Shown: positions 1 through 51,877 of the stretch, one piece after another
Layout of the letters: every line of letters begins with the position of its first letter
Position numbering within the stretch: the first letter of the stretch is position 1
Source of the DNA: Candidatus Taylorbacteria bacterium RIFCSPLOWO2_12_FULL_43_20
GTDB lineage: Bacteria; Patescibacteriota; Minisyncoccia; Phycocordibacterales; HO2-43-120
Direction: 5' to 3'
Assembly (NCBI GenBank): GCA_001821295.1
Contig: MHSK01000024.1
Location: forward strand, 1-51,877
DNA length: 51,877 nucleotides
The notes under the pieces: model-generated
What the model was told of the DNA's origin: nothing
Database searches by the model: none
Seen by the model: only the letters and a program-made list of their open reading frames with translations
Position numbers and translations under genes: made by a program

Positions 1-48
1 TTCTTCTAGCAAGCTATCAATACTATTAAAAGAACCTTTCTTTTTCAT
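1..48 (-). CDS. possible 5' end of a divergent gene running off the window edge (MKKKGSFNSIDSLLEE...)
   Basis: Minus-strand ATG at 48-46 preceded by AGAAAGG; open to position 1. Only 16 codons visible. Confidence 0.3.
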   Translation of the reverse strand, partial: MKKKGSFNSIDSLLEE

Positions 49-88
49 GCCTTTCTACTGTCAACTGTACACTAACCCAGTGCACCAG

Positions 89-116
89 TTGTATTTTTTT
101 ACGGTTGCGTTATACT
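89..116 (+). promoter_or_regulatory. candidate sigma70 promoter for riboswitch-metK leader
   Basis: TTGTAT (89-94)-N16-TATACT (111-116), about 18 nt upstream of the aptamer. Confidence 0.4.
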
Positions 117-133
117 TAATTTACAATTTAATA

Positions 134-236
134 ATTATCAAGAGACAGTGAGAGTTCTGGCTCAATGACCTGTCAGCAACCCTGTTGTATTCAACAGAAG
201 GTGCTCCAACCAGCCCCGATCGGGGAAGGATATAAT
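134..236 (+). ncRNA. SAM-I (S-box) riboswitch aptamer
   Basis: TTATCAAGAG start; P2 ACAG..GAG-TTCTGG-CTC-AATGA-CCTGT; CAGCAACC...AAGGTGCT P3 with stem CTGTTG/CAACAG; pseudoknot CTGG(157-160)/CCAG(210-213); P4 CCCCGATCGGGG; GATA closing P1; lies upstream of metK. Confidence 0.9.
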
Positions 237-244
237 ATATATTA

Positions 245-268
245 TTCTCCCCCAAGGAGGATTTTTTT
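245..268 (+). terminator. intrinsic terminator of the riboswitch expression platform
   Basis: Hairpin TTCTCC/GGAGGA (245-261) followed by T7. 222-236 can alternatively pair with 241-252 as an antiterminator. Confidence 0.7.
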
Positions 269-280
269 GTTATAAAATTT

Positions 281-600
281 TGAATTACGAAACTCTTTTC
301 TCGGCAGGGCTTTTTGAGGAAATTTCTCCTTCGAGTTTCTCAGGATGGTGAAGCAATTGAACTATAATTCCCAATTTCCAATTTCTAACAGAGGAAAAGA
401 AAACACCCCATCGCCTCGGAAACCCTCCCCCTTCGCTCTAAGAAGAGCTTCGGCGGGACACGGTCGGCACTTCCTCTCTAACTCCCCTTCGCTCGAAGCG
501 AGCTTCGGCGGAGCAAGAGAGGGGAAGAGGGGATGGAGGTCGCCCGTCGGCTTCGGCAATGTTCCGCAAAAGCCCTTGCTGCGACGAGTTTCGTGATTCA
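281..600. mobile_element. non-coding element with ~43-bp imperfect terminal inverted repeats, containing nested palindromic repeats
   Basis: 281-324 TGAATTACGAAACTC...GCAGGGCTTTTTGAGGAAATT resembles the reverse complement of 558-600 (TGAATCACGAAACTCGTCGCAGCAAGGGCTTTTGCGGAACATT); the interior is GC-rich relative to the flanks. Confidence 0.6.
403..530. repeat. REP-like element A interrupted by two copies of hairpin element B (426-463, 482-517)
   Basis: Removing the B copies gives ACACCCCATCGCCTC..TCGGCACTTCCTCTCTAA-AGAGGGGAAGAGG, matching the uninterrupted copy at 6554-6605. B = CCCCTTCGCT..AGCT(T/A)CGGCGG, also at 6441-6474. Confidence 0.75.
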
Positions 601-613
601 CGATTATAAAAAT

Positions 614-1615
614 ATGAACTCATTAAAAACAGCGGAGTCGGTTTCATTAGCACACCCGGATAAAGTATGCGATCAAATATCAGACGCGATTTTGGATGCG
701 TGCTTGAAGGATGATCCGAAAACTAGGTCGGCCATAGAAGTGCTGGGCGGGCACGGCATTATTACTGTTACGGGAGAATTGACGACGAAAACTTATGTGA
801 ACATAAGAAAAATCGCGAAAGAAATATATAAAGATTGCGGTTATGAAGAGGAGATTGGAGTAACTGTAAATGTCGTGGAACAAAGTCCGGAAATAAAAAA
901 AGGCGTGGATGTCGATGGAGCCGGAGACCAGGGAATAATGGTTGGTTACGCGACTGTAGACACGCCCGAAATGCTGCCTCTTGAGGTCGTGCTTTCAAGA
1001 AAATTAACTAAAGCAATGGGCAGACATGACGGCAAAGCTCAGGTTACGGTGGAGGATGGCAAGATAAGGAAGATAGTCACTTCTCTTTGCGAGAGCGGTG
1101 ACATGTCAGATGTTAAGTTGGATAAAGCCGTGAAAGAATTTGAAAAATACTTAGCTGACGATGTTAAAAATATAAAGGATATCTGGTTGAGAAACCCCAA
1201 CGGCTCTTGGACGATCGGCGGTTTCCACGCGGATACTGGTCTTACCGGGAGAAAATTGGCGGTGGACAATTATGGTCCTCATATTCCTTTGGGCGGAGGT
1301 TGTTTCTCAGGCAAGGACGCGACCAAGGTTGATAGAAGCGCGGCTTATATGGCCAGAAAAGTGGCTGTCGATTATCTAAAAAAGAAGGGCGCGAAGGAGG
1401 TTTATGTTCACATCGCTTACGCTATCGGTCTGGCAGAGCCGCTTATGGCAACCGTTACATTGGACGGTCATCAGGAAAAAATAAAAGGGTACAATTTGAA
1501 GCCGCGCGCCATTATTGATTTTTTGAAGCTTCGTGTTCCGCAATATAGAGAGACAGCGAAATACGGACATTTTGGTAACGGATTTCGATGGGACAAAACC
1601 ACCTCTAAAAAATAA
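614..1615 (+). CDS. metK: S-adenosylmethionine synthetase (short form, ~333 aa)
   Basis: AESV..HPDKVCDQISDAILD, GAGDQG, DTGLTGRK, GGGCFSGKDATKVDRSAAYMAR. Start set at ATG 614 because the longer ORF begins inside the repeat element. Confidence 0.96.
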   Translation: MNSLKTAESVSLAHPDKVCDQISDAILDACLKDDPKTRSAIEVLGGHGIITVTGELTTKTYVNIRKIAKEIYKDCGYEEEIGVTVNVVEQSPEIKKGVDVDGAGDQGIMVGYATVDTPEMLPLEVVLSRKLTKAMGRHDGKAQVTVEDGKIRKIVTSLCESGDMSDVKLDKAVKEFEKYLADDVKNIKDIWLRNPNGSWTIGGFHADTGLTGRKLAVDNYGPHIPLGGGCFSGKDATKVDRSAAYMARKVAVDYLKKKGAKEVYVHIAYAIGLAEPLMATVTLDGHQEKIKGYNLKPRAIIDFLKLRVPQYRETAKYGHFGNGFRWDKTTSKK

Positions 1616-1660
1616 TATCCAACCCCGTTCCTTATTTTCTTGGAAATTATAAATTTTCTA

Positions 1661-1999
1661 TCACTCTTCCTCCACTTTCGTTTTGCTGACGCGTGTTTTT
1701 CGCCTGTTGTTGGTGATATTGTTCAACGTGAAGATGAACTCGCTCACAAGCCATCCGAACAGAGCATAGATCAGTATGGCGAACAAGGTGGAGAATTCCA
1801 GTACAAGCCCGCGCTCAATCACGGGTGAAGGGAATAAACCTCTGAAGGGTTCTAAAAGCGGGGCGCTGGTGGCGTAAAGCCATGACGCGAAAGGTGCCGC
1901 CGGATTGGCGCCGAGGAGACGCAACAAAAAGCGCAATAGCAAAATCAGTTCTACCAATCCAACTATTATATTAACCAGCTGAAGCAAAATTCTTCTCAT
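1661..1999 (-). CDS. YggT family membrane protein
   Basis: Two hydrophobic helices with LLLRFLLRLLGANP..F..WLY.TS.PLLEPFRGLFP signature. Confidence 0.85.
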   Translation of the reverse strand: MRRILLQLVNIIVGLVELILLLRFLLRLLGANPAAPFASWLYATSAPLLEPFRGLFPSPVIERGLVLEFSTLFAILIYALFGWLVSEFIFTLNNITNNRRKTRVSKTKVEEE

Positions 2000-2085
2000 A
2001 GTACATAGTACGTTGTTTGTTATAACTTTTAACTCCTTATTACCTTATGCCAGACGCATTAAATGATAATTAACTAGGAGTCTTA

Positions 2086-2200
2086 GAGCCCATCCACGAT
2101 CTACGGCAGTCAAGCCCCAGCTCGCTTTGCGAGATCACACCAATGAATATTGGTGTGGGGGTCTTGCTTTATATCTGGCGGTTAGATCGTGGATGGGCTC
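2086..2200. mobile_element. MITE (IS5-like ends) with TTA target-site duplication
   Basis: Perfect TIR GAGCCCATCCACGATCTA / TAGATCGTGGATGGGCTC, TTA at 2083-2085 and 2201-2203; internal palindrome CACACCAATGAATATTGGTGTG. Confidence 0.8.
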
Positions 2201-2276
2201 TTACATTTGCTATGCATATGTTTGTGTAAAGACGGGAATATGTATAAACTGAAGCAAAGGTTAATACACGATCTCA

Positions 2277-3284
2277 ATGAAAATTATTATTGCAACCGGT
2301 ATCTATCCACCCCAAATCGGGGGTCCGGCCCAATACGCAAAAAATCTAAAAGAGGCCTTTAGCGCGGAGGGTGTTAAAGTTGATGTATTAAAATATGGAA
2401 TTGAAAACGCGCTTCCGACGGGAGTAAGGCACGTTGTTTTTTTTGTAAAAGCATTTATCAAGTTGATGAAGGCTGATTTGTATATTGCCCTCGATCAGTT
2501 TAGCGTCGGCTTTCCGTCCGTGTCCGCGGCGAAAATTCTAGGTAAGAAGATTATCATTCGCACCGGCGGTGATTTCCTCTGGGAATCCTACGTCGAAAGA
2601 ACAGGCGATCTTGTACTGTTTAGGAATTTTTATAGTGGTAGTAAAAATAATTTTTCAAGAAAAGAAAAAATTATTTACAGTTGTTCCAGATGGACAATGC
2701 GTAACGCGTCAGCGGTCATATTTAGTACTGAGTGGCAGAGGAATATTTTTATAGAAGCATATGGACTAGACTCAAAAAAGTGTTTTGTTGTCGAGAATTA
2801 CTATGGAGATAAAACAGAGTCAAAGGAACCAATGTCAAAGACTTTCATCGCCGGTACGAGAGCTCTGAAGTGGAAAAATCATGAACGTCTTATTCGCGCT
2901 TTCGGTGAAGCTAGACAATTGTGCCCGGATATCAGTTTAGATATCTCAAACGCGCCTTATGAGAAATTTACGGATAAAATAAAAAGCGCGTACGCCATAA
3001 TCCTCGTGTCGCTTGGAGATATAAGTCCCAATATGATTCTTGACGCGCTCCGAGCCGGTAAGCCTTTTATTCTGACTAAAGAAACCGGCCTTTATGATCG
3101 GCTTAAAGACGTTGCGGTATTTGTCGATCCGGAAGATGAAAAAGATATAGTCGAAAAAATTACATTCCTCAGTGACAAGCTGAATTACAGTAAGTTTAAA
3201 ACAAAAGTAGAGAGATTCACTTTTTTCCATTCTTGGAAAAACATAAGGAATGAATTTATGGATATATATGATGCAATCAAATAA
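2277..3284 (+). CDS. glycosyltransferase family 4-like (GT-B)
   Basis: N-terminal MKIIIATGIYPPQIGGPAQY; C-terminal ISPNMILDALRAGKP, a variant of the EX7E region. Confidence 0.8.
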   Translation: MKIIIATGIYPPQIGGPAQYAKNLKEAFSAEGVKVDVLKYGIENALPTGVRHVVFFVKAFIKLMKADLYIALDQFSVGFPSVSAAKILGKKIIIRTGGDFLWESYVERTGDLVLFRNFYSGSKNNFSRKEKIIYSCSRWTMRNASAVIFSTEWQRNIFIEAYGLDSKKCFVVENYYGDKTESKEPMSKTFIAGTRALKWKNHERLIRAFGEARQLCPDISLDISNAPYEKFTDKIKSAYAIILVSLGDISPNMILDALRAGKPFILTKETGLYDRLKDVAVFVDPEDEKDIVEKITFLSDKLNYSKFKTKVERFTFFHSWKNIRNEFMDIYDAIK

Positions 3285-4461
3285 AAAAACAAAAAACGCA
3301 AGCGATGCTCTTAAAATCATTTCCTTGAGTTTAGATCCTAAAATGGGTGAGGAAGGATCCGCGGTGAGGGAACGAGTCAGAGGATACGCGGAAAATGTGG
3401 ATCGGTTTGATACCATCTATCCGTCGGCTGTTGATATTGACGAAGAAGAGAATACCCGAGCTTCTTTTTTCGGCGTAGCTGGCGGTAATAAATTTACGAA
3501 GGCTTTAAAAATCTACCTAAAAGCGTCCCACCTGATGAAAAAAAAGGAATATACCGTAATTACGGTGCAGGATATACATTTTTTGGCTTTCATTGCTTTT
3601 GTGCTTTCCAGGAGTTTTGGTGTGGGACTGGAAGTCCAGGTTCACGGAATTGAAAAAAAAAATTATTTTAGAAATATTCTTGCGGCGTTTTTATTTAAGC
3701 ATTGCAACATTATCAGGATAGTGAGCAAAAGAACGCGAGATGAGCTCATAGACCGATTCAAGATAGAACAGGAAAAATTTATCGTTGTTCCTATTGATCC
3801 GGCTTTTATCCCCAAGAACTCGTCGCAAAATGGTCCGGAATTCGGATCGGATATTCAGAAAAATATTCCGAGCAAAAAAAATTCCGAAAAAATATGCTTC
3901 CTGACTGCTGGTCGGCTCGTTCCTGTCAAGAATATATCTATGCAGATAAAAGCTTTTGCCAAAGTTTCCTCGGATTACAAGGAGAGCAGTCTTCTGATCG
4001 CAGGTGATGGTAAAGAGATGAAAAAATTACAAAAACTTGCAAAGTCTCTTTCGTTAGAAAAAAGCGTTGTTTTTTTAGGATGGAGAAAAGACATGACGGA
4101 GTTTTACGAAAAAGCGGATATTTTTCTATTTTCATCCAATTCCGAAGGATGGGGGATGGCGGTTGTTGAAGCGTGCCTTTTCGGATTGCCGGTTATTATG
4201 ACACGAGTCGGATGTGCTGATGAATTTATAATACATGAATACAACGGCTTGATTGTTCCCGTCGGTGATCAAGAGAAGATGGAAGAAGCAATGAAACGGC
4301 TTATCGAAAATTTCGCTCTAAGGAATACATTGGCTCGCAACGCCCGCGATTCAAAACAACTCTTAATATCCAAAGAGGAGACCATCCGTTTGTATAAACT
4401 ATCTTGGCTCAAAGCAGCAAACTCATGTAATTTGTCAAAGGAAGGAAATATATTAGAATAA
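3268..4461 (+). CDS. glycosyltransferase family 4
   Basis: GRLVPVKN, AGDG, ADIFLFSSNSEGWGMAVVEA (EX7E). Start uncertain (3250/3268/3271). Confidence 0.9.
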   Translation: MMQSNKKTKNASDALKIISLSLDPKMGEEGSAVRERVRGYAENVDRFDTIYPSAVDIDEEENTRASFFGVAGGNKFTKALKIYLKASHLMKKKEYTVITVQDIHFLAFIAFVLSRSFGVGLEVQVHGIEKKNYFRNILAAFLFKHCNIIRIVSKRTRDELIDRFKIEQEKFIVVPIDPAFIPKNSSQNGPEFGSDIQKNIPSKKNSEKICFLTAGRLVPVKNISMQIKAFAKVSSDYKESSLLIAGDGKEMKKLQKLAKSLSLEKSVVFLGWRKDMTEFYEKADIFLFSSNSEGWGMAVVEACLFGLPVIMTRVGCADEFIIHEYNGLIVPVGDQEKMEEAMKRLIENFALRNTLARNARDSKQLLISKEETIRLYKLSWLKAANSCNLSKEGNILE

Positions 4462-4467
4462 ATAACT

Positions 4468-5331
4468 ATGAAAAAATCCAAGTTGAGAATTGGTTTTATT
4501 GGTCAGGGATGGGTCGGCAAGCATTACGCGGATGATTTTGAAAGAAGGGGTTTTGATGTAGTACGATATTCAAAAGAAGAGCCGTACGCGGGAGCACGGG
4601 ATAAAATTAAAAAATGCGATGTCGTTTTCGTCGCCGTACCAACTCCCACTACGCCGGACGGTTTTGACAGTTCAATTGTGTCAAATGTGCTTAAACATGT
4701 GGGAAATGGAAAGATAGCGGTTATAAAATCAAGTCTAATTCCGGGGACCACAGAAAAGCTTCAGCGCAAATACCCGGGAATCTATATTGTCCACTCACCT
4801 GAATTTCTAAGAGAAAGATCCGCGGCCGAAGACGCCGCCAGTCCACAGAGAAATATTATCGGTATTCCTCGGGTGTCAAAGAAATATTTTGATGTGGCAA
4901 ATAAGGTTATGTCAGTATTGCCCAAAGCGCCGTTTGAAATCGTTTGCGGCTCAAGCGAGGCCGAGCTAATTAAATACGCTGGAAATTGTTTTTTGTATAC
5001 GAAAGTAGTGTACGCGAATATCTTATATAACCTCGTCAACGTTCTAGACCTGTCTTGGGAAAAGGTCCGTGACGCGGTTGCCGCCGATTCGCGGATCGGC
5101 CACAGCCATTTAGAACCCCTTCACGGGACAGGTAGAGGCGCGGGAGGTAATTGTTTTATCAAAGACTTCGCGGCTTTTACCGATTTCTACCACAAAACAG
5201 CGGGTGACAAGACGGGACATGAAGCGTTGCTAAAATTGGAAAAAAAGAACATAGAGTTATTGAATGAGAGCGGTAAGGACAGTCATCTTTTGCAATTGGT
5301 ATATGGTCAAAAAAAATCAAAAAAAAAATAA
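4468..5331 (+). CDS. UDP-glucose/GDP-mannose dehydrogenase family protein, short (no C-terminal domain)
   Basis: GQGWVG Rossmann motif, VAVPTP, IKSS..PGTT, SPEFLRE, AELIKY, GAGGNCFIKD with catalytic Cys. Confidence 0.88.
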   Translation: MKKSKLRIGFIGQGWVGKHYADDFERRGFDVVRYSKEEPYAGARDKIKKCDVVFVAVPTPTTPDGFDSSIVSNVLKHVGNGKIAVIKSSLIPGTTEKLQRKYPGIYIVHSPEFLRERSAAEDAASPQRNIIGIPRVSKKYFDVANKVMSVLPKAPFEIVCGSSEAELIKYAGNCFLYTKVVYANILYNLVNVLDLSWEKVRDAVAADSRIGHSHLEPLHGTGRGAGGNCFIKDFAAFTDFYHKTAGDKTGHEALLKLEKKNIELLNESGKDSHLLQLVYGQKKSKKK

Positions 5332-6361
5332 AACTGGCAAGATGACTATTTTGGTGACGGGCTCGGCTGGTTTTATTGGGAGCTATGTCTTTGATCTGCT
5401 CGTCTCAGAAGGCCACAATGTGTATGGGGTTGATGACTTGTCAGGCGGTTTTATGAGAAATGTGGGGGATAAAAAAAGATTTATCAAGCTTGATTTGCGC
5501 GACAGGAGAGCAACTGCGAGACTGATAAGCAAGCTAAAACCCAAAATTATTTTTCATCTTGCGGCGGATGCCCACGAAGGGCGGAGCCAATTTACTCCGC
5601 TTAGCGCGTCAGATAGAAATTACTCCGCTTACATCAATCTTCTCGTGCCGGCTATAAAAAACAATTTGGAAAAGATGGTGCTTGTGAGCACAATGAGCGT
5701 GTATGGCGCGGGTCAAGTCCCTTTTAAAGAAAGATCAATGCCGATGCCCGAGTCCGTCTATGGCATATCAAAACATGCCATGGAGCGGGTTACCGTGTCT
5801 TTGGCCAAGGTATACGGCTTTAAACACGTTATAATACGGCCGCACAACGTTTATGGCCCTAGGCAAAACCTTACGGATCCTTACAGAAACGTCATAGGCA
5901 TTTTTATCAACCAGCTTCTTAAGGGCAAACCATTTTACATTTATGGAGGAAAACAAAAAAGAGCGTATTCTCACATTGATGATGTTGTTCCGCATTTAGT
6001 TAAGGCGGCATATTTACACTCGTGCGAAGGCGGAGTTTTCAATTTAGGAAGCGACGAAGCTGTTACGTTGGATTTTTTGAGTGAAGAAATAATCAGGCAA
6101 TTTTTTTACGATGAGAAAGTGCCAAGCAATCTTTTGCCCAGACATATCCCGGCAAGACCATTTGAAGTCAAGTATGCTTATTGTGATCATAGGGAAGCAA
6201 AAAAATATATAGGTTTTGAACCCAAGATCTCATTGTCATCTGGCATAAAGGATACAATAGACTGGGCTCGGCGGATCGGCCCGCAGAAGTTCACTTACTT
6301 GGAAGATTTGGAGCTTGACCATCATCTTCTGCCCGAAACGTGGAAGAAGAAATTGTATTGA
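5303..6361 (+). CDS. NAD-dependent epimerase/dehydratase (extended SDR)
   Basis: VTGSAGFIG, HLAA, YGISK (YxxxK), RPHNVYGPRQ. Alternative start at 5342. Confidence 0.9.
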   Translation: MVKKNQKKNKTGKMTILVTGSAGFIGSYVFDLLVSEGHNVYGVDDLSGGFMRNVGDKKRFIKLDLRDRRATARLISKLKPKIIFHLAADAHEGRSQFTPLSASDRNYSAYINLLVPAIKNNLEKMVLVSTMSVYGAGQVPFKERSMPMPESVYGISKHAMERVTVSLAKVYGFKHVIIRPHNVYGPRQNLTDPYRNVIGIFINQLLKGKPFYIYGGKQKRAYSHIDDVVPHLVKAAYLHSCEGGVFNLGSDEAVTLDFLSEEIIRQFFYDEKVPSNLLPRHIPARPFEVKYAYCDHREAKKYIGFEPKISLSSGIKDTIDWARRIGPQKFTYLEDLELDHHLLPETWKKKLY

Positions 6362-6440
6362 TAGCAGTAGATACCGCTTGACGAAAAGCGTGAAAACCGC
6401 TTAACAAATAGCGCACACGAATGGGGACACGATGCCAATA

Positions 6441-6605
6441 TCCCCCTTCGCTAAGAAGCTACGGCGGGACACAGTACGAATGGTACTACCCCGACCGCTT
6501 CGGTCAGAGCCCCGACCGATGCGGTCGGGGATGGATACGAATAAGAGAAGAATACACCCCATCACCTCAAGGACTCGGCACTTCCCCTCTAAAGATGGGA
6601 AGAGG
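6441..6605. repeat. cluster of REP-like palindromes: element B (6441-6474), CCCCGACCG..CGGTCGGGG hairpins (6489-6530), element A (6554-6605)
   Basis: Direct similarity to 403-530 and GC-rich self-complementary units in the intergenic gap. Confidence 0.75.
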
Positions 6606-6696
6606 AGGAACGCCCTGCGGTACCTCGTCAAAATTTACTAAGGTTAATATAATCATAATGATCAGAATGAATAATAATCGGATGAACAGAAGCGCC

Positions 6697-7551
6697 ATGA
6701 ATAAAAAGAAAATAAAAGTTGGATTCATAGGGCAAGGATATATAGGTAAAAATTATGCCGACGATTTTGAGCGTAGAGGTTATAAGGTAACGCGATACGG
6801 TTTAGAGCCTGAATATATCCGAAACAAAAACGAATTGAAAGGATGCGGAGTTATTTTCGTGGCCGTTCCAACACCGACCACGCCGGAGGGTTTTAACGGC
6901 GATATTGTTGAAGAGTCGGTCAAGTTGGCCGGCCCCGGGTCTGTTGTCGTGATCAAATCAACGGTGTTACCGGGAATGACTGAAAGGATAAATAAAAAGA
7001 TGAAGCATATTTTTGTGTTGCACTCGCCCGAATTTCTGTCATCAGCAACGGCGAAAAAAGACGCTGCCAATCCGACAAAAAATATTATAGGCATTCCAAT
7101 CAGATCGGCAAAATATCAAGAAAAAGCAAGGTTGGTACTATCTATGCTTCCGCGAGCAAAGTATTCCTCAGTTGTTTCTTCTAGAGAATCCGAGTTCATT
7201 AAATATGCCACAAATACCTTTTATTATTCTAAAATAGTATATATGAATATACTTTACGAATTGTCCACTCGGCTTGGTTTGGACTGGCACTCAGTCAAGA
7301 GAGCGCTAGCCGCCGAGCCGTGGATCGGCCAGATGCACATAGAAGTGGAGCATAAAAATGGTAGAGGCGCGGGGGGTCATTGTTTTATCAAAGATTTTGC
7401 CGCCTTTTCAGCTTTTCTAAGAAAACATTTCAGAAAAGGAAACAATATTGGGGTCATAGATGCTATTGAACGAAAAAATATAGAACTTTTACTTGAAAGC
7501 GGGAAGGATCTTGATCAGTTATACTCAGTATATGGCAAAAATAAAAAATAA
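6697..7551 (+). CDS. second short UDP-glucose/GDP-mannose dehydrogenase family protein
   Basis: GQGYIG, VAVPTPTTP, IKSTVLPG, SPEFL, GAGGHCFIKD; paralog of 4468-5331. The ORF-track extension from 6421 runs through repeats and was discarded. Confidence 0.88.
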   Translation: MNKKKIKVGFIGQGYIGKNYADDFERRGYKVTRYGLEPEYIRNKNELKGCGVIFVAVPTPTTPEGFNGDIVEESVKLAGPGSVVVIKSTVLPGMTERINKKMKHIFVLHSPEFLSSATAKKDAANPTKNIIGIPIRSAKYQEKARLVLSMLPRAKYSSVVSSRESEFIKYATNTFYYSKIVYMNILYELSTRLGLDWHSVKRALAAEPWIGQMHIEVEHKNGRGAGGHCFIKDFAAFSAFLRKHFRKGNNIGVIDAIERKNIELLLESGKDLDQLYSVYGKNKK

Positions 7552-8557
7552 TCTTCTTCTAATCACTCAAAAGATTCACAGTAAGGATGATGATCTTGCG
7601 TTTGTTATTCTGTGGATTGATGAGTTTGTAAAACAAGGCTTCAACGTAACAGTGATTTGCCTGGAGAAAGGAGATTTTAGCGATTCGTTCCCGGTATACT
7701 CTCTGGGGAAGGAAAGAGGCAATGGAAGAATTCTTAGGGCATTAATCTTTTTGAAGCATATATTCACTCTTAGATATGACAAAGTGTTCATTCATATGAA
7801 TCCAGAATACTTCACTCTGGGAGGCTGGTATTGGAAACTCCGGAATATACCGAGTTATCTTTGGTATACTCACTACAAAAATCATATCCATCTGAAAATC
7901 GCTTTTTTGATGGCCAGACGAATTTTCGCCGCCACTGATCAAAGTCTGCCTCAGTACAAGACCAGCCAAAAAAGAATTATAACAGGGCACGGAATAGATA
8001 TATCGTTCTGGAGAAATGCCGCAACCGAAGTTGGTCCGTCTCGCGACGAGTTCCAGTTATTGGTGGTAAGCAGAGTATGCAGGTCAAAAAGAATAGATAT
8101 TTGCTTAAAAGCGCTTTTGTGTCTTGATACTCGTTATCGGTTAACTGTATACGGCAGACCGGTGGAAAAAGATTATTACGAGGAACTTATTGATTTTGTA
8201 AAGAAAGAAGGACTCCAACACAGGGTTAGATTCGCCGGACCGGTGCCAATGTCCGAGTTGAAAAACATCTATGGAAATTATGGTCTTTTTTTAAACATGG
8301 CTTATGAAACCATAGATAAAACTATGCTTGAGGCGATGATCTTCGGCCTTTATCCCGTCACCACTAAAGCAAATTCTATAGCCATAGGGCTTCCAATATA
8401 TCCGGAAGATGATAAACCGGAAACACTCGCCGAATTTATAAGACAAAAAAAATGGAAGAGTCTCAGCAAAGATTCACTATGTTCAATAGTTGAGGAGAAA
8501 CACAGTCTAAGCGCTTTGATAAGTAAAATGCGAGAATATATCATTACGGGAAAATAA
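7532..8557 (+). CDS. glycosyltransferase family 4-like
   Basis: GHGID, SRVCRSKRID, FAGPVP, ETIDKTMLEAM. Confidence 0.82.
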   Translation: MAKIKNNLLLITQKIHSKDDDLAFVILWIDEFVKQGFNVTVICLEKGDFSDSFPVYSLGKERGNGRILRALIFLKHIFTLRYDKVFIHMNPEYFTLGGWYWKLRNIPSYLWYTHYKNHIHLKIAFLMARRIFAATDQSLPQYKTSQKRIITGHGIDISFWRNAATEVGPSRDEFQLLVVSRVCRSKRIDICLKALLCLDTRYRLTVYGRPVEKDYYEELIDFVKKEGLQHRVRFAGPVPMSELKNIYGNYGLFLNMAYETIDKTMLEAMIFGLYPVTTKANSIAIGLPIYPEDDKPETLAEFIRQKKWKSLSKDSLCSIVEEKHSLSALISKMREYIITGK

Positions 8558-9630
8558 TGAAAAAACCTGTCAAAACAAAAATACTTTTAGTGTGTGGCGC
8601 GAGACCGAATTTTATGAAAATATCTCCTCTTTACCACATCCTGAAAAAAGAGAAGGTGGACGTAATGCTCGTAAATACCGGCCAGCATTATGACGCCAAT
8701 ATGTCTCGGAGTTTTCTTGATGAATTCGGTTTAAAGGAAGATTATAGTTTAAAACCGAGCCGTAAAACGCCTATAAGTCAAATGACCGACATCATGAAGG
8801 GGCTTGAATCGGTGTATAAAAAAGAAAACCCCGATCTTGTAGTGGTTGTGGGAGACATAAATTCGACGCTTTACGCGGCGCTTGTGGCAAAAAAGCTGTT
8901 AATACCGATAGCGCACGTTGAGGCGGGTTTGCGGTCGTTCAATAAAAAAATGCCAGAAGAAACAAATAGAATAATCACTGACCGGTTGTCTGATTTGCTG
9001 TTTGTCACGGAAGAAAGTGGCGTAAGAAATCTGATGAAAGAAGGAATACATAAAAATGTCTACAATGTCGGAAATATAATGATTGATACGTTAAAAAAGT
9101 ATCTTCCCCGCGTTAGAACCAGCGACGAGAGGTTTTATTTTGCCACTTTGCATAGGGCTGAAAACATTGACGATAAAAAAATTTTCGGAGAAATTCTTAA
9201 CGCGCTTGAAATCATCGCAAAAGACAGGAAAATCTATATGCCTCTACATCCGCGAGCGCTAAAGATGGCGCGTAGGTTCGGATATATGAAAAAACTGCGT
9301 AAAATTTGCCATCTCCTTCCGCCGCTCTCGTACAGCGAGACTATTTATTATGAAAAAAACGCTGTTTTAATTTTAACTGACTCCGGGGGTATTCAAGAGG
9401 AATCAACTTATCTGGGTGTGCAATGCATTACTCTTCGAGCTGAAACGGAACGACCTATCACTGTAAGCCGAGGTACAAATATGATTGGCGGAGTCACAAA
9501 GCGATCAATTTTACATGCTTACGCGCGCTTCAAGAAACGTAAGACGCAAAAAAAAAGACCCCCCATTCCATTTTGGGATGGAAAAACGTCTGGAAGGATT
9601 GCGCGTGTGTTAAAAAAAGCGCGACTCTAA
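8557..9630 (+). CDS. wecB: UDP-N-acetylglucosamine 2-epimerase (non-hydrolysing)
   Basis: GARPNFMK, TGQHYD, VGDINST, HVEAGLRS, PEETNR, TLHRAEN, TDSGGIQEE, TERP. Confidence 0.93.
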   Translation: MKKPVKTKILLVCGARPNFMKISPLYHILKKEKVDVMLVNTGQHYDANMSRSFLDEFGLKEDYSLKPSRKTPISQMTDIMKGLESVYKKENPDLVVVVGDINSTLYAALVAKKLLIPIAHVEAGLRSFNKKMPEETNRIITDRLSDLLFVTEESGVRNLMKEGIHKNVYNVGNIMIDTLKKYLPRVRTSDERFYFATLHRAENIDDKKIFGEILNALEIIAKDRKIYMPLHPRALKMARRFGYMKKLRKICHLLPPLSYSETIYYEKNAVLILTDSGGIQEESTYLGVQCITLRAETERPITVSRGTNMIGGVTKRSILHAYARFKKRKTQKKRPPIPFWDGKTSGRIARVLKKARL

Positions 9631-9640
9631 TAAGTGCGCT

Positions 9641-10183
9641 CTAAATTTTACCTTGGAAAAGCCAAACAAGTCGGCAGACGAGCTCTCGGGGGTAATTTAA
9701 CCATGGACTCCTCATCCATTTTTGGACGCATCTTTTGTCGTATACGACTTGTGATACATCTGCCATGAGTACGTCGACTCCTATTTTCTTGAGAACTTTG
9801 CCCGCTCTCCAAATATGGGGTTGATAACTGACCAATATTGGATGTTTCCATCCTTGTGCTTCAAGAACCGCTTTCTGCATTTGTGCCACATCCACGGTGT
9901 TCAGATATTTTACATACTCTTTTTGCGTGGGTATGTAGCCATATAGTGGCAGACCATGTAGGCATGGAACTATTTCTCCTTGCGCTATTATCGGTAGCCT
10001 AGTTTCAGTATGAAGTTGTCTGACCACTAAGGCCAAAAAACGGTTGATTTCCCCGGGTGAACCATCTGTCGCGTTGCCGCCAGCGTGCACGAGTATGGCA
10101 TCGGCCCTGCCATCGTTAGGCATAAATGTTCCTTTTGCTCGCCAGACGACGAAGCATTCAATGAAAGTTTTTAAAAAACTCAT
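9641..10183 (-). CDS. YdcF/DUF218-like protein
   Basis: DAILVHAGG, IIAQGE, NTVDVA, LVSYQPHIWRA, terminal RE motif resemble DUF218; has its own promoter. Confidence 0.55.
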   Translation of the reverse strand: MSFLKTFIECFVVWRAKGTFMPNDGRADAILVHAGGNATDGSPGEINRFLALVVRQLHTETRLPIIAQGEIVPCLHGLPLYGYIPTQKEYVKYLNTVDVAQMQKAVLEAQGWKHPILVSYQPHIWRAGKVLKKIGVDVLMADVSQVVYDKRCVQKWMRSPWLNYPRELVCRLVWLFQGKI

Positions 10184-10233
10184 TCAAACACCCTTCTTTT
10201 TTTCTGTTTTGTTTATGTTTTCAAACTAAATAA

Positions 10234-10261
10234 AGTATAAAACATATTTACAAAATGTCAA
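10234..10261 (-). promoter_or_regulatory. sigma70-type promoter for the YdcF-like gene
   Basis: Minus strand TTGACA (10261-10256)-N16-TATACT (10239-10234), about 50 nt upstream of ATG 10183. Confidence 0.6.
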
Positions 10262-10262
10262 A

Positions 10263-10323
10263 GGGGCGTAACCGTGCTCACGCCCTGATGAGGGTTGTTA
10301 TTCCCGCTGAGACGGGAATCCAG
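10263..10323. repeat. two REP-like hairpins: GGGCGT..ACGCCC and ATTCCC-N8-GGGAAT
   Basis: Hairpin at 10263-10286; ATTCCC GCTGAGAC GGGAAT at 10300-10319 followed by CCAG. Confidence 0.55.
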
Positions 10324-10421
10324 GCCATATTTATACGCCAACCCCTCCCTTTGGAAATGCCGTTGTTCCGATGCTCAGCTTTTCGTATACTTTTGATTAA
10401 TCATTTGCTAGTCTAGTTTGT

Positions 10422-10868
10422 ATGGCGCATAAATACCCTGTTCGTAAATTTTTTGCCAGTAACTATTCTATTCTCCATGGCCAGGTGATCAAACACAAGC
10501 GCGTTGCAAAGTATGTAATTTCCGGCACTATTGCGGCGGCGGCGAATATCGCCTTGCTTTTTTTGCTGACAGATATAATGAGATTTTGGTATCTTTCGTC
10601 CGCCGTTATCAGTTTTATGTTCGGAGTGATCGTAAGTTTTGTTCTGCAAAAATATTGGACATTTGAAGATAATCGCGCGAGCAGAATAAAAAGTCAGTTT
10701 GCCGTTTATGTCGCAATAGCAATAGGCGGAGCGATAATCAACACGGCCCTTGTTTATTCTTTTGTAGAAATCGCGGGGTTATGGTATCTTTTAGCTCAAA
10801 TTTTTTCCGGAGTGGTCATAGCAGTTGTTAATTTTTTTTGTTATTGTTACCTTGTCTTCAATAAATAA
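10422..10868 (+). CDS. GtrA family small flippase-like membrane protein
   Basis: Four TM segments; KYVISG, SFVLQKYWTF, LLAQI, VVNFF pattern. Confidence 0.88.
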   Translation: MAHKYPVRKFFASNYSILHGQVIKHKRVAKYVISGTIAAAANIALLFLLTDIMRFWYLSSAVISFMFGVIVSFVLQKYWTFEDNRASRIKSQFAVYVAIAIGGAIINTALVYSFVEIAGLWYLLAQIFSGVVIAVVNFFCYCYLVFNK

Positions 10869-10870
10869 AT

Positions 10871-11803
10871 ATGAGACCAGACATATCAGTTGTGATACCG
10901 CTTTTGAATGAAGAAAAAACCCTTCCGGCTCTTTGTGACCGCCTGGTTGGCGTGTTAAAAAATCTAAACAGACATGAAGTCATATTTGTGGATGACGGAA
11001 GTACTGATAAAACGACGGGGATTATTGAGGAAATCATTCAAAAAAATCTTTTACAGACAAAGCTAATAACTTTTTCTCGCAATTTCGGCCATCAATCCGC
11101 GGTCTCAGCGGGATTAGAGCATTCCTCGGGAGAAGTTGTGGTGATAATGGACGGTGATTTACAAGACCCTCCGGAGATTATTCCCAGTCTCATTCAAAAA
11201 TGGAAAGAAGGATACAATATAGTCTACGCGATTAGAACAAAGCGGAAAGAAAATATGATCAAGAGACTTCTGTATTCAGGTTTTTACAGAGTTCTTCAAA
11301 AAATGGCTGATGTGGACATACCGCTTGATGCGGGCGATTTTTCATTGATGGACAGAAGTGTCGTAGACGCTATTGTCCGGCTGCCTGAAAAAAACCGTTT
11401 TATTAGGGGATTGCGCTCATGGACCGGCTTTTCTTCAATTGGTGTCGTTTATGAAAGGGATGAGAGAGTCGCGGGAAAAACAAAGTATACATTACGCAAG
11501 CTCTTTCATCTCGCTTTTGACGGTATAACGGGTTTTTCAACATTTCCTTTAAAGCTCTCGGAATATATTGGATTTTCGATGACAATATTAAGTTTTTTCT
11601 CCGGGATATCCATCATCATTCTTTGGTTGACTGTCGGAATCGCGGTTCCCGGCTGGACATCGCTAGTGCTCGTTTTATTTTTTCTTGGCGGAATACAGCT
11701 TTTCGTTCTCGGAGTGATGGGCGAGTATGTAGGCAGAATTTATATAGAGGTTCAGAATCGTCCAGTTTACATTATTAAAAAGAAAATTGGTTTTAAAGAA
11801 TAA
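10871..11803 (+). CDS. GT2 polyprenol-phosphate glycosyltransferase (GtrB/YkoT-like)
   Basis: VVIPLLNEE, VDDGSTD, SRNFGHQ, MDGDLQDPP, GDFSLMDR, RFIRGL, two C-terminal TMs, GEYVGRIY.EV..RP.Y. Confidence 0.93.
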   Translation: MRPDISVVIPLLNEEKTLPALCDRLVGVLKNLNRHEVIFVDDGSTDKTTGIIEEIIQKNLLQTKLITFSRNFGHQSAVSAGLEHSSGEVVVIMDGDLQDPPEIIPSLIQKWKEGYNIVYAIRTKRKENMIKRLLYSGFYRVLQKMADVDIPLDAGDFSLMDRSVVDAIVRLPEKNRFIRGLRSWTGFSSIGVVYERDERVAGKTKYTLRKLFHLAFDGITGFSTFPLKLSEYIGFSMTILSFFSGISIIILWLTVGIAVPGWTSLVLVLFFLGGIQLFVLGVMGEYVGRIYIEVQNRPVYIIKKKIGFKE

Positions 11804-11807
11804 TCTC

Positions 11808-12551
11808 ATGGATTCCACTTTATACGACATCCATAGGAATTGGCATGATACTCATTGGTGGTTTCAAGGACGCAAGAAAATTGTCGGCTTTCTTTTAGCC
11901 AGAGCTTGGAGAAAGCGTAAAAAATTAAAAAGTATAATTGATATAGGCAGTGGAGGCGGGTCTATGATTGCCATGTTGAAAAAACACGCAAGTGAAGTGG
12001 ATATACTGGAACCCAACAATCGGTTGGCCTATCTTATCAAAAAAAGCGGGGATTCAAACAATGTCTACGATGTCCCGTTGGAGCTGTTTCGGGGTACGCG
12101 TGAATATTCTGCCGCGTCATTGTTTGACGTCCTTGAGCATATTCAAGATGATATGAAAGCGCTCAATAAAATCCACTCCATGCTGGAGACCGGCGGTTTT
12201 ATCGCTATCACAGTGCCGGCATACGACTTTCTGTGGAGTTCTCATGATGTAAAAGCGGGACATTTTCGCAGGTATACAAGATCAGAGATTGTAAAAAAAC
12301 TTGAGGCATGCGGGTTTAGCGTAAAGAGAGCGACCTATTTCAACACTATTCTCTTTCCTGTCGTATGGGCGGTTCGCGTCTTCCGCAAAAAGGATGCTAA
12401 ATTTAGCGGCAGCAAGAGCGATTTTAGCTTCGGCGCAACCGGAGCTGTTAATTGGTTATTGGGCATGATGTTTTCTTTCGAAAAAATATGCCTTTTTTTC
12501 GGTAATTTTCCTTTCGGTGTTTCCATATTTTGTCTTGCTGAAAAGAAATAA
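11808..12551 (+). CDS. class I SAM-dependent methyltransferase
   Basis: HWWFQGR, IDIGSGGG, FDVLEHI, TVPAY.FLWSSHD..GHFRRY. Confidence 0.88.
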   Translation: MDSTLYDIHRNWHDTHWWFQGRKKIVGFLLARAWRKRKKLKSIIDIGSGGGSMIAMLKKHASEVDILEPNNRLAYLIKKSGDSNNVYDVPLELFRGTREYSAASLFDVLEHIQDDMKALNKIHSMLETGGFIAITVPAYDFLWSSHDVKAGHFRRYTRSEIVKKLEACGFSVKRATYFNTILFPVVWAVRVFRKKDAKFSGSKSDFSFGATGAVNWLLGMMFSFEKICLFFGNFPFGVSIFCLAEKK

Positions 12552-12561
12552 CAAATTGTAT

Positions 12562-12601
12562 GAGCCTGTTCGTTAATTTCGGTTAGATTATGAACAGGCT
12601 C
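12562..12601. mobile_element. internally deleted MITE remnant, same family as 42128-42311
   Basis: GAGCCTGTTC...GAACAGGCTC. The right end TTAGATTATGAACAGGCTC (12583-12601) is identical to 42293-42311. Confidence 0.7.
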
Positions 12602-12629
12602 TAAGACATCTCGCCATAATAGTAAAAAA

Positions 12630-14393
12630 ATGGATACGAAAATTTTAAATCCAAAGAAAGAAACATATAACCGACGGAAAAGGCGTATGTTTTTGGCGGC
12701 GCTCATTTTTGCCGTGCTGGTCGGTGTTTTTACCGCTGCCCCTTCTTTCGTTTTTTTGAAGCAAGTAGGCAGTGATTACAAGGAAGTTTGGCCGGCTTTT
12801 GATGGAGACTCTTTGTATTATTTTGCCAGAATCGGTGAAATTTTGGATGGACAAAAAAGTATTAATCATCCGTATTTCGCTGAACACAAAGAAGAGCCGT
12901 ATCCTCAGGCGTCAGCCGGAGAATATTTCGTCGCTTATGTTTCAAAACTTTTAAATACCATACCGCCCATCGCCCAAATATGGTTTGATCTTTTCGGGTC
13001 AATGTTGATTTTTTTGCTTCTGTTTTATTTCTTTAGGATATTCAATCCTTATCATCCTATCTTGGCTGTAGTTTTACCCTTCCTTTTCGTTACAGTCATC
13101 ACTGGCGGGTTTTTCAAGCCGATTCATTCGCAAATATCGTTCCCGCTTTTAATTTTGTTTCTTATTTTGTGGGCGCATGCTGTACTTCATCGCAAAAGAG
13201 GCGCGGCAAAAATCATCTGTGCCGGAATTATTCTCGGTTTTTTGTTTCTTACATATTTTTATCACTGGTCCTTTGTCGTCGTAATATTGGGTGTCTATGC
13301 CATTTTGGAAATTTTTAGAAGAAATTACCGAGAGGTTTTTCGCTCTGGCTGGATACTGCTTATCGGTATCATTGTTGGTTTGCCTTATTTTTATTCGGTT
13401 TGGGCGGGCCTGTCCGCGCCTAATCACGCCGAGACAATGGTCAGGGTTGGGGTTTATTTTTCACACTTGCCTGAAACTTTGCCTAGACTCGCTGTGGCTA
13501 TTGTCTGGCTAGCTTCTTTTGTCAGTGTCAGTTGGAGATATCGACTACTCGGAGCAAAAGATAACCAAATACTGCTTACGTTTCTCATCGCCAATATAAT
13601 ATATCCCAACCATCAGATTATAAGCGGTATGATCATTCAAAACGCTAATCATTGGTCATGGATGCCCGTTTTCATTTATCTACTAACAGGAAGCTACCTT
13701 ATCGGTAAAATTTTGGCGTCAAATGAAAGGAAATCCGGTAAAATCTTGATAACGTCAATCGTTTGTATGCTTATGATCATTCCTTCCGCTCGTTTGTCAT
13801 CATTTCATTTCTCTTGGAAAAGACACCTAAGCGGTTCACAAGATTATTATTTGAACATTCAAAGATACGGGGGACTTTTTTCTTGGATTAATAACAACAC
13901 AAAAAAAGGTTCGGTTTTTTTGTCAGATTTTGACTTAATGGGTTTTATTCCTGCATATACGCACGCGAACGTTTATTATCATACGTATGCTTTCAATCTG
14001 CCCGGAAGCGATTTGGAAATCGTGGAGCGCGCGTTAATTAGCCGTATCTTTGAACCAGAATTTTATGATGATCCGCATTTTGGCATGACTGTGGATAACA
14101 GAATACTTTGGACTCAGCCGGCCCAGACCGAGAGAAACACCCACAAAATATATGATATTCTCGGCTTAGAATACGAGAAGAAGTATGACTTGAGGACTGA
14201 GGTAGCTTATGTGAATTCTGTATTGACTGGCCTTGGTTCTGACAGATATAGCATTAATTTGTTGGGCAAATACAGGTTGGATTATATTGTTTGGGACAAA
14301 AAAACCAAACAGAACTGGAATCTTGATGTTTATCCCGAGCTGGAACTGGTCTTTGAGGAAGACGGCATAGCGGCGTATAAATTAAAAAAATAA
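12630..14393 (+). CDS. polytopic GT-C-like membrane glycosyltransferase with C-terminal soluble domain
   Basis: About 11-13 hydrophobic segments; acidic DGDSLYY after TM1; C-terminal WINNNTKKGSVFLSD and KYRLDYIVWD resemble STT3/PMT-type extracytoplasmic domains; follows gtrA/gtrB. Confidence 0.6.
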   Translation: MDTKILNPKKETYNRRKRRMFLAALIFAVLVGVFTAAPSFVFLKQVGSDYKEVWPAFDGDSLYYFARIGEILDGQKSINHPYFAEHKEEPYPQASAGEYFVAYVSKLLNTIPPIAQIWFDLFGSMLIFLLLFYFFRIFNPYHPILAVVLPFLFVTVITGGFFKPIHSQISFPLLILFLILWAHAVLHRKRGAAKIICAGIILGFLFLTYFYHWSFVVVILGVYAILEIFRRNYREVFRSGWILLIGIIVGLPYFYSVWAGLSAPNHAETMVRVGVYFSHLPETLPRLAVAIVWLASFVSVSWRYRLLGAKDNQILLTFLIANIIYPNHQIISGMIIQNANHWSWMPVFIYLLTGSYLIGKILASNERKSGKILITSIVCMLMIIPSARLSSFHFSWKRHLSGSQDYYLNIQRYGGLFSWINNNTKKGSVFLSDFDLMGFIPAYTHANVYYHTYAFNLPGSDLEIVERALISRIFEPEFYDDPHFGMTVDNRILWTQPAQTERNTHKIYDILGLEYEKKYDLRTEVAYVNSVLTGLGSDRYSINLLGKYRLDYIVWDKKTKQNWNLDVYPELELVFEEDGIAAYKLKK

Positions 14394-14394
14394 A

Positions 14395-16248
14395 ATGTGC
14401 GGGATTAACGGTTTCAATTTTAGAGACGAGCTTCTCATACAAAAAATGAATGAGGAAACGAGCCATCGTGGGCCGGATGACGGTGGCTTCGCTTTTTCAA
14501 ATGAGTGGTCTTTAGGACATAACCGCCTATCTATAATAGATCTTTCAGAGGCAGGACATCAGCCTATGGAATCGCGAGAGGGTGACTTAGCCATTGTTTT
14601 CAACGGAGAGATATATAATTTCATTGAAATAAGACGGGAGCTTGAGGAGGAGTTTCGTTTTGTGTCAAAGACTGATACGGAAGTTCTGCTCTATGCTTAC
14701 AGGAAATGGGGAAGTCAGTGTCTCGGCAAACTGAACGGGATGTTTGCTTTTGCTATTTTAGACCGCAAGCGGGAAGAAGTTTTTATAGCCAGAGATCGGA
14801 TAGGTATAAAACCTCTTTATTATTATTGGAAAAATGGAAAATTTATTTTCTCTTCCGAGATTAAAGCTATCCTAGCACACGATATTCCAAGAGAACTTGA
14901 TTATAAAGCCCTCAATATAAATTGCCGGATGCTCTATGTTCCGGCCCCCTATACCGTATTTAAGGATATTTATAAACTTGAACCGGGTTACTGCGGAACA
15001 GTCAGAAAAGGAGAATTCATAAAAACTCAGTATTGGAAATATCCCGACGTTTCGCTTTTAGAAAATAAAGACGAAATAATTAAAGAAACAAGGAGGATTA
15101 TCAAAGATTCTGTTCGGCTTGAGCTTGTGTCTGATAGGCCGGTTGGAATATTTTTATCAGGTGGAATCGACTCGACGATTATTGCCGGAGTCGCCTCAGA
15201 ATATTCTAGGCAGATTCAAACGTTTTCTGCGGGTTTTGAAAAAACGGAAGAGGAAGAGAAATACAATAATGATATGAAAGTAGCGAGAGAGACCTCAAAA
15301 TATTTTGGTACGAAACACCACGAGTTTATTTTCAGCGCTAAGGATGTGATAGACGCAATACCGGAGTCTATATATCACATGGATGAGCCGATTTCCAATC
15401 ATGTCCAGGCGGTAAATATGCTCCTGGCCCGACATGTTTCCAAAGAGGCGACAGTGGTTTTAGGTGGAGATGGAGGGGACGAGCTTTTCGGGGGATATGA
15501 AAGATATTATTATAACTATCTTTTGGATCGTATTGGGAAAGTTCCTTTTGACCTCGGACGGGTTTTAGGAAAATTTCTGAGAAATGAGCTTAATAAGAAA
15601 TTGTCTCTTCAAGATGGCGCCGAAAGATATCTCTCTTTTTTTGCTCAAAAAGAAAATATAATATCGGAGTTTTTTTCTCCAGCTTTAAATCAACCCGATG
15701 CAACGTTTGAAATATTCAATAATTTATATTTCCAAGAAATTATGCCGGACTTTACCAGACAGTTCATGAGGACGGATGTTCTTTCCTGGCTTCCGTCGGA
15801 ATCTCTTGTCAGATCGGATAAGATGTCTATGGCGGCCGGAATTGAACAGAGAGTGCCTCTGCTTGATCACAGATTGGTTGAGCTTGCCGACAGGATACCT
15901 TTCTCCATGAAGCTTGGTGGAAAAGGTCTTAATATTTTATCTCGGGGCAGGCATTATCGCGGGAAAAGAATATTAACGGAAGCCATGCGTGAATATCTGC
16001 CGGACTTTGTGATCGATCAGCCTAAATGGGGATGGTTTTCTCCGGCCGCCAAATGGATTCGTGGGCCGCTTTTGCCGCTTATGAGAGAAGTTCTATCCCC
16101 GGATTATAATAAGGAGACAAAACACATGTTTGATTTTAAAGTTTTGAACAGAATTCTTGATGATCATGTTTCAAAAAAACAGTATGCCCTCAATACTCTT
16201 TGGTCTGTCATGACTTTTCAGATTTGGTATCGGAAATTTATAAAGTAA
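14395..16248 (+). CDS. asnB: asparagine synthase (glutamine-hydrolysing) family amidotransferase, glycan-associated
   Basis: MCGI, HRGPD, HNRLSIIDL, FNGEIYN, RDRIGIKPLYY, LSGGIDS, GDGGDELFGGY, DKMSMA..EQRVPLLD. Confidence 0.93.
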   Translation: MCGINGFNFRDELLIQKMNEETSHRGPDDGGFAFSNEWSLGHNRLSIIDLSEAGHQPMESREGDLAIVFNGEIYNFIEIRRELEEEFRFVSKTDTEVLLYAYRKWGSQCLGKLNGMFAFAILDRKREEVFIARDRIGIKPLYYYWKNGKFIFSSEIKAILAHDIPRELDYKALNINCRMLYVPAPYTVFKDIYKLEPGYCGTVRKGEFIKTQYWKYPDVSLLENKDEIIKETRRIIKDSVRLELVSDRPVGIFLSGGIDSTIIAGVASEYSRQIQTFSAGFEKTEEEEKYNNDMKVARETSKYFGTKHHEFIFSAKDVIDAIPESIYHMDEPISNHVQAVNMLLARHVSKEATVVLGGDGGDELFGGYERYYYNYLLDRIGKVPFDLGRVLGKFLRNELNKKLSLQDGAERYLSFFAQKENIISEFFSPALNQPDATFEIFNNLYFQEIMPDFTRQFMRTDVLSWLPSESLVRSDKMSMAAGIEQRVPLLDHRLVELADRIPFSMKLGGKGLNILSRGRHYRGKRILTEAMREYLPDFVIDQPKWGWFSPAAKWIRGPLLPLMREVLSPDYNKETKHMFDFKVLNRILDDHVSKKQYALNTLWSVMTFQIWYRKFIK

Positions 16249-16274
16249 ACGCACGCAATATTTTTTTAACATAA

Positions 16275-17030
16275 ATGACGCAGAAAGAAGCATTAAAAAA
16301 ATCCTACGAAATATTATCTCCTTTTTCTGATAATCAAAAGTGGGAATTTGATAATAATCTTGTCCATCTAAGACACATTACTCGATTTATCGGCAAGGAT
16401 GCCGAGATTTTAGACGTGGGTTGTGGAATTGGAATACTTGCTCTTGCGCTCATATTACTGGGGTATAAAGTAAAAGGGCTGGATAAATATGTCTTTATCC
16501 CTTCCAATTACTATCATGTAAGAGACGTTGAACGTTTAAAAAAAATTTGGGCGAGTTACGCTCTGGAGGTTTTCAACACAGATCTTTTGGATGAGGAATC
16601 AAAAAAAACTTACGGCATGGTTGTCAGTGTCGCCACAATAGAACATCAGCCGTACCCTAAAAGGTTTCTTACTAAGCTTTTGGAGAAAACAAAAAACGGG
16701 GGGCTTATATACATCGCTACGCCAAATATAACCAACTTGATGAACAGACTGCGATTTCTCTTAGGACGATCACCTGTAACCAATATCAAAACATTTTTTA
16801 ACGAGGGTAATGATTTTAACGGCCACTGGAGAGAATATATTTTGTCAGAATTAAAGCTAATGTTTACGGAATTGTCGATTGAGATTGTTTGTGCCAGAAA
16901 CACTCAAAGCATGAGGCCGGACTTTAGCTTAAAAAAAATGTTCAAGGTCCATCGATCTATCTGCCGATTTCTGGCTTACTTTGTGCCAGGAACTGGAGAC
17001 ACGAATATAATTATTGGACGGAAAGAATAG
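16275..17030 (+). CDS. class I SAM-dependent methyltransferase
   Basis: ILDVGCGIG, TIEH, ATPN, HWREY. Confidence 0.88.
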   Translation: MTQKEALKKSYEILSPFSDNQKWEFDNNLVHLRHITRFIGKDAEILDVGCGIGILALALILLGYKVKGLDKYVFIPSNYYHVRDVERLKKIWASYALEVFNTDLLDEESKKTYGMVVSVATIEHQPYPKRFLTKLLEKTKNGGLIYIATPNITNLMNRLRFLLGRSPVTNIKTFFNEGNDFNGHWREYILSELKLMFTELSIEIVCARNTQSMRPDFSLKKMFKVHRSICRFLAYFVPGTGDTNIIIGRKE

Positions 17031-17138
17031 CTCTGCGAATGAATAACGCCCCGCGGCGCTGGGTTTAGAATCTACTTTCATATTTGGCAAGTGTAGACGG
17101 TGATATATGGTTATTTATATGGTATATTCGTATCTATT

Positions 17139-18317
17139 ATGAAGATATTGGTAATAACGCCAAAATTTCCTCTGCCCGATTCAGGAGCTTGTGAGAAAGA
17201 CAGGATGTCGGGCATCTTGACTTTAAAGCGATTGGGTTTTGAAGTGCGGGTCTTGGCAAAATATTTTGCCTTTCAAGACAAGAATCAAATTGATGAATGG
17301 GGGAGGAAACACGGCATAGCTGTTACTCTTGTTGAGTATCGGTTCAAAAAGAAGGCGGCGGATCAGTCTTTTATTAAACATACGAATCCGTTTCATTGGG
17401 ATGGGGCAGCTAACGAATATAGCGACTCTGTCATTCAAAATGCGGCGGAAGAGCTGGCGGAAGTATGGAAACCGGAGCTTGTATGGTTTGACTATACTTA
17501 TCTTTGGCCTCTATATAAAATTTTCAAAAGTAGAAATATCCGAATAGTGACAAGATCCATTAATTTTGAGCCGGTACATTTTTTACAAGAGGATGGAATT
17601 TCATTGCGTAATTTGGCCAAATTTTTTCCAAAGGTTCTAAGCGAGATAATAACTGTGATCAAAAGTGAAGCGGTACTCGCCATAACTCCAAACGAAGAGA
17701 AAATTTATCGTATTTTGGGATCGCGCCACACTTCCACTCTGCCGCTTCGAGGTCTAGCGTCCGTTGTGGAAAGCGAGTGGATACCGCGAGACTCAAGACC
17801 GCTCCACGTCTTTTTCATGGGGGCATCTTACAATGTTCATCATAACAGAAAAGCGGCGGAGCTAATACTGAAGAAAATCGCGCCCGAAGTGGAAAGACGG
17901 GCGCCGGGAGATTTCATTTTTCATATCATGGGATCTAAACTTCCGGAAGAATTCGCGTCATATGTAGTCGGAAATGTGCGCTATGACGGGTATGTGCCTG
18001 ATCTCCATGCTCATTTAAGGACCATGGATGTCGCGCTTGTTCCGTCGCTATTGGGGGCCGGCATGCAGCAGAAGATTTTTGAGCCGATCACTTTGGGAAT
18101 TCCAACTATTGTTTCCGAAAGAGGGCTGGCTGGCTATCCGTTTTTTAACGGAAAACAGGTTTTGACTTGCCACTCTACGACTGATTTCGTGGAGAATGTT
18201 TTACGTATGAAAGATTATGATTTGAGAAAGAAGTTATCTATTGAAGCGAAAGAGACGAGCGCGGCACTTTTTTCCACGCAAAAAATTGATTCAATTATAT
18301 TAGACGCGTTGAAATGA
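17139..18317 (+). CDS. glycosyltransferase family 4-like
   Basis: MKILVITPKFPLP, FMGASY..HN, GYVPDL, VPSLLGAGMQQKIFE. Confidence 0.82.
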   Translation: MKILVITPKFPLPDSGACEKDRMSGILTLKRLGFEVRVLAKYFAFQDKNQIDEWGRKHGIAVTLVEYRFKKKAADQSFIKHTNPFHWDGAANEYSDSVIQNAAEELAEVWKPELVWFDYTYLWPLYKIFKSRNIRIVTRSINFEPVHFLQEDGISLRNLAKFFPKVLSEIITVIKSEAVLAITPNEEKIYRILGSRHTSTLPLRGLASVVESEWIPRDSRPLHVFFMGASYNVHHNRKAAELILKKIAPEVERRAPGDFIFHIMGSKLPEEFASYVVGNVRYDGYVPDLHAHLRTMDVALVPSLLGAGMQQKIFEPITLGIPTIVSERGLAGYPFFNGKQVLTCHSTTDFVENVLRMKDYDLRKKLSIEAKETSAALFSTQKIDSIILDALK

Positions 18318-18410
18318 AACAGAGTTAAAGAGGTTCAGTATTGAATTTTAAATGACATGAAGTAGATTTTTGTTGAAAATTTTTCAGGAAGAGGTTATAG
18401 TTTGACTCTA

Positions 18411-19436
18411 ATGAAATTAAAGAGAAAATCGGCATTAATTACAGGCATCACAGGCCAGGACGGATCATATCTGGCTGAGTTTCTCGTGGCGAAGGGCTAT
18501 AAAGTCTACGGATTAGTTAGGCGTACGAGCACTGATCCGTTGGCGCGACTGGAATCATTATATTTTTCTCATAAAGTCACTTTTATAAACGGCAATATGC
18601 GCGACTCAGCGGCGCTTCAGCGTGCGGTTGAGATCGCAAAACCAGATGAGATTTACAACCTGGCGGCACAGTCTGACGTCGGGATTTCTTTTACTTGCCC
18701 CGAAGAGACTATGGAGGTGAATTATCATGGGCTCGGGCGTTTACTGTATGAAGCAATGAAAGTGAATCCCAAAGTGCGAATCTATCAGGCATCAACAAGT
18801 GAAATGTTTGGTCGGTCTAAACCTCCTCAGAGCGAAAAGACCGATTTTCATCCCGTAAGTCCCTATGGCGAAGCCAAACTTCGAGCGCATCTGGACTACG
18901 TGGTGGGTTATAGGGAGAAACACGGATTGTATATTTGTTCCGGCATTCTCTTCAATCACGAGTCTCCAAGAAGAGGCAAACATTTCGTAACTCGTAAGAT
19001 AACTCACTCTTTGGCAAAAATAAAGCTCGGCCTGCAAGACAAATTCGAGCTTGGAAATCTTGAGGCCAAAAGGGACTGGGGATTTGCCGGAGACTATATA
19101 GAAGCGATGTGGATGATGCTCCAAAAGCCAATGCCGGAAGACTTTGTGGTGGCGACAGGCGAGAGCCACACCGTAAGGGATTTCGTGGAAGAGGCTGCGG
19201 GCGCGCTGAATATTAAAATTTCGTGGCACGGGAAAGGACTGAGGGAACTGGCCAAAGATGAGGGTGGAAAAGTGATTCTATCTATAAACAAAAGTTTTTT
19301 TCGTCCGGAAGAGGTGGTTTATCTTTTGGGAAATAGTTCCAAGGCAAGAAAAGTTTTGGGGTGGAAGCCGAAAGTCAAATTCAAAGAATTGGTTAAACTT
19401 ATGATTGAGCACGATTTGAAAAATCTTGCTCATTAA
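18411..19436 (+). CDS. gmd: GDP-mannose 4,6-dehydratase
   Basis: ALITGITGQDGSYLAE, YNLAAQS, YQASTSEMFG, SPYGEAK, GILFNHESPRRG..FVTRK, RDWGFA. Confidence 0.96.
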   Translation: MKLKRKSALITGITGQDGSYLAEFLVAKGYKVYGLVRRTSTDPLARLESLYFSHKVTFINGNMRDSAALQRAVEIAKPDEIYNLAAQSDVGISFTCPEETMEVNYHGLGRLLYEAMKVNPKVRIYQASTSEMFGRSKPPQSEKTDFHPVSPYGEAKLRAHLDYVVGYREKHGLYICSGILFNHESPRRGKHFVTRKITHSLAKIKLGLQDKFELGNLEAKRDWGFAGDYIEAMWMMLQKPMPEDFVVATGESHTVRDFVEEAAGALNIKISWHGKGLRELAKDEGGKVILSINKSFFRPEEVVYLLGNSSKARKVLGWKPKVKFKELVKLMIEHDLKNLAH

Positions 19437-19547
19437 AAAAATACTAGGCAACATAAGCATTTTTTGTGCCAAACCCTCCCTTTGGATGAAACGGAGCAGT
19501 TTCTTTGCTCCACGTGGCAATTTGTTGTAGGATATCTTTACTTTCCA

Positions 19548-20561
19548 ATGGTGAAAAAAATAACAGTAGGGGTAATAGGAGCGGGATATTGGGGGCCAAA
19601 CTTGGTTAGAAATTTTTTGTTGGTTGATGATTGCTCGGTAAAGCACGTTTGTGACCTTGATATGGAAAAATTAAGGAAGCTTGAACGTCTCTATCCCCAT
19701 ATCAACTTTACCACGAGAGCTAGTGACATTTTTTCAGATAAGGAGGTGGATGCGGTGGCTATCGCTACACCCGTCGCTACTCATTTTGGACTTGCAAAAA
19801 AAGCTCTAGAAAACGGCAAGCATGTCTTTGTTGAGAAGCCGATTACGAAAACATCAGGCGAGGCCAAGGAACTGATAGCGTTGGCTAAGAAAAAAAGGCG
19901 GATTCTTCATGTTGATCACACCTTCATATATTATGGTCCGGTTATAAAGATAAAAGAAATAATTGACTCAGGCGCGCTTGGTGATTTGTATTATTTTGAT
20001 TCACAAAGAATAAATCTCGGGCTTATCCAGAAAGACGTGAATGTTTTTTGGGACTTAGCGGCTCACGATCTCTCCATATTGCAATACATATATAAATTTA
20101 AAGCAGATACAGTTTCCGCGAGCGCTACGCGACACGCGGGCAAAAATAAAGAAGAACTGGCTCATTTATCAGTTGAATATAGTAACGGTTTTGTCGCGCA
20201 TCTTCACGTAAGCTGGCTTTCTCCCGTCAAAATGAGACAGATTCTCATTGCTGGCAGTAAAAAGATGATTTATTTTGACGATATTGAGCCATCCGAGAAA
20301 ATCAAGGTATATTCAAAAAACATAGACTTCGTAAAAAAAACCCCCGAAGACCCGGCTAACCCCGTTTATAGGAGCGGCGATGTTCTTATGCCCATTTATG
20401 ACGATGAAGAAGCTTTACTTAAAGAGTGCGCGCATTTCGTAGCAAGCGTGCGCGACGGAAAGAATACCATAACAGATGGAACCAGCGGTCTAAAAGTCGT
20501 TGAAATTTTAGAGGCGGCGGACAGGTCAGTATTAAAACGAGGCGCCAAGGTGAAAATATAA
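19548..20561 (+). CDS. Gfo/Idh/MocA oxidoreductase (WlbA/WbpB-like)
   Basis: GAGYWG, AIATP..TH, GKHVFVEKP, WDLAAHD, SWLSPVK. Confidence 0.9.
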   Translation: MVKKITVGVIGAGYWGPNLVRNFLLVDDCSVKHVCDLDMEKLRKLERLYPHINFTTRASDIFSDKEVDAVAIATPVATHFGLAKKALENGKHVFVEKPITKTSGEAKELIALAKKKRRILHVDHTFIYYGPVIKIKEIIDSGALGDLYYFDSQRINLGLIQKDVNVFWDLAAHDLSILQYIYKFKADTVSASATRHAGKNKEELAHLSVEYSNGFVAHLHVSWLSPVKMRQILIAGSKKMIYFDDIEPSEKIKVYSKNIDFVKKTPEDPANPVYRSGDVLMPIYDDEEALLKECAHFVASVRDGKNTITDGTSGLKVVEILEAADRSVLKRGAKVKI

Positions 20562-20565
20562 ATCA

Positions 20566-22083
20566 ATGCCCGGAAAAAGAGACGTGTTTCAAAAAAAATA
20601 TATAGGCAAAGATTATGTCGCGTATGGCAGTGATCTTGTTTTGGACAAAGAAAAAGCGTGGAAGCAAATCTCTAGACGCGCTCGGAGATCAATAGAAGAG
20701 GCAAAAAACATACCAAATTTGAGGATAGAAAAAAGGGAGGGCAATGAAGAGGATATGAAATTATTCAGAAGCGTCTGGTATGATTCCGAGGATAAAGATC
20801 TTGATATGAATAACTTTGGCAAAAACACTCACCATACGTACTTTGCTTACTTGGATGGGAGGTTTGTAGCCGGGATTATCGCCGCGGAGGTAAAACATCA
20901 TTTATTTTTGCAGTTTTTAGGTTCAAATGATGAAGCGAAGAAACTCAATATCCCCAGCTTCCTTATATGGCATATTGTCCACGAATTTCATGGCTCAAAA
21001 CACAAATTTTTGGACATCGGTTGTTCCTTTCGATCGACACTGCAGGAATTTTTCAAAAATTGGGCGACTTATGAGTATCCGATAATTTACCATTCTCCCG
21101 ATCTGACCCCGAAGATAGACGCAACGCCTTTTGGTTCTGAGAGTATGAATGTTTTGCCCGATGACTCGGTGAATGTGGACGTGGAATTGGAGAAAAAGTT
21201 TGGTCCAAGGGAGTTTACGTATTTTCCCAGGGGAAAATACGCGATATATTCCATACTGAAGCATCTTGATTTAAAAAAAGACGAAGAAGTTTTTATAACC
21301 ACAACCACAGGATCCCCCTATCTTTCAATAGGCGTTTCTACGACCATTGAGGATGTGTGTCTGTGGTCGCGCAAGATAGGCAAAAAAACCAAAGCTATTT
21401 TTCTAATACATGAGTTTGGTTTTGTACACCCTAAACTGAAGGAAATGCGCGAACTGGCCGATAGGTTGAAAATTCCCTTGATAGAAGACTGTGCCTATGC
21501 CTGGCAATCAGGAGAGGCGGGTAAATATGGAGACTTCGTTATTTATTCTTTTCCTAAGTTTTTTCCCGTTCAATATGGAGGGTTATTGGTCGGTAAACAT
21601 TTTGCAGACAGGGATATCTGGGACAGGTTTTCTTGTCTTGATGTTGGAAAAACAGAGGTTATAAAAAGGCAGCTTTCATCTTATATTAAAGACATACAAG
21701 ATATTGTACGGAAAAGAAGAGAAAATTATGCGTATGTTGAGAAGCTGTGCAGGAATGAAGATTTTGAACCTTTTTTTGATATTAAGGATAATGAGACGCC
21801 GGGAATGTTTGTTTTAAAAGTGGAAAATCACGATAAAATAATAGAAATATGTTCCAGACTTAAACTATTCGGAATAGAATGCGGAGGGTATTATCATAAT
21901 GATGCCGTGTTTCTGCCTATTCATCAGAACCTCGGCAAAGCCCATCTGGATTATATTTTTGGAGCTTTGAGATCGCGATATCGGCTTGAGAATGGAATAT
22001 ATCCACCTGAATATTTTGACAAAATTTATGAGAGTAAAAGAGATAGAAACGATAGGGCAGAAGAGGGATGGGGGAAACAGTAA
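20566..22083 (+). CDS. fusion: GNAT/FemAB-like domain + DegT/DnrJ PLP aminotransferase domain
   Basis: N-terminal RRARRSIEEAK, VAGII, SFLIWH, FLDIG, FFKNW (GNAT); C-terminal IHEFG, IEDCAYA, YSFPKFFP..GGLL (PLP Lys), LPIHQ. Confidence 0.75.
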   Translation: MPGKRDVFQKKYIGKDYVAYGSDLVLDKEKAWKQISRRARRSIEEAKNIPNLRIEKREGNEEDMKLFRSVWYDSEDKDLDMNNFGKNTHHTYFAYLDGRFVAGIIAAEVKHHLFLQFLGSNDEAKKLNIPSFLIWHIVHEFHGSKHKFLDIGCSFRSTLQEFFKNWATYEYPIIYHSPDLTPKIDATPFGSESMNVLPDDSVNVDVELEKKFGPREFTYFPRGKYAIYSILKHLDLKKDEEVFITTTTGSPYLSIGVSTTIEDVCLWSRKIGKKTKAIFLIHEFGFVHPKLKEMRELADRLKIPLIEDCAYAWQSGEAGKYGDFVIYSFPKFFPVQYGGLLVGKHFADRDIWDRFSCLDVGKTEVIKRQLSSYIKDIQDIVRKRRENYAYVEKLCRNEDFEPFFDIKDNETPGMFVLKVENHDKIIEICSRLKLFGIECGGYYHNDAVFLPIHQNLGKAHLDYIFGALRSRYRLENGIYPPEYFDKIYESKRDRNDRAEEGWGKQ

Positions 22084-22114
22084 GTAGGTGTAAAAATAGG
22101 TGAGTAGATACACA

Positions 22115-22852
22115 ATGAAAATAAAAGAGATAAAAAAAAGGGAAAAATATGCGAGGGAGTATGATACTCGAAAAGATTTTGATAGACATTTTACAGATTT
22201 TCGATTTCGATGCCTGAAAGAACATTTTCCTATGCTTAAATCGGTTCTTGAGGTCGGCTGTGCCAATGGAATAATGACTGAAAAGCTTATAAAAATTTCG
22301 AAGGCGCTTCACGTTGTCGAGCCGTCAGAGCATTATATTAGAGAAACTGAGAAAAATTTGGGATCAAGGGCGAATAAGATCGTTTTTTTCCAAAGTTTTA
22401 TTGAAGATTGGAAAACGAACAATAAGTATGACACGGTTGTCTTGTCCAGTATTTTACATGAGGCAAAAGACCCAGTCTCTATGCTTAAGACAGCGAAAAA
22501 TCTATTAAGTAAGAATGGGATTATTTTTATAAATGTGCCGAACGCGCTATCTTTACATAGGCGGATAGGAGTATCGATGGGTATGCTTAAAAACGAGTAT
22601 GAGTTCAACGAGAGAGATAAAAAATTTTTACACAAAAGAAACTATGACATGGTTCATTTGACGCGAGACGCGAAAAATGCCGGACTTAAAATTGTAGAAA
22701 AAGGAGGATATTTTTTAAAACCGTTTTCAAACAACCAGATGGAAAAGTTTGACCTAAGGTTCGTAGAAGCGCTGTATGAAATCAGTAAGGAAGCCCCCGC
22801 GGATTTATGCGCGGAAATATATTTATTCGCGAAGAATAATGAATACAATTGA
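22115..22852 (+). CDS. class I SAM-dependent methyltransferase
   Basis: VLEVGCANG, VVEPS, NVPNALSLHRR, FLKPFSN.QM. Confidence 0.88.
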   Translation: MKIKEIKKREKYAREYDTRKDFDRHFTDFRFRCLKEHFPMLKSVLEVGCANGIMTEKLIKISKALHVVEPSEHYIRETEKNLGSRANKIVFFQSFIEDWKTNNKYDTVVLSSILHEAKDPVSMLKTAKNLLSKNGIIFINVPNALSLHRRIGVSMGMLKNEYEFNERDKKFLHKRNYDMVHLTRDAKNAGLKIVEKGGYFLKPFSNNQMEKFDLRFVEALYEISKEAPADLCAEIYLFAKNNEYN

Positions 22853-22927
22853 CAATTAACGCATAACAATTGACTTTTAATTTTTTCTTATATTAACAGG
22901 GCATGTTTATTATGACTCGCACTATTT

Positions 22928-24043
22928 ATGAAAATACCATTTCTAGACTTGAAAGCTCAATATAAGTCGGTGAAAAAAGAAGTAGAAACAGCCATTGCGA
23001 AGGTGTTTGAAAGCGGTGTTTTTGTGATGGGACCGAAAGTGGAGGAATTTGAAAAAAGTTTTTCAATATTTTTAAAAGCTGAAGAAACCGTGGCGGTTTC
23101 TTCAGGCACTGACGCTATACACATAGCGCTCAGAACTTTAAATATCGGCGCCGGAGATGAGGTCATTACCACCGCGCACACCTTCTTTGCGACAGTCGGA
23201 GCAATATTGCTAGTGGGGGCGAAACCGGTCTTTGTTGACATTGAAGAGAATACTCATCAGATCAATGTTGCTGATATTTCTAAAAAAATCACACCCAAGA
23301 CAAAGGCGATAATTCCGGTTCATCTCTATGGACAAGCATGCGATATGGATGCCGTCGTGGAAATCGCCAAAAAAAATGGATTGTTTGTAATAGAGGATGC
23401 TTGTCAAGCCCATGGATCAGAGTATAAAAGAAGAAAATGCGGCACAATCGGTGACATTGGATGTTTCAGTTTTTATCCTGGAAAAAATTTGGGAACTTAT
23501 GGCGAAGGAGGCGCATTAGTCACCGATAATCCAAATTACGCTCACAAGGCACGGATGATTAGAAACCATGGGTCAAAAGAAAAATACCGCCATGATATTT
23601 TAGGCGGGAATTTTCGCATGAGCGCGATAGAGGGAGCAGTGCTTGGGGCTAAGATGAAGCATCTTCCAAAATGGAACAAAGAACGCATAAAAAAAGCCGG
23701 TTTGTATAATAAACATTTGTCTGGCGTCAAAGATATTTTTCTGACAGTTGAGCCAAATTTCAGCAAAGGTAACTACCACCTTTATGTCATCAGGACGAAA
23801 TATAGAGACAAGCTTGCGAAATTTCTCAAGGAAAAGGGCGTAGAGACGGGCATCCATTATCCGGTTCCCGCGCATCTTCATAAATCGGTGGAATTTATTG
23901 GCATGAGAAGAGGCGATTTTCCAATAGCCGAGAAAGTTACAGATGAAATCATATCATTGCCGATGTATCCAGAGCTTAAAGAAAGCGAGATCAGGTATAT
24001 TTCTGAGTGTGTTAAAAAATTTTTTAAGCGTGGGAAATTATAG
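22928..24043 (+). CDS. DegT/DnrJ/EryC1/StrS aminotransferase (WbpE/FdtB-like)
   Basis: IPFLDLKAQY, SSGTDA, PVHLYGQ, IEDACQAHG, SFYPGKNLGTYGEGG, GIHYP, SLPMYP. Confidence 0.94.
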   Translation: MKIPFLDLKAQYKSVKKEVETAIAKVFESGVFVMGPKVEEFEKSFSIFLKAEETVAVSSGTDAIHIALRTLNIGAGDEVITTAHTFFATVGAILLVGAKPVFVDIEENTHQINVADISKKITPKTKAIIPVHLYGQACDMDAVVEIAKKNGLFVIEDACQAHGSEYKRRKCGTIGDIGCFSFYPGKNLGTYGEGGALVTDNPNYAHKARMIRNHGSKEKYRHDILGGNFRMSAIEGAVLGAKMKHLPKWNKERIKKAGLYNKHLSGVKDIFLTVEPNFSKGNYHLYVIRTKYRDKLAKFLKEKGVETGIHYPVPAHLHKSVEFIGMRRGDFPIAEKVTDEIISLPMYPELKESEIRYISECVKKFFKRGKL

Positions 24044-24071
24044 CCGAAATATAAACAAAAAACCCATTTAT

Positions 24072-24947
24072 ATGGATAAAATGCCTTGTTCAGTTCCGAT
24101 ACTTACCTTAAATTCCGAGAAATATCTGGAGAAGTGTCTTCAGAGTCTCAAGGATTTTCAGGACGTCTATTTAGTGGACGGAAACAGCACGGACAAGACG
24201 CTTGAAATAGCAAAGAAATTCGGTATCCCAGTGTATAAACAAGTAGAAACTGAAGAAAAAAACATCAGGATTGAAGACTTCTCGGCCATGAGAAATAAGT
24301 CAATATCTTTCGCGAGATGCGATTGGATTTTTGATATTGATTCGGATGAATTTCTAAGCCGTGGCTTGCTCCAGGAAATCAAAGAAGTGTTCGCCGAATT
24401 CGGGAATGAGGTGAATATAGGTTTTGAAATAGAGCATCAGAGTATTTTTGGCGAAAAAATAATAAAACATGCTTTCAATTACCCTAGCGTCTATTTGCGA
24501 TTATATAACAAAAAAAGCGGCATAAGATTCCAAGAAGAAAAGACGGTTCACGAGCAGCTGAGTGTTCCTTTGAGTGTCCAGAAAAAGACTCTTAAATTTC
24601 CCGTATATAGTTATGCGCCGGATACGCATGAAGAACTGATAAAAAAGGACAATGCGTACTTGACGATTGCGAGAAATAAATTTTTTACATGTAATCTTGA
24701 AGAGTTTAGTCTAAAAAAAAGGATCAGGTACATTTTTTTGGCGCTTAACGCTTTTGCCTTGAATATGGCTCGGGCTTTGTTAATACTGTCAAAGTCTGCT
24801 GTCATCTATCTCGCGTATGGATTTTCAGAATCTCTTCCGCCGCTTCAGGTTTGGAGGCACGTGAGGTATCATGTGATAATCAGCTTTTATAGACTGGAAC
24901 AGTTAATCAGATTATTGATTCCAGGCGGCCTATCATCAAAAAAATGA
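24072..24947 (+). CDS. glycosyltransferase family 2
   Basis: ILTLNSE, VDGNSTDKT, DFSAMRN, IDSDE, VHE. Confidence 0.88.
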   Translation: MDKMPCSVPILTLNSEKYLEKCLQSLKDFQDVYLVDGNSTDKTLEIAKKFGIPVYKQVETEEKNIRIEDFSAMRNKSISFARCDWIFDIDSDEFLSRGLLQEIKEVFAEFGNEVNIGFEIEHQSIFGEKIIKHAFNYPSVYLRLYNKKSGIRFQEEKTVHEQLSVPLSVQKKTLKFPVYSYAPDTHEELIKKDNAYLTIARNKFFTCNLEEFSLKKRIRYIFLALNAFALNMARALLILSKSAVIYLAYGFSESLPPLQVWRHVRYHVIISFYRLEQLIRLLIPGGLSSKK

Positions 24948-24948
24948 A

Positions 24949-25566
24949 ATGACTCATATATGGGACATATTCTTCAGAGAAAGAATAAGAAAAATCTTCA
25001 GTGAGAAAAAAAACGTGTTGGATATTGGTGGCGGACTGCGCGTAGTCAAGGAAAAAAACAATCGCTATGACAAAAAGCGAGAATGGATACGGCCTCTTAT
25101 TGAAAATGTTGACTACAAAATAATGGATCCGGTTTCCACATACAACCCTGACGTGGTGGGCGATATACACGATATCCCTTTCCCCGATCAGTCTCTGGAC
25201 GCTGTTATATGCATTGCCGTTCTGGAGCATGTGAAAAATCCAATTAAGGCCTGTGAAGAAATGCACAGAGTGCTAAAGCGCGGCGGTTACTGCTTCATTT
25301 ATGTTCCTTTTCTTTTTTATTATCACGCGGAAGAGGGTTATTATGGAGACTATTGGCGTTTTACTCCCGATTCAATAAACTACATGTGCCGAAGTTTTTC
25401 AGCAATTCAAATTCAAAGCGTCAGAGGAGCCATTCAAACATGGCTGCACTTGAGCCCTTTTGGCCGCTTGCCGTTTGTTCCAAGTGTCGCTTATTGGCTG
25501 GACAAAATAACAGGCAAGATCAAGAGCAAACAAACAAGCGGGTACAATATTTTTCTTGTCAAATAA
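24949..25566 (+). CDS. class I SAM-dependent methyltransferase (type 11)
   Basis: VLDIGGG, GDIHDIPF, VLEHV, RVLKRGG, YH..DYWRFT. Confidence 0.88.
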   Translation: MTHIWDIFFRERIRKIFSEKKNVLDIGGGLRVVKEKNNRYDKKREWIRPLIENVDYKIMDPVSTYNPDVVGDIHDIPFPDQSLDAVICIAVLEHVKNPIKACEEMHRVLKRGGYCFIYVPFLFYYHAEEGYYGDYWRFTPDSINYMCRSFSAIQIQSVRGAIQTWLHLSPFGRLPFVPSVAYWLDKITGKIKSKQTSGYNIFLVK

Positions 25567-25570
25567 GATT

Positions 25571-26689
25571 ATGCGAATACTTTATATAGCCAATTCGCGT
25601 TTGCCCACGGAAAAAGCCCACGGGTTGCAAATAGTAAAAACCGTTGAAGCGTTTATTGAAGAGGAGGCGTATGTAAAATTGATTATTCCGAGAAGAAACA
25701 ATCCCATTCAATCTACAATAAGTGATTATTATAATATTGTCAGAATTCCCGATATAGTCTACGTAAAAAATTATTTTGGATTTCTGGAGCGATATTTTCA
25801 CCATCCGTATTTTATTGTTCAGCGGTTTTCTTTTACGCTTGCCGCTTTGTTTCTCGGATTGCTTAGCAGGGAAGATATAGTATATTCTCGCGAGATAACC
25901 CTTTGTTTTTTGCTCGCGTTATTTGGTAAAAAAGTCGTCTTTGAAGATCATGAGCCGAAAAAGAAAATGAGACGGCTGTATTTTTTGTTCATAAAAGTTA
26001 TAGGTAAGAAAGTTATTGTTCCACCAATGCTCGGTGACTTGTACGCGAAAAATAATGTTGATAAAGAAAGTTACATAATTGCTCCGAACGGAGTAGACGT
26101 TAAGGAAATAAAAAATATTTCAGGTCTGGAAAATGACAAAATTCCGCAAACGGAAAAAATAGTGATGTACGTGGGACATTTCTACAGATGGAAAGGCGTC
26201 TATACGCTTATTGACGCGGCGCCAAGCATTAACGCCCGGATAATGCTTGTCGGCGGCAATGACGCCGATCGTATGGACGTAGAGGAATATATACGCTCTA
26301 AAGGGGTTACCAATGCATCAATACTTCCTTTTTTGCCCCACAGGGAAGTATTGCGGCTCATGAAGACCGCTGATGTTCTCGTACTGCCAAATACCGCCGA
26401 TGAGGAAAGATCCGCAAAGTACACGACGCCTATAAAACTTTTTGAATATATGGCTTCCGGCAGACCGATCGTCTCATCCGATATTCCGAGTGTATCGCAT
26501 TTTTTAAAAGATGGTGAGAACGCTATTCTTGCCGTTCCGGATGATCATGTTGACTTCGCGGAAAAAATATCTCTGCTTCTCAAAGATCCGGAGAAATCCA
26601 AAATAATCGCTGAAAGAGCAATGACTGACGCTCTGAATTATACATGGACCGCTCGGGCAAAAAAAATTCTTTCTTTTGTACAGTATTAA
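25571..26689 (+). CDS. glycosyltransferase family 4
   Basis: RLPTEKAHGLQI, PNGVD, YVGHFYRWKGV, TTPIKLFEYMASGRPIV. Confidence 0.9.
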   Translation: MRILYIANSRLPTEKAHGLQIVKTVEAFIEEEAYVKLIIPRRNNPIQSTISDYYNIVRIPDIVYVKNYFGFLERYFHHPYFIVQRFSFTLAALFLGLLSREDIVYSREITLCFLLALFGKKVVFEDHEPKKKMRRLYFLFIKVIGKKVIVPPMLGDLYAKNNVDKESYIIAPNGVDVKEIKNISGLENDKIPQTEKIVMYVGHFYRWKGVYTLIDAAPSINARIMLVGGNDADRMDVEEYIRSKGVTNASILPFLPHREVLRLMKTADVLVLPNTADEERSAKYTTPIKLFEYMASGRPIVSSDIPSVSHFLKDGENAILAVPDDHVDFAEKISLLLKDPEKSKIIAERAMTDALNYTWTARAKKILSFVQY

Positions 26690-26710
26690 TAGCTGTGATA
26701 GATTGCATAT

Positions 26711-28099
26711 ATGGCGACATTGACCAGAAAAATAATTGAAGGAACAGTAGCCACGTCTTTGGGAAACATTTTGCTAAAATTTACGGCTTTTGTTTCTTTT
26801 ATCATAATTACAAGCCAATTATCACTTCAGGACTACGGTATATTAAACCTGTTTTTTACCGTGGCCGGTCCGGCGGCTGCTTTTTCCATGATAAGTCTGG
26901 AACGCGTGGTGGTTGCTGATGCAGCTTCTTATCGAGGGTTGGGCAAATATGGATACGCGCGGAAATTGATTTCTGATTACTTTAAAATCACCTTAGTTTT
27001 ACTTACATCGCTTTTGATAATCTCATGGTTTCTCAAAGTATTGCTCACCTCTTATTTTTCATTGAACATATCAGCTTATTTTTGGCCACTTGCTTTTTTT
27101 GTGATCGGGCAGATAAGTATGAATTTCATTTCCGTTATTTTTGAAGCGTACGAAAGATTCAAATCGAGCGCGCTTTTTCAGTTTGGTGAAGCCTTCATCC
27201 GTTTCGTAGTGGTTCTTTCGCTTTTTCATTTCGGTTTTACATTGCTCTCCGTGTTCATGGCTTATATTATTTCCAAAATTCTGGTTGTGGTGCTTAGCGT
27301 GCCGTTTGCTATGCGCGCTATTAACAATGACAGTGAAATGCGTTTCTCTCGTGAGCCCGACGTTCCCAAGAAAAATTTGGTATGGGATATCATAAAAAAA
27401 CACGGTAAATGGGAAATGGTGAGAGATTTCCCTTCCAAAATTACGGGAATCGCTGCGCCTTGGTTATTGCGTATAACAATCAGTAATGAAGCTGTCGGGC
27501 TTTTTTCGTTCGCGCAAAAAATCTATTCATTCATATCATCAGCGTTTCCTCTAACCTCCATTATCTTTCCGATTATATCCAGAAGCATTTCTGAAAATGT
27601 TGAAAAAACAAAACTTATCATCGTGAAAGCCCAGAAATATTTGCTGTATTTATATTTACCGATGTATATTGCAGCCTATGTAATGATTGGACCGATTATC
27701 AAAACTTTTATTCCTCATTATATTGCCGCGGTATTGCTCATAAAAATTGTTCTTTTTGATCTGTTCATAGACGCTTTTTCTGTCGGCCAGTCGGCAGTGC
27801 TTTACGGTTTAAAACAGCAGAAATTAAGTTTGTTAATAAATATGATAATGCAGGTAATAATACTTGCGTCTCAGATCGTACTTATCACTTCTCTAGGCGT
27901 GGTAGGTGCTTCCATATCTGTATTGGTTACCGGTTTTTCTTCTTATTTACTAAGACGCTATATTCTTGAGAAAAAGCTGAATTTCTCGCCCGCAAGCGGC
28001 TGGAGAGTTTTTTTTACATACGACGAATATGACAAACTTATTGTGGATAAGATAAAAAATAATTTATTTCGATACGCGTGTCCTTGGAAAAAGACATAG
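26711..28099 (+). CDS. Wzx/MOP-family oligosaccharide flippase
   Basis: About 12 TM segments, LS.QDYG, AVGLFS.A, FPIIS, LGVVGAS pattern. Confidence 0.82.
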   Translation: MATLTRKIIEGTVATSLGNILLKFTAFVSFIIITSQLSLQDYGILNLFFTVAGPAAAFSMISLERVVVADAASYRGLGKYGYARKLISDYFKITLVLLTSLLIISWFLKVLLTSYFSLNISAYFWPLAFFVIGQISMNFISVIFEAYERFKSSALFQFGEAFIRFVVVLSLFHFGFTLLSVFMAYIISKILVVVLSVPFAMRAINNDSEMRFSREPDVPKKNLVWDIIKKHGKWEMVRDFPSKITGIAAPWLLRITISNEAVGLFSFAQKIYSFISSAFPLTSIIFPIISRSISENVEKTKLIIVKAQKYLLYLYLPMYIAAYVMIGPIIKTFIPHYIAAVLLIKIVLFDLFIDAFSVGQSAVLYGLKQQKLSLLINMIMQVIILASQIVLITSLGVVGASISVLVTGFSSYLLRRYILEKKLNFSPASGWRVFFTYDEYDKLIVDKIKNNLFRYACPWKKT

Positions 28100-28147
28100 A
28101 GGTGCTTTGTAATATTCCTAGTCTTATATATAATTGATTGCACCAAT

Positions 28148-28963
28148 ATGTTTCTTTCTGAGTCTATAAAGAGAAAATTAAGAAGAAGCCGCTTAGCCAG
28201 AGCGTTCTATCAAACTTGCCTTAAAAAAATTGTAACATTTCCACTGCGCTTTACTAAACTTAGAGTCCTACAGCTTAGAAATTTTCCACTTAAGGACCTA
28301 TTCAATCCCGATAAGACCTCTCTGTTGGTTACTGTCGCTCCTTACACGCAGGCAGGGTATCCGCGAATGACGAATATATATGATTTATCAAAGGACGTAG
28401 AGCAAAGACAATTAGCCGGAGCTTTTGTGGAATGCGGGACTTGGAAGGGCGGATGCGCGGCGGTTATGGGGGCGATTGCGAAGCGTTATGGAAGCAGAAG
28501 AAAAACGTACTATCTTGATTCTTTTGAAGGCATGCCGCCCGCAACAAAAGAAGACGGTCCGGGATCAGCAAGACTCGCTGGAGACAAACTTAAAGCATCA
28601 ATGGAGGATGTGAAGGAGCTTGTTTTCGGAAAGCTTCATCTTTCTCCCGATAAAAATATTTTGGTTAAGGGATGGTTTGAAGATACATTGCCGAAAGTAA
28701 AAAAAGAAATAGGGCAGATAGCCATACTTCGCTTGGACGCTGATTGGTACTCCTCAACAATGACTATTCTTAACGAACTCTATGACCAAGTTGTGTCCGG
28801 AGGATTCGTGATTTTTGACGACTATGGCACATGGCCGGGGTGTAGGCAGGCAGTCCATGAGTTTATAGAAAAAAGAAAGTTAAAAGTTAAATTCCAATAT
28901 ATAGGCACGAACGACCCGACCGCTTTCGGCAAACTTCCGCCTATGTATTTTGTGAAGCCATAG
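28148..28963 (+). CDS. TylF/MycF-type sugar O-methyltransferase
   Basis: GAFVECGTWKGG, DSFEGMP, KGWFEDTLP, ILRLDADWYSST, FDDYG. Confidence 0.92.
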   Translation: MFLSESIKRKLRRSRLARAFYQTCLKKIVTFPLRFTKLRVLQLRNFPLKDLFNPDKTSLLVTVAPYTQAGYPRMTNIYDLSKDVEQRQLAGAFVECGTWKGGCAAVMGAIAKRYGSRRKTYYLDSFEGMPPATKEDGPGSARLAGDKLKASMEDVKELVFGKLHLSPDKNILVKGWFEDTLPKVKKEIGQIAILRLDADWYSSTMTILNELYDQVVSGGFVIFDDYGTWPGCRQAVHEFIEKRKLKVKFQYIGTNDPTAFGKLPPMYFVKP

Positions 28964-29022
28964 GGTTTGTATACCGTATGTTGCCCAACTATTAATACGG
29001 AGATCCTGGATATTGTCTATTT

Positions 29023-30498
29023 ATGCTTTTCAACTCTTTCCATTTTCTTATCTTTTTCCCAACGGTAGTCGCTTTATACTTTTTATTTCCCGCAAAATGG
29101 AGGAATGCGCTTCTTCTGGCGGCCAGCGCTTATTTCTACATGGCGCTTATTCCGAAATACATTTTGGTTCTTGTTTATCTGGTTATTATTGATTATATTG
29201 CGGGAATACTTCTTGAACGGTCGTCTGGCCGAAGAAAAAAAGTTTTTTTATACGCGAGTATTGTCTCCAACATCGGAGTTTTGTTCATTTTCAAATATTT
29301 TAATTTTTTTATTGATAATATCGCGACCGTCGCCGATATGCTTAATTTAAATTACAGCGCTCCGGTTCTTTATTTTATTTTACCGGTAGGTCTTTCTTTC
29401 CATACTTTTCAAAGTTTGAGTTATGTCATAGAGGTATATCGCGGCAACCAGAGGGCCGAGAGGAACTTTATCACCTATGCCGTATATGTAATGTTTTTTC
29501 CTCAACTTGTAGCCGGTCCGATAGAGCGCCCGGGACATCTTCTTCCCCAGTTCAAAGTATTTCATCGGTTTGATTGGGAACGGATTAAAAGCGGTTTGAG
29601 TCTCATGCTCTGGGGTTTTTTCAAAAAAATGGTCATAGCCGATAACGCGGCGCGCGTGGTCAACACCGTTTACGCCGATCCTCACTCATTTGGCGGTGCG
29701 CATTTTATCATAGCGACCGTGCTGTTTTCATTCCAGATATATTGTGATTTTTCCGGTTATTCCGACATAGCCATCGGAGGCGCCAGAGTTATAGGTTTTG
29801 ATCTGACAACGAATTTCAACAGACCTTACTTGTCAAGATCAATATCGGAATTTTGGCGCAGGTGGCACATGACTTTAATGTCATGGTTCAGAGATTACGT
29901 CTATATCCCGCTCGGAGGAAGTCGCGTGGGGTCTGCGCGGGCTCTATTCAACATATTAATTGTTTTTTTAATCAGCGGGCTTTGGCACGGAGCGGCTTGG
30001 ACGTTTGTCGTCTGGGGACTATTGAACGCCGCCTATGTAATTTTGGGGAAATTTACGCTGAACATTCGCCGGAGAGCGATGGCTCTTTCCGGTTTGGCCC
30101 GCGGATCAAAGACAAGCGATTTTTTAAGCATCTTCGCAACCTTTTCGCTCGTCACATTCTCTTGGATTTTTTTCAGGGCGGAAAGTATTGACGACGCTCT
30201 TTACATGGTTTCAAATCTTCTAAGCGGGATGGGAGAATTTCTCTCGGGCGTCTTTGCGGTTGAAACATTACGGCGGACCGCGAGCCCTCTCGGGGTCAGC
30301 GCGCCGTTCGTGGTTATGCTGACTTTATCTATCTGCGCCTTGATTTATGCTGAATATAAGTCTGGTTCCTCTGGCGTCTCGGAAATGATTGACGCCAAAA
30401 GCCGAAAAATCAGATATTCATTATATTACGCCTTAATACTCGCCTTAATGTTTTTCGCTTTTCAGGGAGATAGTCCGTTTATATATTTTCAATTTTGA
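29023..30498 (+). CDS. MBOAT O-acyltransferase (AlgI/PatA/DltB-like)
   Basis: LPVGLSFHTFQSLSY, FFPQLVAGPIER, DFSGYSDIAIG, FWRRWH, GLWHGA, terminal FIYFQF. Confidence 0.95.
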   Translation: MLFNSFHFLIFFPTVVALYFLFPAKWRNALLLAASAYFYMALIPKYILVLVYLVIIDYIAGILLERSSGRRKKVFLYASIVSNIGVLFIFKYFNFFIDNIATVADMLNLNYSAPVLYFILPVGLSFHTFQSLSYVIEVYRGNQRAERNFITYAVYVMFFPQLVAGPIERPGHLLPQFKVFHRFDWERIKSGLSLMLWGFFKKMVIADNAARVVNTVYADPHSFGGAHFIIATVLFSFQIYCDFSGYSDIAIGGARVIGFDLTTNFNRPYLSRSISEFWRRWHMTLMSWFRDYVYIPLGGSRVGSARALFNILIVFLISGLWHGAAWTFVVWGLLNAAYVILGKFTLNIRRRAMALSGLARGSKTSDFLSIFATFSLVTFSWIFFRAESIDDALYMVSNLLSGMGEFLSGVFAVETLRRTASPLGVSAPFVVMLTLSICALIYAEYKSGSSGVSEMIDAKSRKIRYSLYYALILALMFFAFQGDSPFIYFQF

Positions 30499-30500
30499 AC

Positions 30501-31637
30501 ATGAAAACCGCGACTAAAGAAATCTTTTTGTTTACTCTTCCGATTGCCATAGTTGTCTTGTTTCCTTTAATGGTTTTTTTTATATCAGGCGAGTTTTATT
30601 CATTGGAGAAAATTCAAAGCAGGATGCTTGAAGGAGAGCCGATTTTATATGGCAAAGCGTATATGGTAGATTCCGATCGTGATTTCAAGATACCTATGAT
30701 GCAGAGAATTACACCCGACATTATGACCCTGGGCAATTCACGGGTGCTGACATTCAGGCGGGAGTTTTTTGAAGAGGGAACGCGATTTTTTAATGGCGGC
30801 AGTCTTGTCGGCAATTTTAGTGATTTAGAGAAGGTTATAAATTTAGTGCCGAAAGATAGCCGGCCTAAAGTGGTTATTATAGGTCTTGATCTGCATTTAT
30901 TTCATCCGATCAATGACGACCTGTATAAAGGCGACGTAAAAATGGCAAATATTAATACAAAGCGGTCACTTCTAATAAGCGGACTTAGAAACAGCTATAG
31001 AGATTTGCTTTTGGGAAAATACAGTGTTTTTAAGATACTGAACGCCGGAGGGGATGGCGCTGTATCACCGGTCGGTTTGAAAGCCGTAATAAACAATGAC
31101 GGGTTTAGAAGTGACGGCAGTTATTATTACGGATATATCATGTCGGATCCCCAAAATCCCGAAAATGAGGATCATGAATTTAAAGACACATTTGCCAGGA
31201 TGAAAAAAGGGGATCAGCTTTTTTATCAAGGAAAAGAGATTTCCGAGCTTACGATTTCGGCGCTTGTTGATTTTCTTGATTTCGCGATGGAAAACAAGAT
31301 TCACGTTATTGGTTTTCATCCACCTTACGCGCCGACCATATACGACGCGCTCGCGGCTCGGAAAAATGATTTTGAGTACATGTTTAGAGTAAATGAAATT
31401 CTGGCACCGATTTTCCAGGGGTATGGTTTCTCTCTTTTTGATTACTCGGATATTCGATTTCTTGGCTCGTCTGACGAAGAGTTCGTAGACGGGTTCCATG
31501 GAGGAGAGAAAGCGTATGCACGAATTATCATGGATATGGCTGAAAAAGACAACTTGCTCAACCAGTACGTTGACATTGATGCTTTACGAAAAAAATTGGA
31601 CGTTTCAAAGACCGCATTAGAAATTTTTCCAAACTGA
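30501..31637 (+). CDS. membrane-anchored SGNH-like partner of the MBOAT (AlgJ/DltD-like)
   Basis: N-terminal TM, LGNSR (Ser block), DGFH (DxxH); 2 nt downstream of the MBOAT gene. Confidence 0.65.
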   Translation: MKTATKEIFLFTLPIAIVVLFPLMVFFISGEFYSLEKIQSRMLEGEPILYGKAYMVDSDRDFKIPMMQRITPDIMTLGNSRVLTFRREFFEEGTRFFNGGSLVGNFSDLEKVINLVPKDSRPKVVIIGLDLHLFHPINDDLYKGDVKMANINTKRSLLISGLRNSYRDLLLGKYSVFKILNAGGDGAVSPVGLKAVINNDGFRSDGSYYYGYIMSDPQNPENEDHEFKDTFARMKKGDQLFYQGKEISELTISALVDFLDFAMENKIHVIGFHPPYAPTIYDALAARKNDFEYMFRVNEILAPIFQGYGFSLFDYSDIRFLGSSDEEFVDGFHGGEKAYARIIMDMAEKDNLLNQYVDIDALRKKLDVSKTALEIFPN

Positions 31638-31663
31638 TCCAAAGGAAGATTCGGATCGCAAAT

Positions 31664-31691
31664 TTGACGGCTTCTATAATGTAATTATACT
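31664..31691 (+). promoter_or_regulatory. candidate sigma70 promoter for the kinase/cyclase module
   Basis: TTGACG (31664-31669)-N16-TATACT (31686-31691) in a 115-nt gap. Confidence 0.5.
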
Positions 31692-31752
31692 TTTTATTTC
31701 ATGATTTGTCAATATGCTTAAAAGGTCATGAGAGGGTATATTTAAACCTATT

Positions 31753-32742
31753 ATGGCTAATGAGAAGATTGCAGAATTTCTAAACAAATTGGGAATTCAA
31801 AAAATAAAGCAAATCAAGGCCTTCCCCAAAGGGAATATCAATGAATCTTATTTTGTGGATTCCGAACTTGGATCTTATGTTTTTCGAATTTATTTTCACA
31901 AGCAAAAAAAAGAGATTGAAGACGACCTTAAACTCTTACGCCGCTTGAAAGGAATACCTGTCCCTCGCCCCGAGGTTTTTAAAGGCGGAGAAATACATAA
32001 ATTAGGAGACAAGTGGGTTGTGCTGTTCAGTTTTTTACCCGGCGCGCATGCTAAAGATTTTGACATTAACTTGCTAAGCGAAGTCGGTAAATTTTTAGGA
32101 GTTTTTCATAAATTATCTAAGAAATCAAAATGGAGAGGCCCTAAAACAAAATTTTATGGCTTGACGAGATCCAAAATACATGAGATTAAACTGGTAATTG
32201 AAAAAACCGACATTCCTCATAAAAAATTTTTTCCAGAGATACTGGGAGAGCTTGAGATGAATTTGATAAGAAGGCGTCTGCCCGAGGGGCCCATACATAC
32301 AGATGTTAAACCCGAAAATGTTCTCTTTAAAGACGGTAAGTTATCCGGCGTTTTGGATTTTGACAACGCCTATGTCGGTCCGCTCATTTTAGATGTCTCC
32401 AAGTCAATGGCTTGGTTCGGATCTAAAAATAGAATGTTTGATATGAATAAGGCAATCCACATATATCACGGCTATCAGCATACTCGGCGCTTAACAGCGA
32501 TTGAAAAAGAGGAATTTTACAAAATGCTCCGTTTCGCATTTGTAAGCCATGTCTTTATGGATTATTATATGTATGCCACGGGTAAAATCTCCAGAAAATA
32601 TTTTGATTTTATAGTTAAAAATTTCTACGCGAGCTATAAACATTTCAAACAAACGCCTAAGGAGAGTTTTATGAAATTGCTGACCAGTATTTTACCGCCC
32701 ACTACCCACCGGGTTCCATTGAAACGGCGGAAAGGAAACTAG
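31753..32742 (+). CDS. APH/homoserine-kinase-type-II family phosphotransferase
   Basis: GNINESY, YVFRIY, IHTDVKPENVLF (HxDxxxxN), LDFD. Confidence 0.85.
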   Translation: MANEKIAEFLNKLGIQKIKQIKAFPKGNINESYFVDSELGSYVFRIYFHKQKKEIEDDLKLLRRLKGIPVPRPEVFKGGEIHKLGDKWVVLFSFLPGAHAKDFDINLLSEVGKFLGVFHKLSKKSKWRGPKTKFYGLTRSKIHEIKLVIEKTDIPHKKFFPEILGELEMNLIRRRLPEGPIHTDVKPENVLFKDGKLSGVLDFDNAYVGPLILDVSKSMAWFGSKNRMFDMNKAIHIYHGYQHTRRLTAIEKEEFYKMLRFAFVSHVFMDYYMYATGKISRKYFDFIVKNFYASYKHFKQTPKESFMKLLTSILPPTTHRVPLKRRKGN

Positions 32743-32779
32743 ATACTTAATCCTTTCTGTTTTTCGCATATTATCATTT

Positions 32780-33511
32780 ATGGTTTCTCTATCAATAAAA
32801 GAACTTCGTCATAAATTGCAAAGAACGGCTCCCGAAGGCGCGTCAGAAACCTATGTGGGAAAGAGCGTGCGTTTTTTTTCCATATATCTTACGAAGGCGG
32901 TTTCCGCCACACGCGCAACTCCCAATCAGATCACCTTTTTGGGCGTGCTCATATTTCTTTCGGGTGTATCGGTCTTTTTATTCCGATCCTACGCATTAAA
33001 TTTTCTTGGGGTTGCCCTGATTTACGTTTCTATTATTTTTGATGCCGCAGACGGAGAGGTTGCCCGTCTAAAAGGCAATCAAAGCGGCATAGGCGGCAGT
33101 TATGTTGAACCGCTGAGTCATGACTTCCAGTACGCGCTCATGTTTATTCCGCTCACTTTGTCAGTTTATATTTCCACGAGCGAGGTCGTGATTGTTTATG
33201 TCGGTTTCGCGGCAACCGTCTTCAAGCTATTGCATAGATTTCTGACTATAAGATTTGAGCACGTATTTATGATGAAAAACGGCACAAGCAGGGATGCAAT
33301 TGGCAGCGATGAAAAATATATTTCACTGCCGCACAAAATTTATAAATTTTTTAACAGAAATATATTCAGCTCCGTAGGGCTTCCCATACCGCTTCTGGTT
33401 TTTGTCATACTAGACAGGGTTGATTTGTTCATATGGTTTTTCGCTATTGGTTTTTTTGTCATATTCGCCGCTAATTTTGCTTATCAAATGAAATATATTA
33501 TTAAGCATTAG
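32780..33511 (+). CDS. CDP-alcohol phosphotransferase family membrane protein
   Basis: TPNQIT, DAADGEVAR..G...EPLSHD (variant of DxxDGxxAR..GxxxDxxxD); multiple TMs. Confidence 0.88.
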   Translation: MVSLSIKELRHKLQRTAPEGASETYVGKSVRFFSIYLTKAVSATRATPNQITFLGVLIFLSGVSVFLFRSYALNFLGVALIYVSIIFDAADGEVARLKGNQSGIGGSYVEPLSHDFQYALMFIPLTLSVYISTSEVVIVYVGFAATVFKLLHRFLTIRFEHVFMMKNGTSRDAIGSDEKYISLPHKIYKFFNRNIFSSVGLPIPLLVFVILDRVDLFIWFFAIGFFVIFAANFAYQMKYIIKH

Positions 33512-33550
33512 AAAGAGAATGTGCATATTTTAAATGGATAACTTAAATTG

Positions 33551-35395
33551 ATGAAAAAAGGAATTATCGTCATAGAACCAAAAACTCCGCGTCTCAATTA
33601 TTTAAGGACAGAACTGCCTTTCATATTGATCTATGGGAAGCCGCTAATCCATCATCACATAGAGAATCTTATTGACGCCGAGGTGTTTGACATTGTAATT
33701 GTAATTCCCAATACGCTGGAAAAAGATCTGCGCGGCCAACTCGGTGAATTTTTTCAGGAAAGAGCCAAAATAAAAGTAAGCATCTACTTGGGCGAGAATT
33801 ATTTTCTGGCTTTAAAAAATATTCTAGCGAACACGGAAGCCGATGATCACCATATTATTTTTACGGGGCTTATATCGGAAAAAAACCCGCACAAGTTTTT
33901 TCTGAAGAAAAAAAAGCTGGAATTACTTATTGACAAAAATTTATTGCATAACAAATTTTCAGGAGCGCGAAACAAAGTCAAGACCGGCCTATTCGGCATA
34001 AAAGAAATAGGACCCGACATCACCGGTTATAACGCTGAATTGCAAAGGGCGTATTACATGAACAAAGAAGGCGCTCAAGAAATAGCGCGGATAATGGATG
34101 GGAATCCCGATTCAACGCTTGAGAAAGCCATAATGGAATGGGGTTTGTCCAATAAGATTGGTATTTTGAATCACGGCAAGTATTTGTGGTATGAAATCAA
34201 CTCCCCGGAAACAGCTATCCGAGCCGAAATGCTTTTCAGGCGCAAGAAAGAAAACGCGCGCCCGACCGAAGTCAAAACAGACAGATTTATTTACCCAGAC
34301 ACTTCGCTTCATTTCAGGTATGAAAAATCCAGAGAGACACCCGTAATTATTGAACAAGGTATTCTTGACAGAATTGACACACTACGTCTTATGGACCGGG
34401 ATAGGACAGCATCTCACCACATTATGATCACGGATACGGTTGTGGACAGACTTGTGGGGAAAAAAGTGGAAGAAAAGTTAACAAAAGCAGGGTATTCCCT
34501 TACGAAAATCATAGCTCCGTCTGGTGAAGCCGCGAAAACAATGAATGTCTATCATGAGTTGTCAGAAAAAATCACCAGTATCGGAATAGACGAGCAGTCC
34601 GTCATATTTTCTTTGGGTGGAGGAGCTATAGCTAACCTTGCCGGTTTTCTCGCCGCCACTCTGTACAGGGGAATAGGGCTTATTCATATTCCCACATCAC
34701 TGATGTGCATGAATGATGTGGCCATAAGCTTAAAGCAAGGCATAAACAATCAAAAAGGCAAAAATCTGGTAGGCAGCTACTATCAGCCGTTGCTTGTTGT
34801 AATAGATCCTTCCGTTCCCATGAATGAAACCATCATCAGGCACGGAATGTCAGAGACGATAAAGCATGCTTTAGCAGAGGATGTCGCCTTTTTTGATTAT
34901 TTGCTATCATACAACGGTGATTTGAAGGATGTAAATTTTCTTGAAAAAATCATAAGGCACACGATTGAACTCAAAATAGGGCTTATGAATGACGATATGT
35001 TTGAAAACGCGAGGGCTATCATACTTCAATACGGGCATGAGGTGGGGCACGCTATAGAATATCTTTCACATTTTGGCTTGACTCACGGAGAAGCAATTTC
35101 AATCGGAATGAGAGTGTCGGCGGAAATTTCGCATCTTATGGGTGTCACTTCCGAGGATACTGTTTACGCACATAAAAAAATATTGGAACATTACAAACTG
35201 CCTTATATTATTCCTCAAACCATTGAAAAAAGAGCGATATTGGACGCTTTGCGATTCAATAAAAAAACAAGAGGTAATGACATTCGTTTTGCTTTACTGG
35301 AACATGTGGGTAAGATATGGAAGATAAAAGGTGAATACGGCATTCCTTGCCCCGTTGAAATTATAGAAGAGGCGATCAGAAGAAGTTATGAATAA
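33551..35395 (+). CDS. fusion: degenerate nucleotidyltransferase-like domain + sugar-phosphate cyclase (2-deoxy-scyllo-inosose synthase-like; DHQS superfamily)
   Basis: N-terminal GKPLIHHHIENL..DIVIVI and WYEINSPE; C-terminal SGEAAK, LGGGAIANLAG, RGIGLIHIPT, DVAISLKQGIN..GKNLVGSYYQP, ETIK, QYGHEVGHAIE, THGEA. Confidence 0.8.
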   Translation: MKKGIIVIEPKTPRLNYLRTELPFILIYGKPLIHHHIENLIDAEVFDIVIVIPNTLEKDLRGQLGEFFQERAKIKVSIYLGENYFLALKNILANTEADDHHIIFTGLISEKNPHKFFLKKKKLELLIDKNLLHNKFSGARNKVKTGLFGIKEIGPDITGYNAELQRAYYMNKEGAQEIARIMDGNPDSTLEKAIMEWGLSNKIGILNHGKYLWYEINSPETAIRAEMLFRRKKENARPTEVKTDRFIYPDTSLHFRYEKSRETPVIIEQGILDRIDTLRLMDRDRTASHHIMITDTVVDRLVGKKVEEKLTKAGYSLTKIIAPSGEAAKTMNVYHELSEKITSIGIDEQSVIFSLGGGAIANLAGFLAATLYRGIGLIHIPTSLMCMNDVAISLKQGINNQKGKNLVGSYYQPLLVVIDPSVPMNETIIRHGMSETIKHALAEDVAFFDYLLSYNGDLKDVNFLEKIIRHTIELKIGLMNDDMFENARAIILQYGHEVGHAIEYLSHFGLTHGEAISIGMRVSAEISHLMGVTSEDTVYAHKKILEHYKLPYIIPQTIEKRAILDALRFNKKTRGNDIRFALLEHVGKIWKIKGEYGIPCPVEIIEEAIRRSYE

Positions 35396-36143
35396 ATTTA
35401 CGGCGGTAATTTTAGCGGCGGGGATGGGGTCTCGGTTAAAACATCTCACAAAAGACCTGCCTAAGCCCCTTGTTGAAGTAGGAGGAAAATCTTTGATCTG
35501 GTACGCCATAAGTTGGGCTAAATCCTTAGGTGTGTCAAAAATCGTGGTGGTGGGAGGGTATAAATTTGAGCTTCTAAAAGAGGCGGTAAATTTAATTGAT
35601 TCATCCGTAGTGATGGTTGAAAATGAAGAATACGCTACGACGCAGAGAATGGTCAGTCTTCTTAAGGCCAGAGGAGAAGTTGAGGGCGGACTATATGTGC
35701 GCGACGCCGATTATATTTTTGACACCTCTCTTGCGAATAAATTCAAAAAATATTTTGATGGTACGGTTATTTTCGGCACGGGAAAGGACTCGGTTGGTGT
35801 CGGGCTGGACATGAAAGTCAAATTGGATGACGACGGGAACCTCCTGGACATGTCAAAAGAGCTCACGGATTATGATTATTTTTTCTGCACGCAAGTTTTT
35901 TCAGAAGAAAAAAAAGTTTCTATCCTGCTTCAAGCCGGAGAAGATCTCATAAAGGAAAAAGGGGACGGCATGGTGCATGTTGAGGACGCTCTTCTTAAAA
36001 TGGTAAAGGACGGCGAAACGGTGAGATTTATTGACGTGGGAGCTCCTAAGTGGGTTGAAATTGATACTATAGAGGAATATGAGCGAGCAAACGAGCTGGT
36101 AAGCAACAAAGGAGAAAATGTGGCTGTGGAACTATTGCAGTAA
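35388..36143 (+). CDS. phosphocholine/inositol-phosphate cytidylyltransferase-like NTP transferase (LicC/IPCT type)
   Basis: AVILAAGMGSRL..LTKDLPKPL, DADYIF, MKV, WVEIDT.EEY; overlaps the upstream gene. Confidence 0.85.
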   Translation: MNKFTAVILAAGMGSRLKHLTKDLPKPLVEVGGKSLIWYAISWAKSLGVSKIVVVGGYKFELLKEAVNLIDSSVVMVENEEYATTQRMVSLLKARGEVEGGLYVRDADYIFDTSLANKFKKYFDGTVIFGTGKDSVGVGLDMKVKLDDDGNLLDMSKELTDYDYFFCTQVFSEEKKVSILLQAGEDLIKEKGDGMVHVEDALLKMVKDGETVRFIDVGAPKWVEIDTIEEYERANELVSNKGENVAVELLQ

Positions 36144-36215
36144 ATCGTTCGTCATTCCAATCTTTGGTAACGTCATCGTTGTGAGACTTTCCGAAATTTA
36201 GTATAGTAGCGTTTT

Positions 36216-39200
36216 ATGAATAGATTAATAAACCACAAGATTGGTCAAATTTTTCGCAGTTTAAAAGATGGCAGACCGGCATGGCTATGGATTATAGGCA
36301 TATTTGCCGCCATTAACTTTTTCCTGACTATTTTTCTTGGTTATCTATTCTTAAATAATTATAATATCTGGTGGGTTATCAGCGCGGTTCCTCAAGCTCC
36401 GCGGCGGACGGTGCAGGCTGTAATTGATTGGGTTAAAGAAATACCCTACATTCCGTATCAGTTCATAGATGACGGTCTTCCTCGCTACGACATTGTGCTG
36501 ACAAAAGCTGATTATGAAGAGCTTTTGGAGAATCTGCCGCGCGACATCAGTCAGTTTTTGACTGATGAAAATAAAATAAAGAAAAGAGCTGTTTTTAGAC
36601 ATGGTAAAAAAGTCTACGAAGCGAAGGTGGGTTTCCGCGGCGATGGCTCTGGACACTGGTTTTGGCCGAAAAAATCTTGGAAGGTTAAGTTGGCTGACGG
36701 GAATTACATTGACGATATGAGGGAAATTAATTTTATTTTACCCGATGAGCGTCAGTATATTGTTGAGGCTTTTAATAATTATCGCACGCGTAAATTAGGA
36801 TTACCGTATCTCAAAGACGGATGGGGTGTGCTTTATGTAAATGGTGTCAAGCAAGGGGTATATTATATCTCTGAATCATGGGGAAGCGAATTTCTAGCCA
36901 GAAACTCTCTTAATGACAACGGAACTTTGTATGGAGACAAGTATCCGCCATCGCCCAAAGATCATTATTCCATTTATGGAAAGTTTGATGATATAGCTGA
37001 TTTTTGGAAAACATACACATCACAGCCAAAAGAACGTGAGGTTGGCGACGATGAGAATTTATCAGTTTCATCAAGCAATATACCTGACGTCAGCATAACT
37101 GCGTTATCTCAATTTTTTAAAGTCGTCAACTCTGAAGACGAGTATTTCAAAAAAAATATTTGGAATGTTGTAGACAAAGAAGATTTCTATAATTGGTATA
37201 TGCAATCTAAATTGTCCGGCAGTTATCATCAATACTGGATGAACAACGCTCGTATGTATTTTGATCCGGAGATTGGGAAAATGCGCGTCATTCCCGTGGA
37301 TGTGGGTATTTACACTGATGCTATTCCTTATTTTTTTCTTGGCACAAACTCGCTTGTTGACCGGTTGATTAAAAATCCGGATTTTATTACAGAAGTTGAG
37401 AGGCGGCTTTATAAATATGTCAGTGATGAGAAAAATCTTGAAGAAGATCTTGCTTATTATGATTCCTTGTACAAAAAAGTGAGAATTGCATTTTATCAGG
37501 ATCATTTGGATGAGAACACCGGCAAATCATTTGATAAGACGGTGGCGAGCGGCAGGGACGCAATTATTGCCAATTTTCACGCAATTTCAAAACATATAGA
37601 AAGTGCGGAAGTAGAAAACATCGTGACGCTGAATGCAGGGACGAATGGCAATTTATTTGAGGGCAAGAGAATCTTGGCTGAATTGCATGTTAAGGAAAAA
37701 AGCGCGGCGCCTATTGTCTTGCGTTCTTTATCTGTTCCGGCATTTTCTTCCGAGAACTCCCCGGAGCTTTATGAAGATGTTAATCTTAATGGATTTCTTG
37801 ACTCCACAGACCGAAAAGTGGGAGTTTTCTCGTTTTCAGCCGAAAAAAAAGAATGGGTTATTGGCAGTCTTAAAGAAGTTTTTAACCCATCTTTATCTTT
37901 GTTGAATAGCGATGAAATTAATAATATCGGCAATCTAGAATTCGCCAAAAAAGTTTACGAAATATCCGCAACTGAAAAAAAATATTTTATTGCCGCTGAA
38001 AATATTGCCGGCGAGCGATTCAAAATAAAGACATTTTTTGAAAACCTTATATCAAGTAAAGAAATTCAACCATTACGCGAAGTGTACGTGGATCAGTCTA
38101 TATTCGCGGATTTTGACGCGGTTTCGTATTCGCAGGACGAGTTTTTGGCGATGAACCCCATATTTTATAAGATAGATGACAATACTCTGGGCGTTGGTCC
38201 GGGAGTTTTTGATCTCGCTAATACGGTCGTAATTCCAAAGGGCCAGATCTTATCTGTCAGTTCGGGCACTACGTTGCGCTTTTCTCCAGGCGTGTCCTTT
38301 TTCTCTTATGGAAAAATCCTGGCGCGATCGTCATCAGGTAATTCAATACGATTTGTAAAATCCGGTAAAGACCCGTGGGGAGTTTTCGCTCTTATTGAGG
38401 CGCCTGGCACGAGCGTTTTTGACGGTGTTGTGTTTGAAGATGGGGGAACCGGGCTCATAAACGGCGCATATTTTTCTGGAATGCTAGCCGCTCACCACTC
38501 GGATATAATAGTGCGAAATTCCTTTTTTAAGGGGGCGACCGGTGATGATGCGCTTAACGTCAAGCACGCGAGTTCTTCCATTGTTTCCAATCAATTCACG
38601 GCCAATCAATTTGACGCTATAGATCTGGATTGGGGTAATTTTTCGTTTGTCAAAGACAACGTGTTTGAGCAAAATGGTGATGACGCGATTGATCTCGGAG
38701 GAGCGCAAGGTGTCGTCATAATGGATAATTTTATAAAAAAATCAGGTGATAAATGCATTAGTATTGGTGAAAAATCAGTCAGACCGTTGATTATTAATAA
38801 TATTCTATCGGGCTGTAAGATCGGAGTACAGGTTAAGGACGGGTCCGATCCGATTATAGCCAACAACATAATATATGGAAATGATATTGGCATAGATGCT
38901 TATGAAAAAAAGGGTATTTATGGAGGGGGTTATGCCGAGGTTTATAATTCTATTATTTGGGGAAATAAAGTATCGTTGTCAATGGATGAGTTTTCCACTA
39001 TTAAAGTCGTATCCAGTAATGTTGAGGGGGGGTGGCGGGGCGACGGTAATATCGCGGTTCCCCCTTCTTTTAAGGATGCTGACGGCGGTAACTTTACTAT
39101 AGGAAAAGGAAGTGATAGTATCTTATTGTTATTTCAAGAGGGAGGAGAGAGGTCTGTTTTGACAGACTATTTTGGATTAAATCTTGAAAAGATTCCTATA

Positions 39201-39218
39201 GGCCTTTTGAACCAATGA
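36216..39218 (+). CDS. membrane-anchored CotH-kinase-like domain + right-handed parallel beta-helix protein
   Basis: N-terminal TM; FRGD..HW..KKSWKVKL, LYVNG..GVYYISE, NARMYFDP..IPVD (CotH); C-terminal repeats DDALN, DAIDLD, GDDAIDLG, GDKCISIGE, GVQVKDGS. Confidence 0.8.
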   Translation: MNRLINHKIGQIFRSLKDGRPAWLWIIGIFAAINFFLTIFLGYLFLNNYNIWWVISAVPQAPRRTVQAVIDWVKEIPYIPYQFIDDGLPRYDIVLTKADYEELLENLPRDISQFLTDENKIKKRAVFRHGKKVYEAKVGFRGDGSGHWFWPKKSWKVKLADGNYIDDMREINFILPDERQYIVEAFNNYRTRKLGLPYLKDGWGVLYVNGVKQGVYYISESWGSEFLARNSLNDNGTLYGDKYPPSPKDHYSIYGKFDDIADFWKTYTSQPKEREVGDDENLSVSSSNIPDVSITALSQFFKVVNSEDEYFKKNIWNVVDKEDFYNWYMQSKLSGSYHQYWMNNARMYFDPEIGKMRVIPVDVGIYTDAIPYFFLGTNSLVDRLIKNPDFITEVERRLYKYVSDEKNLEEDLAYYDSLYKKVRIAFYQDHLDENTGKSFDKTVASGRDAIIANFHAISKHIESAEVENIVTLNAGTNGNLFEGKRILAELHVKEKSAAPIVLRSLSVPAFSSENSPELYEDVNLNGFLDSTDRKVGVFSFSAEKKEWVIGSLKEVFNPSLSLLNSDEINNIGNLEFAKKVYEISATEKKYFIAAENIAGERFKIKTFFENLISSKEIQPLREVYVDQSIFADFDAVSYSQDEFLAMNPIFYKIDDNTLGVGPGVFDLANTVVIPKGQILSVSSGTTLRFSPGVSFFSYGKILARSSSGNSIRFVKSGKDPWGVFALIEAPGTSVFDGVVFEDGGTGLINGAYFSGMLAAHHSDIIVRNSFFKGATGDDALNVKHASSSIVSNQFTANQFDAIDLDWGNFSFVKDNVFEQNGDDAIDLGGAQGVVIMDNFIKKSGDKCISIGEKSVRPLIINNILSGCKIGVQVKDGSDPIIANNIIYGNDIGIDAYEKKGIYGGGYAEVYNSIIWGNKVSLSMDEFSTIKVVSSNVEGGWRGDGNIAVPPSFKDADGGNFTIGKGSDSILLLFQEGGERSVLTDYFGLNLEKIPIGLLNQ

Positions 39219-39997
39219 ATTTACAACCAGAATTTCACTTCAGGCGTTTTGAGATCAAGTATTTAACGGATGAAGATACGGCTGAAAACATAAAAAAAGA
39301 TTTAATGCCCTATCTGAAACACGATCCTTTTGCAGATCAGGAAGCAAAAGAGTATGAAGTAAGGAGTGTTTATTATGACAGCCCGGGATATTTTTACTAT
39401 CAAGAAACTCTTGATGGCTATAATTCAAGGAAAAAAATCAGAGTAAGATGCTATCGGACTGGCGGCCAGATTAAAGACAATGCTTTTCTTGAGATCAAAC
39501 GTAAAGAAGGAGTAATTGTTGTAAAAGACCGCATACGGCTTAATCTGGAAGAATTGCGTCAATTTCAAAAAACGGATACGTTACTGGATAGCGGACGGTC
39601 TTTTTCTTCCAAAGAAGAAAATTTCATAAAAGAATATGAGTTTGAAAGGGTTATCAGGGCGCTTTCTCCTAAAATTTTGGTAACTTACACGAGGGAGCCA
39701 TACGCGGGAGTGTATGACGAAGGCCTCCGAGTGACTTTTGACAGAAATATTAAAGCGGCTCAGAATGACAATCTTTTCTATGATGGAGGCGACATGGAAA
39801 GAATTCATCCGGGTGAGGTTGTGGTGGAGATCAAGTTCAGAAGGGGCCTTCCTGTATACATGGGGGAAACTATAAAAAAATTCAGCATGATAAGAGTTCC
39901 TTTTTCCAAATATCGGAAGGGGGTGGAAGAAACACGCGCCATACCCGGGAGTTTTCCAGGCATCACGCGGGGTTTTGAAACAGTTTCGTATATTTAA
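39215..39997 (+). CDS. VTC-domain (polyphosphate polymerase, CYTH superfamily) protein
   Basis: RFEIKY, RSVYYDS, RKKIRVRCY, FLEIKRK, YTREPY, RVTFDRNI, VVEIKF, FSKY. Confidence 0.92.
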   Translation: MNLQPEFHFRRFEIKYLTDEDTAENIKKDLMPYLKHDPFADQEAKEYEVRSVYYDSPGYFYYQETLDGYNSRKKIRVRCYRTGGQIKDNAFLEIKRKEGVIVVKDRIRLNLEELRQFQKTDTLLDSGRSFSSKEENFIKEYEFERVIRALSPKILVTYTREPYAGVYDEGLRVTFDRNIKAAQNDNLFYDGGDMERIHPGEVVVEIKFRRGLPVYMGETIKKFSMIRVPFSKYRKGVEETRAIPGSFPGITRGFETVSYI

Positions 39998-40018
39998 TTA
40001 TAATTAGAGATAATCACC

Positions 40019-40711
40019 ATGAATGATTCCATGAATGAATTGTTAAATCTGGGTACGAGCCAACTGCAAAACCCGACGCTTATTATAACCGGCATACTGA
40101 CCTCTTTTGTTATCGCGCTCATTATCGTATATATTTATCGCAAGACGCACAGAGGGCTTTCTTATTCTCAGTCATTTGTCGTAACTCTTATTTTTGTCAC
40201 TATGGTGGCGGCCGTTGCGATGATGGTCATAGGTAATAATGTAGCAAGAGCCTTCGGTCTCTTGGGAGCTTTTTCTATCATTCGCTTCAGAACTGTTGTG
40301 AAAGAACCCAAGGACATAAGTTATATATTTTTTGCTCTTATAGAGGGAATGGCTGTTGGAACCGGTAGTTATTTGATTGCGATCATTTCAACCATACTTT
40401 TTTCAATAATTTTAATTACACTGCATAGGTTTAATTTCGGATCTTATCAACCGAAGAGATACCTGCTCTCTTTTCTAGTGGGTTCGGAAGTCAGACATGA
40501 GGAAAATATTTCTGCGATATTCAACAAATATTTAAAAAACAGTTTATTGCTAAACGTAAATTCTAAAGATGACGGAAAAATGAGAGAAATGATTTACGAT
40601 ATTGATTTTTTTGAAAAAGGCAAAAGCGGTCCGTTTGTTTCTGAGCTGGCTTCAGTCCAAGGGGTTGAAAAGGCCCGCATAATCACATCCACAACGGACA
40701 TTGAGTATTAG
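40019..40711 (+). CDS. DUF4956 family membrane protein
   Basis: YSQSFVVTL, IGNNVARAFGLLGAFSIIRFRT..K.PKDI.YIF, GMAVG; C-terminal soluble ACT-like part. Confidence 0.9.
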   Translation: MNDSMNELLNLGTSQLQNPTLIITGILTSFVIALIIVYIYRKTHRGLSYSQSFVVTLIFVTMVAAVAMMVIGNNVARAFGLLGAFSIIRFRTVVKEPKDISYIFFALIEGMAVGTGSYLIAIISTILFSIILITLHRFNFGSYQPKRYLLSFLVGSEVRHEENISAIFNKYLKNSLLLNVNSKDDGKMREMIYDIDFFEKGKSGPFVSELASVQGVEKARIITSTTDIEY

Positions 40712-40752
40712 ACTGAAAAAATGCGTCAGCATATAGCTTTTTGACTAAACGA

Positions 40753-42141
40753 ATGAGAAAAATATTGCTAACAATTTCTCGCGGCTGGATTGCGCGTAAT
40801 CTATTGCATAATGAATTTTACAAAATCTTAAGAGAAAATTGCGAGCTTATCATCATAACGACGGCGGCCGACAGCGATCGTTTTATAGGTGAATTTTCTC
40901 ATCCGAACGTCAGATTTATCGCGATGGATGAGAAGGGCCACAATTCTCTAGATGCCCTGATCTTTTTTTTTCACAAAAATCTTATATATAACTCCACGGT
41001 TGATCAAAAGAATCGATGGGGAATCATAGGCGATCCTAAAAGTAGAAAGCCCATCTTTTTTTTCTATCTTATAAAAAAAATAATTTTTATCCCTCTAAGT
41101 AAAATGAAATTTTTGCGCGAGCTATTTCGTCTCGTGGATTACTTTTTTTTACAAAAAAATGAAGTGAACAAATATTTGAAAGTTTTGGATAGGGAAAAAC
41201 CTGATTTGGTTCTGTCAACAAACGTTTACAGTGACAGCGAAGCCGCGCTTATAAAGGCGGCTAGAAAAAGAAAAATATTTACGCTCGGAATTCCAAAAAG
41301 CTGGGATAATTCCAATAAAAACGGACTACGGGCCAAAACTGACGTAATGTTCGTGTGGAGCGAGTTTATGGCGGATGAAGTCATAAAATACCAGAATTAT
41401 AAGGATAAAAAAGTAAAAATTTTGGGAATTCCGCAGTTTGATGATTACACAGATAAGAATTTGATAATGAATAGAAAGGAATTTTGCGAAATATACGAAC
41501 TTGATCCCGGCAGGCGGATTATTTTTTTTGGATCGGAGGGAAAACTGCTGCCAACTGACGCGGAAATTGCCGATATTATTTATGAAGATATTTTGACGAA
41601 CAAGTTTAATGAACCGTCGCAACTATTGGTACGCCCCCACTTTGGCTATAAAGATGACGATCTTAAATTTAAGAGTCTCTTCGGCAGGGATCGTGTCGTG
41701 GTTGACCGCTTGAACAACCCCTCAGATTGTTTTCGCGACTCATGGGATTATTCTTCAGAGTTTACCAAGCGTTTTGTAAATTGCCTTTATCACAGTGATG
41801 TCATAGTCAGCACTTATTCCACGCTCACGCTTGACGGAGCCGCTTTTGACAAACCGCTTATTAACATAGCTTTTGATGGAAGGAAATTCGTGCCGTATGA
41901 TCGATCTGTCGCCAGGTGGGAAATGGCAACTTATTTTAAAAAAGTGTTGAATACCGGCGCGGTGTGGAATGTAAATAATGTTTCCGAACTTAGGAACGCA
42001 ATCAATTCGTATTTTGACAACCCTTCAAAATTATCAAAAGAAAGAGAATTGCTAAGGGCAAGGTTTTGTTTTAAGATTGATGGACAAAGCGGAAAACGCT
42101 TCGCTAATGAGGTTCTGAATTTGCTTAGAGCCAGTTCATAA
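40753..42141 (+). CDS. GT-B protein, CDP-glycerol glycerophosphotransferase (TagF)-like / candidate nonulosonate transferase
   Basis: RN motif near the N-terminus, PKSWDN, GIPQFD, VRPHF, STLTLD..FDKPLIN, DGQSGKR. Confidence 0.6.
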   Translation: MRKILLTISRGWIARNLLHNEFYKILRENCELIIITTAADSDRFIGEFSHPNVRFIAMDEKGHNSLDALIFFFHKNLIYNSTVDQKNRWGIIGDPKSRKPIFFFYLIKKIIFIPLSKMKFLRELFRLVDYFFLQKNEVNKYLKVLDREKPDLVLSTNVYSDSEAALIKAARKRKIFTLGIPKSWDNSNKNGLRAKTDVMFVWSEFMADEVIKYQNYKDKKVKILGIPQFDDYTDKNLIMNRKEFCEIYELDPGRRIIFFGSEGKLLPTDAEIADIIYEDILTNKFNEPSQLLVRPHFGYKDDDLKFKSLFGRDRVVVDRLNNPSDCFRDSWDYSSEFTKRFVNCLYHSDVIVSTYSTLTLDGAAFDKPLINIAFDGRKFVPYDRSVARWEMATYFKKVLNTGAVWNVNNVSELRNAINSYFDNPSKLSKERELLRARFCFKIDGQSGKRFANEVLNLLRASS

Positions 42142-42311
42142 TCTAACCGCGAATTTAATGAATAAAAACAACGCTTGCATGCCACATTTCCCAAATTTCG
42201 GCTGCAAATCACTCATTCCTCCTCGACATAGCTCGCTATGACTCGGCGGACTTCGTGGTTTTCGCTCGAAATTTGGGAAATGTGCCTTGCAATTAGATTA
42301 TGAACAGGCTC
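42128..42311. mobile_element. MITE (IS5-like ends) with TTA duplication and nested inverted repeat
   Basis: TIR GAGCCAGTTCATAATCTAA / TTAGATTATGAACAGGCTC; TTA at 42125-27 and 42312-14; inner perfect 18-bp IR at 42183-42200 / 42267-42284. Confidence 0.85.
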
Positions 42312-42317
42312 TTAAAC

Positions 42318-43130
42318 ATGATGGATAATAAACAATTTGACGACAAGTGGAAAGAAGCAAGTGGGGGTGCTCCGTTTGAGGAGCGCTCGGTTTTTGTCCC
42401 TTTTGGGGATAGACCGAAGACGCAGAGACAGTTTATTTTACACAGTGAGTTTGAATATATCTCTTCTTTAGCAAAGAAACACCGTGTTAAAGAAGCGATA
42501 GAAATCGGATGCGGAAGAGGGACTATTGCTCTTTATCTGAATAAATATCTCGGTGTAAGTGTGGTCGCCGCCGATATTTCCGATGAAGCTGTGAACTTGG
42601 CAAGGGAAAATTTTTCTCTTCATAAAGGTGAAGGAAAGGTGATAATGGCAGATGCTGGTCACTTGCCTTTTCCAGAAGCTACTTTTGACATGACGGTATC
42701 AATAGGTCTGCTTGAGCATTTAGAAGATTACACTTCTCTTATTCAAGAGCAGTATCGAGTATTGAAGAGCGGCGGTATTATGGTCTCTCTAAACATTCCT
42801 AAGAAAAATTCCATACAGGTCCTGAATAATATTTACAGATTTTTTTTGAATTTGCTTGGTTTTTCTACGTTTCTTAAAAAAGATTATTTTAGAAACTCCG
42901 ACACTCCGGAAATGTATTCCAAAATTGCAAAAGAAGCAGGTTTCATAGAAGTGGAGACTTTTTATTGTAATCCCTTTCCTCTCTTTACCCCAATTCCTAA
43001 ATTTTGCGAGAGGATTCTCGTTGTTTTATATAGATTAATATATGGTACTAGAAGGCTGTTCATGAAGTACCCTTTCAAAGGATCACAATTATTATCTCAG
43101 GAGCATTTTTTGGTTGGAATTAAAAAATAA
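42318..43130 (+). CDS. class I SAM-dependent methyltransferase
   Basis: IEIGCGRG, AADIS, ADAGHLPF, GLLEH, RVLKSGG. Start moved off ATG 42300, which lies inside the MITE TIR. Confidence 0.88.
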   Translation: MMDNKQFDDKWKEASGGAPFEERSVFVPFGDRPKTQRQFILHSEFEYISSLAKKHRVKEAIEIGCGRGTIALYLNKYLGVSVVAADISDEAVNLARENFSLHKGEGKVIMADAGHLPFPEATFDMTVSIGLLEHLEDYTSLIQEQYRVLKSGGIMVSLNIPKKNSIQVLNNIYRFFLNLLGFSTFLKKDYFRNSDTPEMYSKIAKEAGFIEVETFYCNPFPLFTPIPKFCERILVVLYRLIYGTRRLFMKYPFKGSQLLSQEHFLVGIKK

Positions 43131-43185
43131 TATAATCAAGTCTAATTTTTGAATTATAGATTCTGTGTTTAGATTCACAATGTTT

Positions 43186-43869
43186 ATGAAAAATTTTCCT
43201 TCACAAGAAGCGATTGACATATATAACTATTTTAAAACGTTGCCTGGTTCGGAACATATCGGCAAGCCTGTAAGCATAGATGCTCTGATTCAAATATGCG
43301 GCGAAATTAAACCACAAAGAGTTTTGGAAATGGGGGGAGGAATAGGGGCGTTAAGTTATACCCTTCTAAAATATTCAAACGCGTTTCTTGATATTTATGA
43401 GGATAATGAATTTTGTATAGGTGAGTTGCGAAAAAATCTCGCAGAATATAAAGAAAGATTTCAAATAATATCCGCCTACAATGTTCTTCCTCCTTCAAAA
43501 AATTACGACTTGGTTGTTATTGACGGGGGAACCGGAACTGAAGGCGACGGCGGCTATTCCTTAGCAGCCCGGCTTTTTCTCTTATACATTGATTCAGTAA
43601 AAGTGGTATATCTGGAAGGGTACAGAGGCATGCAGAGAAGGTTGGCAAGATTAGCTCTGCGAGAGAAGTATGTCTGCCGTTACACGCCTTACAAGGAGAT
43701 CTATGTGGAAGGAAAAAAATGGCATGGCGGACTGAAGATTGTTTGCCGCTTGGTCAGATCAGGTTTTGTAAGGTGGACAGACTTTTGTTTTTGGGAACTA
43801 TCGTCTGAACTCAGGAGATGGTATTTCAGAATTAAGAATATAGGCAAATCCGCCAAGTCAAAAAAATGA
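43186..43869 (+). CDS. putative SAM-dependent methyltransferase-fold protein
   Basis: RVLEMGGGIGALS, YED, YDLVVIDG. Confidence 0.65.
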   Translation: MKNFPSQEAIDIYNYFKTLPGSEHIGKPVSIDALIQICGEIKPQRVLEMGGGIGALSYTLLKYSNAFLDIYEDNEFCIGELRKNLAEYKERFQIISAYNVLPPSKNYDLVVIDGGTGTEGDGGYSLAARLFLLYIDSVKVVYLEGYRGMQRRLARLALREKYVCRYTPYKEIYVEGKKWHGGLKIVCRLVRSGFVRWTDFCFWELSSELRRWYFRIKNIGKSAKSKK

Positions 43870-44633
43870 TTGTGCCAAAAAAAATAAGAGTTATACCCCG
43901 TTTGGACATAAAGGGCGCGAATGTTATTAAAGGGGTTCATCTGGAATGCTTGCATATTGTCGGAAACCCAGAAGAAATGGCGACTCGCTATTATAGCCAG
44001 GGAGCCGATGAGCTTATATACATGGATGTTGTGGCAAGTCTCTACGGACGAAATAATCTGTTGGATATTGTGGAAAAAACCGCCAAGAATGTTTTTATTC
44101 CCCTCACTGTTGGCGGAGGCATAAGATCCATTGATGATATAAAAAGCGTATTGAGGGCCGGAGCTGATAAAGTGGCCATCAATACTCATGCGACGCTAAA
44201 TCCCCAGTTTATTACGGCGGCGGCGAGGACTTTCGGCTCACAGTGCATTGTTGGATCCATCGAGGCAAAAAAAATCAATGAAGACAGGTGGGAGGTTTTC
44301 ACGGACAACGGCCGGGTTGAAACCGGTTTAGACGCCGTGAATTGGGCGATAAATCTTGAACAACTTGGAGCGGGCGAGCTTCTTATTACTTCCATAGATC
44401 AGGAAGGAACGGCAAAAGGGTATGATACCGAACTTATCAAGAAAATAGCTCCCAATATATCAATACCCGTGATTGCCTGCGGCGGAGCCGGAAAGCCAGA
44501 GGATATGGTCCTTGCGGTAAAAGAAGGGTTCGCGGATGCTGTAGCTGCGGGAAACATATTCCACTATAATAAATATTCCATCGCGGAGGTAAAAAAATTT
44601 CTCAGAGAAAGAGGTATTGATACAAGGAGTTAA
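43866..44633 (+). CDS. hisF: HisF-like cyclase subunit, glycan-associated (WbuZ-like)
   Basis: VIPRLDIKG, GADEL, VGGGIRS, GADKVAINT, GAGELLITSIDQEGT..GYD, CGGAG. Confidence 0.85.
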   Translation: MIVPKKIRVIPRLDIKGANVIKGVHLECLHIVGNPEEMATRYYSQGADELIYMDVVASLYGRNNLLDIVEKTAKNVFIPLTVGGGIRSIDDIKSVLRAGADKVAINTHATLNPQFITAAARTFGSQCIVGSIEAKKINEDRWEVFTDNGRVETGLDAVNWAINLEQLGAGELLITSIDQEGTAKGYDTELIKKIAPNISIPVIACGGAGKPEDMVLAVKEGFADAVAAGNIFHYNKYSIAEVKKFLRERGIDTRS

Positions 44634-44637
44634 GATT

Positions 44638-45270
44638 ATGCGCAAGACAATAGTCATAGATTATGGATTTGGCAATTTGTTCAGCTTGACGAAAGCGTTG
44701 GCATTTTTAGGCGCGAATTACTCTGTCTCAGATAATCCTGAGGAGGTAGAAAAGGCCGAGGCCATAATATTACCCGGTGTTGGAGCGTTTGGTGATGGGA
44801 TCGCAGAACTCAATAAAAGAGGCCTGAACGAAGCGGTAATTGAGGGAGCGAAGAGGGGGATACCACTACTTGGAATTTGCCTAGGGATGCAATTTCTTTT
44901 TGAAAAAAGTCATGAGTTTGGCGAACATAAAGGATTGGGTTTAATCAAGGGGGAAGTTAAAAGAATTACGCTTACAGAAAAGCCATTTTTCAAAATTCCT
45001 CATACGGGATGGAGTCCTTTGTTGCCTCCGGATGGAACAGAGGGATTTAACAATCCTCTTTTTTCAGGAATTAAGCCCGGGTCAGAGGCGTATTTTGTGC
45101 ATTCTTATGCCGGAAAAAGTCAAACAGATGATATAATAGCAAATACGATTTATTGTGAGACGAAAATTCTTGCCGCGGTTGGCAAAGGCAACGTGTTTGG
45201 AACTCAATTTCATCCGGAAAAAAGCGGAGAAATCGGAATTCAAATTCTTAACAATTTTCTTTCCTTGTAG
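44638..45270 (+). CDS. hisH: HisH-like class I glutamine amidotransferase (WbuY-like)
   Basis: IDYGFGNL, LPGVGAF, GICLGMQ, PHTGW, YFVHSY, QFHPEKS. Confidence 0.9.
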   Translation: MRKTIVIDYGFGNLFSLTKALAFLGANYSVSDNPEEVEKAEAIILPGVGAFGDGIAELNKRGLNEAVIEGAKRGIPLLGICLGMQFLFEKSHEFGEHKGLGLIKGEVKRITLTEKPFFKIPHTGWSPLLPPDGTEGFNNPLFSGIKPGSEAYFVHSYAGKSQTDDIIANTIYCETKILAAVGKGNVFGTQFHPEKSGEIGIQILNNFLSL

Positions 45271-45297
45271 GAGCTTGATTTCCACGGTATTTATAAA

Positions 45298-46581
45298 ATG
45301 ATTAACAAAGAACAAACAAAAATGGGCGGTAAAAGTTTTTCTCCCGGGTATGGCTTGCCGGGCGATGTAAAATTCTGCAAAAAGTGTGTTATTCCGAATA
45401 CTCGGCCGACAGCTTCAAATGAATACACGCATATGAAAAGACGACCCCATGACTACATTAGCTTTGACGACGAGGGGGTCTGTTCAGCATGCAGATTTTG
45501 TGAAGCTAAATTTGACGGGACTATTGATTGGAAAAAACGAGAGGAGGAGCTTCTGGAGCTTCTGGATAAATACAGAAGCAAAGACGGATCGTATGACTGT
45601 CTCGTGCCAGGATCCGGAGGAAAAGACAGCGTTTACGCGTCCCATATTTTGAAGACAAAATACGGTATGCATCCTCTGACGGTCACTTGGGCGCCGCATT
45701 TGTATACTGATATCGGCTGGAAAAATTTTCAGAATTGGAGTCATGTCGCAGGACATGATAATTATTTGTTTACACCGAATGGAAAAGTTCATCGCATGCT
45801 TACTCGCAATGCTTTTTTGAACTTATTGCATCCTTTTCAGCCCTTTATCCTAGGTCAAAAAACCTTTGCCGTCAAAATGGCGGCGCGTTTTGGGATACCT
45901 CTTGTATTTTACGGTCCATGTCCCGGAGAAAATGGCGGGAATACGCCAATAACGCAGAACAAGTATATATTCAAAGACTCGGAGTCTGAGACAGATAACA
46001 AGAACGGATTCAGAATGGATTACGTAAATTCTTCAGCTAATTTTGATGAAATTTATTTGGGGGGTAAAAAAGTATCGGATTACTTTCGAGAGGGCTTGAC
46101 ACAGGGCGATTTGGCGCCGTATTTACCATTGGACACTCGTGTGATAAAGGAAAAAAACATTGGATTTTATTTTTTGGGATATTACCTCAAGTGGGTGCCT
46201 CAAGAATGCTACTATTATGCTGTTCAAAATGCAGGTTTTGAGGCCAATCCCGCTCGTTCCGAGGGCACATACTCCAAATATTCTAGCCTGGACGATAAGA
46301 CAGACGGATTTTTTTACTACACCACTTATATTAAATTCGGGTACGGAAGAGCTACGCAAGATGCCGCGCAGGAGATAAGGCACGGACATATTACGCGGGA
46401 AGAGGGAGTGGCTCTGGTTAACAGGTTTGACGGAGAATTTCCAAAAAAATATTTTAAGGAATTTTTGGATTATATTGATTTATCAGAGTCGGAATTTTGG
46501 GTAAAAATTGATGAATTTCGCGATTCTCTTTTGTGGGAAAAGACGGGGCAAGACTGGAAATTAAAATATAAAATTACTTAA
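45298..46581 (+). CDS. N-acetyl sugar amidotransferase (WbuX/PseA-like)
   Basis: CKKC..P.TRP, CSAC, YDCLVPGSGGKDS (PP-loop), EGTYSKYSSLDD, KFGYGRATQDAAQEIRHG..TREEG. Confidence 0.9.
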   Translation: MINKEQTKMGGKSFSPGYGLPGDVKFCKKCVIPNTRPTASNEYTHMKRRPHDYISFDDEGVCSACRFCEAKFDGTIDWKKREEELLELLDKYRSKDGSYDCLVPGSGGKDSVYASHILKTKYGMHPLTVTWAPHLYTDIGWKNFQNWSHVAGHDNYLFTPNGKVHRMLTRNAFLNLLHPFQPFILGQKTFAVKMAARFGIPLVFYGPCPGENGGNTPITQNKYIFKDSESETDNKNGFRMDYVNSSANFDEIYLGGKKVSDYFREGLTQGDLAPYLPLDTRVIKEKNIGFYFLGYYLKWVPQECYYYAVQNAGFEANPARSEGTYSKYSSLDDKTDGFFYYTTYIKFGYGRATQDAAQEIRHGHITREEGVALVNRFDGEFPKKYFKEFLDYIDLSESEFWVKIDEFRDSLLWEKTGQDWKLKYKIT

Positions 46582-46586
46582 AAAAA

Positions 46587-47279
46587 ATGGGATTACCATA
46601 TTTACCACCGGAGGATATATTAAGTCAGAACACAAATATTAGGTCAAATTTGGCTCAAGGACGGCCGACTTGGTGTGTTCGTTCGGGCCTTGCGCAGTCG
46701 CTTATTTACAAGAGAACGAACGCGAACTCCGCGATTTTAGAAGTGGGTTGCGGGGCGGGCGCTTTGGCTTCGGAGCTGATTGAAAAAGGGTATAAAAAAA
46801 TTGCTTTAGTTGATATTGACGACTATCTCATGGAAGATGTCCGTCAAAAAGTGGACATTAAACTTTTAGACGTCTGCTTTAATCCTTTGCCTTTCAATGA
46901 TAACACCTTGGATTCGGTTTTGGCGTTCGCCATAGTCGAACATTTGGAAAATCCGTATTTTTTCGCGCGGGAAGTTTCTAGAATATTAAAAAAAGGAGGT
47001 GTTTTCTTTTTTTCAGTGCCCAATATCTTTTCATTAAGAGCTAAGCTCGGTTTCATGTTCCGTGGTGATATCAAGGGATATTCAGAAACTAATAATCACA
47101 TAACTCTTTTTACCAAAGCGGTTTTCAATAAAGTTTTTTGTAAGCATTTTGTCATTAGCGAGATTTATTTTGATCAAGGTTACATTTCCTTATTAGGAAA
47201 GAAAATCAGGTTTCCTAAAATGAATTTTTTCGGCAAATGGTTCGGGGCAAAGGTTCTTTATGTTCTGGAAAAAAAATAA
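46587..47279 (+). CDS. class I SAM-dependent methyltransferase (type 11)
   Basis: ILEVGCGAG, LPFNDN, IVEHLENP, RILKKGG, SVPN. Confidence 0.88.
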   Translation: MGLPYLPPEDILSQNTNIRSNLAQGRPTWCVRSGLAQSLIYKRTNANSAILEVGCGAGALASELIEKGYKKIALVDIDDYLMEDVRQKVDIKLLDVCFNPLPFNDNTLDSVLAFAIVEHLENPYFFAREVSRILKKGGVFFFSVPNIFSLRAKLGFMFRGDIKGYSETNNHITLFTKAVFNKVFCKHFVISEIYFDQGYISLLGKKIRFPKMNFFGKWFGAKVLYVLEKK

Positions 47280-47306
47280 ATCACCAACATAGCGGGCTTT
47301 TACACG

Positions 47307-48680
47307 ATGAAAATCATATTTATTATAATAACGCGAGGATTTATAATCCGGAATGTTTTACGGTCCGGCGGACTTGTTCAATTTAGAAATAAAGGTTATA
47401 AAATCGTCATAATACTTGATTGTAAAGAAGTTCCAGAATATTTAAGGGAAGAGCTTGCGTCAGAGAATGTAACGGTCGTGGCGGAAAAGGGCCGCGGTTT
47501 AGGACGAATCCACCGCCTTTTTCACAATATTCAGACTTTCCTCATATTTACAGACAGTACCGTGAGATATTTAAAATATGGCAATAATCGTTTAATTGCC
47601 AGGCCAAGAGTTTTCACTTATTTGCATATCGCTTTTGTCTGGCTAATCAGCCGCATGCCCTTGCTTAAATCGTTGTCGCGTTTCGTTGAGGTCCATTTAT
47701 TTCCTCAGTATCATGTTTCGATCGCCCGATTGTTTGATGAACATAAGCCGGATGTGGTTTTTTCAACCTCCGTTATTTCCGGTTTAGATATATTGTTTAT
47801 GAAAGAAGCCAAGCGAAGGGGAATAACAACCGTGTCTATGCCCAAAGGGTGGGATAATGTAACTAGGAATTATTATAGATTTGTTCCAGATTATTTTATT
47901 GTTCAGACAAAAGTTCTTCGTGATGAATTGGTTCGTCTCCAAAAATTTCCCGCCAAACGTGTTTACATAACGGGCTTTCCGCAATTTGACTGGTATCGGA
48001 AATCGGACGTGATAATTTCTCGCGAGGAATTTTGCAAAAAATACGGCCTCAATCCCAGCCTTTCTATCATCCTTTTCGGCTCGGAAGGAGGCTGGGCTGA
48101 TCACGATTTTGATGTCGCGGAAAATATCAGAGTCATGATAGAAAAAAATGAATTGGTCAAAGAGTGCCAACTATTGGTAAGACCGCATTTTTCTAACTTC
48201 AGAAATGAGCTATTCAAGAAATTGTTAGGCAGAGAACGCGTCAAGGTGGACACGTCATATAATATCTCAGATGCATTTGTGGATAATTGGGATCCTTTGG
48301 ACGATGAGACGAAAAATCTTGCCAATAGTCTTTATCACGCCGATCTTCTTGTCACCACGGCGTCAACGTTGAATCTTGATATGGCGTGTTTTAATCATCC
48401 TATAATCAATCTAGCATTTGGCGGACGATTCAGAGGCGCAAGAGATATTACACCCTGGCTCTATAAGTCCAACCATATGCAATGGGTTATAAACACGGGA
48501 GGAATCAGATTGGTATCAAACAACAATGAACTTAAGAACATGATCAATGTTTATCTGAACAATCCGCATTTGGATAATGAGGGTAGGGTAAGACTCGCGA
48601 ATGAATTATGTTATAAAGTTGACGGTAAGTCTTCAGAGAGAATGGTGGATGCGATTGATGATATTATGAAAAAGAGTTGA
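47307..48680 (+). CDS. second TagF-like GT-B protein (paralog of 40753-42141)
   Basis: IRNVLR, PKGWDN, GFPQFD, GSEG, VRPHF, STLNLD, VDGKSSER. Confidence 0.6.
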   Translation: MKIIFIIITRGFIIRNVLRSGGLVQFRNKGYKIVIILDCKEVPEYLREELASENVTVVAEKGRGLGRIHRLFHNIQTFLIFTDSTVRYLKYGNNRLIARPRVFTYLHIAFVWLISRMPLLKSLSRFVEVHLFPQYHVSIARLFDEHKPDVVFSTSVISGLDILFMKEAKRRGITTVSMPKGWDNVTRNYYRFVPDYFIVQTKVLRDELVRLQKFPAKRVYITGFPQFDWYRKSDVIISREEFCKKYGLNPSLSIILFGSEGGWADHDFDVAENIRVMIEKNELVKECQLLVRPHFSNFRNELFKKLLGRERVKVDTSYNISDAFVDNWDPLDDETKNLANSLYHADLLVTTASTLNLDMACFNHPIINLAFGGRFRGARDITPWLYKSNHMQWVINTGGIRLVSNNNELKNMINVYLNNPHLDNEGRVRLANELCYKVDGKSSERMVDAIDDIMKKS

Positions 48681-48712
48681 ACTTCAGCCGTTTTATGGCA
48701 TTATATGTCAAC

Positions 48713-49825
48713 ATGGGTATTAATATTTTTGAGCGCAAGTTGAATTCAGGCAATAGTGAAGGTACGGACAGTGTTTTCGTGGTGGCCGAAATAGGCAAGA
48801 ATTTCATTCAAACCGAAAGAGAGAGACCTCATGAAGAGTATATAGATAACGCCAAACGGCTTATAGACGCGGCAAAAGAAGCCGGAGTGGATGCTGTTAA
48901 ATTCCAAACTCACGAAGTTGAAGATGAGCAGGCAGATGTTGATTGTTTTTACCCGCATTTTGGAGGAATGGATCGTTTCAGATGGGTCAGCAAAAATACG
49001 GATATCGCTTCTCTTAAATTTTGGATAGAAGTTAAAAAGCACGCTGAATTAAAAGGGGTGGTTTTTTTCTCCACTCCGATGAGCAGAAAAGCGGCCATCA
49101 AACTGGAAAGCATAGGTGTTCCTTTTTGGAAAATAGGATCGGGAGACATTGAAGATTACGTGCTTCTTGATTATGTGTCTTCCACGGGGAAGCCGATAGT
49201 CATTTCAACCGGGATGGTTAGTAAGAACGAGCTTGATGCGGTCGTCGGGTTTTTAAAAAGCAAAAATGTTTCGTTCTCAATATTATATTGCGTAAGCAAG
49301 TATCCTTGTCCTAAAGACAAGTTTAATCTTTCTTCCATTGAATACTTGAGAAATAAATATCCTGATGTGACCATTGGTTTTTCCAATCACAATTATGAAG
49401 ATAGTGAGCTCGATTTGGCGGCAATAAAACTGGGCGCGAGAATAATAGAAAAGCATTTTTCTTTTGATAGAAATATGTGGGGGTCGGATCACAGGGTGTC
49501 TGTTACGCCGGAGGAGATGAAAAACCTTGTTGAGTTGATCAAAAAGAGGAAATATGCGAGCGTAGACGTCGAACCTTACTATGGCAATATTGAGGCGGAG
49601 TTTGATGGGGCGAATAACGAATTTCGCTCATATTTTAAAAAGACCCTAGTTGCCGGGAGGGACATTAAGGAAGGAGAAACCATAAATAAGGAAATGGTTT
49701 ATGCCATGAGGCCGGCTTCTTATCTTAAAGGTTTGTCTTCCAATTATTTCATTAGTGTTTTGGGTAAAAGGGCGGCAAAGCATATAAAAAAATTTACTCC
49801 CCTAAACGACGCGCTTTTTAAATAA
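48713..49825 (+). CDS. neuB: N-acetylneuraminate/nonulosonate synthase family protein with C-terminal SAF domain
   Basis: VAEIG.N, AGVDAVKFQTH, FSTP, KIGSGD, ISTGM, IIEKHF, GSDH, LVA.RDI..GE..MRP. Start uncertain (48695/48713). Confidence 0.88.
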   Translation: MGINIFERKLNSGNSEGTDSVFVVAEIGKNFIQTERERPHEEYIDNAKRLIDAAKEAGVDAVKFQTHEVEDEQADVDCFYPHFGGMDRFRWVSKNTDIASLKFWIEVKKHAELKGVVFFSTPMSRKAAIKLESIGVPFWKIGSGDIEDYVLLDYVSSTGKPIVISTGMVSKNELDAVVGFLKSKNVSFSILYCVSKYPCPKDKFNLSSIEYLRNKYPDVTIGFSNHNYEDSELDLAAIKLGARIIEKHFSFDRNMWGSDHRVSVTPEEMKNLVELIKKRKYASVDVEPYYGNIEAEFDGANNEFRSYFKKTLVAGRDIKEGETINKEMVYAMRPASYLKGLSSNYFISVLGKRAAKHIKKFTPLNDALFK

Positions 49826-49826
49826 C

Positions 49827-50993
49827 ATGTCCAAAAAACAAAAGAAGAGAAAAATATGTTTTGTTATAACTTCCGGGATACACTATTCCAGAAGCAAGCT
49901 TATACTTTTTGAGCTGAAGAAAAGAAAGAATGTAGATCTTCAGATTGTCGTCGCAGCCTCGGCTATTTTGTCAATGTATAGTGATGTCCTAGCTTTGATG
50001 AAGAAGGATGGATTTAAATGTAATGCCAAAATAACCATGGTGTTGGAAGGCGGCAGTCCTGTGGCCATGGCTAAGACAACGGGAATTGGTATTACGGAGT
50101 TTACCACGGTGTTTGAGAATCTTTCGCCGGACATAGTTGTTGTGAGGGGAGATAGATACGAAGTCTTAGCTCCGGTGATAGCCGCGGCTTATTTAAATAT
50201 AACCATTGCGCATATTGAGGGCGGAGACGTGACAGGAAATATAGATGAGAGCGTTCGTCATGCTATTACAAAATTGTCTCATATTCATTTTACGACTAAC
50301 GAGGAGTCAAAAAAAAGAGTAATGAGGATGGGTGAACTGCCCGGATTTGTTTATGACGTAGGCGCGCCCGAATTGGAGTTTGTGGCGAAAAATAATTATC
50401 GGGTATCTAATGAATTTATCAATTATTTAGGTGTGGGGGACGCGGTTGATATTAACCGGCCTTATATTGTGGTTATGCAGCATCCGGTCACTTCAGAACA
50501 CGGAAAAAACAAGGATCACATTGAAGAGACGCTCCACGCAATATACGATCTGAAGATACCGAGTATCTGGTTCTGGCCCAATGTTGACGCGGGTACTGAC
50601 GAGGTTTCCAAAGGTATCCGCAGCTTCAGGGAAGAGAAAAATCCTTCGCACATGCGCTTCATTAAACATATTCCGCCGGAGGAATTTATCGGTCTGTTGA
50701 AAAAAACTGCTTGCCTTGTCGGAAATTCATCTTCAGGCATAAAAGAATGTTCGTATCTCGGCATACCCGCGGTAAACATAGGTTCCAGGCAAAATGGCCG
50801 CATGAGGGCGAGCAATGTCATTGATGTCGGATACGATATGAAAAAAATAAAAAAAGCGATCAAAGCGCAAATCAAACACGGAGTTTATCAGCCAAGCCAT
50901 ATGTATTATAAAAAAAACACATGTAAAAAAATATGCGATATTCTGGTGTCAGTTGATACATATACGCAGAAGTTTTTTTATGACGGAAACTAA
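49827..50993 (+). CDS. neuC: UDP-N-acetylhexosamine 2-epimerase (hydrolysing), NeuC/LegG-type
   Basis: RGDRYE, AHIEGGDVTGNIDESVRHAITKLSHIHF, QHPVT, PNVDAG, GNSSSGIKE, NIGSRQ. Confidence 0.92.
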   Translation: MSKKQKKRKICFVITSGIHYSRSKLILFELKKRKNVDLQIVVAASAILSMYSDVLALMKKDGFKCNAKITMVLEGGSPVAMAKTTGIGITEFTTVFENLSPDIVVVRGDRYEVLAPVIAAAYLNITIAHIEGGDVTGNIDESVRHAITKLSHIHFTTNEESKKRVMRMGELPGFVYDVGAPELEFVAKNNYRVSNEFINYLGVGDAVDINRPYIVVMQHPVTSEHGKNKDHIEETLHAIYDLKIPSIWFWPNVDAGTDEVSKGIRSFREEKNPSHMRFIKHIPPEEFIGLLKKTACLVGNSSSGIKECSYLGIPAVNIGSRQNGRMRASNVIDVGYDMKKIKKAIKAQIKHGVYQPSHMYYKKNTCKKICDILVSVDTYTQKFFYDGN

Positions 50994-51039
50994 ATAATAA
51001 CCCCGTCTTTTTAGTGTTTTCAATATAATGTATTTTGAT

Positions 51040-51777
51040 ATGAGCCAAACAAATATTTTGGGAGTGATAACCGCTCGCGGAGGATCAAAGGGCATACCCG
51101 GAAAAAACATAAAACCGCTAGGTGGAAAACCATTGATAAGCTATACCATTCGGTCGGCGCAAAGTAGCAAGCTAATTACGGATCTTATTGTTTCAACCGA
51201 TGATAAAGAAATAGCTCGCGTGTCTGAAGAAAATGGAGCGCGTGTCCCTTTTATCCGTCCCGGAGAACTTGCTTTGGACGATGTAAAACATCTGCCGGTT
51301 ATGAAGCACGCTTTAGTGTTTATGGAAAAGCTAATGAAAAAAAGATATGACTATATAGTCATTCTTCAGCCGACATCTCCCTTTCGTCTACCGGAGGATA
51401 TTGATGAGACTCTTGCCAAGCTTATCCAATGTGGCGCGGACAGCGCGGTATCTTTAGTGGAGATAGAAGAAAATCATCCTATGAAAATAAAAAAAATGGA
51501 GGGTGACAGAGTATTGCCGTATTTCGAAGAAGAAACAGAAGGCCTTCCGAGACAAGAATTGCCCGTAGCTTATAAGCGCAGTGGAGCTGTATACGCTATG
51601 AAGAGAGAAACGTTGATGGAAAAAAATTCTTTGTTTGGCGAAATTGTGGTGGGGTATATAGTTTCAAAAGAACGTTCAATAGATATAGACAATCCTCTGG
51701 ATTTCATAAAGGCGGAATACATGTTGGCAGAGTTGGAAAAAAAGGGATGGAATTTTAATCTACCTCTGGATAATTAA
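51040..51777 (+). CDS. neuA: CMP-nonulosonate (acylneuraminate) cytidylyltransferase
   Basis: ARGGSKGIPGKNI, VSTDD, PFIRP.ELA.D, LQPTSPFR, RQ.LP, SIDID...DF. Confidence 0.93.
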   Translation: MSQTNILGVITARGGSKGIPGKNIKPLGGKPLISYTIRSAQSSKLITDLIVSTDDKEIARVSEENGARVPFIRPGELALDDVKHLPVMKHALVFMEKLMKKRYDYIVILQPTSPFRLPEDIDETLAKLIQCGADSAVSLVEIEENHPMKIKKMEGDRVLPYFEEETEGLPRQELPVAYKRSGAVYAMKRETLMEKNSLFGEIVVGYIVSKERSIDIDNPLDFIKAEYMLAELEKKGWNFNLPLDN

Positions 51778-51877
51778 ATGGGCGCAAAATGAAAATTCAT
51801 TGCAAATACACAGGGATTAATTTCGTGTTCAAGCTATGGAACATAGTTGACAGTTAATTAGTTGTAATTTCGACCTT

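What the first reader, a model, noticed from the sequence alone, without database searches (positions are those of the whole stretch)
31753..36143. Candidate undescribed CDP-cyclitol pathway: kinase + CDP-alcohol phosphotransferase + DOI-synthase-like cyclase + cytidylyltransferase
Seen: four tightly spaced co-oriented genes behind their own promoter-like site (31664-31691). Knowledge: the layout parallels phosphocholine (LicA kinase, LicC cytidylyltransferase) and di-myo-inositol-phosphate (IPCT/DIPPS) pathways, but the only precursor-making enzyme here is a sugar-phosphate cyclase. Inference: glucose-6-P is cyclised to a deoxy-inosose/cyclitol, phosphorylated, activated to CDP-cyclitol, and transferred as a phosphodiester to a glycan, lipid or second cyclitol. 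I know of no characterised surface-glycan pathway with this combination. The Gfo/Idh/MocA and DegT enzymes elsewhere in the locus could reduce or aminate the inosose (speculative).
Basis: partly seen in the sequence, partly recalled or inferred. Interest (0 to 1): 0.85.

Follow-up and report, generated by a model that had tools for sequence, protein, structure and literature searches.

The report
Conserved CDP-cyclitol surface-polymer gene module
Four neighbouring genes in a tiny-genome bacterium look like the core of an undescribed pathway that builds a ring-shaped sugar alcohol (cyclitol), activates it with CTP and attaches it through a phosphate bridge to the cell envelope.

Summary
The four co-oriented genes are real: an APH-fold kinase, a membrane CDP-alcohol phosphotransferase (CDP-AP), a DHQS-like cyclase and an IPCT/LicC-like nucleotidyltransferase. 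One correction: the cyclase gene is a fusion. Its N-terminal nucleotidyltransferase-like domain has lost its signature motifs here.

The cyclase is not AroB. It lacks the two DHQS-specific residues, shares the fingerprint of 2-deoxy-scyllo-inosose synthase except Gln for Glu243, and sits in a separate clade. No chorismate synthase, MIPS, CdsA or PlsC was found in this 1.0-Mb genome, and no second CDP-AP.

Kinase, CDP-AP and transferase accompany the fusion in 20 of 32 fused metagenome loci, in several gene orders. Natural fusions join kinase::CDP-AP, CDP-AP::transferase, TagF-like::CDP-AP and cyclase::SDR. All 20 also carry a ketoreductase, one of them IolG-like; the window has none.

The CDP-cyclitol reading is therefore supported by comparative genomics. 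Substrate, product and acceptor remain unproven. My literature searches found no description. It is a new variant of the CDP-alcohol (IPCT/DIPPS, Kennedy) logic. Interest 0.72.

The parts
31664..31691 (+). sigma-70-like promoter candidate in the 115-bp gap upstream of the kinase gene
   Evidence: TTGACG-16-TATACT, 10 of 12. The region has 17 such sites against 13.7 +/- 3.7 expected, so this is a weak indicator. Sequence read.
31753..32742 (+). APH-fold small-molecule kinase (P0001), the proposed cyclitol kinase
   Evidence: PF01636 92 bits. The type-II homoserine kinase model scores 125 bits against a cut-off of 271. Best PDB match is 2ppq at 56 bits. The catalytic H-x-D-x4-N and DFD strings are visible. 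Homologues lie beside the fusion in 27 of 32 fused loci, 26 together with the standalone transferase. It is fused to the CDP-AP in L115 and P0132.
32780..33511 (+). membrane CDP-alcohol phosphotransferase (P0002) with a variant metal/catalytic motif
   Evidence: PF01066 31.9 bits; best NCBIfam match is archaetidylinositol-phosphate synthase; PDB match AF2299; 5-6 hydrophobic segments; model pLDDT 84; AF2299 TMq 0.63-0.66, IPCT-DIPPS 0.59, PIP synthases 0.54-0.59; the D-x2-D-G-E-x-A-R motif, then G-x3-E-P-x-S-H-D, is invariant in 24 strong homologues; it is the only CDP-AP found in the genome.
33548..34300 (+). N-terminal nucleotidyltransferase-like domain of the fusion protein P0003, degenerate in this organism
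   Evidence: relatives read ILAAGxGxRL...TPKPL in this stretch, while the window protein reads VIEPKTPRL...TELPF. Pfam finds no domain here, although it does in most homologues. NCBIfam gives only E = 0.002-0.004.
34340..35323 (+). sugar-phosphate-cyclase (DHQS-like, DOIS-like) domain of P0003
   Evidence: aroB model 263-265 bits against a cut-off of 305. Mtb DHQS 165 bits, BtrC DOIS 148, ValA 91, DDGS 72; fingerprint and separate clade.
35388..36143 (+). IPCT/LicC-like nucleotidyltransferase (P0004) with intact signature, the proposed cyclitol-phosphate cytidylyltransferase
   Evidence: the best NCBIfam match is the IPCT half of bifunctional IPCT/DIPPS (62 bits). LicC 1jyk at 57 bits; IPCT 2xme and 4mnd matched over the full length; the C-terminal domain of the CDP-AP::transferase fusion P0133 matches it at 180 bits.
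40741..42141 (+). TagB/TagF-like CDP-alditol phosphotransferase, a probable consumer of the CDP-activated product
   Evidence: PF04464; homologues lie within 8 kb of the module in 9 of the 20 complete loci and in the closest relative, L117. P0128 is a TagF-like::CDP-AP fusion, and its TagF part matches this gene at 224 bits.
47307..48680 (+). second TagB/TagF-like phosphotransferase
   Evidence: PF04464; homologues lie near modules, and it scores 170 bits to the TagF part of P0128.
28148..28963 (+). TylF-family O-methyltransferase, a possible tailoring enzyme (weak link)
   Evidence: PF05711; in L118 the module's transferase is fused to a TylF domain that is 38% identical to this gene (E = 6e-43).

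Best explanation
The four genes are the core of a conserved module. The module makes a C6 cyclitol of the deoxy-inosose or deoxy-inositol type de novo, activates it as a CDP-alcohol, and installs cyclitol-phosphate through a phosphodiester bond in the cell envelope.

Proposed steps:
1. The DOIS-like cyclase domain of P0003 oxidises a hexose 6-phosphate, eliminates its phosphate and cyclises it to a deoxy-inosose. This is inferred from the family and the conserved catalytic and phosphate-binding residues.
2. In relatives a dedicated ketoreductase (SDR, Zn-ADH or IolG-like) reduces the ketone. This window has no such gene in the module, so the step is either done elsewhere or skipped.
3. Cyclisation removes the phosphate, so the APH-fold kinase P0001 puts one back (inferred).
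4. The IPCT/LicC-like enzyme P0004 condenses cyclitol-phosphate with CTP to give the CDP-cyclitol (inferred). The fused N-terminal transferase-like domain of P0003 is probably inactive here.
5. The membrane CDP-alcohol phosphotransferase P0002 transfers cyclitol-phosphate to a membrane-bound acceptor, with loss of CMP. The acceptor could be scavenged diacylglycerol, a lipid-linked glycan or a second cyclitol-phosphate.
6. The TagF-like enzymes of the locus probably use the same CDP-donor to decorate or extend a teichoic-acid-like glycopolymer.

Shown here: gene content, residue conservation, co-occurrence, fusions and fold. Inferred: every substrate and product.
For: (a) The cyclase is not DHQS.
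- It scores below the aroB cut-off, 263 against 305.
- Position 490 aligns with G239 of BtrC and with the Arg that is constant in generic DHQS; here it is Ala. Position 494 aligns with BtrC E243 and with the Asn of Mtb DHQS; here it is Gln.
- In a 165-sequence tree the Gln-type sequences form a clade of 49 tips (support 0.995). That clade is sister to the 3 Glu-type (DOIS-fingerprint) sequences (0.974) and separate from 113 generic DHQS.
- Metal ligands and phosphate-binding positions are invariant.
- The genome has no second DHQS-family gene and no chorismate synthase was found.

(b) Co-occurrence.
- Of 32 fused loci among the 45 metagenome loci examined, 20 carry kinase, P0002-type CDP-AP and standalone transferase. 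26 carry kinase and transferase.
- Most of the misses are truncated contigs, and gene order varies between loci.

(c) Fusions found in nature:
- transferase-like::cyclase, in all members;
- cyclase::SDR (L124, P0041, P0046);
- kinase::CDP-AP (L115, P0132);
- CDP-AP::transferase (P0133, P0136; the P0133 domain scores 180 bits to P0004);
- TagF-like::CDP-AP (P0128);
- CDP-AP::HAD (P0146, P0148, P0151, P0152).

(d) Reductase.
- All 20 complete loci have one: 10 SDR, 9 Zn-ADH and 1 Gfo/Idh/MocA. The best model for the last is inositol 2-dehydrogenase IolG, at 193 bits.
- A Myxococcota variant keeps the fusion and SDR but uses a PfkB kinase instead. So a kinase is needed whichever family supplies it.

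(e) Inositol-type relatives.
- P0002's best models and folds are AIP synthase, PIP synthase, DIPPS and AF2299.
- P0004, and the intact N-domains of relatives, match the IPCT half of IPCT/DIPPS.

(f) Genome background. No CdsA, PlsC or MIPS was found and P0002 is the only CDP-AP. A CDP-diacylglycerol donor is therefore unlikely, and a soluble CDP-alcohol donor is the natural one.

(g) Neighbourhood. The genes around modules are glycopolymer genes: of 129 neighbouring ORFs, 24 are methyltransferases, 18 GT1/GT4, 8 GT2, 8 TagF-like and 4 Wzx. TagF-like homologues occur in 10 of the 20 complete loci.
Against: - No enzyme has been assayed, so substrate, product, nucleotide and acceptor are all inferred.
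- The window lacks the ketoreductase present in 20 of 20 complete relatives. No Zn-ADH homologue was found in the genome with one query. Only generic SDRs were found, at 29% identity on another contig.
- The window's fused N-domain has lost its motifs. This copy could therefore be a reduced or decaying version.
- Two transferase domains per module in most relatives remain unexplained.
- The Gln at the BtrC-E243 position has no characterised precedent that I could test, so a DOI-type product is a guess.
- P0002's motif departs from the canonical G-x3-D-x3-D.
- A TagD-like cytidylyltransferase exists elsewhere in the genome. The TagF-like enzymes may therefore simply use CDP-glycerol.
- The fusion was found in none of 400 other sampled genomes of the phylum. 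The module is thus sporadic.
- No classical PGI was found, so the hexose-phosphate supply is unclear.
- No verified EEVS, DDGS, EVS or EboD sequence was in my tree.
Confidence: 0.6

Rival explanations
1. DIP-like soluble product. P0002 acts like DIPPS, joining the CDP-cyclitol to a second cyclitol-phosphate. A phosphatase then gives a di-cyclitol phosphate, which would be a compatible solute or a small signalling molecule rather than an envelope component.
For: P0004 and P0002 together match the two halves of bifunctional IPCT/DIPPS. The folds nearest to P0002 include IPCT-DIPPS. Four close family members are CDP-AP::HAD-phosphatase fusions, which is the arrangement expected if the product carries a terminal phosphate.
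Against: No HAD homologue was found in the window or in the 51 loci with those queries. The module sits inside glycopolymer loci. A TagF-like::CDP-AP fusion exists. The scores to the IPCT/DIPPS model are far below its cut-off, 62 and 27 against 580.
Confidence: 0.12
2. Kennedy/Lic-type pathway for an ordinary small alcohol such as choline, ethanolamine, homoserine, serinol or glycerol (the last as in the pneumococcal CDP-2-glycerol genes gtp1-3). Kinase, transferase and CDP-AP would handle that alcohol. The DHQS-like protein would be a plain dehydrogenase or would be unrelated.
For: P0004's best solved relative is the phosphocholine cytidylyltransferase LicC, at 57 bits. P0001's best models are homoserine kinases. 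A pneumococcal three-gene CDP-2-glycerol pathway is mentioned in PMC1391919 (passages read). That its reductase belongs to the DHQS/Fe-ADH superfamily is my recollection only.
Against: All phosphate-binding and catalytic positions of a phosphate-eliminating cyclase are invariant. The cyclase co-occurs with, and is physically fused into, the module. A non-homologous PfkB kinase replaces the APH kinase beside the same cyclase and SDR in Myxococcota. One in-module reductase is IolG-like. All kinase and transferase matches are far below their equivalog cut-offs.
Confidence: 0.1
3. NDP-pseudosugar route. As with GDP-valienol in acarbose and validamycin biosynthesis, the cyclitol 1-phosphate is nucleotidylated and the cyclitol itself, not cyclitol-phosphate, is transferred by a (pseudo)glycosyltransferase. 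P0002 would then serve another substrate.
For: The sequence of cyclitol kinase, cyclitol nucleotidyltransferase and pseudoglycosyltransferase is established for GDP-valienol (PMC9200736, abstract and passages). The Myxococcota variant has no CDP-AP, and a GT21 glycosyltransferase lies upstream of it. Many GT genes flank the modules.
Against: In the small-genome lineages the P0002-type CDP-AP is part of the module in 20 of 32 loci and is fused to the kinase or to the transferase. CDP-APs transfer the phospho-alcohol. The window's fused N-domain, which could make a second NDP form, is degenerate.
Confidence: 0.08
4. This particular copy is a non-functional or repurposed remnant. Without the reductase, and with a dead N-domain, the window's module no longer makes the ancestral product.
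For: The window lacks the reductase found in 20 of 20 complete relatives. Its N-domain has lost both signature elements.
Against: All four ORFs are intact, tightly packed and overlapping. The catalytic residues of the cyclase, kinase, CDP-AP and P0004 are conserved. P0006, which has the same kind of N-domain change, still shares 61% identity over the full length, which suggests selection is still acting.
Confidence: 0.1

Closest known systems
IPCT/DIPPS pathway for di-myo-inositol phosphate (Archaeoglobus, Thermococcales, Thermotoga)
   Same: A cytidylyltransferase makes a CDP-cyclitol, and a membrane CDP-alcohol phosphotransferase forms the phosphodiester. P0004 and P0002 match the two halves of the bifunctional model. 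The folds are close. CDP-AP::transferase fusions occur in the P0002 family.
   Different: In that pathway the cyclitol-phosphate comes from myo-inositol-1-phosphate synthase, which keeps the phosphate. Here no MIPS was found. Instead a DHQS-type cyclase that eliminates the phosphate is paired with a kinase. Scores are far below the family cut-off, and the P0002 motif is a variant.
Putative alternative inositol-lipid cluster of Bacteroides vulgatus and Prevotella: MIPS, NTP transferase, CDP-alcohol phosphatidyltransferase and HAD (PMC9246714, passages read)
   Same: It follows Kennedy-like logic, with a CDP-cyclitol and a lipid acceptor. The CDP-AP is sometimes fused to HAD, as in P0146-P0152. 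That cluster has not itself been confirmed biochemically.
   Different: The precursor there is MIPS-derived inositol phosphate, and there is no kinase, cyclase or reductase. It belongs to a different phylum and sits in a lipid context rather than a glycopolymer locus.
GDP-valienol branch of acarbose and validamycin biosynthesis (PMC9200736)
   Same: It runs from a sugar-phosphate cyclase to a cyclitol kinase and then a cyclitol nucleotidyltransferase that makes an NDP-cyclitol.
   Different: That branch uses a C7 cyclase (EEVS) in secondary metabolism. Its kinases and transferase are sugar-kinase-like and GlgC-like. The cyclitol is transferred by a pseudoglycosyltransferase, not as a phosphodiester by a CDP-AP.
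2-deoxy-scyllo-inosose synthase BtrC (PDB 2d2x)
   Same: It scores 148 bits to the cyclase domain. The shared fingerprint is Asn363, Gln397 and a non-Arg residue at 490. The window clade is sister to the Glu-type clade.
   Different: BtrC Glu243 is Gln here and in nearly the whole clade. The window gene carries a fused N-terminal domain. There is no aminoglycoside gene context.
LicA/LicC phosphocholine and Kennedy CDP-choline/ethanolamine pathways
   Same: They also combine a kinase, a cytidylyltransferase and transfer of the phospho-alcohol. LicC is the best solved relative of P0004.
   Different: The alcohol in those pathways is taken up, not made by a cyclase. LicD or CPT-type transferases are used. 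Human CHPT1 is a poor structural match to P0002, with TMq 0.32.
Wall teichoic acid TagD/TagB/TagF logic (CDP-glycerol)
   Same: TagF-like genes are syntenic with the module and, in P0128, fused to the CDP-AP. Both involve phosphodiester-linked polyol units on a glycopolymer.
   Different: The polyol here would be a carbocyclic cyclitol made by a DHQS-type cyclase, and a CDP-AP is additionally involved.

Membership tests
3-dehydroquinate synthase (AroB, shikimate pathway) | Score above the curated equivalog cut-off of TIGR01357 | tested here: not met
   263.4 bits (265.1 in the genome search) against a cut-off of 305.
3-dehydroquinate synthase (AroB, shikimate pathway) | Carboxylate-binding Arg and the Asn three residues before the first His ligand. 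These are R264 and N268 in A. nidulans numbering, which I recall rather than tested. The constant R/N pair was observed in 113 generic DHQS. | tested here: not met
   The window has Ala490 and Gln494. Generic DHQS loci have R and N at these columns.
3-dehydroquinate synthase (AroB, shikimate pathway) | Presence of the rest of the shikimate pathway | tested here: not met
   Chorismate synthase PF01264 was not found in a genome rated 100% complete. Only this one downstream enzyme was searched for.
Sugar phosphate cyclase superfamily (DHQS-like fold) | Pfam DHQ_synthase and DHQS_C domains; the Glu/His/His metal ligands; the Lys, Asn, His, Lys and Arg positions that hold the phosphate (their roles are recalled) | tested here: met
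   Pfam scores of 101 and 102 bits. E436, H497 and H513, and R374, K396, N406, H501 and K572, are invariant in alignment A1 and.
[quoted passage not shown] | Glu at BtrC position 243 (its catalytic role is recalled; the position comes from the alignment) | tested here: not met
   The window has Gln494, and 48 of the 49 clade members have Gln.
[quoted passage not shown] | Remaining active-site fingerprint shared with BtrC, and sister position in a tree | tested here: met
   Asn363, Gln397 and a non-Arg residue at 490 are shared. The Gln-type and Glu-type clades join with support 0.974. The Glu-type sequences in the tree are not themselves characterised enzymes.
CDP-alcohol phosphotransferase family (PF01066) | Pfam score above the gathering cut-off; a multi-pass membrane protein; the CDP-AP fold | tested here: met
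   31.9 bits against a cut-off of 22. 5-6 hydrophobic segments. AF2299 TMq 0.63-0.66 with probability 1.00.
CDP-alcohol phosphotransferase family (PF01066) | Signature D-x2-D-G-x2-A-R ... G-x3-D-x3-D, as written in PMC9246714 | tested here: inconclusive
   The first half is intact. The second half reads G-x3-E-P-x-S-H-D, so the third Asp is Glu and the fourth Asp position holds His followed by Asp. This is invariant in 24 homologues, and 27 of the top 34 representatives carry it.
Bifunctional IPCT/DIPPS (NF041135) | Score above the equivalog cut-off of 580 bits; an MIPS-derived substrate | tested here: not met
   P0004 scores 62 bits on the IPCT half and P0002 scores 27 bits on the DIPPS half. 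No MIPS was found.
APH-fold kinase; type-II homoserine kinase (ThrB-alt) | PF01636 domain with the catalytic H-x-D-x4-N and D-F-D strings (motif recalled); the homoserine kinase equivalog cut-off | tested here: inconclusive
   The fold and motifs are present. The homoserine kinase models score 125 and 86 bits against cut-offs of 271 and 256. It is therefore a family member but not a ThrB equivalog.
LicC-type / sugar-1-P nucleotidyltransferases (PF00483) | N-terminal G-x-G-x-R loop and the conserved Lys (motif recalled); Pfam cut-off | tested here: met
   P0004 scores 47.8 bits against 21.2, and its loop reads AAGMGSRL...PKPL. The N-domain of P0003 does not meet this test.
Pneumococcal CDP-2-glycerol pathway (Gtp1-3) | Homology of P0003, P0004 and P0001 to Gtp1, Gtp2 and Gtp3 | not testable with these tools
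The primary paper is not held. Only a mention in PMC1391919 was read.

The most novel reading that the evidence does not exclude
Some ultra-small (candidate-phyla-radiation type) bacteria and other lineages build a teichoic-acid-like polymer or lipoglycan whose repeating or anchoring unit is a phosphodiester-linked carbocyclic deoxy-inositol. The cyclitol is made de novo by a new Gln-type branch of the DHQS/DOIS cyclases. P0002 uses the CDP-cyclitol to re-headgroup scavenged diacylglycerol into a phosphatidyl-cyclitol anchor, analogous to the phosphatidylinositol anchor of mycobacterial lipoglycans. TagF-like enzymes then extend it. This would be the first cell-envelope role for a sugar-phosphate cyclase, and a MIPS-independent route to inositol-like lipids.
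Probability: 0.3. Interest if true: 0.88.

Novelty: new variant of a known kind. Interest (0 to 1): 0.72.

Why it matters
Sugar-phosphate cyclases of the DHQS family are known from the shikimate pathway and from natural-product pathways such as aminoglycosides, validamycin/acarbose, mycosporines and the ebo cluster. CDP-alcohol phosphotransferases are known from phospholipid and di-inositol-phosphate synthesis. A conserved module that couples the two would define three things:
- a new way to make an inositol-like head group or polymer unit without myo-inositol-phosphate synthase;
- a new functional branch of the cyclases (Gln-type);
- a large uncharacterised branch of CDP-APs with a D/E-x3-H-D motif, with 2,235 representatives at E <= 1e-10.

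The organism apparently cannot make its own phospholipids: no PlsC or CdsA was found. This is the only head-group-type transferase found in its genome. It therefore bears directly on the open question of how such episymbiotic bacteria build and remodel their envelopes. The hypothesis can be tested with four or five soluble or membrane enzymes and commercially available substrates.

Tried and rejected
True DHQS / shikimate pathway: rejected.

C7-cyclitol synthase (EEVS/DDGS): considered less likely. ValA and DDGS structures score only 91 and 72 bits, against 165 and 148 for DHQS and DOIS. No verified C7 sequences were available for the tree, so this is not excluded.

Glycerol-1-phosphate dehydrogenase: rejected. 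It scores 23.8 bits against 263 for aroB.

PIP/AIP-synthase-type use of CDP-diacylglycerol: considered unlikely, because no CdsA was found.

- It is only 21% identical to the one Gfo gene found inside a module.
- It sits beside GDP-mannose 4,6-dehydratase and DegT genes.
- The idea is not supported, but also not excluded.

Is the upstream 380-aa ORF (30495-31637) a hidden reductase? No. It has no Pfam match and no real similarity to the Zn-ADH. It recurs with the MBOAT gene instead.

The genome-contig scan was swamped by housekeeping DHQS. Only L002-L007 were useful. In the phylum sample, none of 400 other genomes had the fusion, and 33 had cyclase-domain-only matches. Of their 29 loci, 27 were generic DHQS, 1 was odd and 1 (L083) was Gln-type.

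What was left out of the counts:
- For the co-occurrence count I gave the script 45 of the 67 metagenome loci (L113-L157). L158-L179 were left out because they are weak or partial matches. One search shows that those long enough to read at the fingerprint columns are generic DHQS; the rest are fragments.
- L132 and L134 are near-duplicates, as are L137 and L150. The 20 complete loci are therefore about 19 independent ones.

Literature searches found no paper that describes this gene combination. This covers only the held open-access library. Supplements were closed and not consulted.

Tools not used: complex prediction, read laying, the look-up of sequencing runs and the protein-atlas search. 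None would have changed the verdict.

Full report
OBSERVATION. One search confirms four + strand ORFs at the stated coordinates: 31753-32742, 32780-33511, 33548-35395 and 35388-36143. The gaps between them are 37 and 36 bp, and the last pair overlaps by 8 bp. A 115-bp gap lies upstream. Pfam and NCBIfam give the following.
- P0001 is an APH-fold kinase. Its closest models are type-II homoserine kinases, at 125 bits against a cut-off of 271.
- P0002 is a CDP-alcohol phosphotransferase (CDP-AP). Its best models are archaetidylinositol-phosphate synthase, PIP synthase and the DIPPS half of IPCT/DIPPS.
- P0003 carries a DHQS-like domain at residues 265-592. The aroB model scores 263 bits against a cut-off of 305.
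- P0004 is a nucleotidyltransferase. Its best model is the IPCT half of IPCT/DIPPS, and its best solved relative is LicC.

The promoter-like site at 31664-31691 exists, but such sites are no more frequent in the region than in shuffles.

CORRECTION: THE CYCLASE GENE IS A FUSION. P0003 is 615 aa, about 250 aa longer than a DHQS. Homologues of 610-630 aa are numerous, and most carry precomputed NTP_transferase domains ahead of the DHQS domains. In alignment A1 the relatives show an intact glycine-rich loop and conserved Lys (ILAAGxGxRL...TPKPL). The window protein and its closest relative P0006 (61% identical) have lost the glycines, and the window protein has also lost the Lys. That these are the catalytic signature of this transferase family is my recollection. 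The standalone P0004 has the intact signature. So in this organism the fused domain is probably inactive and P0004 does the nucleotidyl transfer.

THE CYCLASE IS NOT AroB. The HMMER alignment to BtrC (2d2x) puts BtrC Glu243 opposite Gln494 of P0003, and BtrC Gly239 opposite Ala490. Mtb DHQS has Asn and Arg at those two places. I extracted the best DHQS-like ORF from 175 loci and read 16 active-site columns.
- Housekeeping-type sequences are constant at D363, T/V397, R490 and N494.
- The window clade reads N363, Q397, A/G/E490 and Q494.
- Three sequences read N, Q, A/G and E494, the BtrC-like pattern.
- Metal ligands and phosphate-contacting positions are the same in all three groups.

A FastTree of the 165 sequences of at least 270 aa gives these results.
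- The Gln-type sequences form a clade of 49 tips with support 0.995. One member has Asn at that column.
- The Glu-type sequences form a clade of 3 tips (0.986).
- Together the two are separate from 113 generic DHQS (0.974).

C7 cyclases score lower than DHQS and DOIS: ValA 91 bits and DDGS 72, against 165 and 148. The genome is 1.0 Mb and rated 100% complete. It has no other DHQS-family gene and no chorismate synthase was found. The domain is therefore a phosphate-eliminating cyclase of a new, DOIS-related branch. The roles I assign to individual residues rest on my recollection of the DHQS/DOIS literature. The primary comparison paper was not held.

GENOME BACKGROUND. P0002 is the only PF01066 protein found in the genome. 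No CDP-diacylglycerol synthase, PlsC-type acyltransferase, myo-inositol-phosphate synthase or classical PGI was found. A CDP-diacylglycerol donor for P0002 is thus unlikely, and a soluble CDP-alcohol made by P0004 is the natural donor. Names attached to homologues (Falkowbacteria, Parcubacteria) and the genome size point to a candidate-phyla-radiation type organism.

- A phylum sample found the fusion in none of 400 other genomes.
- The genome-contig scan was swamped by housekeeping DHQS. It did yield Myxococcota fusions, L002-L005 and L007.
- A metagenome scan with an alignment of close fusions returned 67 loci. I searched 45 of them (L113-L157), plus L002-L007, with the four window proteins.

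Of 32 metagenome loci with a fused gene, 20 also carry a kinase homologue, a strong P0002 homologue (at least 100 bits) and a standalone transferase. Twenty-six carry kinase and transferase. Eight of the 12 incomplete ones are contigs cut within about 2.6 kb of the fusion. L125 and L126 have a different, weakly matching CDP-AP. L136 is of the Myxococcota type.

Gene order varies between loci:
- kinase-CDP-AP-fusion-transferase, as in the window;
- CDP-AP-fusion-SDR-kinase-transferase;
- kinase-transferase-fusion-SDR;
- CDP-AP ... fusion-kinase-transferase.

This variation argues for selection on the gene set rather than on inherited synteny. L132/L134 and L137/L150 are near-duplicates.

A FIFTH GENE IN RELATIVES. 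All 20 complete loci carry a ketoreductase in or beside the module.
- 10 have an SDR. It is fused to the cyclase in L124, P0041 and P0046.
- 9 have a Zn-dependent ADH.
- 1 has a Gfo/Idh/MocA enzyme whose best model is inositol 2-dehydrogenase IolG, at 193 bits.

Three unrelated reductase families in the same slot is what one expects if the cyclase product is a ketone (an inosose) that must be reduced. The window has none of these. No Zn-ADH homologue was found in the genome with one query. Only generic SDRs turned up elsewhere. The distant Gfo gene is 21% identical to the in-module one. In Myxococcota the fusion is followed by an SDR and a PfkB-family kinase, with a GT21 glycosyltransferase upstream and no CDP-AP. 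So a kinase accompanies the cyclase whichever family supplies it.

FUSIONS IN THE CDP-AP FAMILY. A profile of 20 P0002 homologues found 57 representatives at E <= 1e-30 and 2,235 at E <= 1e-10 among 1.84 billion proteins. The top 34 (at least 183 bits) form the tight family, and 27 of them carry the E-P-x-S-H-D string. The fusions among them are listed below.
- TagF-like::CDP-AP (P0128).
- APH kinase::CDP-AP (P0132, as in L115).
- CDP-AP::nucleotidyltransferase (P0133, P0136).
- CDP-AP::HAD phosphatase (P0146, P0148, P0151, P0152).

The transferase domain of P0133 matches P0004 at 180 bits. The TagF part of P0128 matches the window genes 40741-42141 and 47307-48680 at 224 and 170 bits.

STRUCTURE OF P0002. 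The AlphaFold model has pLDDT 84 and pTM 0.82. Its matches are:
- AF2299, TMq 0.63-0.66;
- IPCT-DIPPS, 0.59;
- PIP synthases, 0.54-0.59;
- human choline phosphotransferase, only 0.32.

The first half of the family signature (as written in PMC9246714) is intact. The second half is a conserved variant.

NEIGHBOURHOOD. I scanned 129 ORFs flanking the modules of 20 loci: 18 of the 20 complete loci plus L126 and L128. The most common families were 24 methyltransferases, 18 GT1/GT4, 8 GT2, 8 TagF-like, 4 Wzx and 3 CotH. Homologues of the window's own neighbours recur near modules:
- TagF-like in 10 of the 20 complete loci and in L117, the closest relative;
- CotH in 4 loci;
- VTC and DUF4956 in 2 loci;
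- MBOAT with its 380-aa partner in 2 loci;
- Wzx in 6 loci.

The module's transferase is fused to methyltransferases in L118 and L119. The L118 TylF domain is 38% identical to window gene 28148-28963. The window itself is one long glycopolymer locus. A TagD-like gene on another contig could supply CDP-glycerol, so the TagF link is suggestive and not exclusive.

MECHANISM. The best-supported reading has these steps.
1. The cyclase converts a hexose 6-phosphate to a deoxy-inosose with loss of phosphate.
2. A reductase acts on the ketone in relatives. This step is unresolved in the window.
3. The kinase restores a phosphate.
4. P0004 makes the CDP-cyclitol.
5. P0002 transfers cyclitol-phosphate to a membrane acceptor.
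6. TagF-like enzymes probably use the same donor.

The need for a kinase follows directly from the chemistry: DHQS-type cyclases discard the phosphate that MIPS retains. This is established family knowledge, not something tested here. Three things remain unexplained: why most relatives keep two transferase domains, what replaces the reductase here, and what the acceptor is.

COMPARISON AND NOVELTY. The logic is that of IPCT/DIPPS and of the unconfirmed alternative inositol-lipid cluster of Bacteroides and Prevotella, with the precursor supply swapped for cyclase, reductase and kinase. The sequence of cyclase, kinase and nucleotidyltransferase has a precedent in GDP-valienol. Seven literature searches found no description of this combination in the held library. 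The CDP-2-glycerol (Gtp1-3) comparison could not be made. I rate the finding as a new variant of a known kind, with 0.6 confidence in the CDP-cyclitol reading and an interest of 0.72.

Noticed in passing
window 36216-40711: A CotH-kinase-like protein with a beta-helix (1000 aa), a VTC-domain protein and a DUF4956 membrane protein lie directly downstream of the module. Homologues of CotH recur near the module in L115, L116 and L132/L134, and homologues of VTC and DUF4956 in L115 and L132. Their function is unknown. They may be part of the same envelope system.
   Followed up: partly
window 31712-31684 (minus strand): A perfect 12-of-12 sigma-70 consensus (TTGACA-17-TATAAT) points leftwards in the same 115-bp gap. 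It overlaps the + strand candidate promoter and is antisense to the upstream genes.
   Followed up: no
L002, L003, L004, L005, L136: A Myxococcota-type variant of the module reads GT21 glycosyltransferase - DUF6938 - transferase::cyclase fusion - SDR - PfkB kinase. It has no APH kinase and no CDP-AP. It may make an NDP-cyclitol for a (pseudo)glycolipid.
   Followed up: partly
proteins P0159-P0274: A large, apparently uncharacterised branch of ~240-260-aa CDP-alcohol phosphotransferases shares a D/E-x3-H-D/N variant of the canonical D-x3-D motif. It has 2,235 representatives at E <= 1e-10. One member, P0179, is fused to a GINT1_N domain (glucosamine inositolphosphorylceramide transferase-like).
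   Followed up: partly
L118:9502-11016 and L119:6590-8293: The module's standalone nucleotidyltransferase is fused to a TylF-type methyltransferase in L118 and to a Methyltransf_23-type methyltransferase in L119. This suggests that the cyclitol or its CDP-ester is O-methylated in relatives.
   Followed up: partly
window 29023-31637: An MBOAT acyltransferase and an overlapping 380-aa ORF with no Pfam match recur as a pair near the module in L113 and L118. They look like a DltB-like O-acylation pair with an unrecognised partner.
   Followed up: no
whole genome G000: No CdsA, PlsC-type acyltransferase, classical PGI, MIPS or chorismate synthase was found in a genome rated 100% complete. This is consistent with a host-dependent lifestyle that scavenges lipids.
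   Followed up: partly
L117:2131-5039: In the closest relative (68% identity in the cyclase) the CotH/VTC/DUF4956 genes are absent. In their place, between the transferase gene and the TagF-like gene, lie a weak methyltransferase-like ORF and a sulfatase-family (LtaS-like?) ORF.
   Followed up: no

Follow-up and report, generated by a model that had tools for sequence, protein, structure and literature searches.

A Q-type sugar phosphate cyclase, distinct from AroB and from BtrC-type synthases, in a putative CDP-cyclitol cassette of a Taylorbacteria surface-glycan locus

Results

Gene layout of the locus

We analysed a stretch of 51,877 nucleotides from Candidatus Taylorbacteria bacterium RIFCSPLOWO2_12_FULL_43_20 (contig MHSK01000024.1; hereafter the window), which carries a gene for a 615-residue protein combining a nucleotidyltransferase-like domain with a sugar phosphate cyclase domain (Table 1). 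The open reading frame begins with a TTG directly followed by an ATG at 33551, which is probably the true start; the ESM Atlas entry for the protein begins at residue 2, read as Met. One public gene call (P0001) starts only at the internal Met228 and comprises 388 aa, and the 615-aa protein aligns end to end with full-length homologues of 609–646 aa. A promoter and terminator scan gave no excess over shuffled sequences (40 vs 37.7 ± 6.6 and 18 vs 13.2 ± 3.8, respectively).

Table 1 Features of the window around the cyclase gene
Feature	Position	Strand	Basis
MBOAT acyltransferase	29023-30498	+	Pfam MBOAT
380-aa MBOAT partner (orf380)	30495-31637	+	no Pfam family
APH-family small-molecule kinase, proposed cyclitol kinase	31753..32742	+	Pfam APH, 92.1 bits
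Integral-membrane CDP-alcohol transferase, divergent subfamily	32780..33511	+	Pfam CDP-OH_P_transf, 31.9 bits
Two-domain protein gene (nucleotidyltransferase-like + sugar phosphate cyclase)	33548..35395	+	615-aa ORF
N-terminal LicC/IPCT-like nucleotidyltransferase domain, degenerate motif	33548..34250	+	homology to the L127 N-domain
Q-type sugar phosphate cyclase domain, DHQS fold	34301..35392	+	Pfam, NCBIfam and PDB matches
NT2, separate intact nucleotidyltransferase, proposed CTP:cyclitol-phosphate cytidylyltransferase	35388..36143	+	Pfam NTP_transferase, NTP_transf_3
TagF-like CDP-polyol phosphotransferase, candidate cyclitol-phosphate transferase to glycan	40741..42141	+	Pfam Glyphos_transf

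The kinase finds its best PDB match in type II homoserine kinase 2ppq (56.5 bits). None of the NCBIfam models nearest to the CDP-alcohol transferase (archaetidylinositol-phosphate, PIP and DIPP synthases) is matched at its cut-off; a DxxDGExAR...G..EPxSHDxQY block is present in all seven aligned CDP-alcohol transferases from related cassettes. NT2 best matches the IPCT/DIPPS bifunctional model in NCBIfam (62.1 bits) and LicC 1jyk in the PDB (56.9 bits), with IPCT structures 2xme and 4mnd also matched. The TagF-like protein is 42.7%, 58.7% and 55% identical to TagF-like proteins adjoining the cassettes of loci L126, L256 and L291, and has a 34% identical paralogue at 47307-48680.

The cyclase domain has the DHQS fold and scores below the aroB cut-off

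The first-pass annotation had placed the cyclase domain at 34300-35395, in agreement with the spans found here for Pfam DHQ_synthase (PF01761; residues 321–423, 101.4 bits), DHQS_C (PF24621; residues 433–573, 102.3 bits) and TIGR01357 (residues 265–592), both Pfam domains scoring above their gathering scores. The predicted structure (mean pLDDT 88.5) superimposes on BtrC and AroB structures with TM scores of 0.87–0.92 normalized by target, and Foldseek does not discriminate between BtrC (3.8e-30) and AroB (1.9e-29). All 29 residues conserved across the AroB-, BtrC- and Q-type groups described below are present. Both Pfam domains, the DHQS fold and the core catalytic and metal residues place the domain in the sugar phosphate cyclase superfamily.

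The aroB equivalog TIGR01357 is the best NCBIfam model, but its score of 263.4 bits (265.1 bits in the genome search) lies below the cut-off of 305. The first-pass annotation had read the domain as a BtrC-like 2-deoxy-scyllo-inosose (DOI) synthase, a reading at odds with its PDB sequence scores of 150 bits to BtrC vs 166.8 bits to its best match, M. tuberculosis AroB; sequences of the BtrC-type group score 261–356 bits to BtrC vs about 130 to AroB, and the group's anchors L166 and L161 reach 355.8 and 261.4 bits to 2d2x vs at most 133 to AroB. Matches to sedoheptulose-7-phosphate cyclases are weak (ValA 92.7 bits, DDGS 70.8 bits).

Active-site residue states define three groups

The motifs GGGAIANLAG, DVAISLKQGIN, DMFENARAIILQYGHEVGHAIE and THGEA, first picked out from the sequence alone, are all found in the translated 615-aa frame, and the AroB and BtrC motifs given for comparison agree with solved structures: BtrC (2d2x) has GGGLTGNVAG, DSVLSIKQAVN, IFEYGHTIGHAIE and THGEA, and three AroBs (3qbd, 3zok, 5eks) have GGGxxxDxAG, DxxVGGKTGIN and LN[YL]GHT[LF]GHAIE. 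Alignment to these structures bears out the Asn-for-Asp, S-x-K-Q and Gln-for-Glu states of the window; N363 and the S-x-K-Q segment (S394-L-K396-Q397 in the window) are common to the window and the BtrC type, as the first-pass annotation had proposed in calling these features DOI-synthase-like. Where AroB has Asp, GGK[T/V], Arg and Asn, the window has N363, SLKQ, Ala and Q494; the AroB Arg, which precedes the G of the GH motif by six residues, is replaced by Ala in the window and by Gly in BtrC. At the Glu of the BtrC EYGH motif the window likewise has Q494, a position that we take to correspond to catalytic Glu243 of BtrC.

We aligned 312 sequences and found three combinations of states at these sites: (i) D, GGK[TV], R and N in 93 AroB-type sequences, (ii) N, S-x-KQ, no R and E in 80 BtrC-type sequences and (iii) N, S-x-KQ, no R and Q (or M/L/I/N) in 139 sequences, the clade that we define here as Q-type. 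This separation is clean and far beyond chance. The Asp, G394 and N494 of the AroB type each have a frequency of 1.00 (n = 93), and its Arg is present in 92/92 AroB-type sequences among 103 unselected loci; in the BtrC type (n = 80), the Asn of GGGxxxN and the Ser of S-x-K-Q also stand at 1.00. Positions fixed in the BtrC type (N440, N572, L371) are H440, K572 and T371 in the window and the Q clade. Since K572 and T371 are AroB-like, the Q-clade pocket is not simply DOI-synthase-like; H440 and an inserted W591 are unique to the clade. The window carries the complete Q-type fingerprint of N363, KQ, no Arg, Q494, H440, K572 and the W591 insertion, and departs only once, at 444, from positions conserved in at least 90% of the clade.

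Position 494 was further followed in 117 homologues that had not been selected by motif, where it is Q in 104, M in 6, L in 3, N in 2, I in 2 and E in none. An altered catalytic segment had been noted in the window, and Gln does occupy the Glu site; it does so as the norm of a clade and not as an individual change in a DOI synthase. A shifted catalytic base, also suggested earlier, is not indicated, because the clade never has Glu here and has M, L or I in 11 of these homologues. Judging from these substitutions, position 494 probably does no acid/base work in Q-type enzymes. The Glu seen in place of Thr after GH is present as E498 but is no fixed feature, as residue 498 in the same homologues is E in 49, T in 28, N in 17, S in 8, A in 7 and another residue in 8.

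The Q-type clade is a third lineage

Phylogenetic trees covered AroB-, BtrC- and Q-type sequences, and within this sampling FastTree (312 rows) places the window inside the 139-row Q-type clade with support 100, separate from the BtrC type, and IQ-TREE (62 rows) recovers AroB, BtrC-type and Q-type as one split each with supports of 99, 99 and 100. The AroB split, which includes E. coli AroB (b3389), leaves out the window, and forcing the window into it costs 64.8 lnL units (AU test, p-AU 0.013). Clustering within bona fide AroB, named in advance as part of the outcome that would overturn the non-AroB reading, is rejected by both tree and AU test, and the view that the domain is not AroB-like at its signature sites and shares Asn363, S-x-K-Q and the missing Arg with the BtrC type is upheld. 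By sequence, the window cyclase belongs to a third lineage that is neither AroB nor BtrC-type DOI synthase.

Matches at E <= 1e-20 occur in 34 of 401 genomes of the phylum, including G000. The N-terminal domain found no match in any other genome of this sample, the best hit being an unfused gene in genome G140. The plasmid collection held no close relative (118 records, all <60% identical, those listed 27–35%). The ESM Atlas contains a 61-member cluster with nucleotidyltransferase and DHQS domains that is commonest in Myxococcota. Public names of Q-type members are 3-dehydroquinate synthase, iron-containing alcohol dehydrogenase and hypothetical protein, and our literature search found no paper on the clade.

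The fused nucleotidyltransferase domain is degenerate in the window

Most Q-type cyclases form one protein with a LicC/IPCT-like nucleotidyltransferase, and 101 of the 120 homologues listed measure 560–950 aa. In L126 the fusion extends to nucleotidyltransferase-cyclase-APH kinase (928 aa), and in P0037 and P0042 to nucleotidyltransferase-cyclase-SDR. The N-terminal domain of the window has no Pfam match and only weak NCBIfam matches over residues 22–76, and is recognised by 31.8% identity (93.6 bits) to the intact N-domain of L127, whose best PDB match is LicC 1jyk. The nucleotidyltransferase signature, consisting of a G-x-G-x-R loop, the Lys of PKPL and the Asp of DLxFE, reads P11, T13, R15, L23 and G107 in the window, so that one of five near-invariant residues is kept (changes G11P, G13T, K23L, D107G); at least four of the five are kept in 92 of 102 fused proteins. 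The structural model of the domain is confident except for residues 11–20 (pLDDT 62).

The degeneracy is common to a whole subclade (window, P0002, P0004, P0007). Between the window and P0002, conservation of the N-domain relative to the cyclase is 0.47/0.73 = 0.65, compared with 0.58–0.64 for intact N-domains at similar divergence. The shared degeneracy and this ratio fit a retained non-catalytic role and not decay, and from its residues the domain is predicted to be inactive yet conserved.

A conserved cassette surrounds Q-type cyclase genes

We compared 14 distinct loci, each flanked on both sides by 3 kb or more of sequence, which were found by a DNA pattern for QYGHExGH and therefore sample part of the clade. 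A reductase is present in all 14 (Zn-ADH in 8, SDR in 6, never both), a kinase, a CDP-alcohol transferase and a separate nucleotidyltransferase are each present in 11/14 and a TagF-like gene in 5/14; of 17 further loci, 16 also have an SDR homologue. There are two nucleotidyltransferases in an intact cassette. In 3/14 loci the nucleotidyltransferase-cyclase is accompanied by an SDR alone, which counts against the pathway reading. The window gene does lie in a glycan locus, as the first-pass annotation had stated, but this setting, then called unexpected, is typical for the Q clade.

The MBOAT gene and its 380-aa partner are syntenic neighbours of the cassette, being found as a pair upstream of it in L273 too, where a Zn-ADH gene lies between the pair and the kinase. 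The corresponding gap between orf380 and the kinase gene of the window measures just 115 bp and holds no Zn-ADH gene. The window thus lacks the reductase that all 14 well-flanked relatives possess, which counts against the pathway proposed below; a search of the genome to which the window belongs found no homologue of the Zn-ADH, and SDR homologues are encoded there on other contigs only.

Shikimate and hexose-phosphate genes

The window genome measures 1.0 Mb with a completeness of 100. Searches of it returned nothing for aroC, aroK, aroE, aroQ or aroD, and for aroA a score of just 72.7 bits, where the cut-off is 287; the controls match in 7–14 of 14 genomes. In five other cassette-bearing genomes aroC was found in none. 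An AroG-type DAHP synthase-like ORF lies on contig C8 of the window genome; the DAHP synthase family is present in 0/5 of the other cassette genomes, and we rejected this ORF as a linked substrate supplier. One PGM/PMM-family gene is present, and PGI was not found in the window genome, which counts against glucose 6-phosphate as substrate.

Discussion

A proposed CDP-cyclitol pathway

The present analysis establishes to which clade the cyclase belongs, its residue states, how the cassette genes are linked and fused, and that the shikimate genes looked for do not occur in the genome. On this basis we favour, with moderate confidence, the reading that the window encodes an NAD+- and metal-dependent Q-type cyclase that would convert a hexose 6-phosphate to a deoxy-inosose as the first step of a CDP-cyclitol surface cassette. 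We infer substrate, product, order of steps and acceptor by analogy with known enzymes. The Asn of GGGxxxN, S-x-K-Q, THGEA and the missing Arg, all as in BtrC, make a non-carboxylated hexose 6-phosphate plausible, glucose 6-phosphate being the default guess. The cyclase domain, presumably active since it keeps all 29 shared residues and is confidently modelled, would follow the DHQS/DOI synthase order of oxidation, phosphate elimination, re-reduction, ring opening and aldol closure to a deoxy-inosose carbocycle, with phosphate elimination proceeding without need of a Glu base at 494. In relatives, the ketone would be reduced by the Zn-ADH or SDR; an APH-type kinase would re-phosphorylate the cyclitol, a LicC/IPCT-like nucleotidyltransferase would form the CDP-cyclitol, and a CDP-alcohol transferase and/or TagF-like enzyme would pass cyclitol phosphate on to an acceptor in the membrane or in a glycan. 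In the window genome, the fused nucleotidyltransferase would be a remnant that is conserved but degenerate in its catalytic motif, leaving activation to the separate NT2, and the cassette reductase gene would have been lost; with the fused domain degenerate, the pathway may be altered or decaying in this genome.

The likeness to BtrC at N363, S-x-K-Q, THGEA and the missing Arg could also mean a canonical 2-deoxy-scyllo-inosose synthase that feeds an aminocyclitol pathway of the 2-deoxystreptamine kind. BtrC chains occupy the top four Foldseek rows, the unfused clade members P0116 and P0117 carry that enzyme name in the database, and a DegT-family aminotransferase gene (22928-24043) lies 10 kb upstream. 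We nevertheless hold it to be very improbable, as the clade stands apart from the BtrC type, the score of 150 bits falls far from the 261–356 bits of that group, Glu243 is replaced, the BtrC-type N440 and N572 are H and K in the window, and no aminotransferase was seen in well-flanked cassettes when these were searched with the window neighbours and cassette proteins. A true 3-dehydroquinate synthase is already largely refuted and almost certainly wrong: the sub-cut-off score, differences at four signature residues, rejection by the AU test, the fruitless search of the genome for five downstream shikimate genes and the failure to find DAHP synthase or aroC in any of the five other cassette genomes outweigh the facts that aroB is the best NCBIfam model, that M. 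tuberculosis AroB is the best PDB sequence match, that K572 and T371 are AroB-like and that contig C8 carries the AroG-type ORF.

A sugar phosphate cyclase whose product is used otherwise, as an NDP-carbasugar that is a pseudo-glycosyl donor to a glycosyltransferase, or which acts on another substrate such as mannose 6-phosphate or a heptose phosphate, appears unlikely to us, although several observations point that way. EboD is described as a DHQS-like enzyme using mannose 6-phosphate (PMC12904256), PGI was not found in the window genome and the window contains a GDP-mannose 4,6-dehydratase gene. NT2 also matches sugar-1-phosphate nucleotidyltransferase models such as HddC and AglF, GT1 glycosyltransferases adjoin several Q-type loci, and an unfused Q-type gene (L085/L296) lies beside a GHMP kinase, an SDR and a NUDIX gene, without APH, CDP-alcohol transferase or nucleotidyltransferase genes. 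Against this, NT2 and the intact N-domain find their closest structural relatives among alcohol-phosphate cytidylyltransferases (LicC; for NT2 also IPCT) and not among sugar-1-phosphate enzymes, and the CDP-alcohol transferase (11/14 loci) and TagF-like (5/14 loci) families both transfer alcohol phosphates from CDP-alcohols. We consider it improbable that the window holds a decaying remnant which, after losing its reductase and nucleotidyltransferase motif, no longer makes the product. The Zn-ADH of the syntenic L273 and L127 is absent, with 115 bp left in its place between orf380 and the kinase and no homologue found in the genome, and the N-domain keeps one motif residue in five; but every cassette gene is an intact ORF, the cyclase keeps all 29 universal residues with its single departure from the clade, and the degenerate N-domain is shared by its subclade and as conserved (0.65) as intact ones (0.58–0.64).

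Beyond the window, the favoured CDP-cyclitol reading suggests a wider picture that we put forward tentatively, as possible rather than probable: Patescibacteria, together with scattered Myxococcota, Bradymonadales and some Proteobacteria, may make a carbocyclic polyol de novo, activate it to a CDP-cyclitol by a kinase and cytidylyltransferase of the Lic-like kind and decorate their surface glycopolymers or lipids with cyclitol phosphate, using a cyclase without the catalytic Glu of DOI synthases. If true, this would be a teichoic-acid-like cyclitol-phosphate decoration without described counterpart, made by a new cyclase class. Few sugar phosphate cyclase activities have been characterised, and each new one opened a pathway; those named are DHQS, DOIS, EEVS, EVS, DDGS and most recently EboD/DEIS (PMC12904256), and also aminoDHQS (PMC4426668). 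The Q clade is large: a single protein search gave 117 homologues, 104 of them with its hallmark Gln. From its tight linkage and fusions to reductase, kinase, cytidylyltransferase and CDP-alcohol/TagF-type transferases, a new activated cyclitol and a new modification of the surface can be predicted in directly testable form, in ultrasmall, host-dependent bacteria with barely known envelopes. The assignment also corrects a misleading AroB annotation, which would wrongly credit such genomes with the capacity for a shikimate pathway.

Comparison with known systems

The window cyclase shares its fold with BtrC (2d2x/2gru; TM 0.89–0.90 by target), from which Q-type enzymes differ by Q (or M/L/I) for Glu, H440 and K572 for Asn, the W591 insertion, their usual nucleotidyltransferase fusion and their partners, which are a reductase, kinase, nucleotidyltransferase and CDP-alcohol transferase and not aminoglycoside enzymes. 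With AroB (TIGR01357; b3389; 3qbd, 1dqs) it has the superfamily, the fold and the 29 core residues including the metal ligands in common, as well as Lys572 and an amide side chain at 494 (Gln in the window, Asn in AroB); it differs by N363 for Asp, SLKQ for GGKT, the missing Arg before GH and a score below the model cut-off. EboD is likewise a DHQS-like enzyme that was read as AroB, and its C6 inosose product is of the kind proposed here for the Q type. According to two papers, it was long mis-annotated as AroB and makes its inosose outside aminoglycoside pathways (PMC12904256, PMC5133447), and in the second of these it groups near sedoheptulose-7-phosphate cyclases (PMC5133447), to which the window domain has the weak matches given above. 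EboD is described as working with a UbiA prenyltransferase cluster, which is not the Q-type cassette.

Carbocyclic sugars occur in O-antigens as bradyrhizose and caryose; our literature search found no paper linking them to DHQS-like genes, and no Bradyrhizobium was among 19 loci related to P0116. GDP-valienol is an NDP-cyclitol donor in validamycin and acarbose biosynthesis. These C7-cyclitol pathways (PMC9200736) provide a precedent for a cyclase, a kinase and a nucleotidyltransferase leading to an NDP-cyclitol. They differ in using EEVS-type sedoheptulose-7-phosphate cyclases and pseudoglycosyltransferases in secondary metabolism, whereas the Q clade is a different clade found in surface-glycan loci of small-genome bacteria.

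The IPCT/DIPPS system of the di-myo-inositol-phosphate pathway similarly pairs a cytidylyltransferase with a transferase of the CDP-alcohol family, the two working on a cyclitol phosphate, and supplies the nearest named models for NT2 and some of the nearest for the transferase, although far below cut-offs (62.1 bits against 580 for NT2). There the cyclitol comes from myo-inositol-1-phosphate synthase, whereas the window would use a DHQS-type cyclase and a kinase, and the motif of its CDP-alcohol transferase is divergent. Closest in logic are the LicA/LicC/LicD phosphocholine and Gtp1-3/WchX pathways, in which an alcohol passes through an APH-type kinase and a LicC-type cytidylyltransferase to a surface glycan; the Gtp1-3 families presumably follow the Lic-like kinase and cytidylyltransferase logic. 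The pneumococcal study reads gtp1-3 as a CDP-2-glycerol pathway and wchX as a phosphotransferase (PMC1391919). The Q-type cassette differs in that its alcohol would be made de novo by the cyclase, and in its transferases, which in place of LicD or WchX are of the CDP-alcohol and TagF-like families.

A third class of sugar phosphate cyclase

We assembled 312 distinct cyclase-domain sequences for alignment and tree building, drawn from AroB-dominated loci, 117 homologues from a protein search, E. coli K-12 AroB and loci retrieved by DNA patterns for QYGHExGH and for EYGHxxGHA. Among 237 domain-matching locus ORFs, the 198 that covered the domain well enough were kept. [quoted passage not shown] Two source sets were picked by motif, so that independent checks were needed.

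In a FastTree tree of all 312 sequences, the window cyclase lies inside a 139-member clade (support 100), and the 80 BtrC-type sequences form one split (99). IQ-TREE analysis of 62 representatives (LG+C20) recovers each class as one split (support 99, 99 and 100), and E. coli AroB falls among the AroB-type sequences; being unrooted, the tree does not show which pair of groups is most closely related. Against BtrC, two BtrC-type anchors reach 355.8 and 261.4 bits, and against any AroB at most 133. For the window cyclase the scores are 150 bits with BtrC and 166.8 with M. tuberculosis AroB; by sequence it is about equally distant from both. When it is constrained to group with AroB, lnL drops by 64.8 (p-AU 0.013); clustering within AroB would have refuted the first-pass annotation, and the test speaks against such clustering. 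Trees, bit scores and AU test agree with the residue-defined classes. The closest relatives of the window gene come from MAGs titled Saccharibacteria, Falkowbacteria and Patescibacteria.

The BtrC-type (EYGH) group itself splits in two, one half with BtrC-like anchors of Paenibacillus and Streptomyces, the other from Clostridia, Lachnospiraceae, Calothrix, Acidobacteria and others; loci noted include L010/L147, L135, L139, L145, L179, L184, L193 and L209. DOIS-like enzymes may be far more widespread than aminoglycoside clusters.

Gene and protein

A TTG at 33548 directly precedes an ATG at 33551, and the ESM Atlas copy of the protein begins at this second codon; 33551 is therefore the likelier start. 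One public gene call (P0001, 388 aa) starts at internal Met228 and thereby hides the N-terminal domain. Residues ~260-615 form the DHQS-fold domain (Pfam DHQ_synthase 321-423, DHQS_C 433-573); residues 1-235 have no Pfam match, and NCBIfam gives faint nucleotidyltransferase (NT) matches at 22-76 only. AlphaFold predicts the structure with confidence (mean pLDDT 88.5). Foldseek ranks BtrC chains first (3.8e-30) with AroBs immediately behind (1.9e-29), so the fold search does not discriminate between the two.

Features of the window locus and the C8 contig of the same genome
Feature	Position	Strand	Remarks
505-aa ORF	20566-22083		GNAT-type acetyltransferase match 64-153; short central DegT-type aminotransferase piece 268-342
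380-aa protein	30495-31637		no Pfam family; 4-bp overlap with MBOAT gene, translationally coupled
Two-domain cyclase gene	33548..35395	+	ORF, 615 aa
CotH kinase-like protein with right-handed beta-helix region (1000 aa), VTC-domain protein, DUF4956 protein	36216-40711		trio directly after cassette
HisF-like and glutamine amidotransferase genes	43866-45270
NeuB, UDP-GlcNAc 2-epimerase family gene, CMP-sugar cytidylyltransferase	48677-51777
AroG-type (class I alpha-like) DAHP synthase-like ORF	G000 C8:6791-8194 (L003 1024..2430)		outside window; PF00793, 274 bits

Residue mosaic of the Q-type clade

The four motif strings on which the first-pass annotation was built all occur in the translation, and HMMER alignments to solved structures confirm the motifs it had set against them: GGGLTGNVAG, DSVLSIKQAVN, IFEYGHTIGHAIE and THGEA for BtrC (2d2x), and GGGxxxDxAG, DxxVGGKTGIN and LN[YL]GHT[LF]GHAIE for three AroB structures. 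The Arg that these AroBs carry six residues ahead of the G of GH is replaced by Ala in the window and by Gly in BtrC.

Fingerprint positions, strongly conserved inside classes and differing among them (window numbering)
Position	AroB	BtrC-type	Q-type
363	D	N	N
371	T	L	T
394	G	S	S
440	Y	N	H
494	N	E	Q
572	K	N	K
591			Trp-containing insertion, Q-type only

With DOIS-like, AroB-like and unique states at different positions, the Q-type clade reads as a mosaic. It resembles DOIS where AroB binds the carboxylate end of its substrate, resembles AroB at K572 and T371, and differs from both at H440 and W591; the roles of these residues follow published work on BtrC and on DHQS of A. nidulans. The window cyclase has 29/29 residues conserved across all three classes and deviates from positions at least 90% conserved in its own clade at one site only, E444.

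The Gln in place of the catalytic Glu had suggested a shifted base. In the set of 117 homologues gathered without motif selection, position 494 holds Q in 104, M in 6, L in 3, N in 2, I in 2 and E in 0, and position 498 is variable (E 49, T 28, N 17, others 23). The tolerance of Met, Leu and Ile argues against acid/base chemistry at 494 in this clade, and a shifted base thus becomes unnecessary. As in DHQS, the leaving phosphate could act as its own base.

Partner genes and fusions

We examined 52 loci (20 found by the QYGHExGH DNA pattern, 26 by a further motif-specific DNA pattern, and 6 others), of which 47 contain the cyclase; these collapse to 39 distinct loci. Of the 39, many of which are truncated, 29 hold a reductase (14 Zn-dependent alcohol dehydrogenase (Zn-ADH), 15 SDR, never together), 21 an APH kinase and one more a GHMP kinase, 22 a separate NT, 16 a CDP-alcohol transferase, 14 a methyltransferase and 8 a TagF-like gene. 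All 14 loci flanked by at least 3 kb on each side have a reductase; a kinase, a CDP-alcohol transferase and a separate NT occur in 11 each and a TagF-like gene in 5, and the other three loci (Myxococcales, proteobacterial MAG) hold NT-cyclase and SDR only. Of 17 further loci, found independently by their relationship to the unfused protein P0116 of R. palustris, 16 also have an SDR homologue. Unfused clade members in Rhodoplanes stand amid glycosyltransferases and a CapD-like dehydratase.

Among the 120 homologues listed, 101 are 560-950 aa long, and most combine NTP_transferase/NTP_transf_3 with both DHQS domains. Fusion extends to NT-cyclase-SDR in the Patescibacteria proteins P0037 and P0042 and to a 928-aa NT-cyclase-APH kinase in a gammaproteobacterial MAG (L126:2466-5249, minus strand). 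Intact cassettes have two nucleotidyltransferases each. The separate one of the window, NT2, best matches LicC in the PDB (1jyk, 56.9 bits), followed by the nucleotidyltransferase/aminotransferase fusion 6pd1 and IPCT (2xme, 4mnd); LicC is also the best match of the intact N-domain in the related locus L127. The kinase has an APH fold; the transferase belongs to the CDP-alcohol family, within which it is divergent and has a conserved motif of its own.

Among ESM Atlas neighbours of the window protein are two clusters, one of 51 and one of 478 members and mostly from Bacillota, in which an iron-type alcohol dehydrogenase replaces the DHQS domain beside NTP_transf_3, a parallel architecture. Such fusions might make another CDP-polyol.

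Peculiarities of the window locus

Of the five near-invariant motif residues of the fused NT domain, the window protein retains one, the other four being substituted (G11P, G13T, K23L, D107G); 92 of 102 fused proteins keep at least four of the five. Scores of two or less, counted on real residues, are confined to the window, P0002, P0004 and P0007, its own subclade. The identity of window and P0002 (N-domain/cyclase 0.47/0.73) is in line with intact pairs of similar divergence, so the degenerate domain seems to be kept for a non-catalytic role.

The syntenic locus L273 has the order MBOAT-orf380-ADH-kinase-transferase-NT-cyclase-NT2, and L127 has its ADH at the same spot. Since the window has only 115 bp (31638-31752) between orf380, the 380-aa gene, and the kinase where these relatives carry a Zn-ADH, its lineage seems to have lost the gene by deletion. 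Searches of the window's genome found no Zn-ADH homologue, and SDR homologues only on contigs C9 and C3. The inosose may be used unreduced in this organism, a different reductase may take over the step, or the pathway may be in decay in this genome.

The 380-aa protein is conserved beside MBOAT in L273 and partly in L127, and may be an extracytoplasmic partner of the O-acyltransferase. The HisF-like, amidotransferase and NeuB-containing gene groups resemble a nonulosonic-acid pathway encoded within this island. A CotH homologue likewise follows the cassette in L277, as does a NeuB gene in L119. The 505-aa ORF represents an unusual fusion or else a remnant.

Relation to the shikimate pathway

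The window cyclase is not a shikimate enzyme. Its gene is the sole aroB-like gene in a genome of 1.0 Mb (38 contigs, completeness 100; 400 sampled genomes of the phylum span 0.5-2.1 Mb), in which aroC, aroK, aroE, aroQ and aroD were not found and the best aroA match reached only 72.7 bits. The DAHP synthase-like ORF on C8, whose 468-aa frame probably starts ~117 codons in, was considered as part of the cyclase system and rejected, because none of five other cassette-bearing genomes has this family or aroC. With no shikimate gene downstream of dehydroquinate found in the genome, it is an orphan.

Proposed pathway and comparison with known systems

The gene content, linkage and fusions of the cassette are observed, and the chemistry and step order are inferred from them by analogy with LicA/LicC, IPCT/DIPPS and pneumococcal gtp1-3/wchX. 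In this proposal the cyclase would convert a hexose-6-phosphate to a deoxy-inosose with loss of phosphate, the reductase would reduce the ketone to a cyclitol, and kinase and cytidylyltransferase would then yield cyclitol phosphate and CDP-cyclitol. The CDP-alcohol transferase and/or the TagF-like enzyme would finally transfer cyclitol phosphate to a lipid or glycan.

Our literature search returned nothing on the Q-type clade or the cassette; subscription papers lay mostly outside its coverage, so this is no proof of novelty in print. PMC1391919 describes pneumococcal gtp1-3/wchX as CDP-2-glycerol genes. According to PMC12904256 and PMC5133447, EboD demonstrates that enzymes mis-annotated as "AroB" in this manner can act on new substrates. 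EboD lies near the heptulose cyclases, to which the window cyclase has weak matches.
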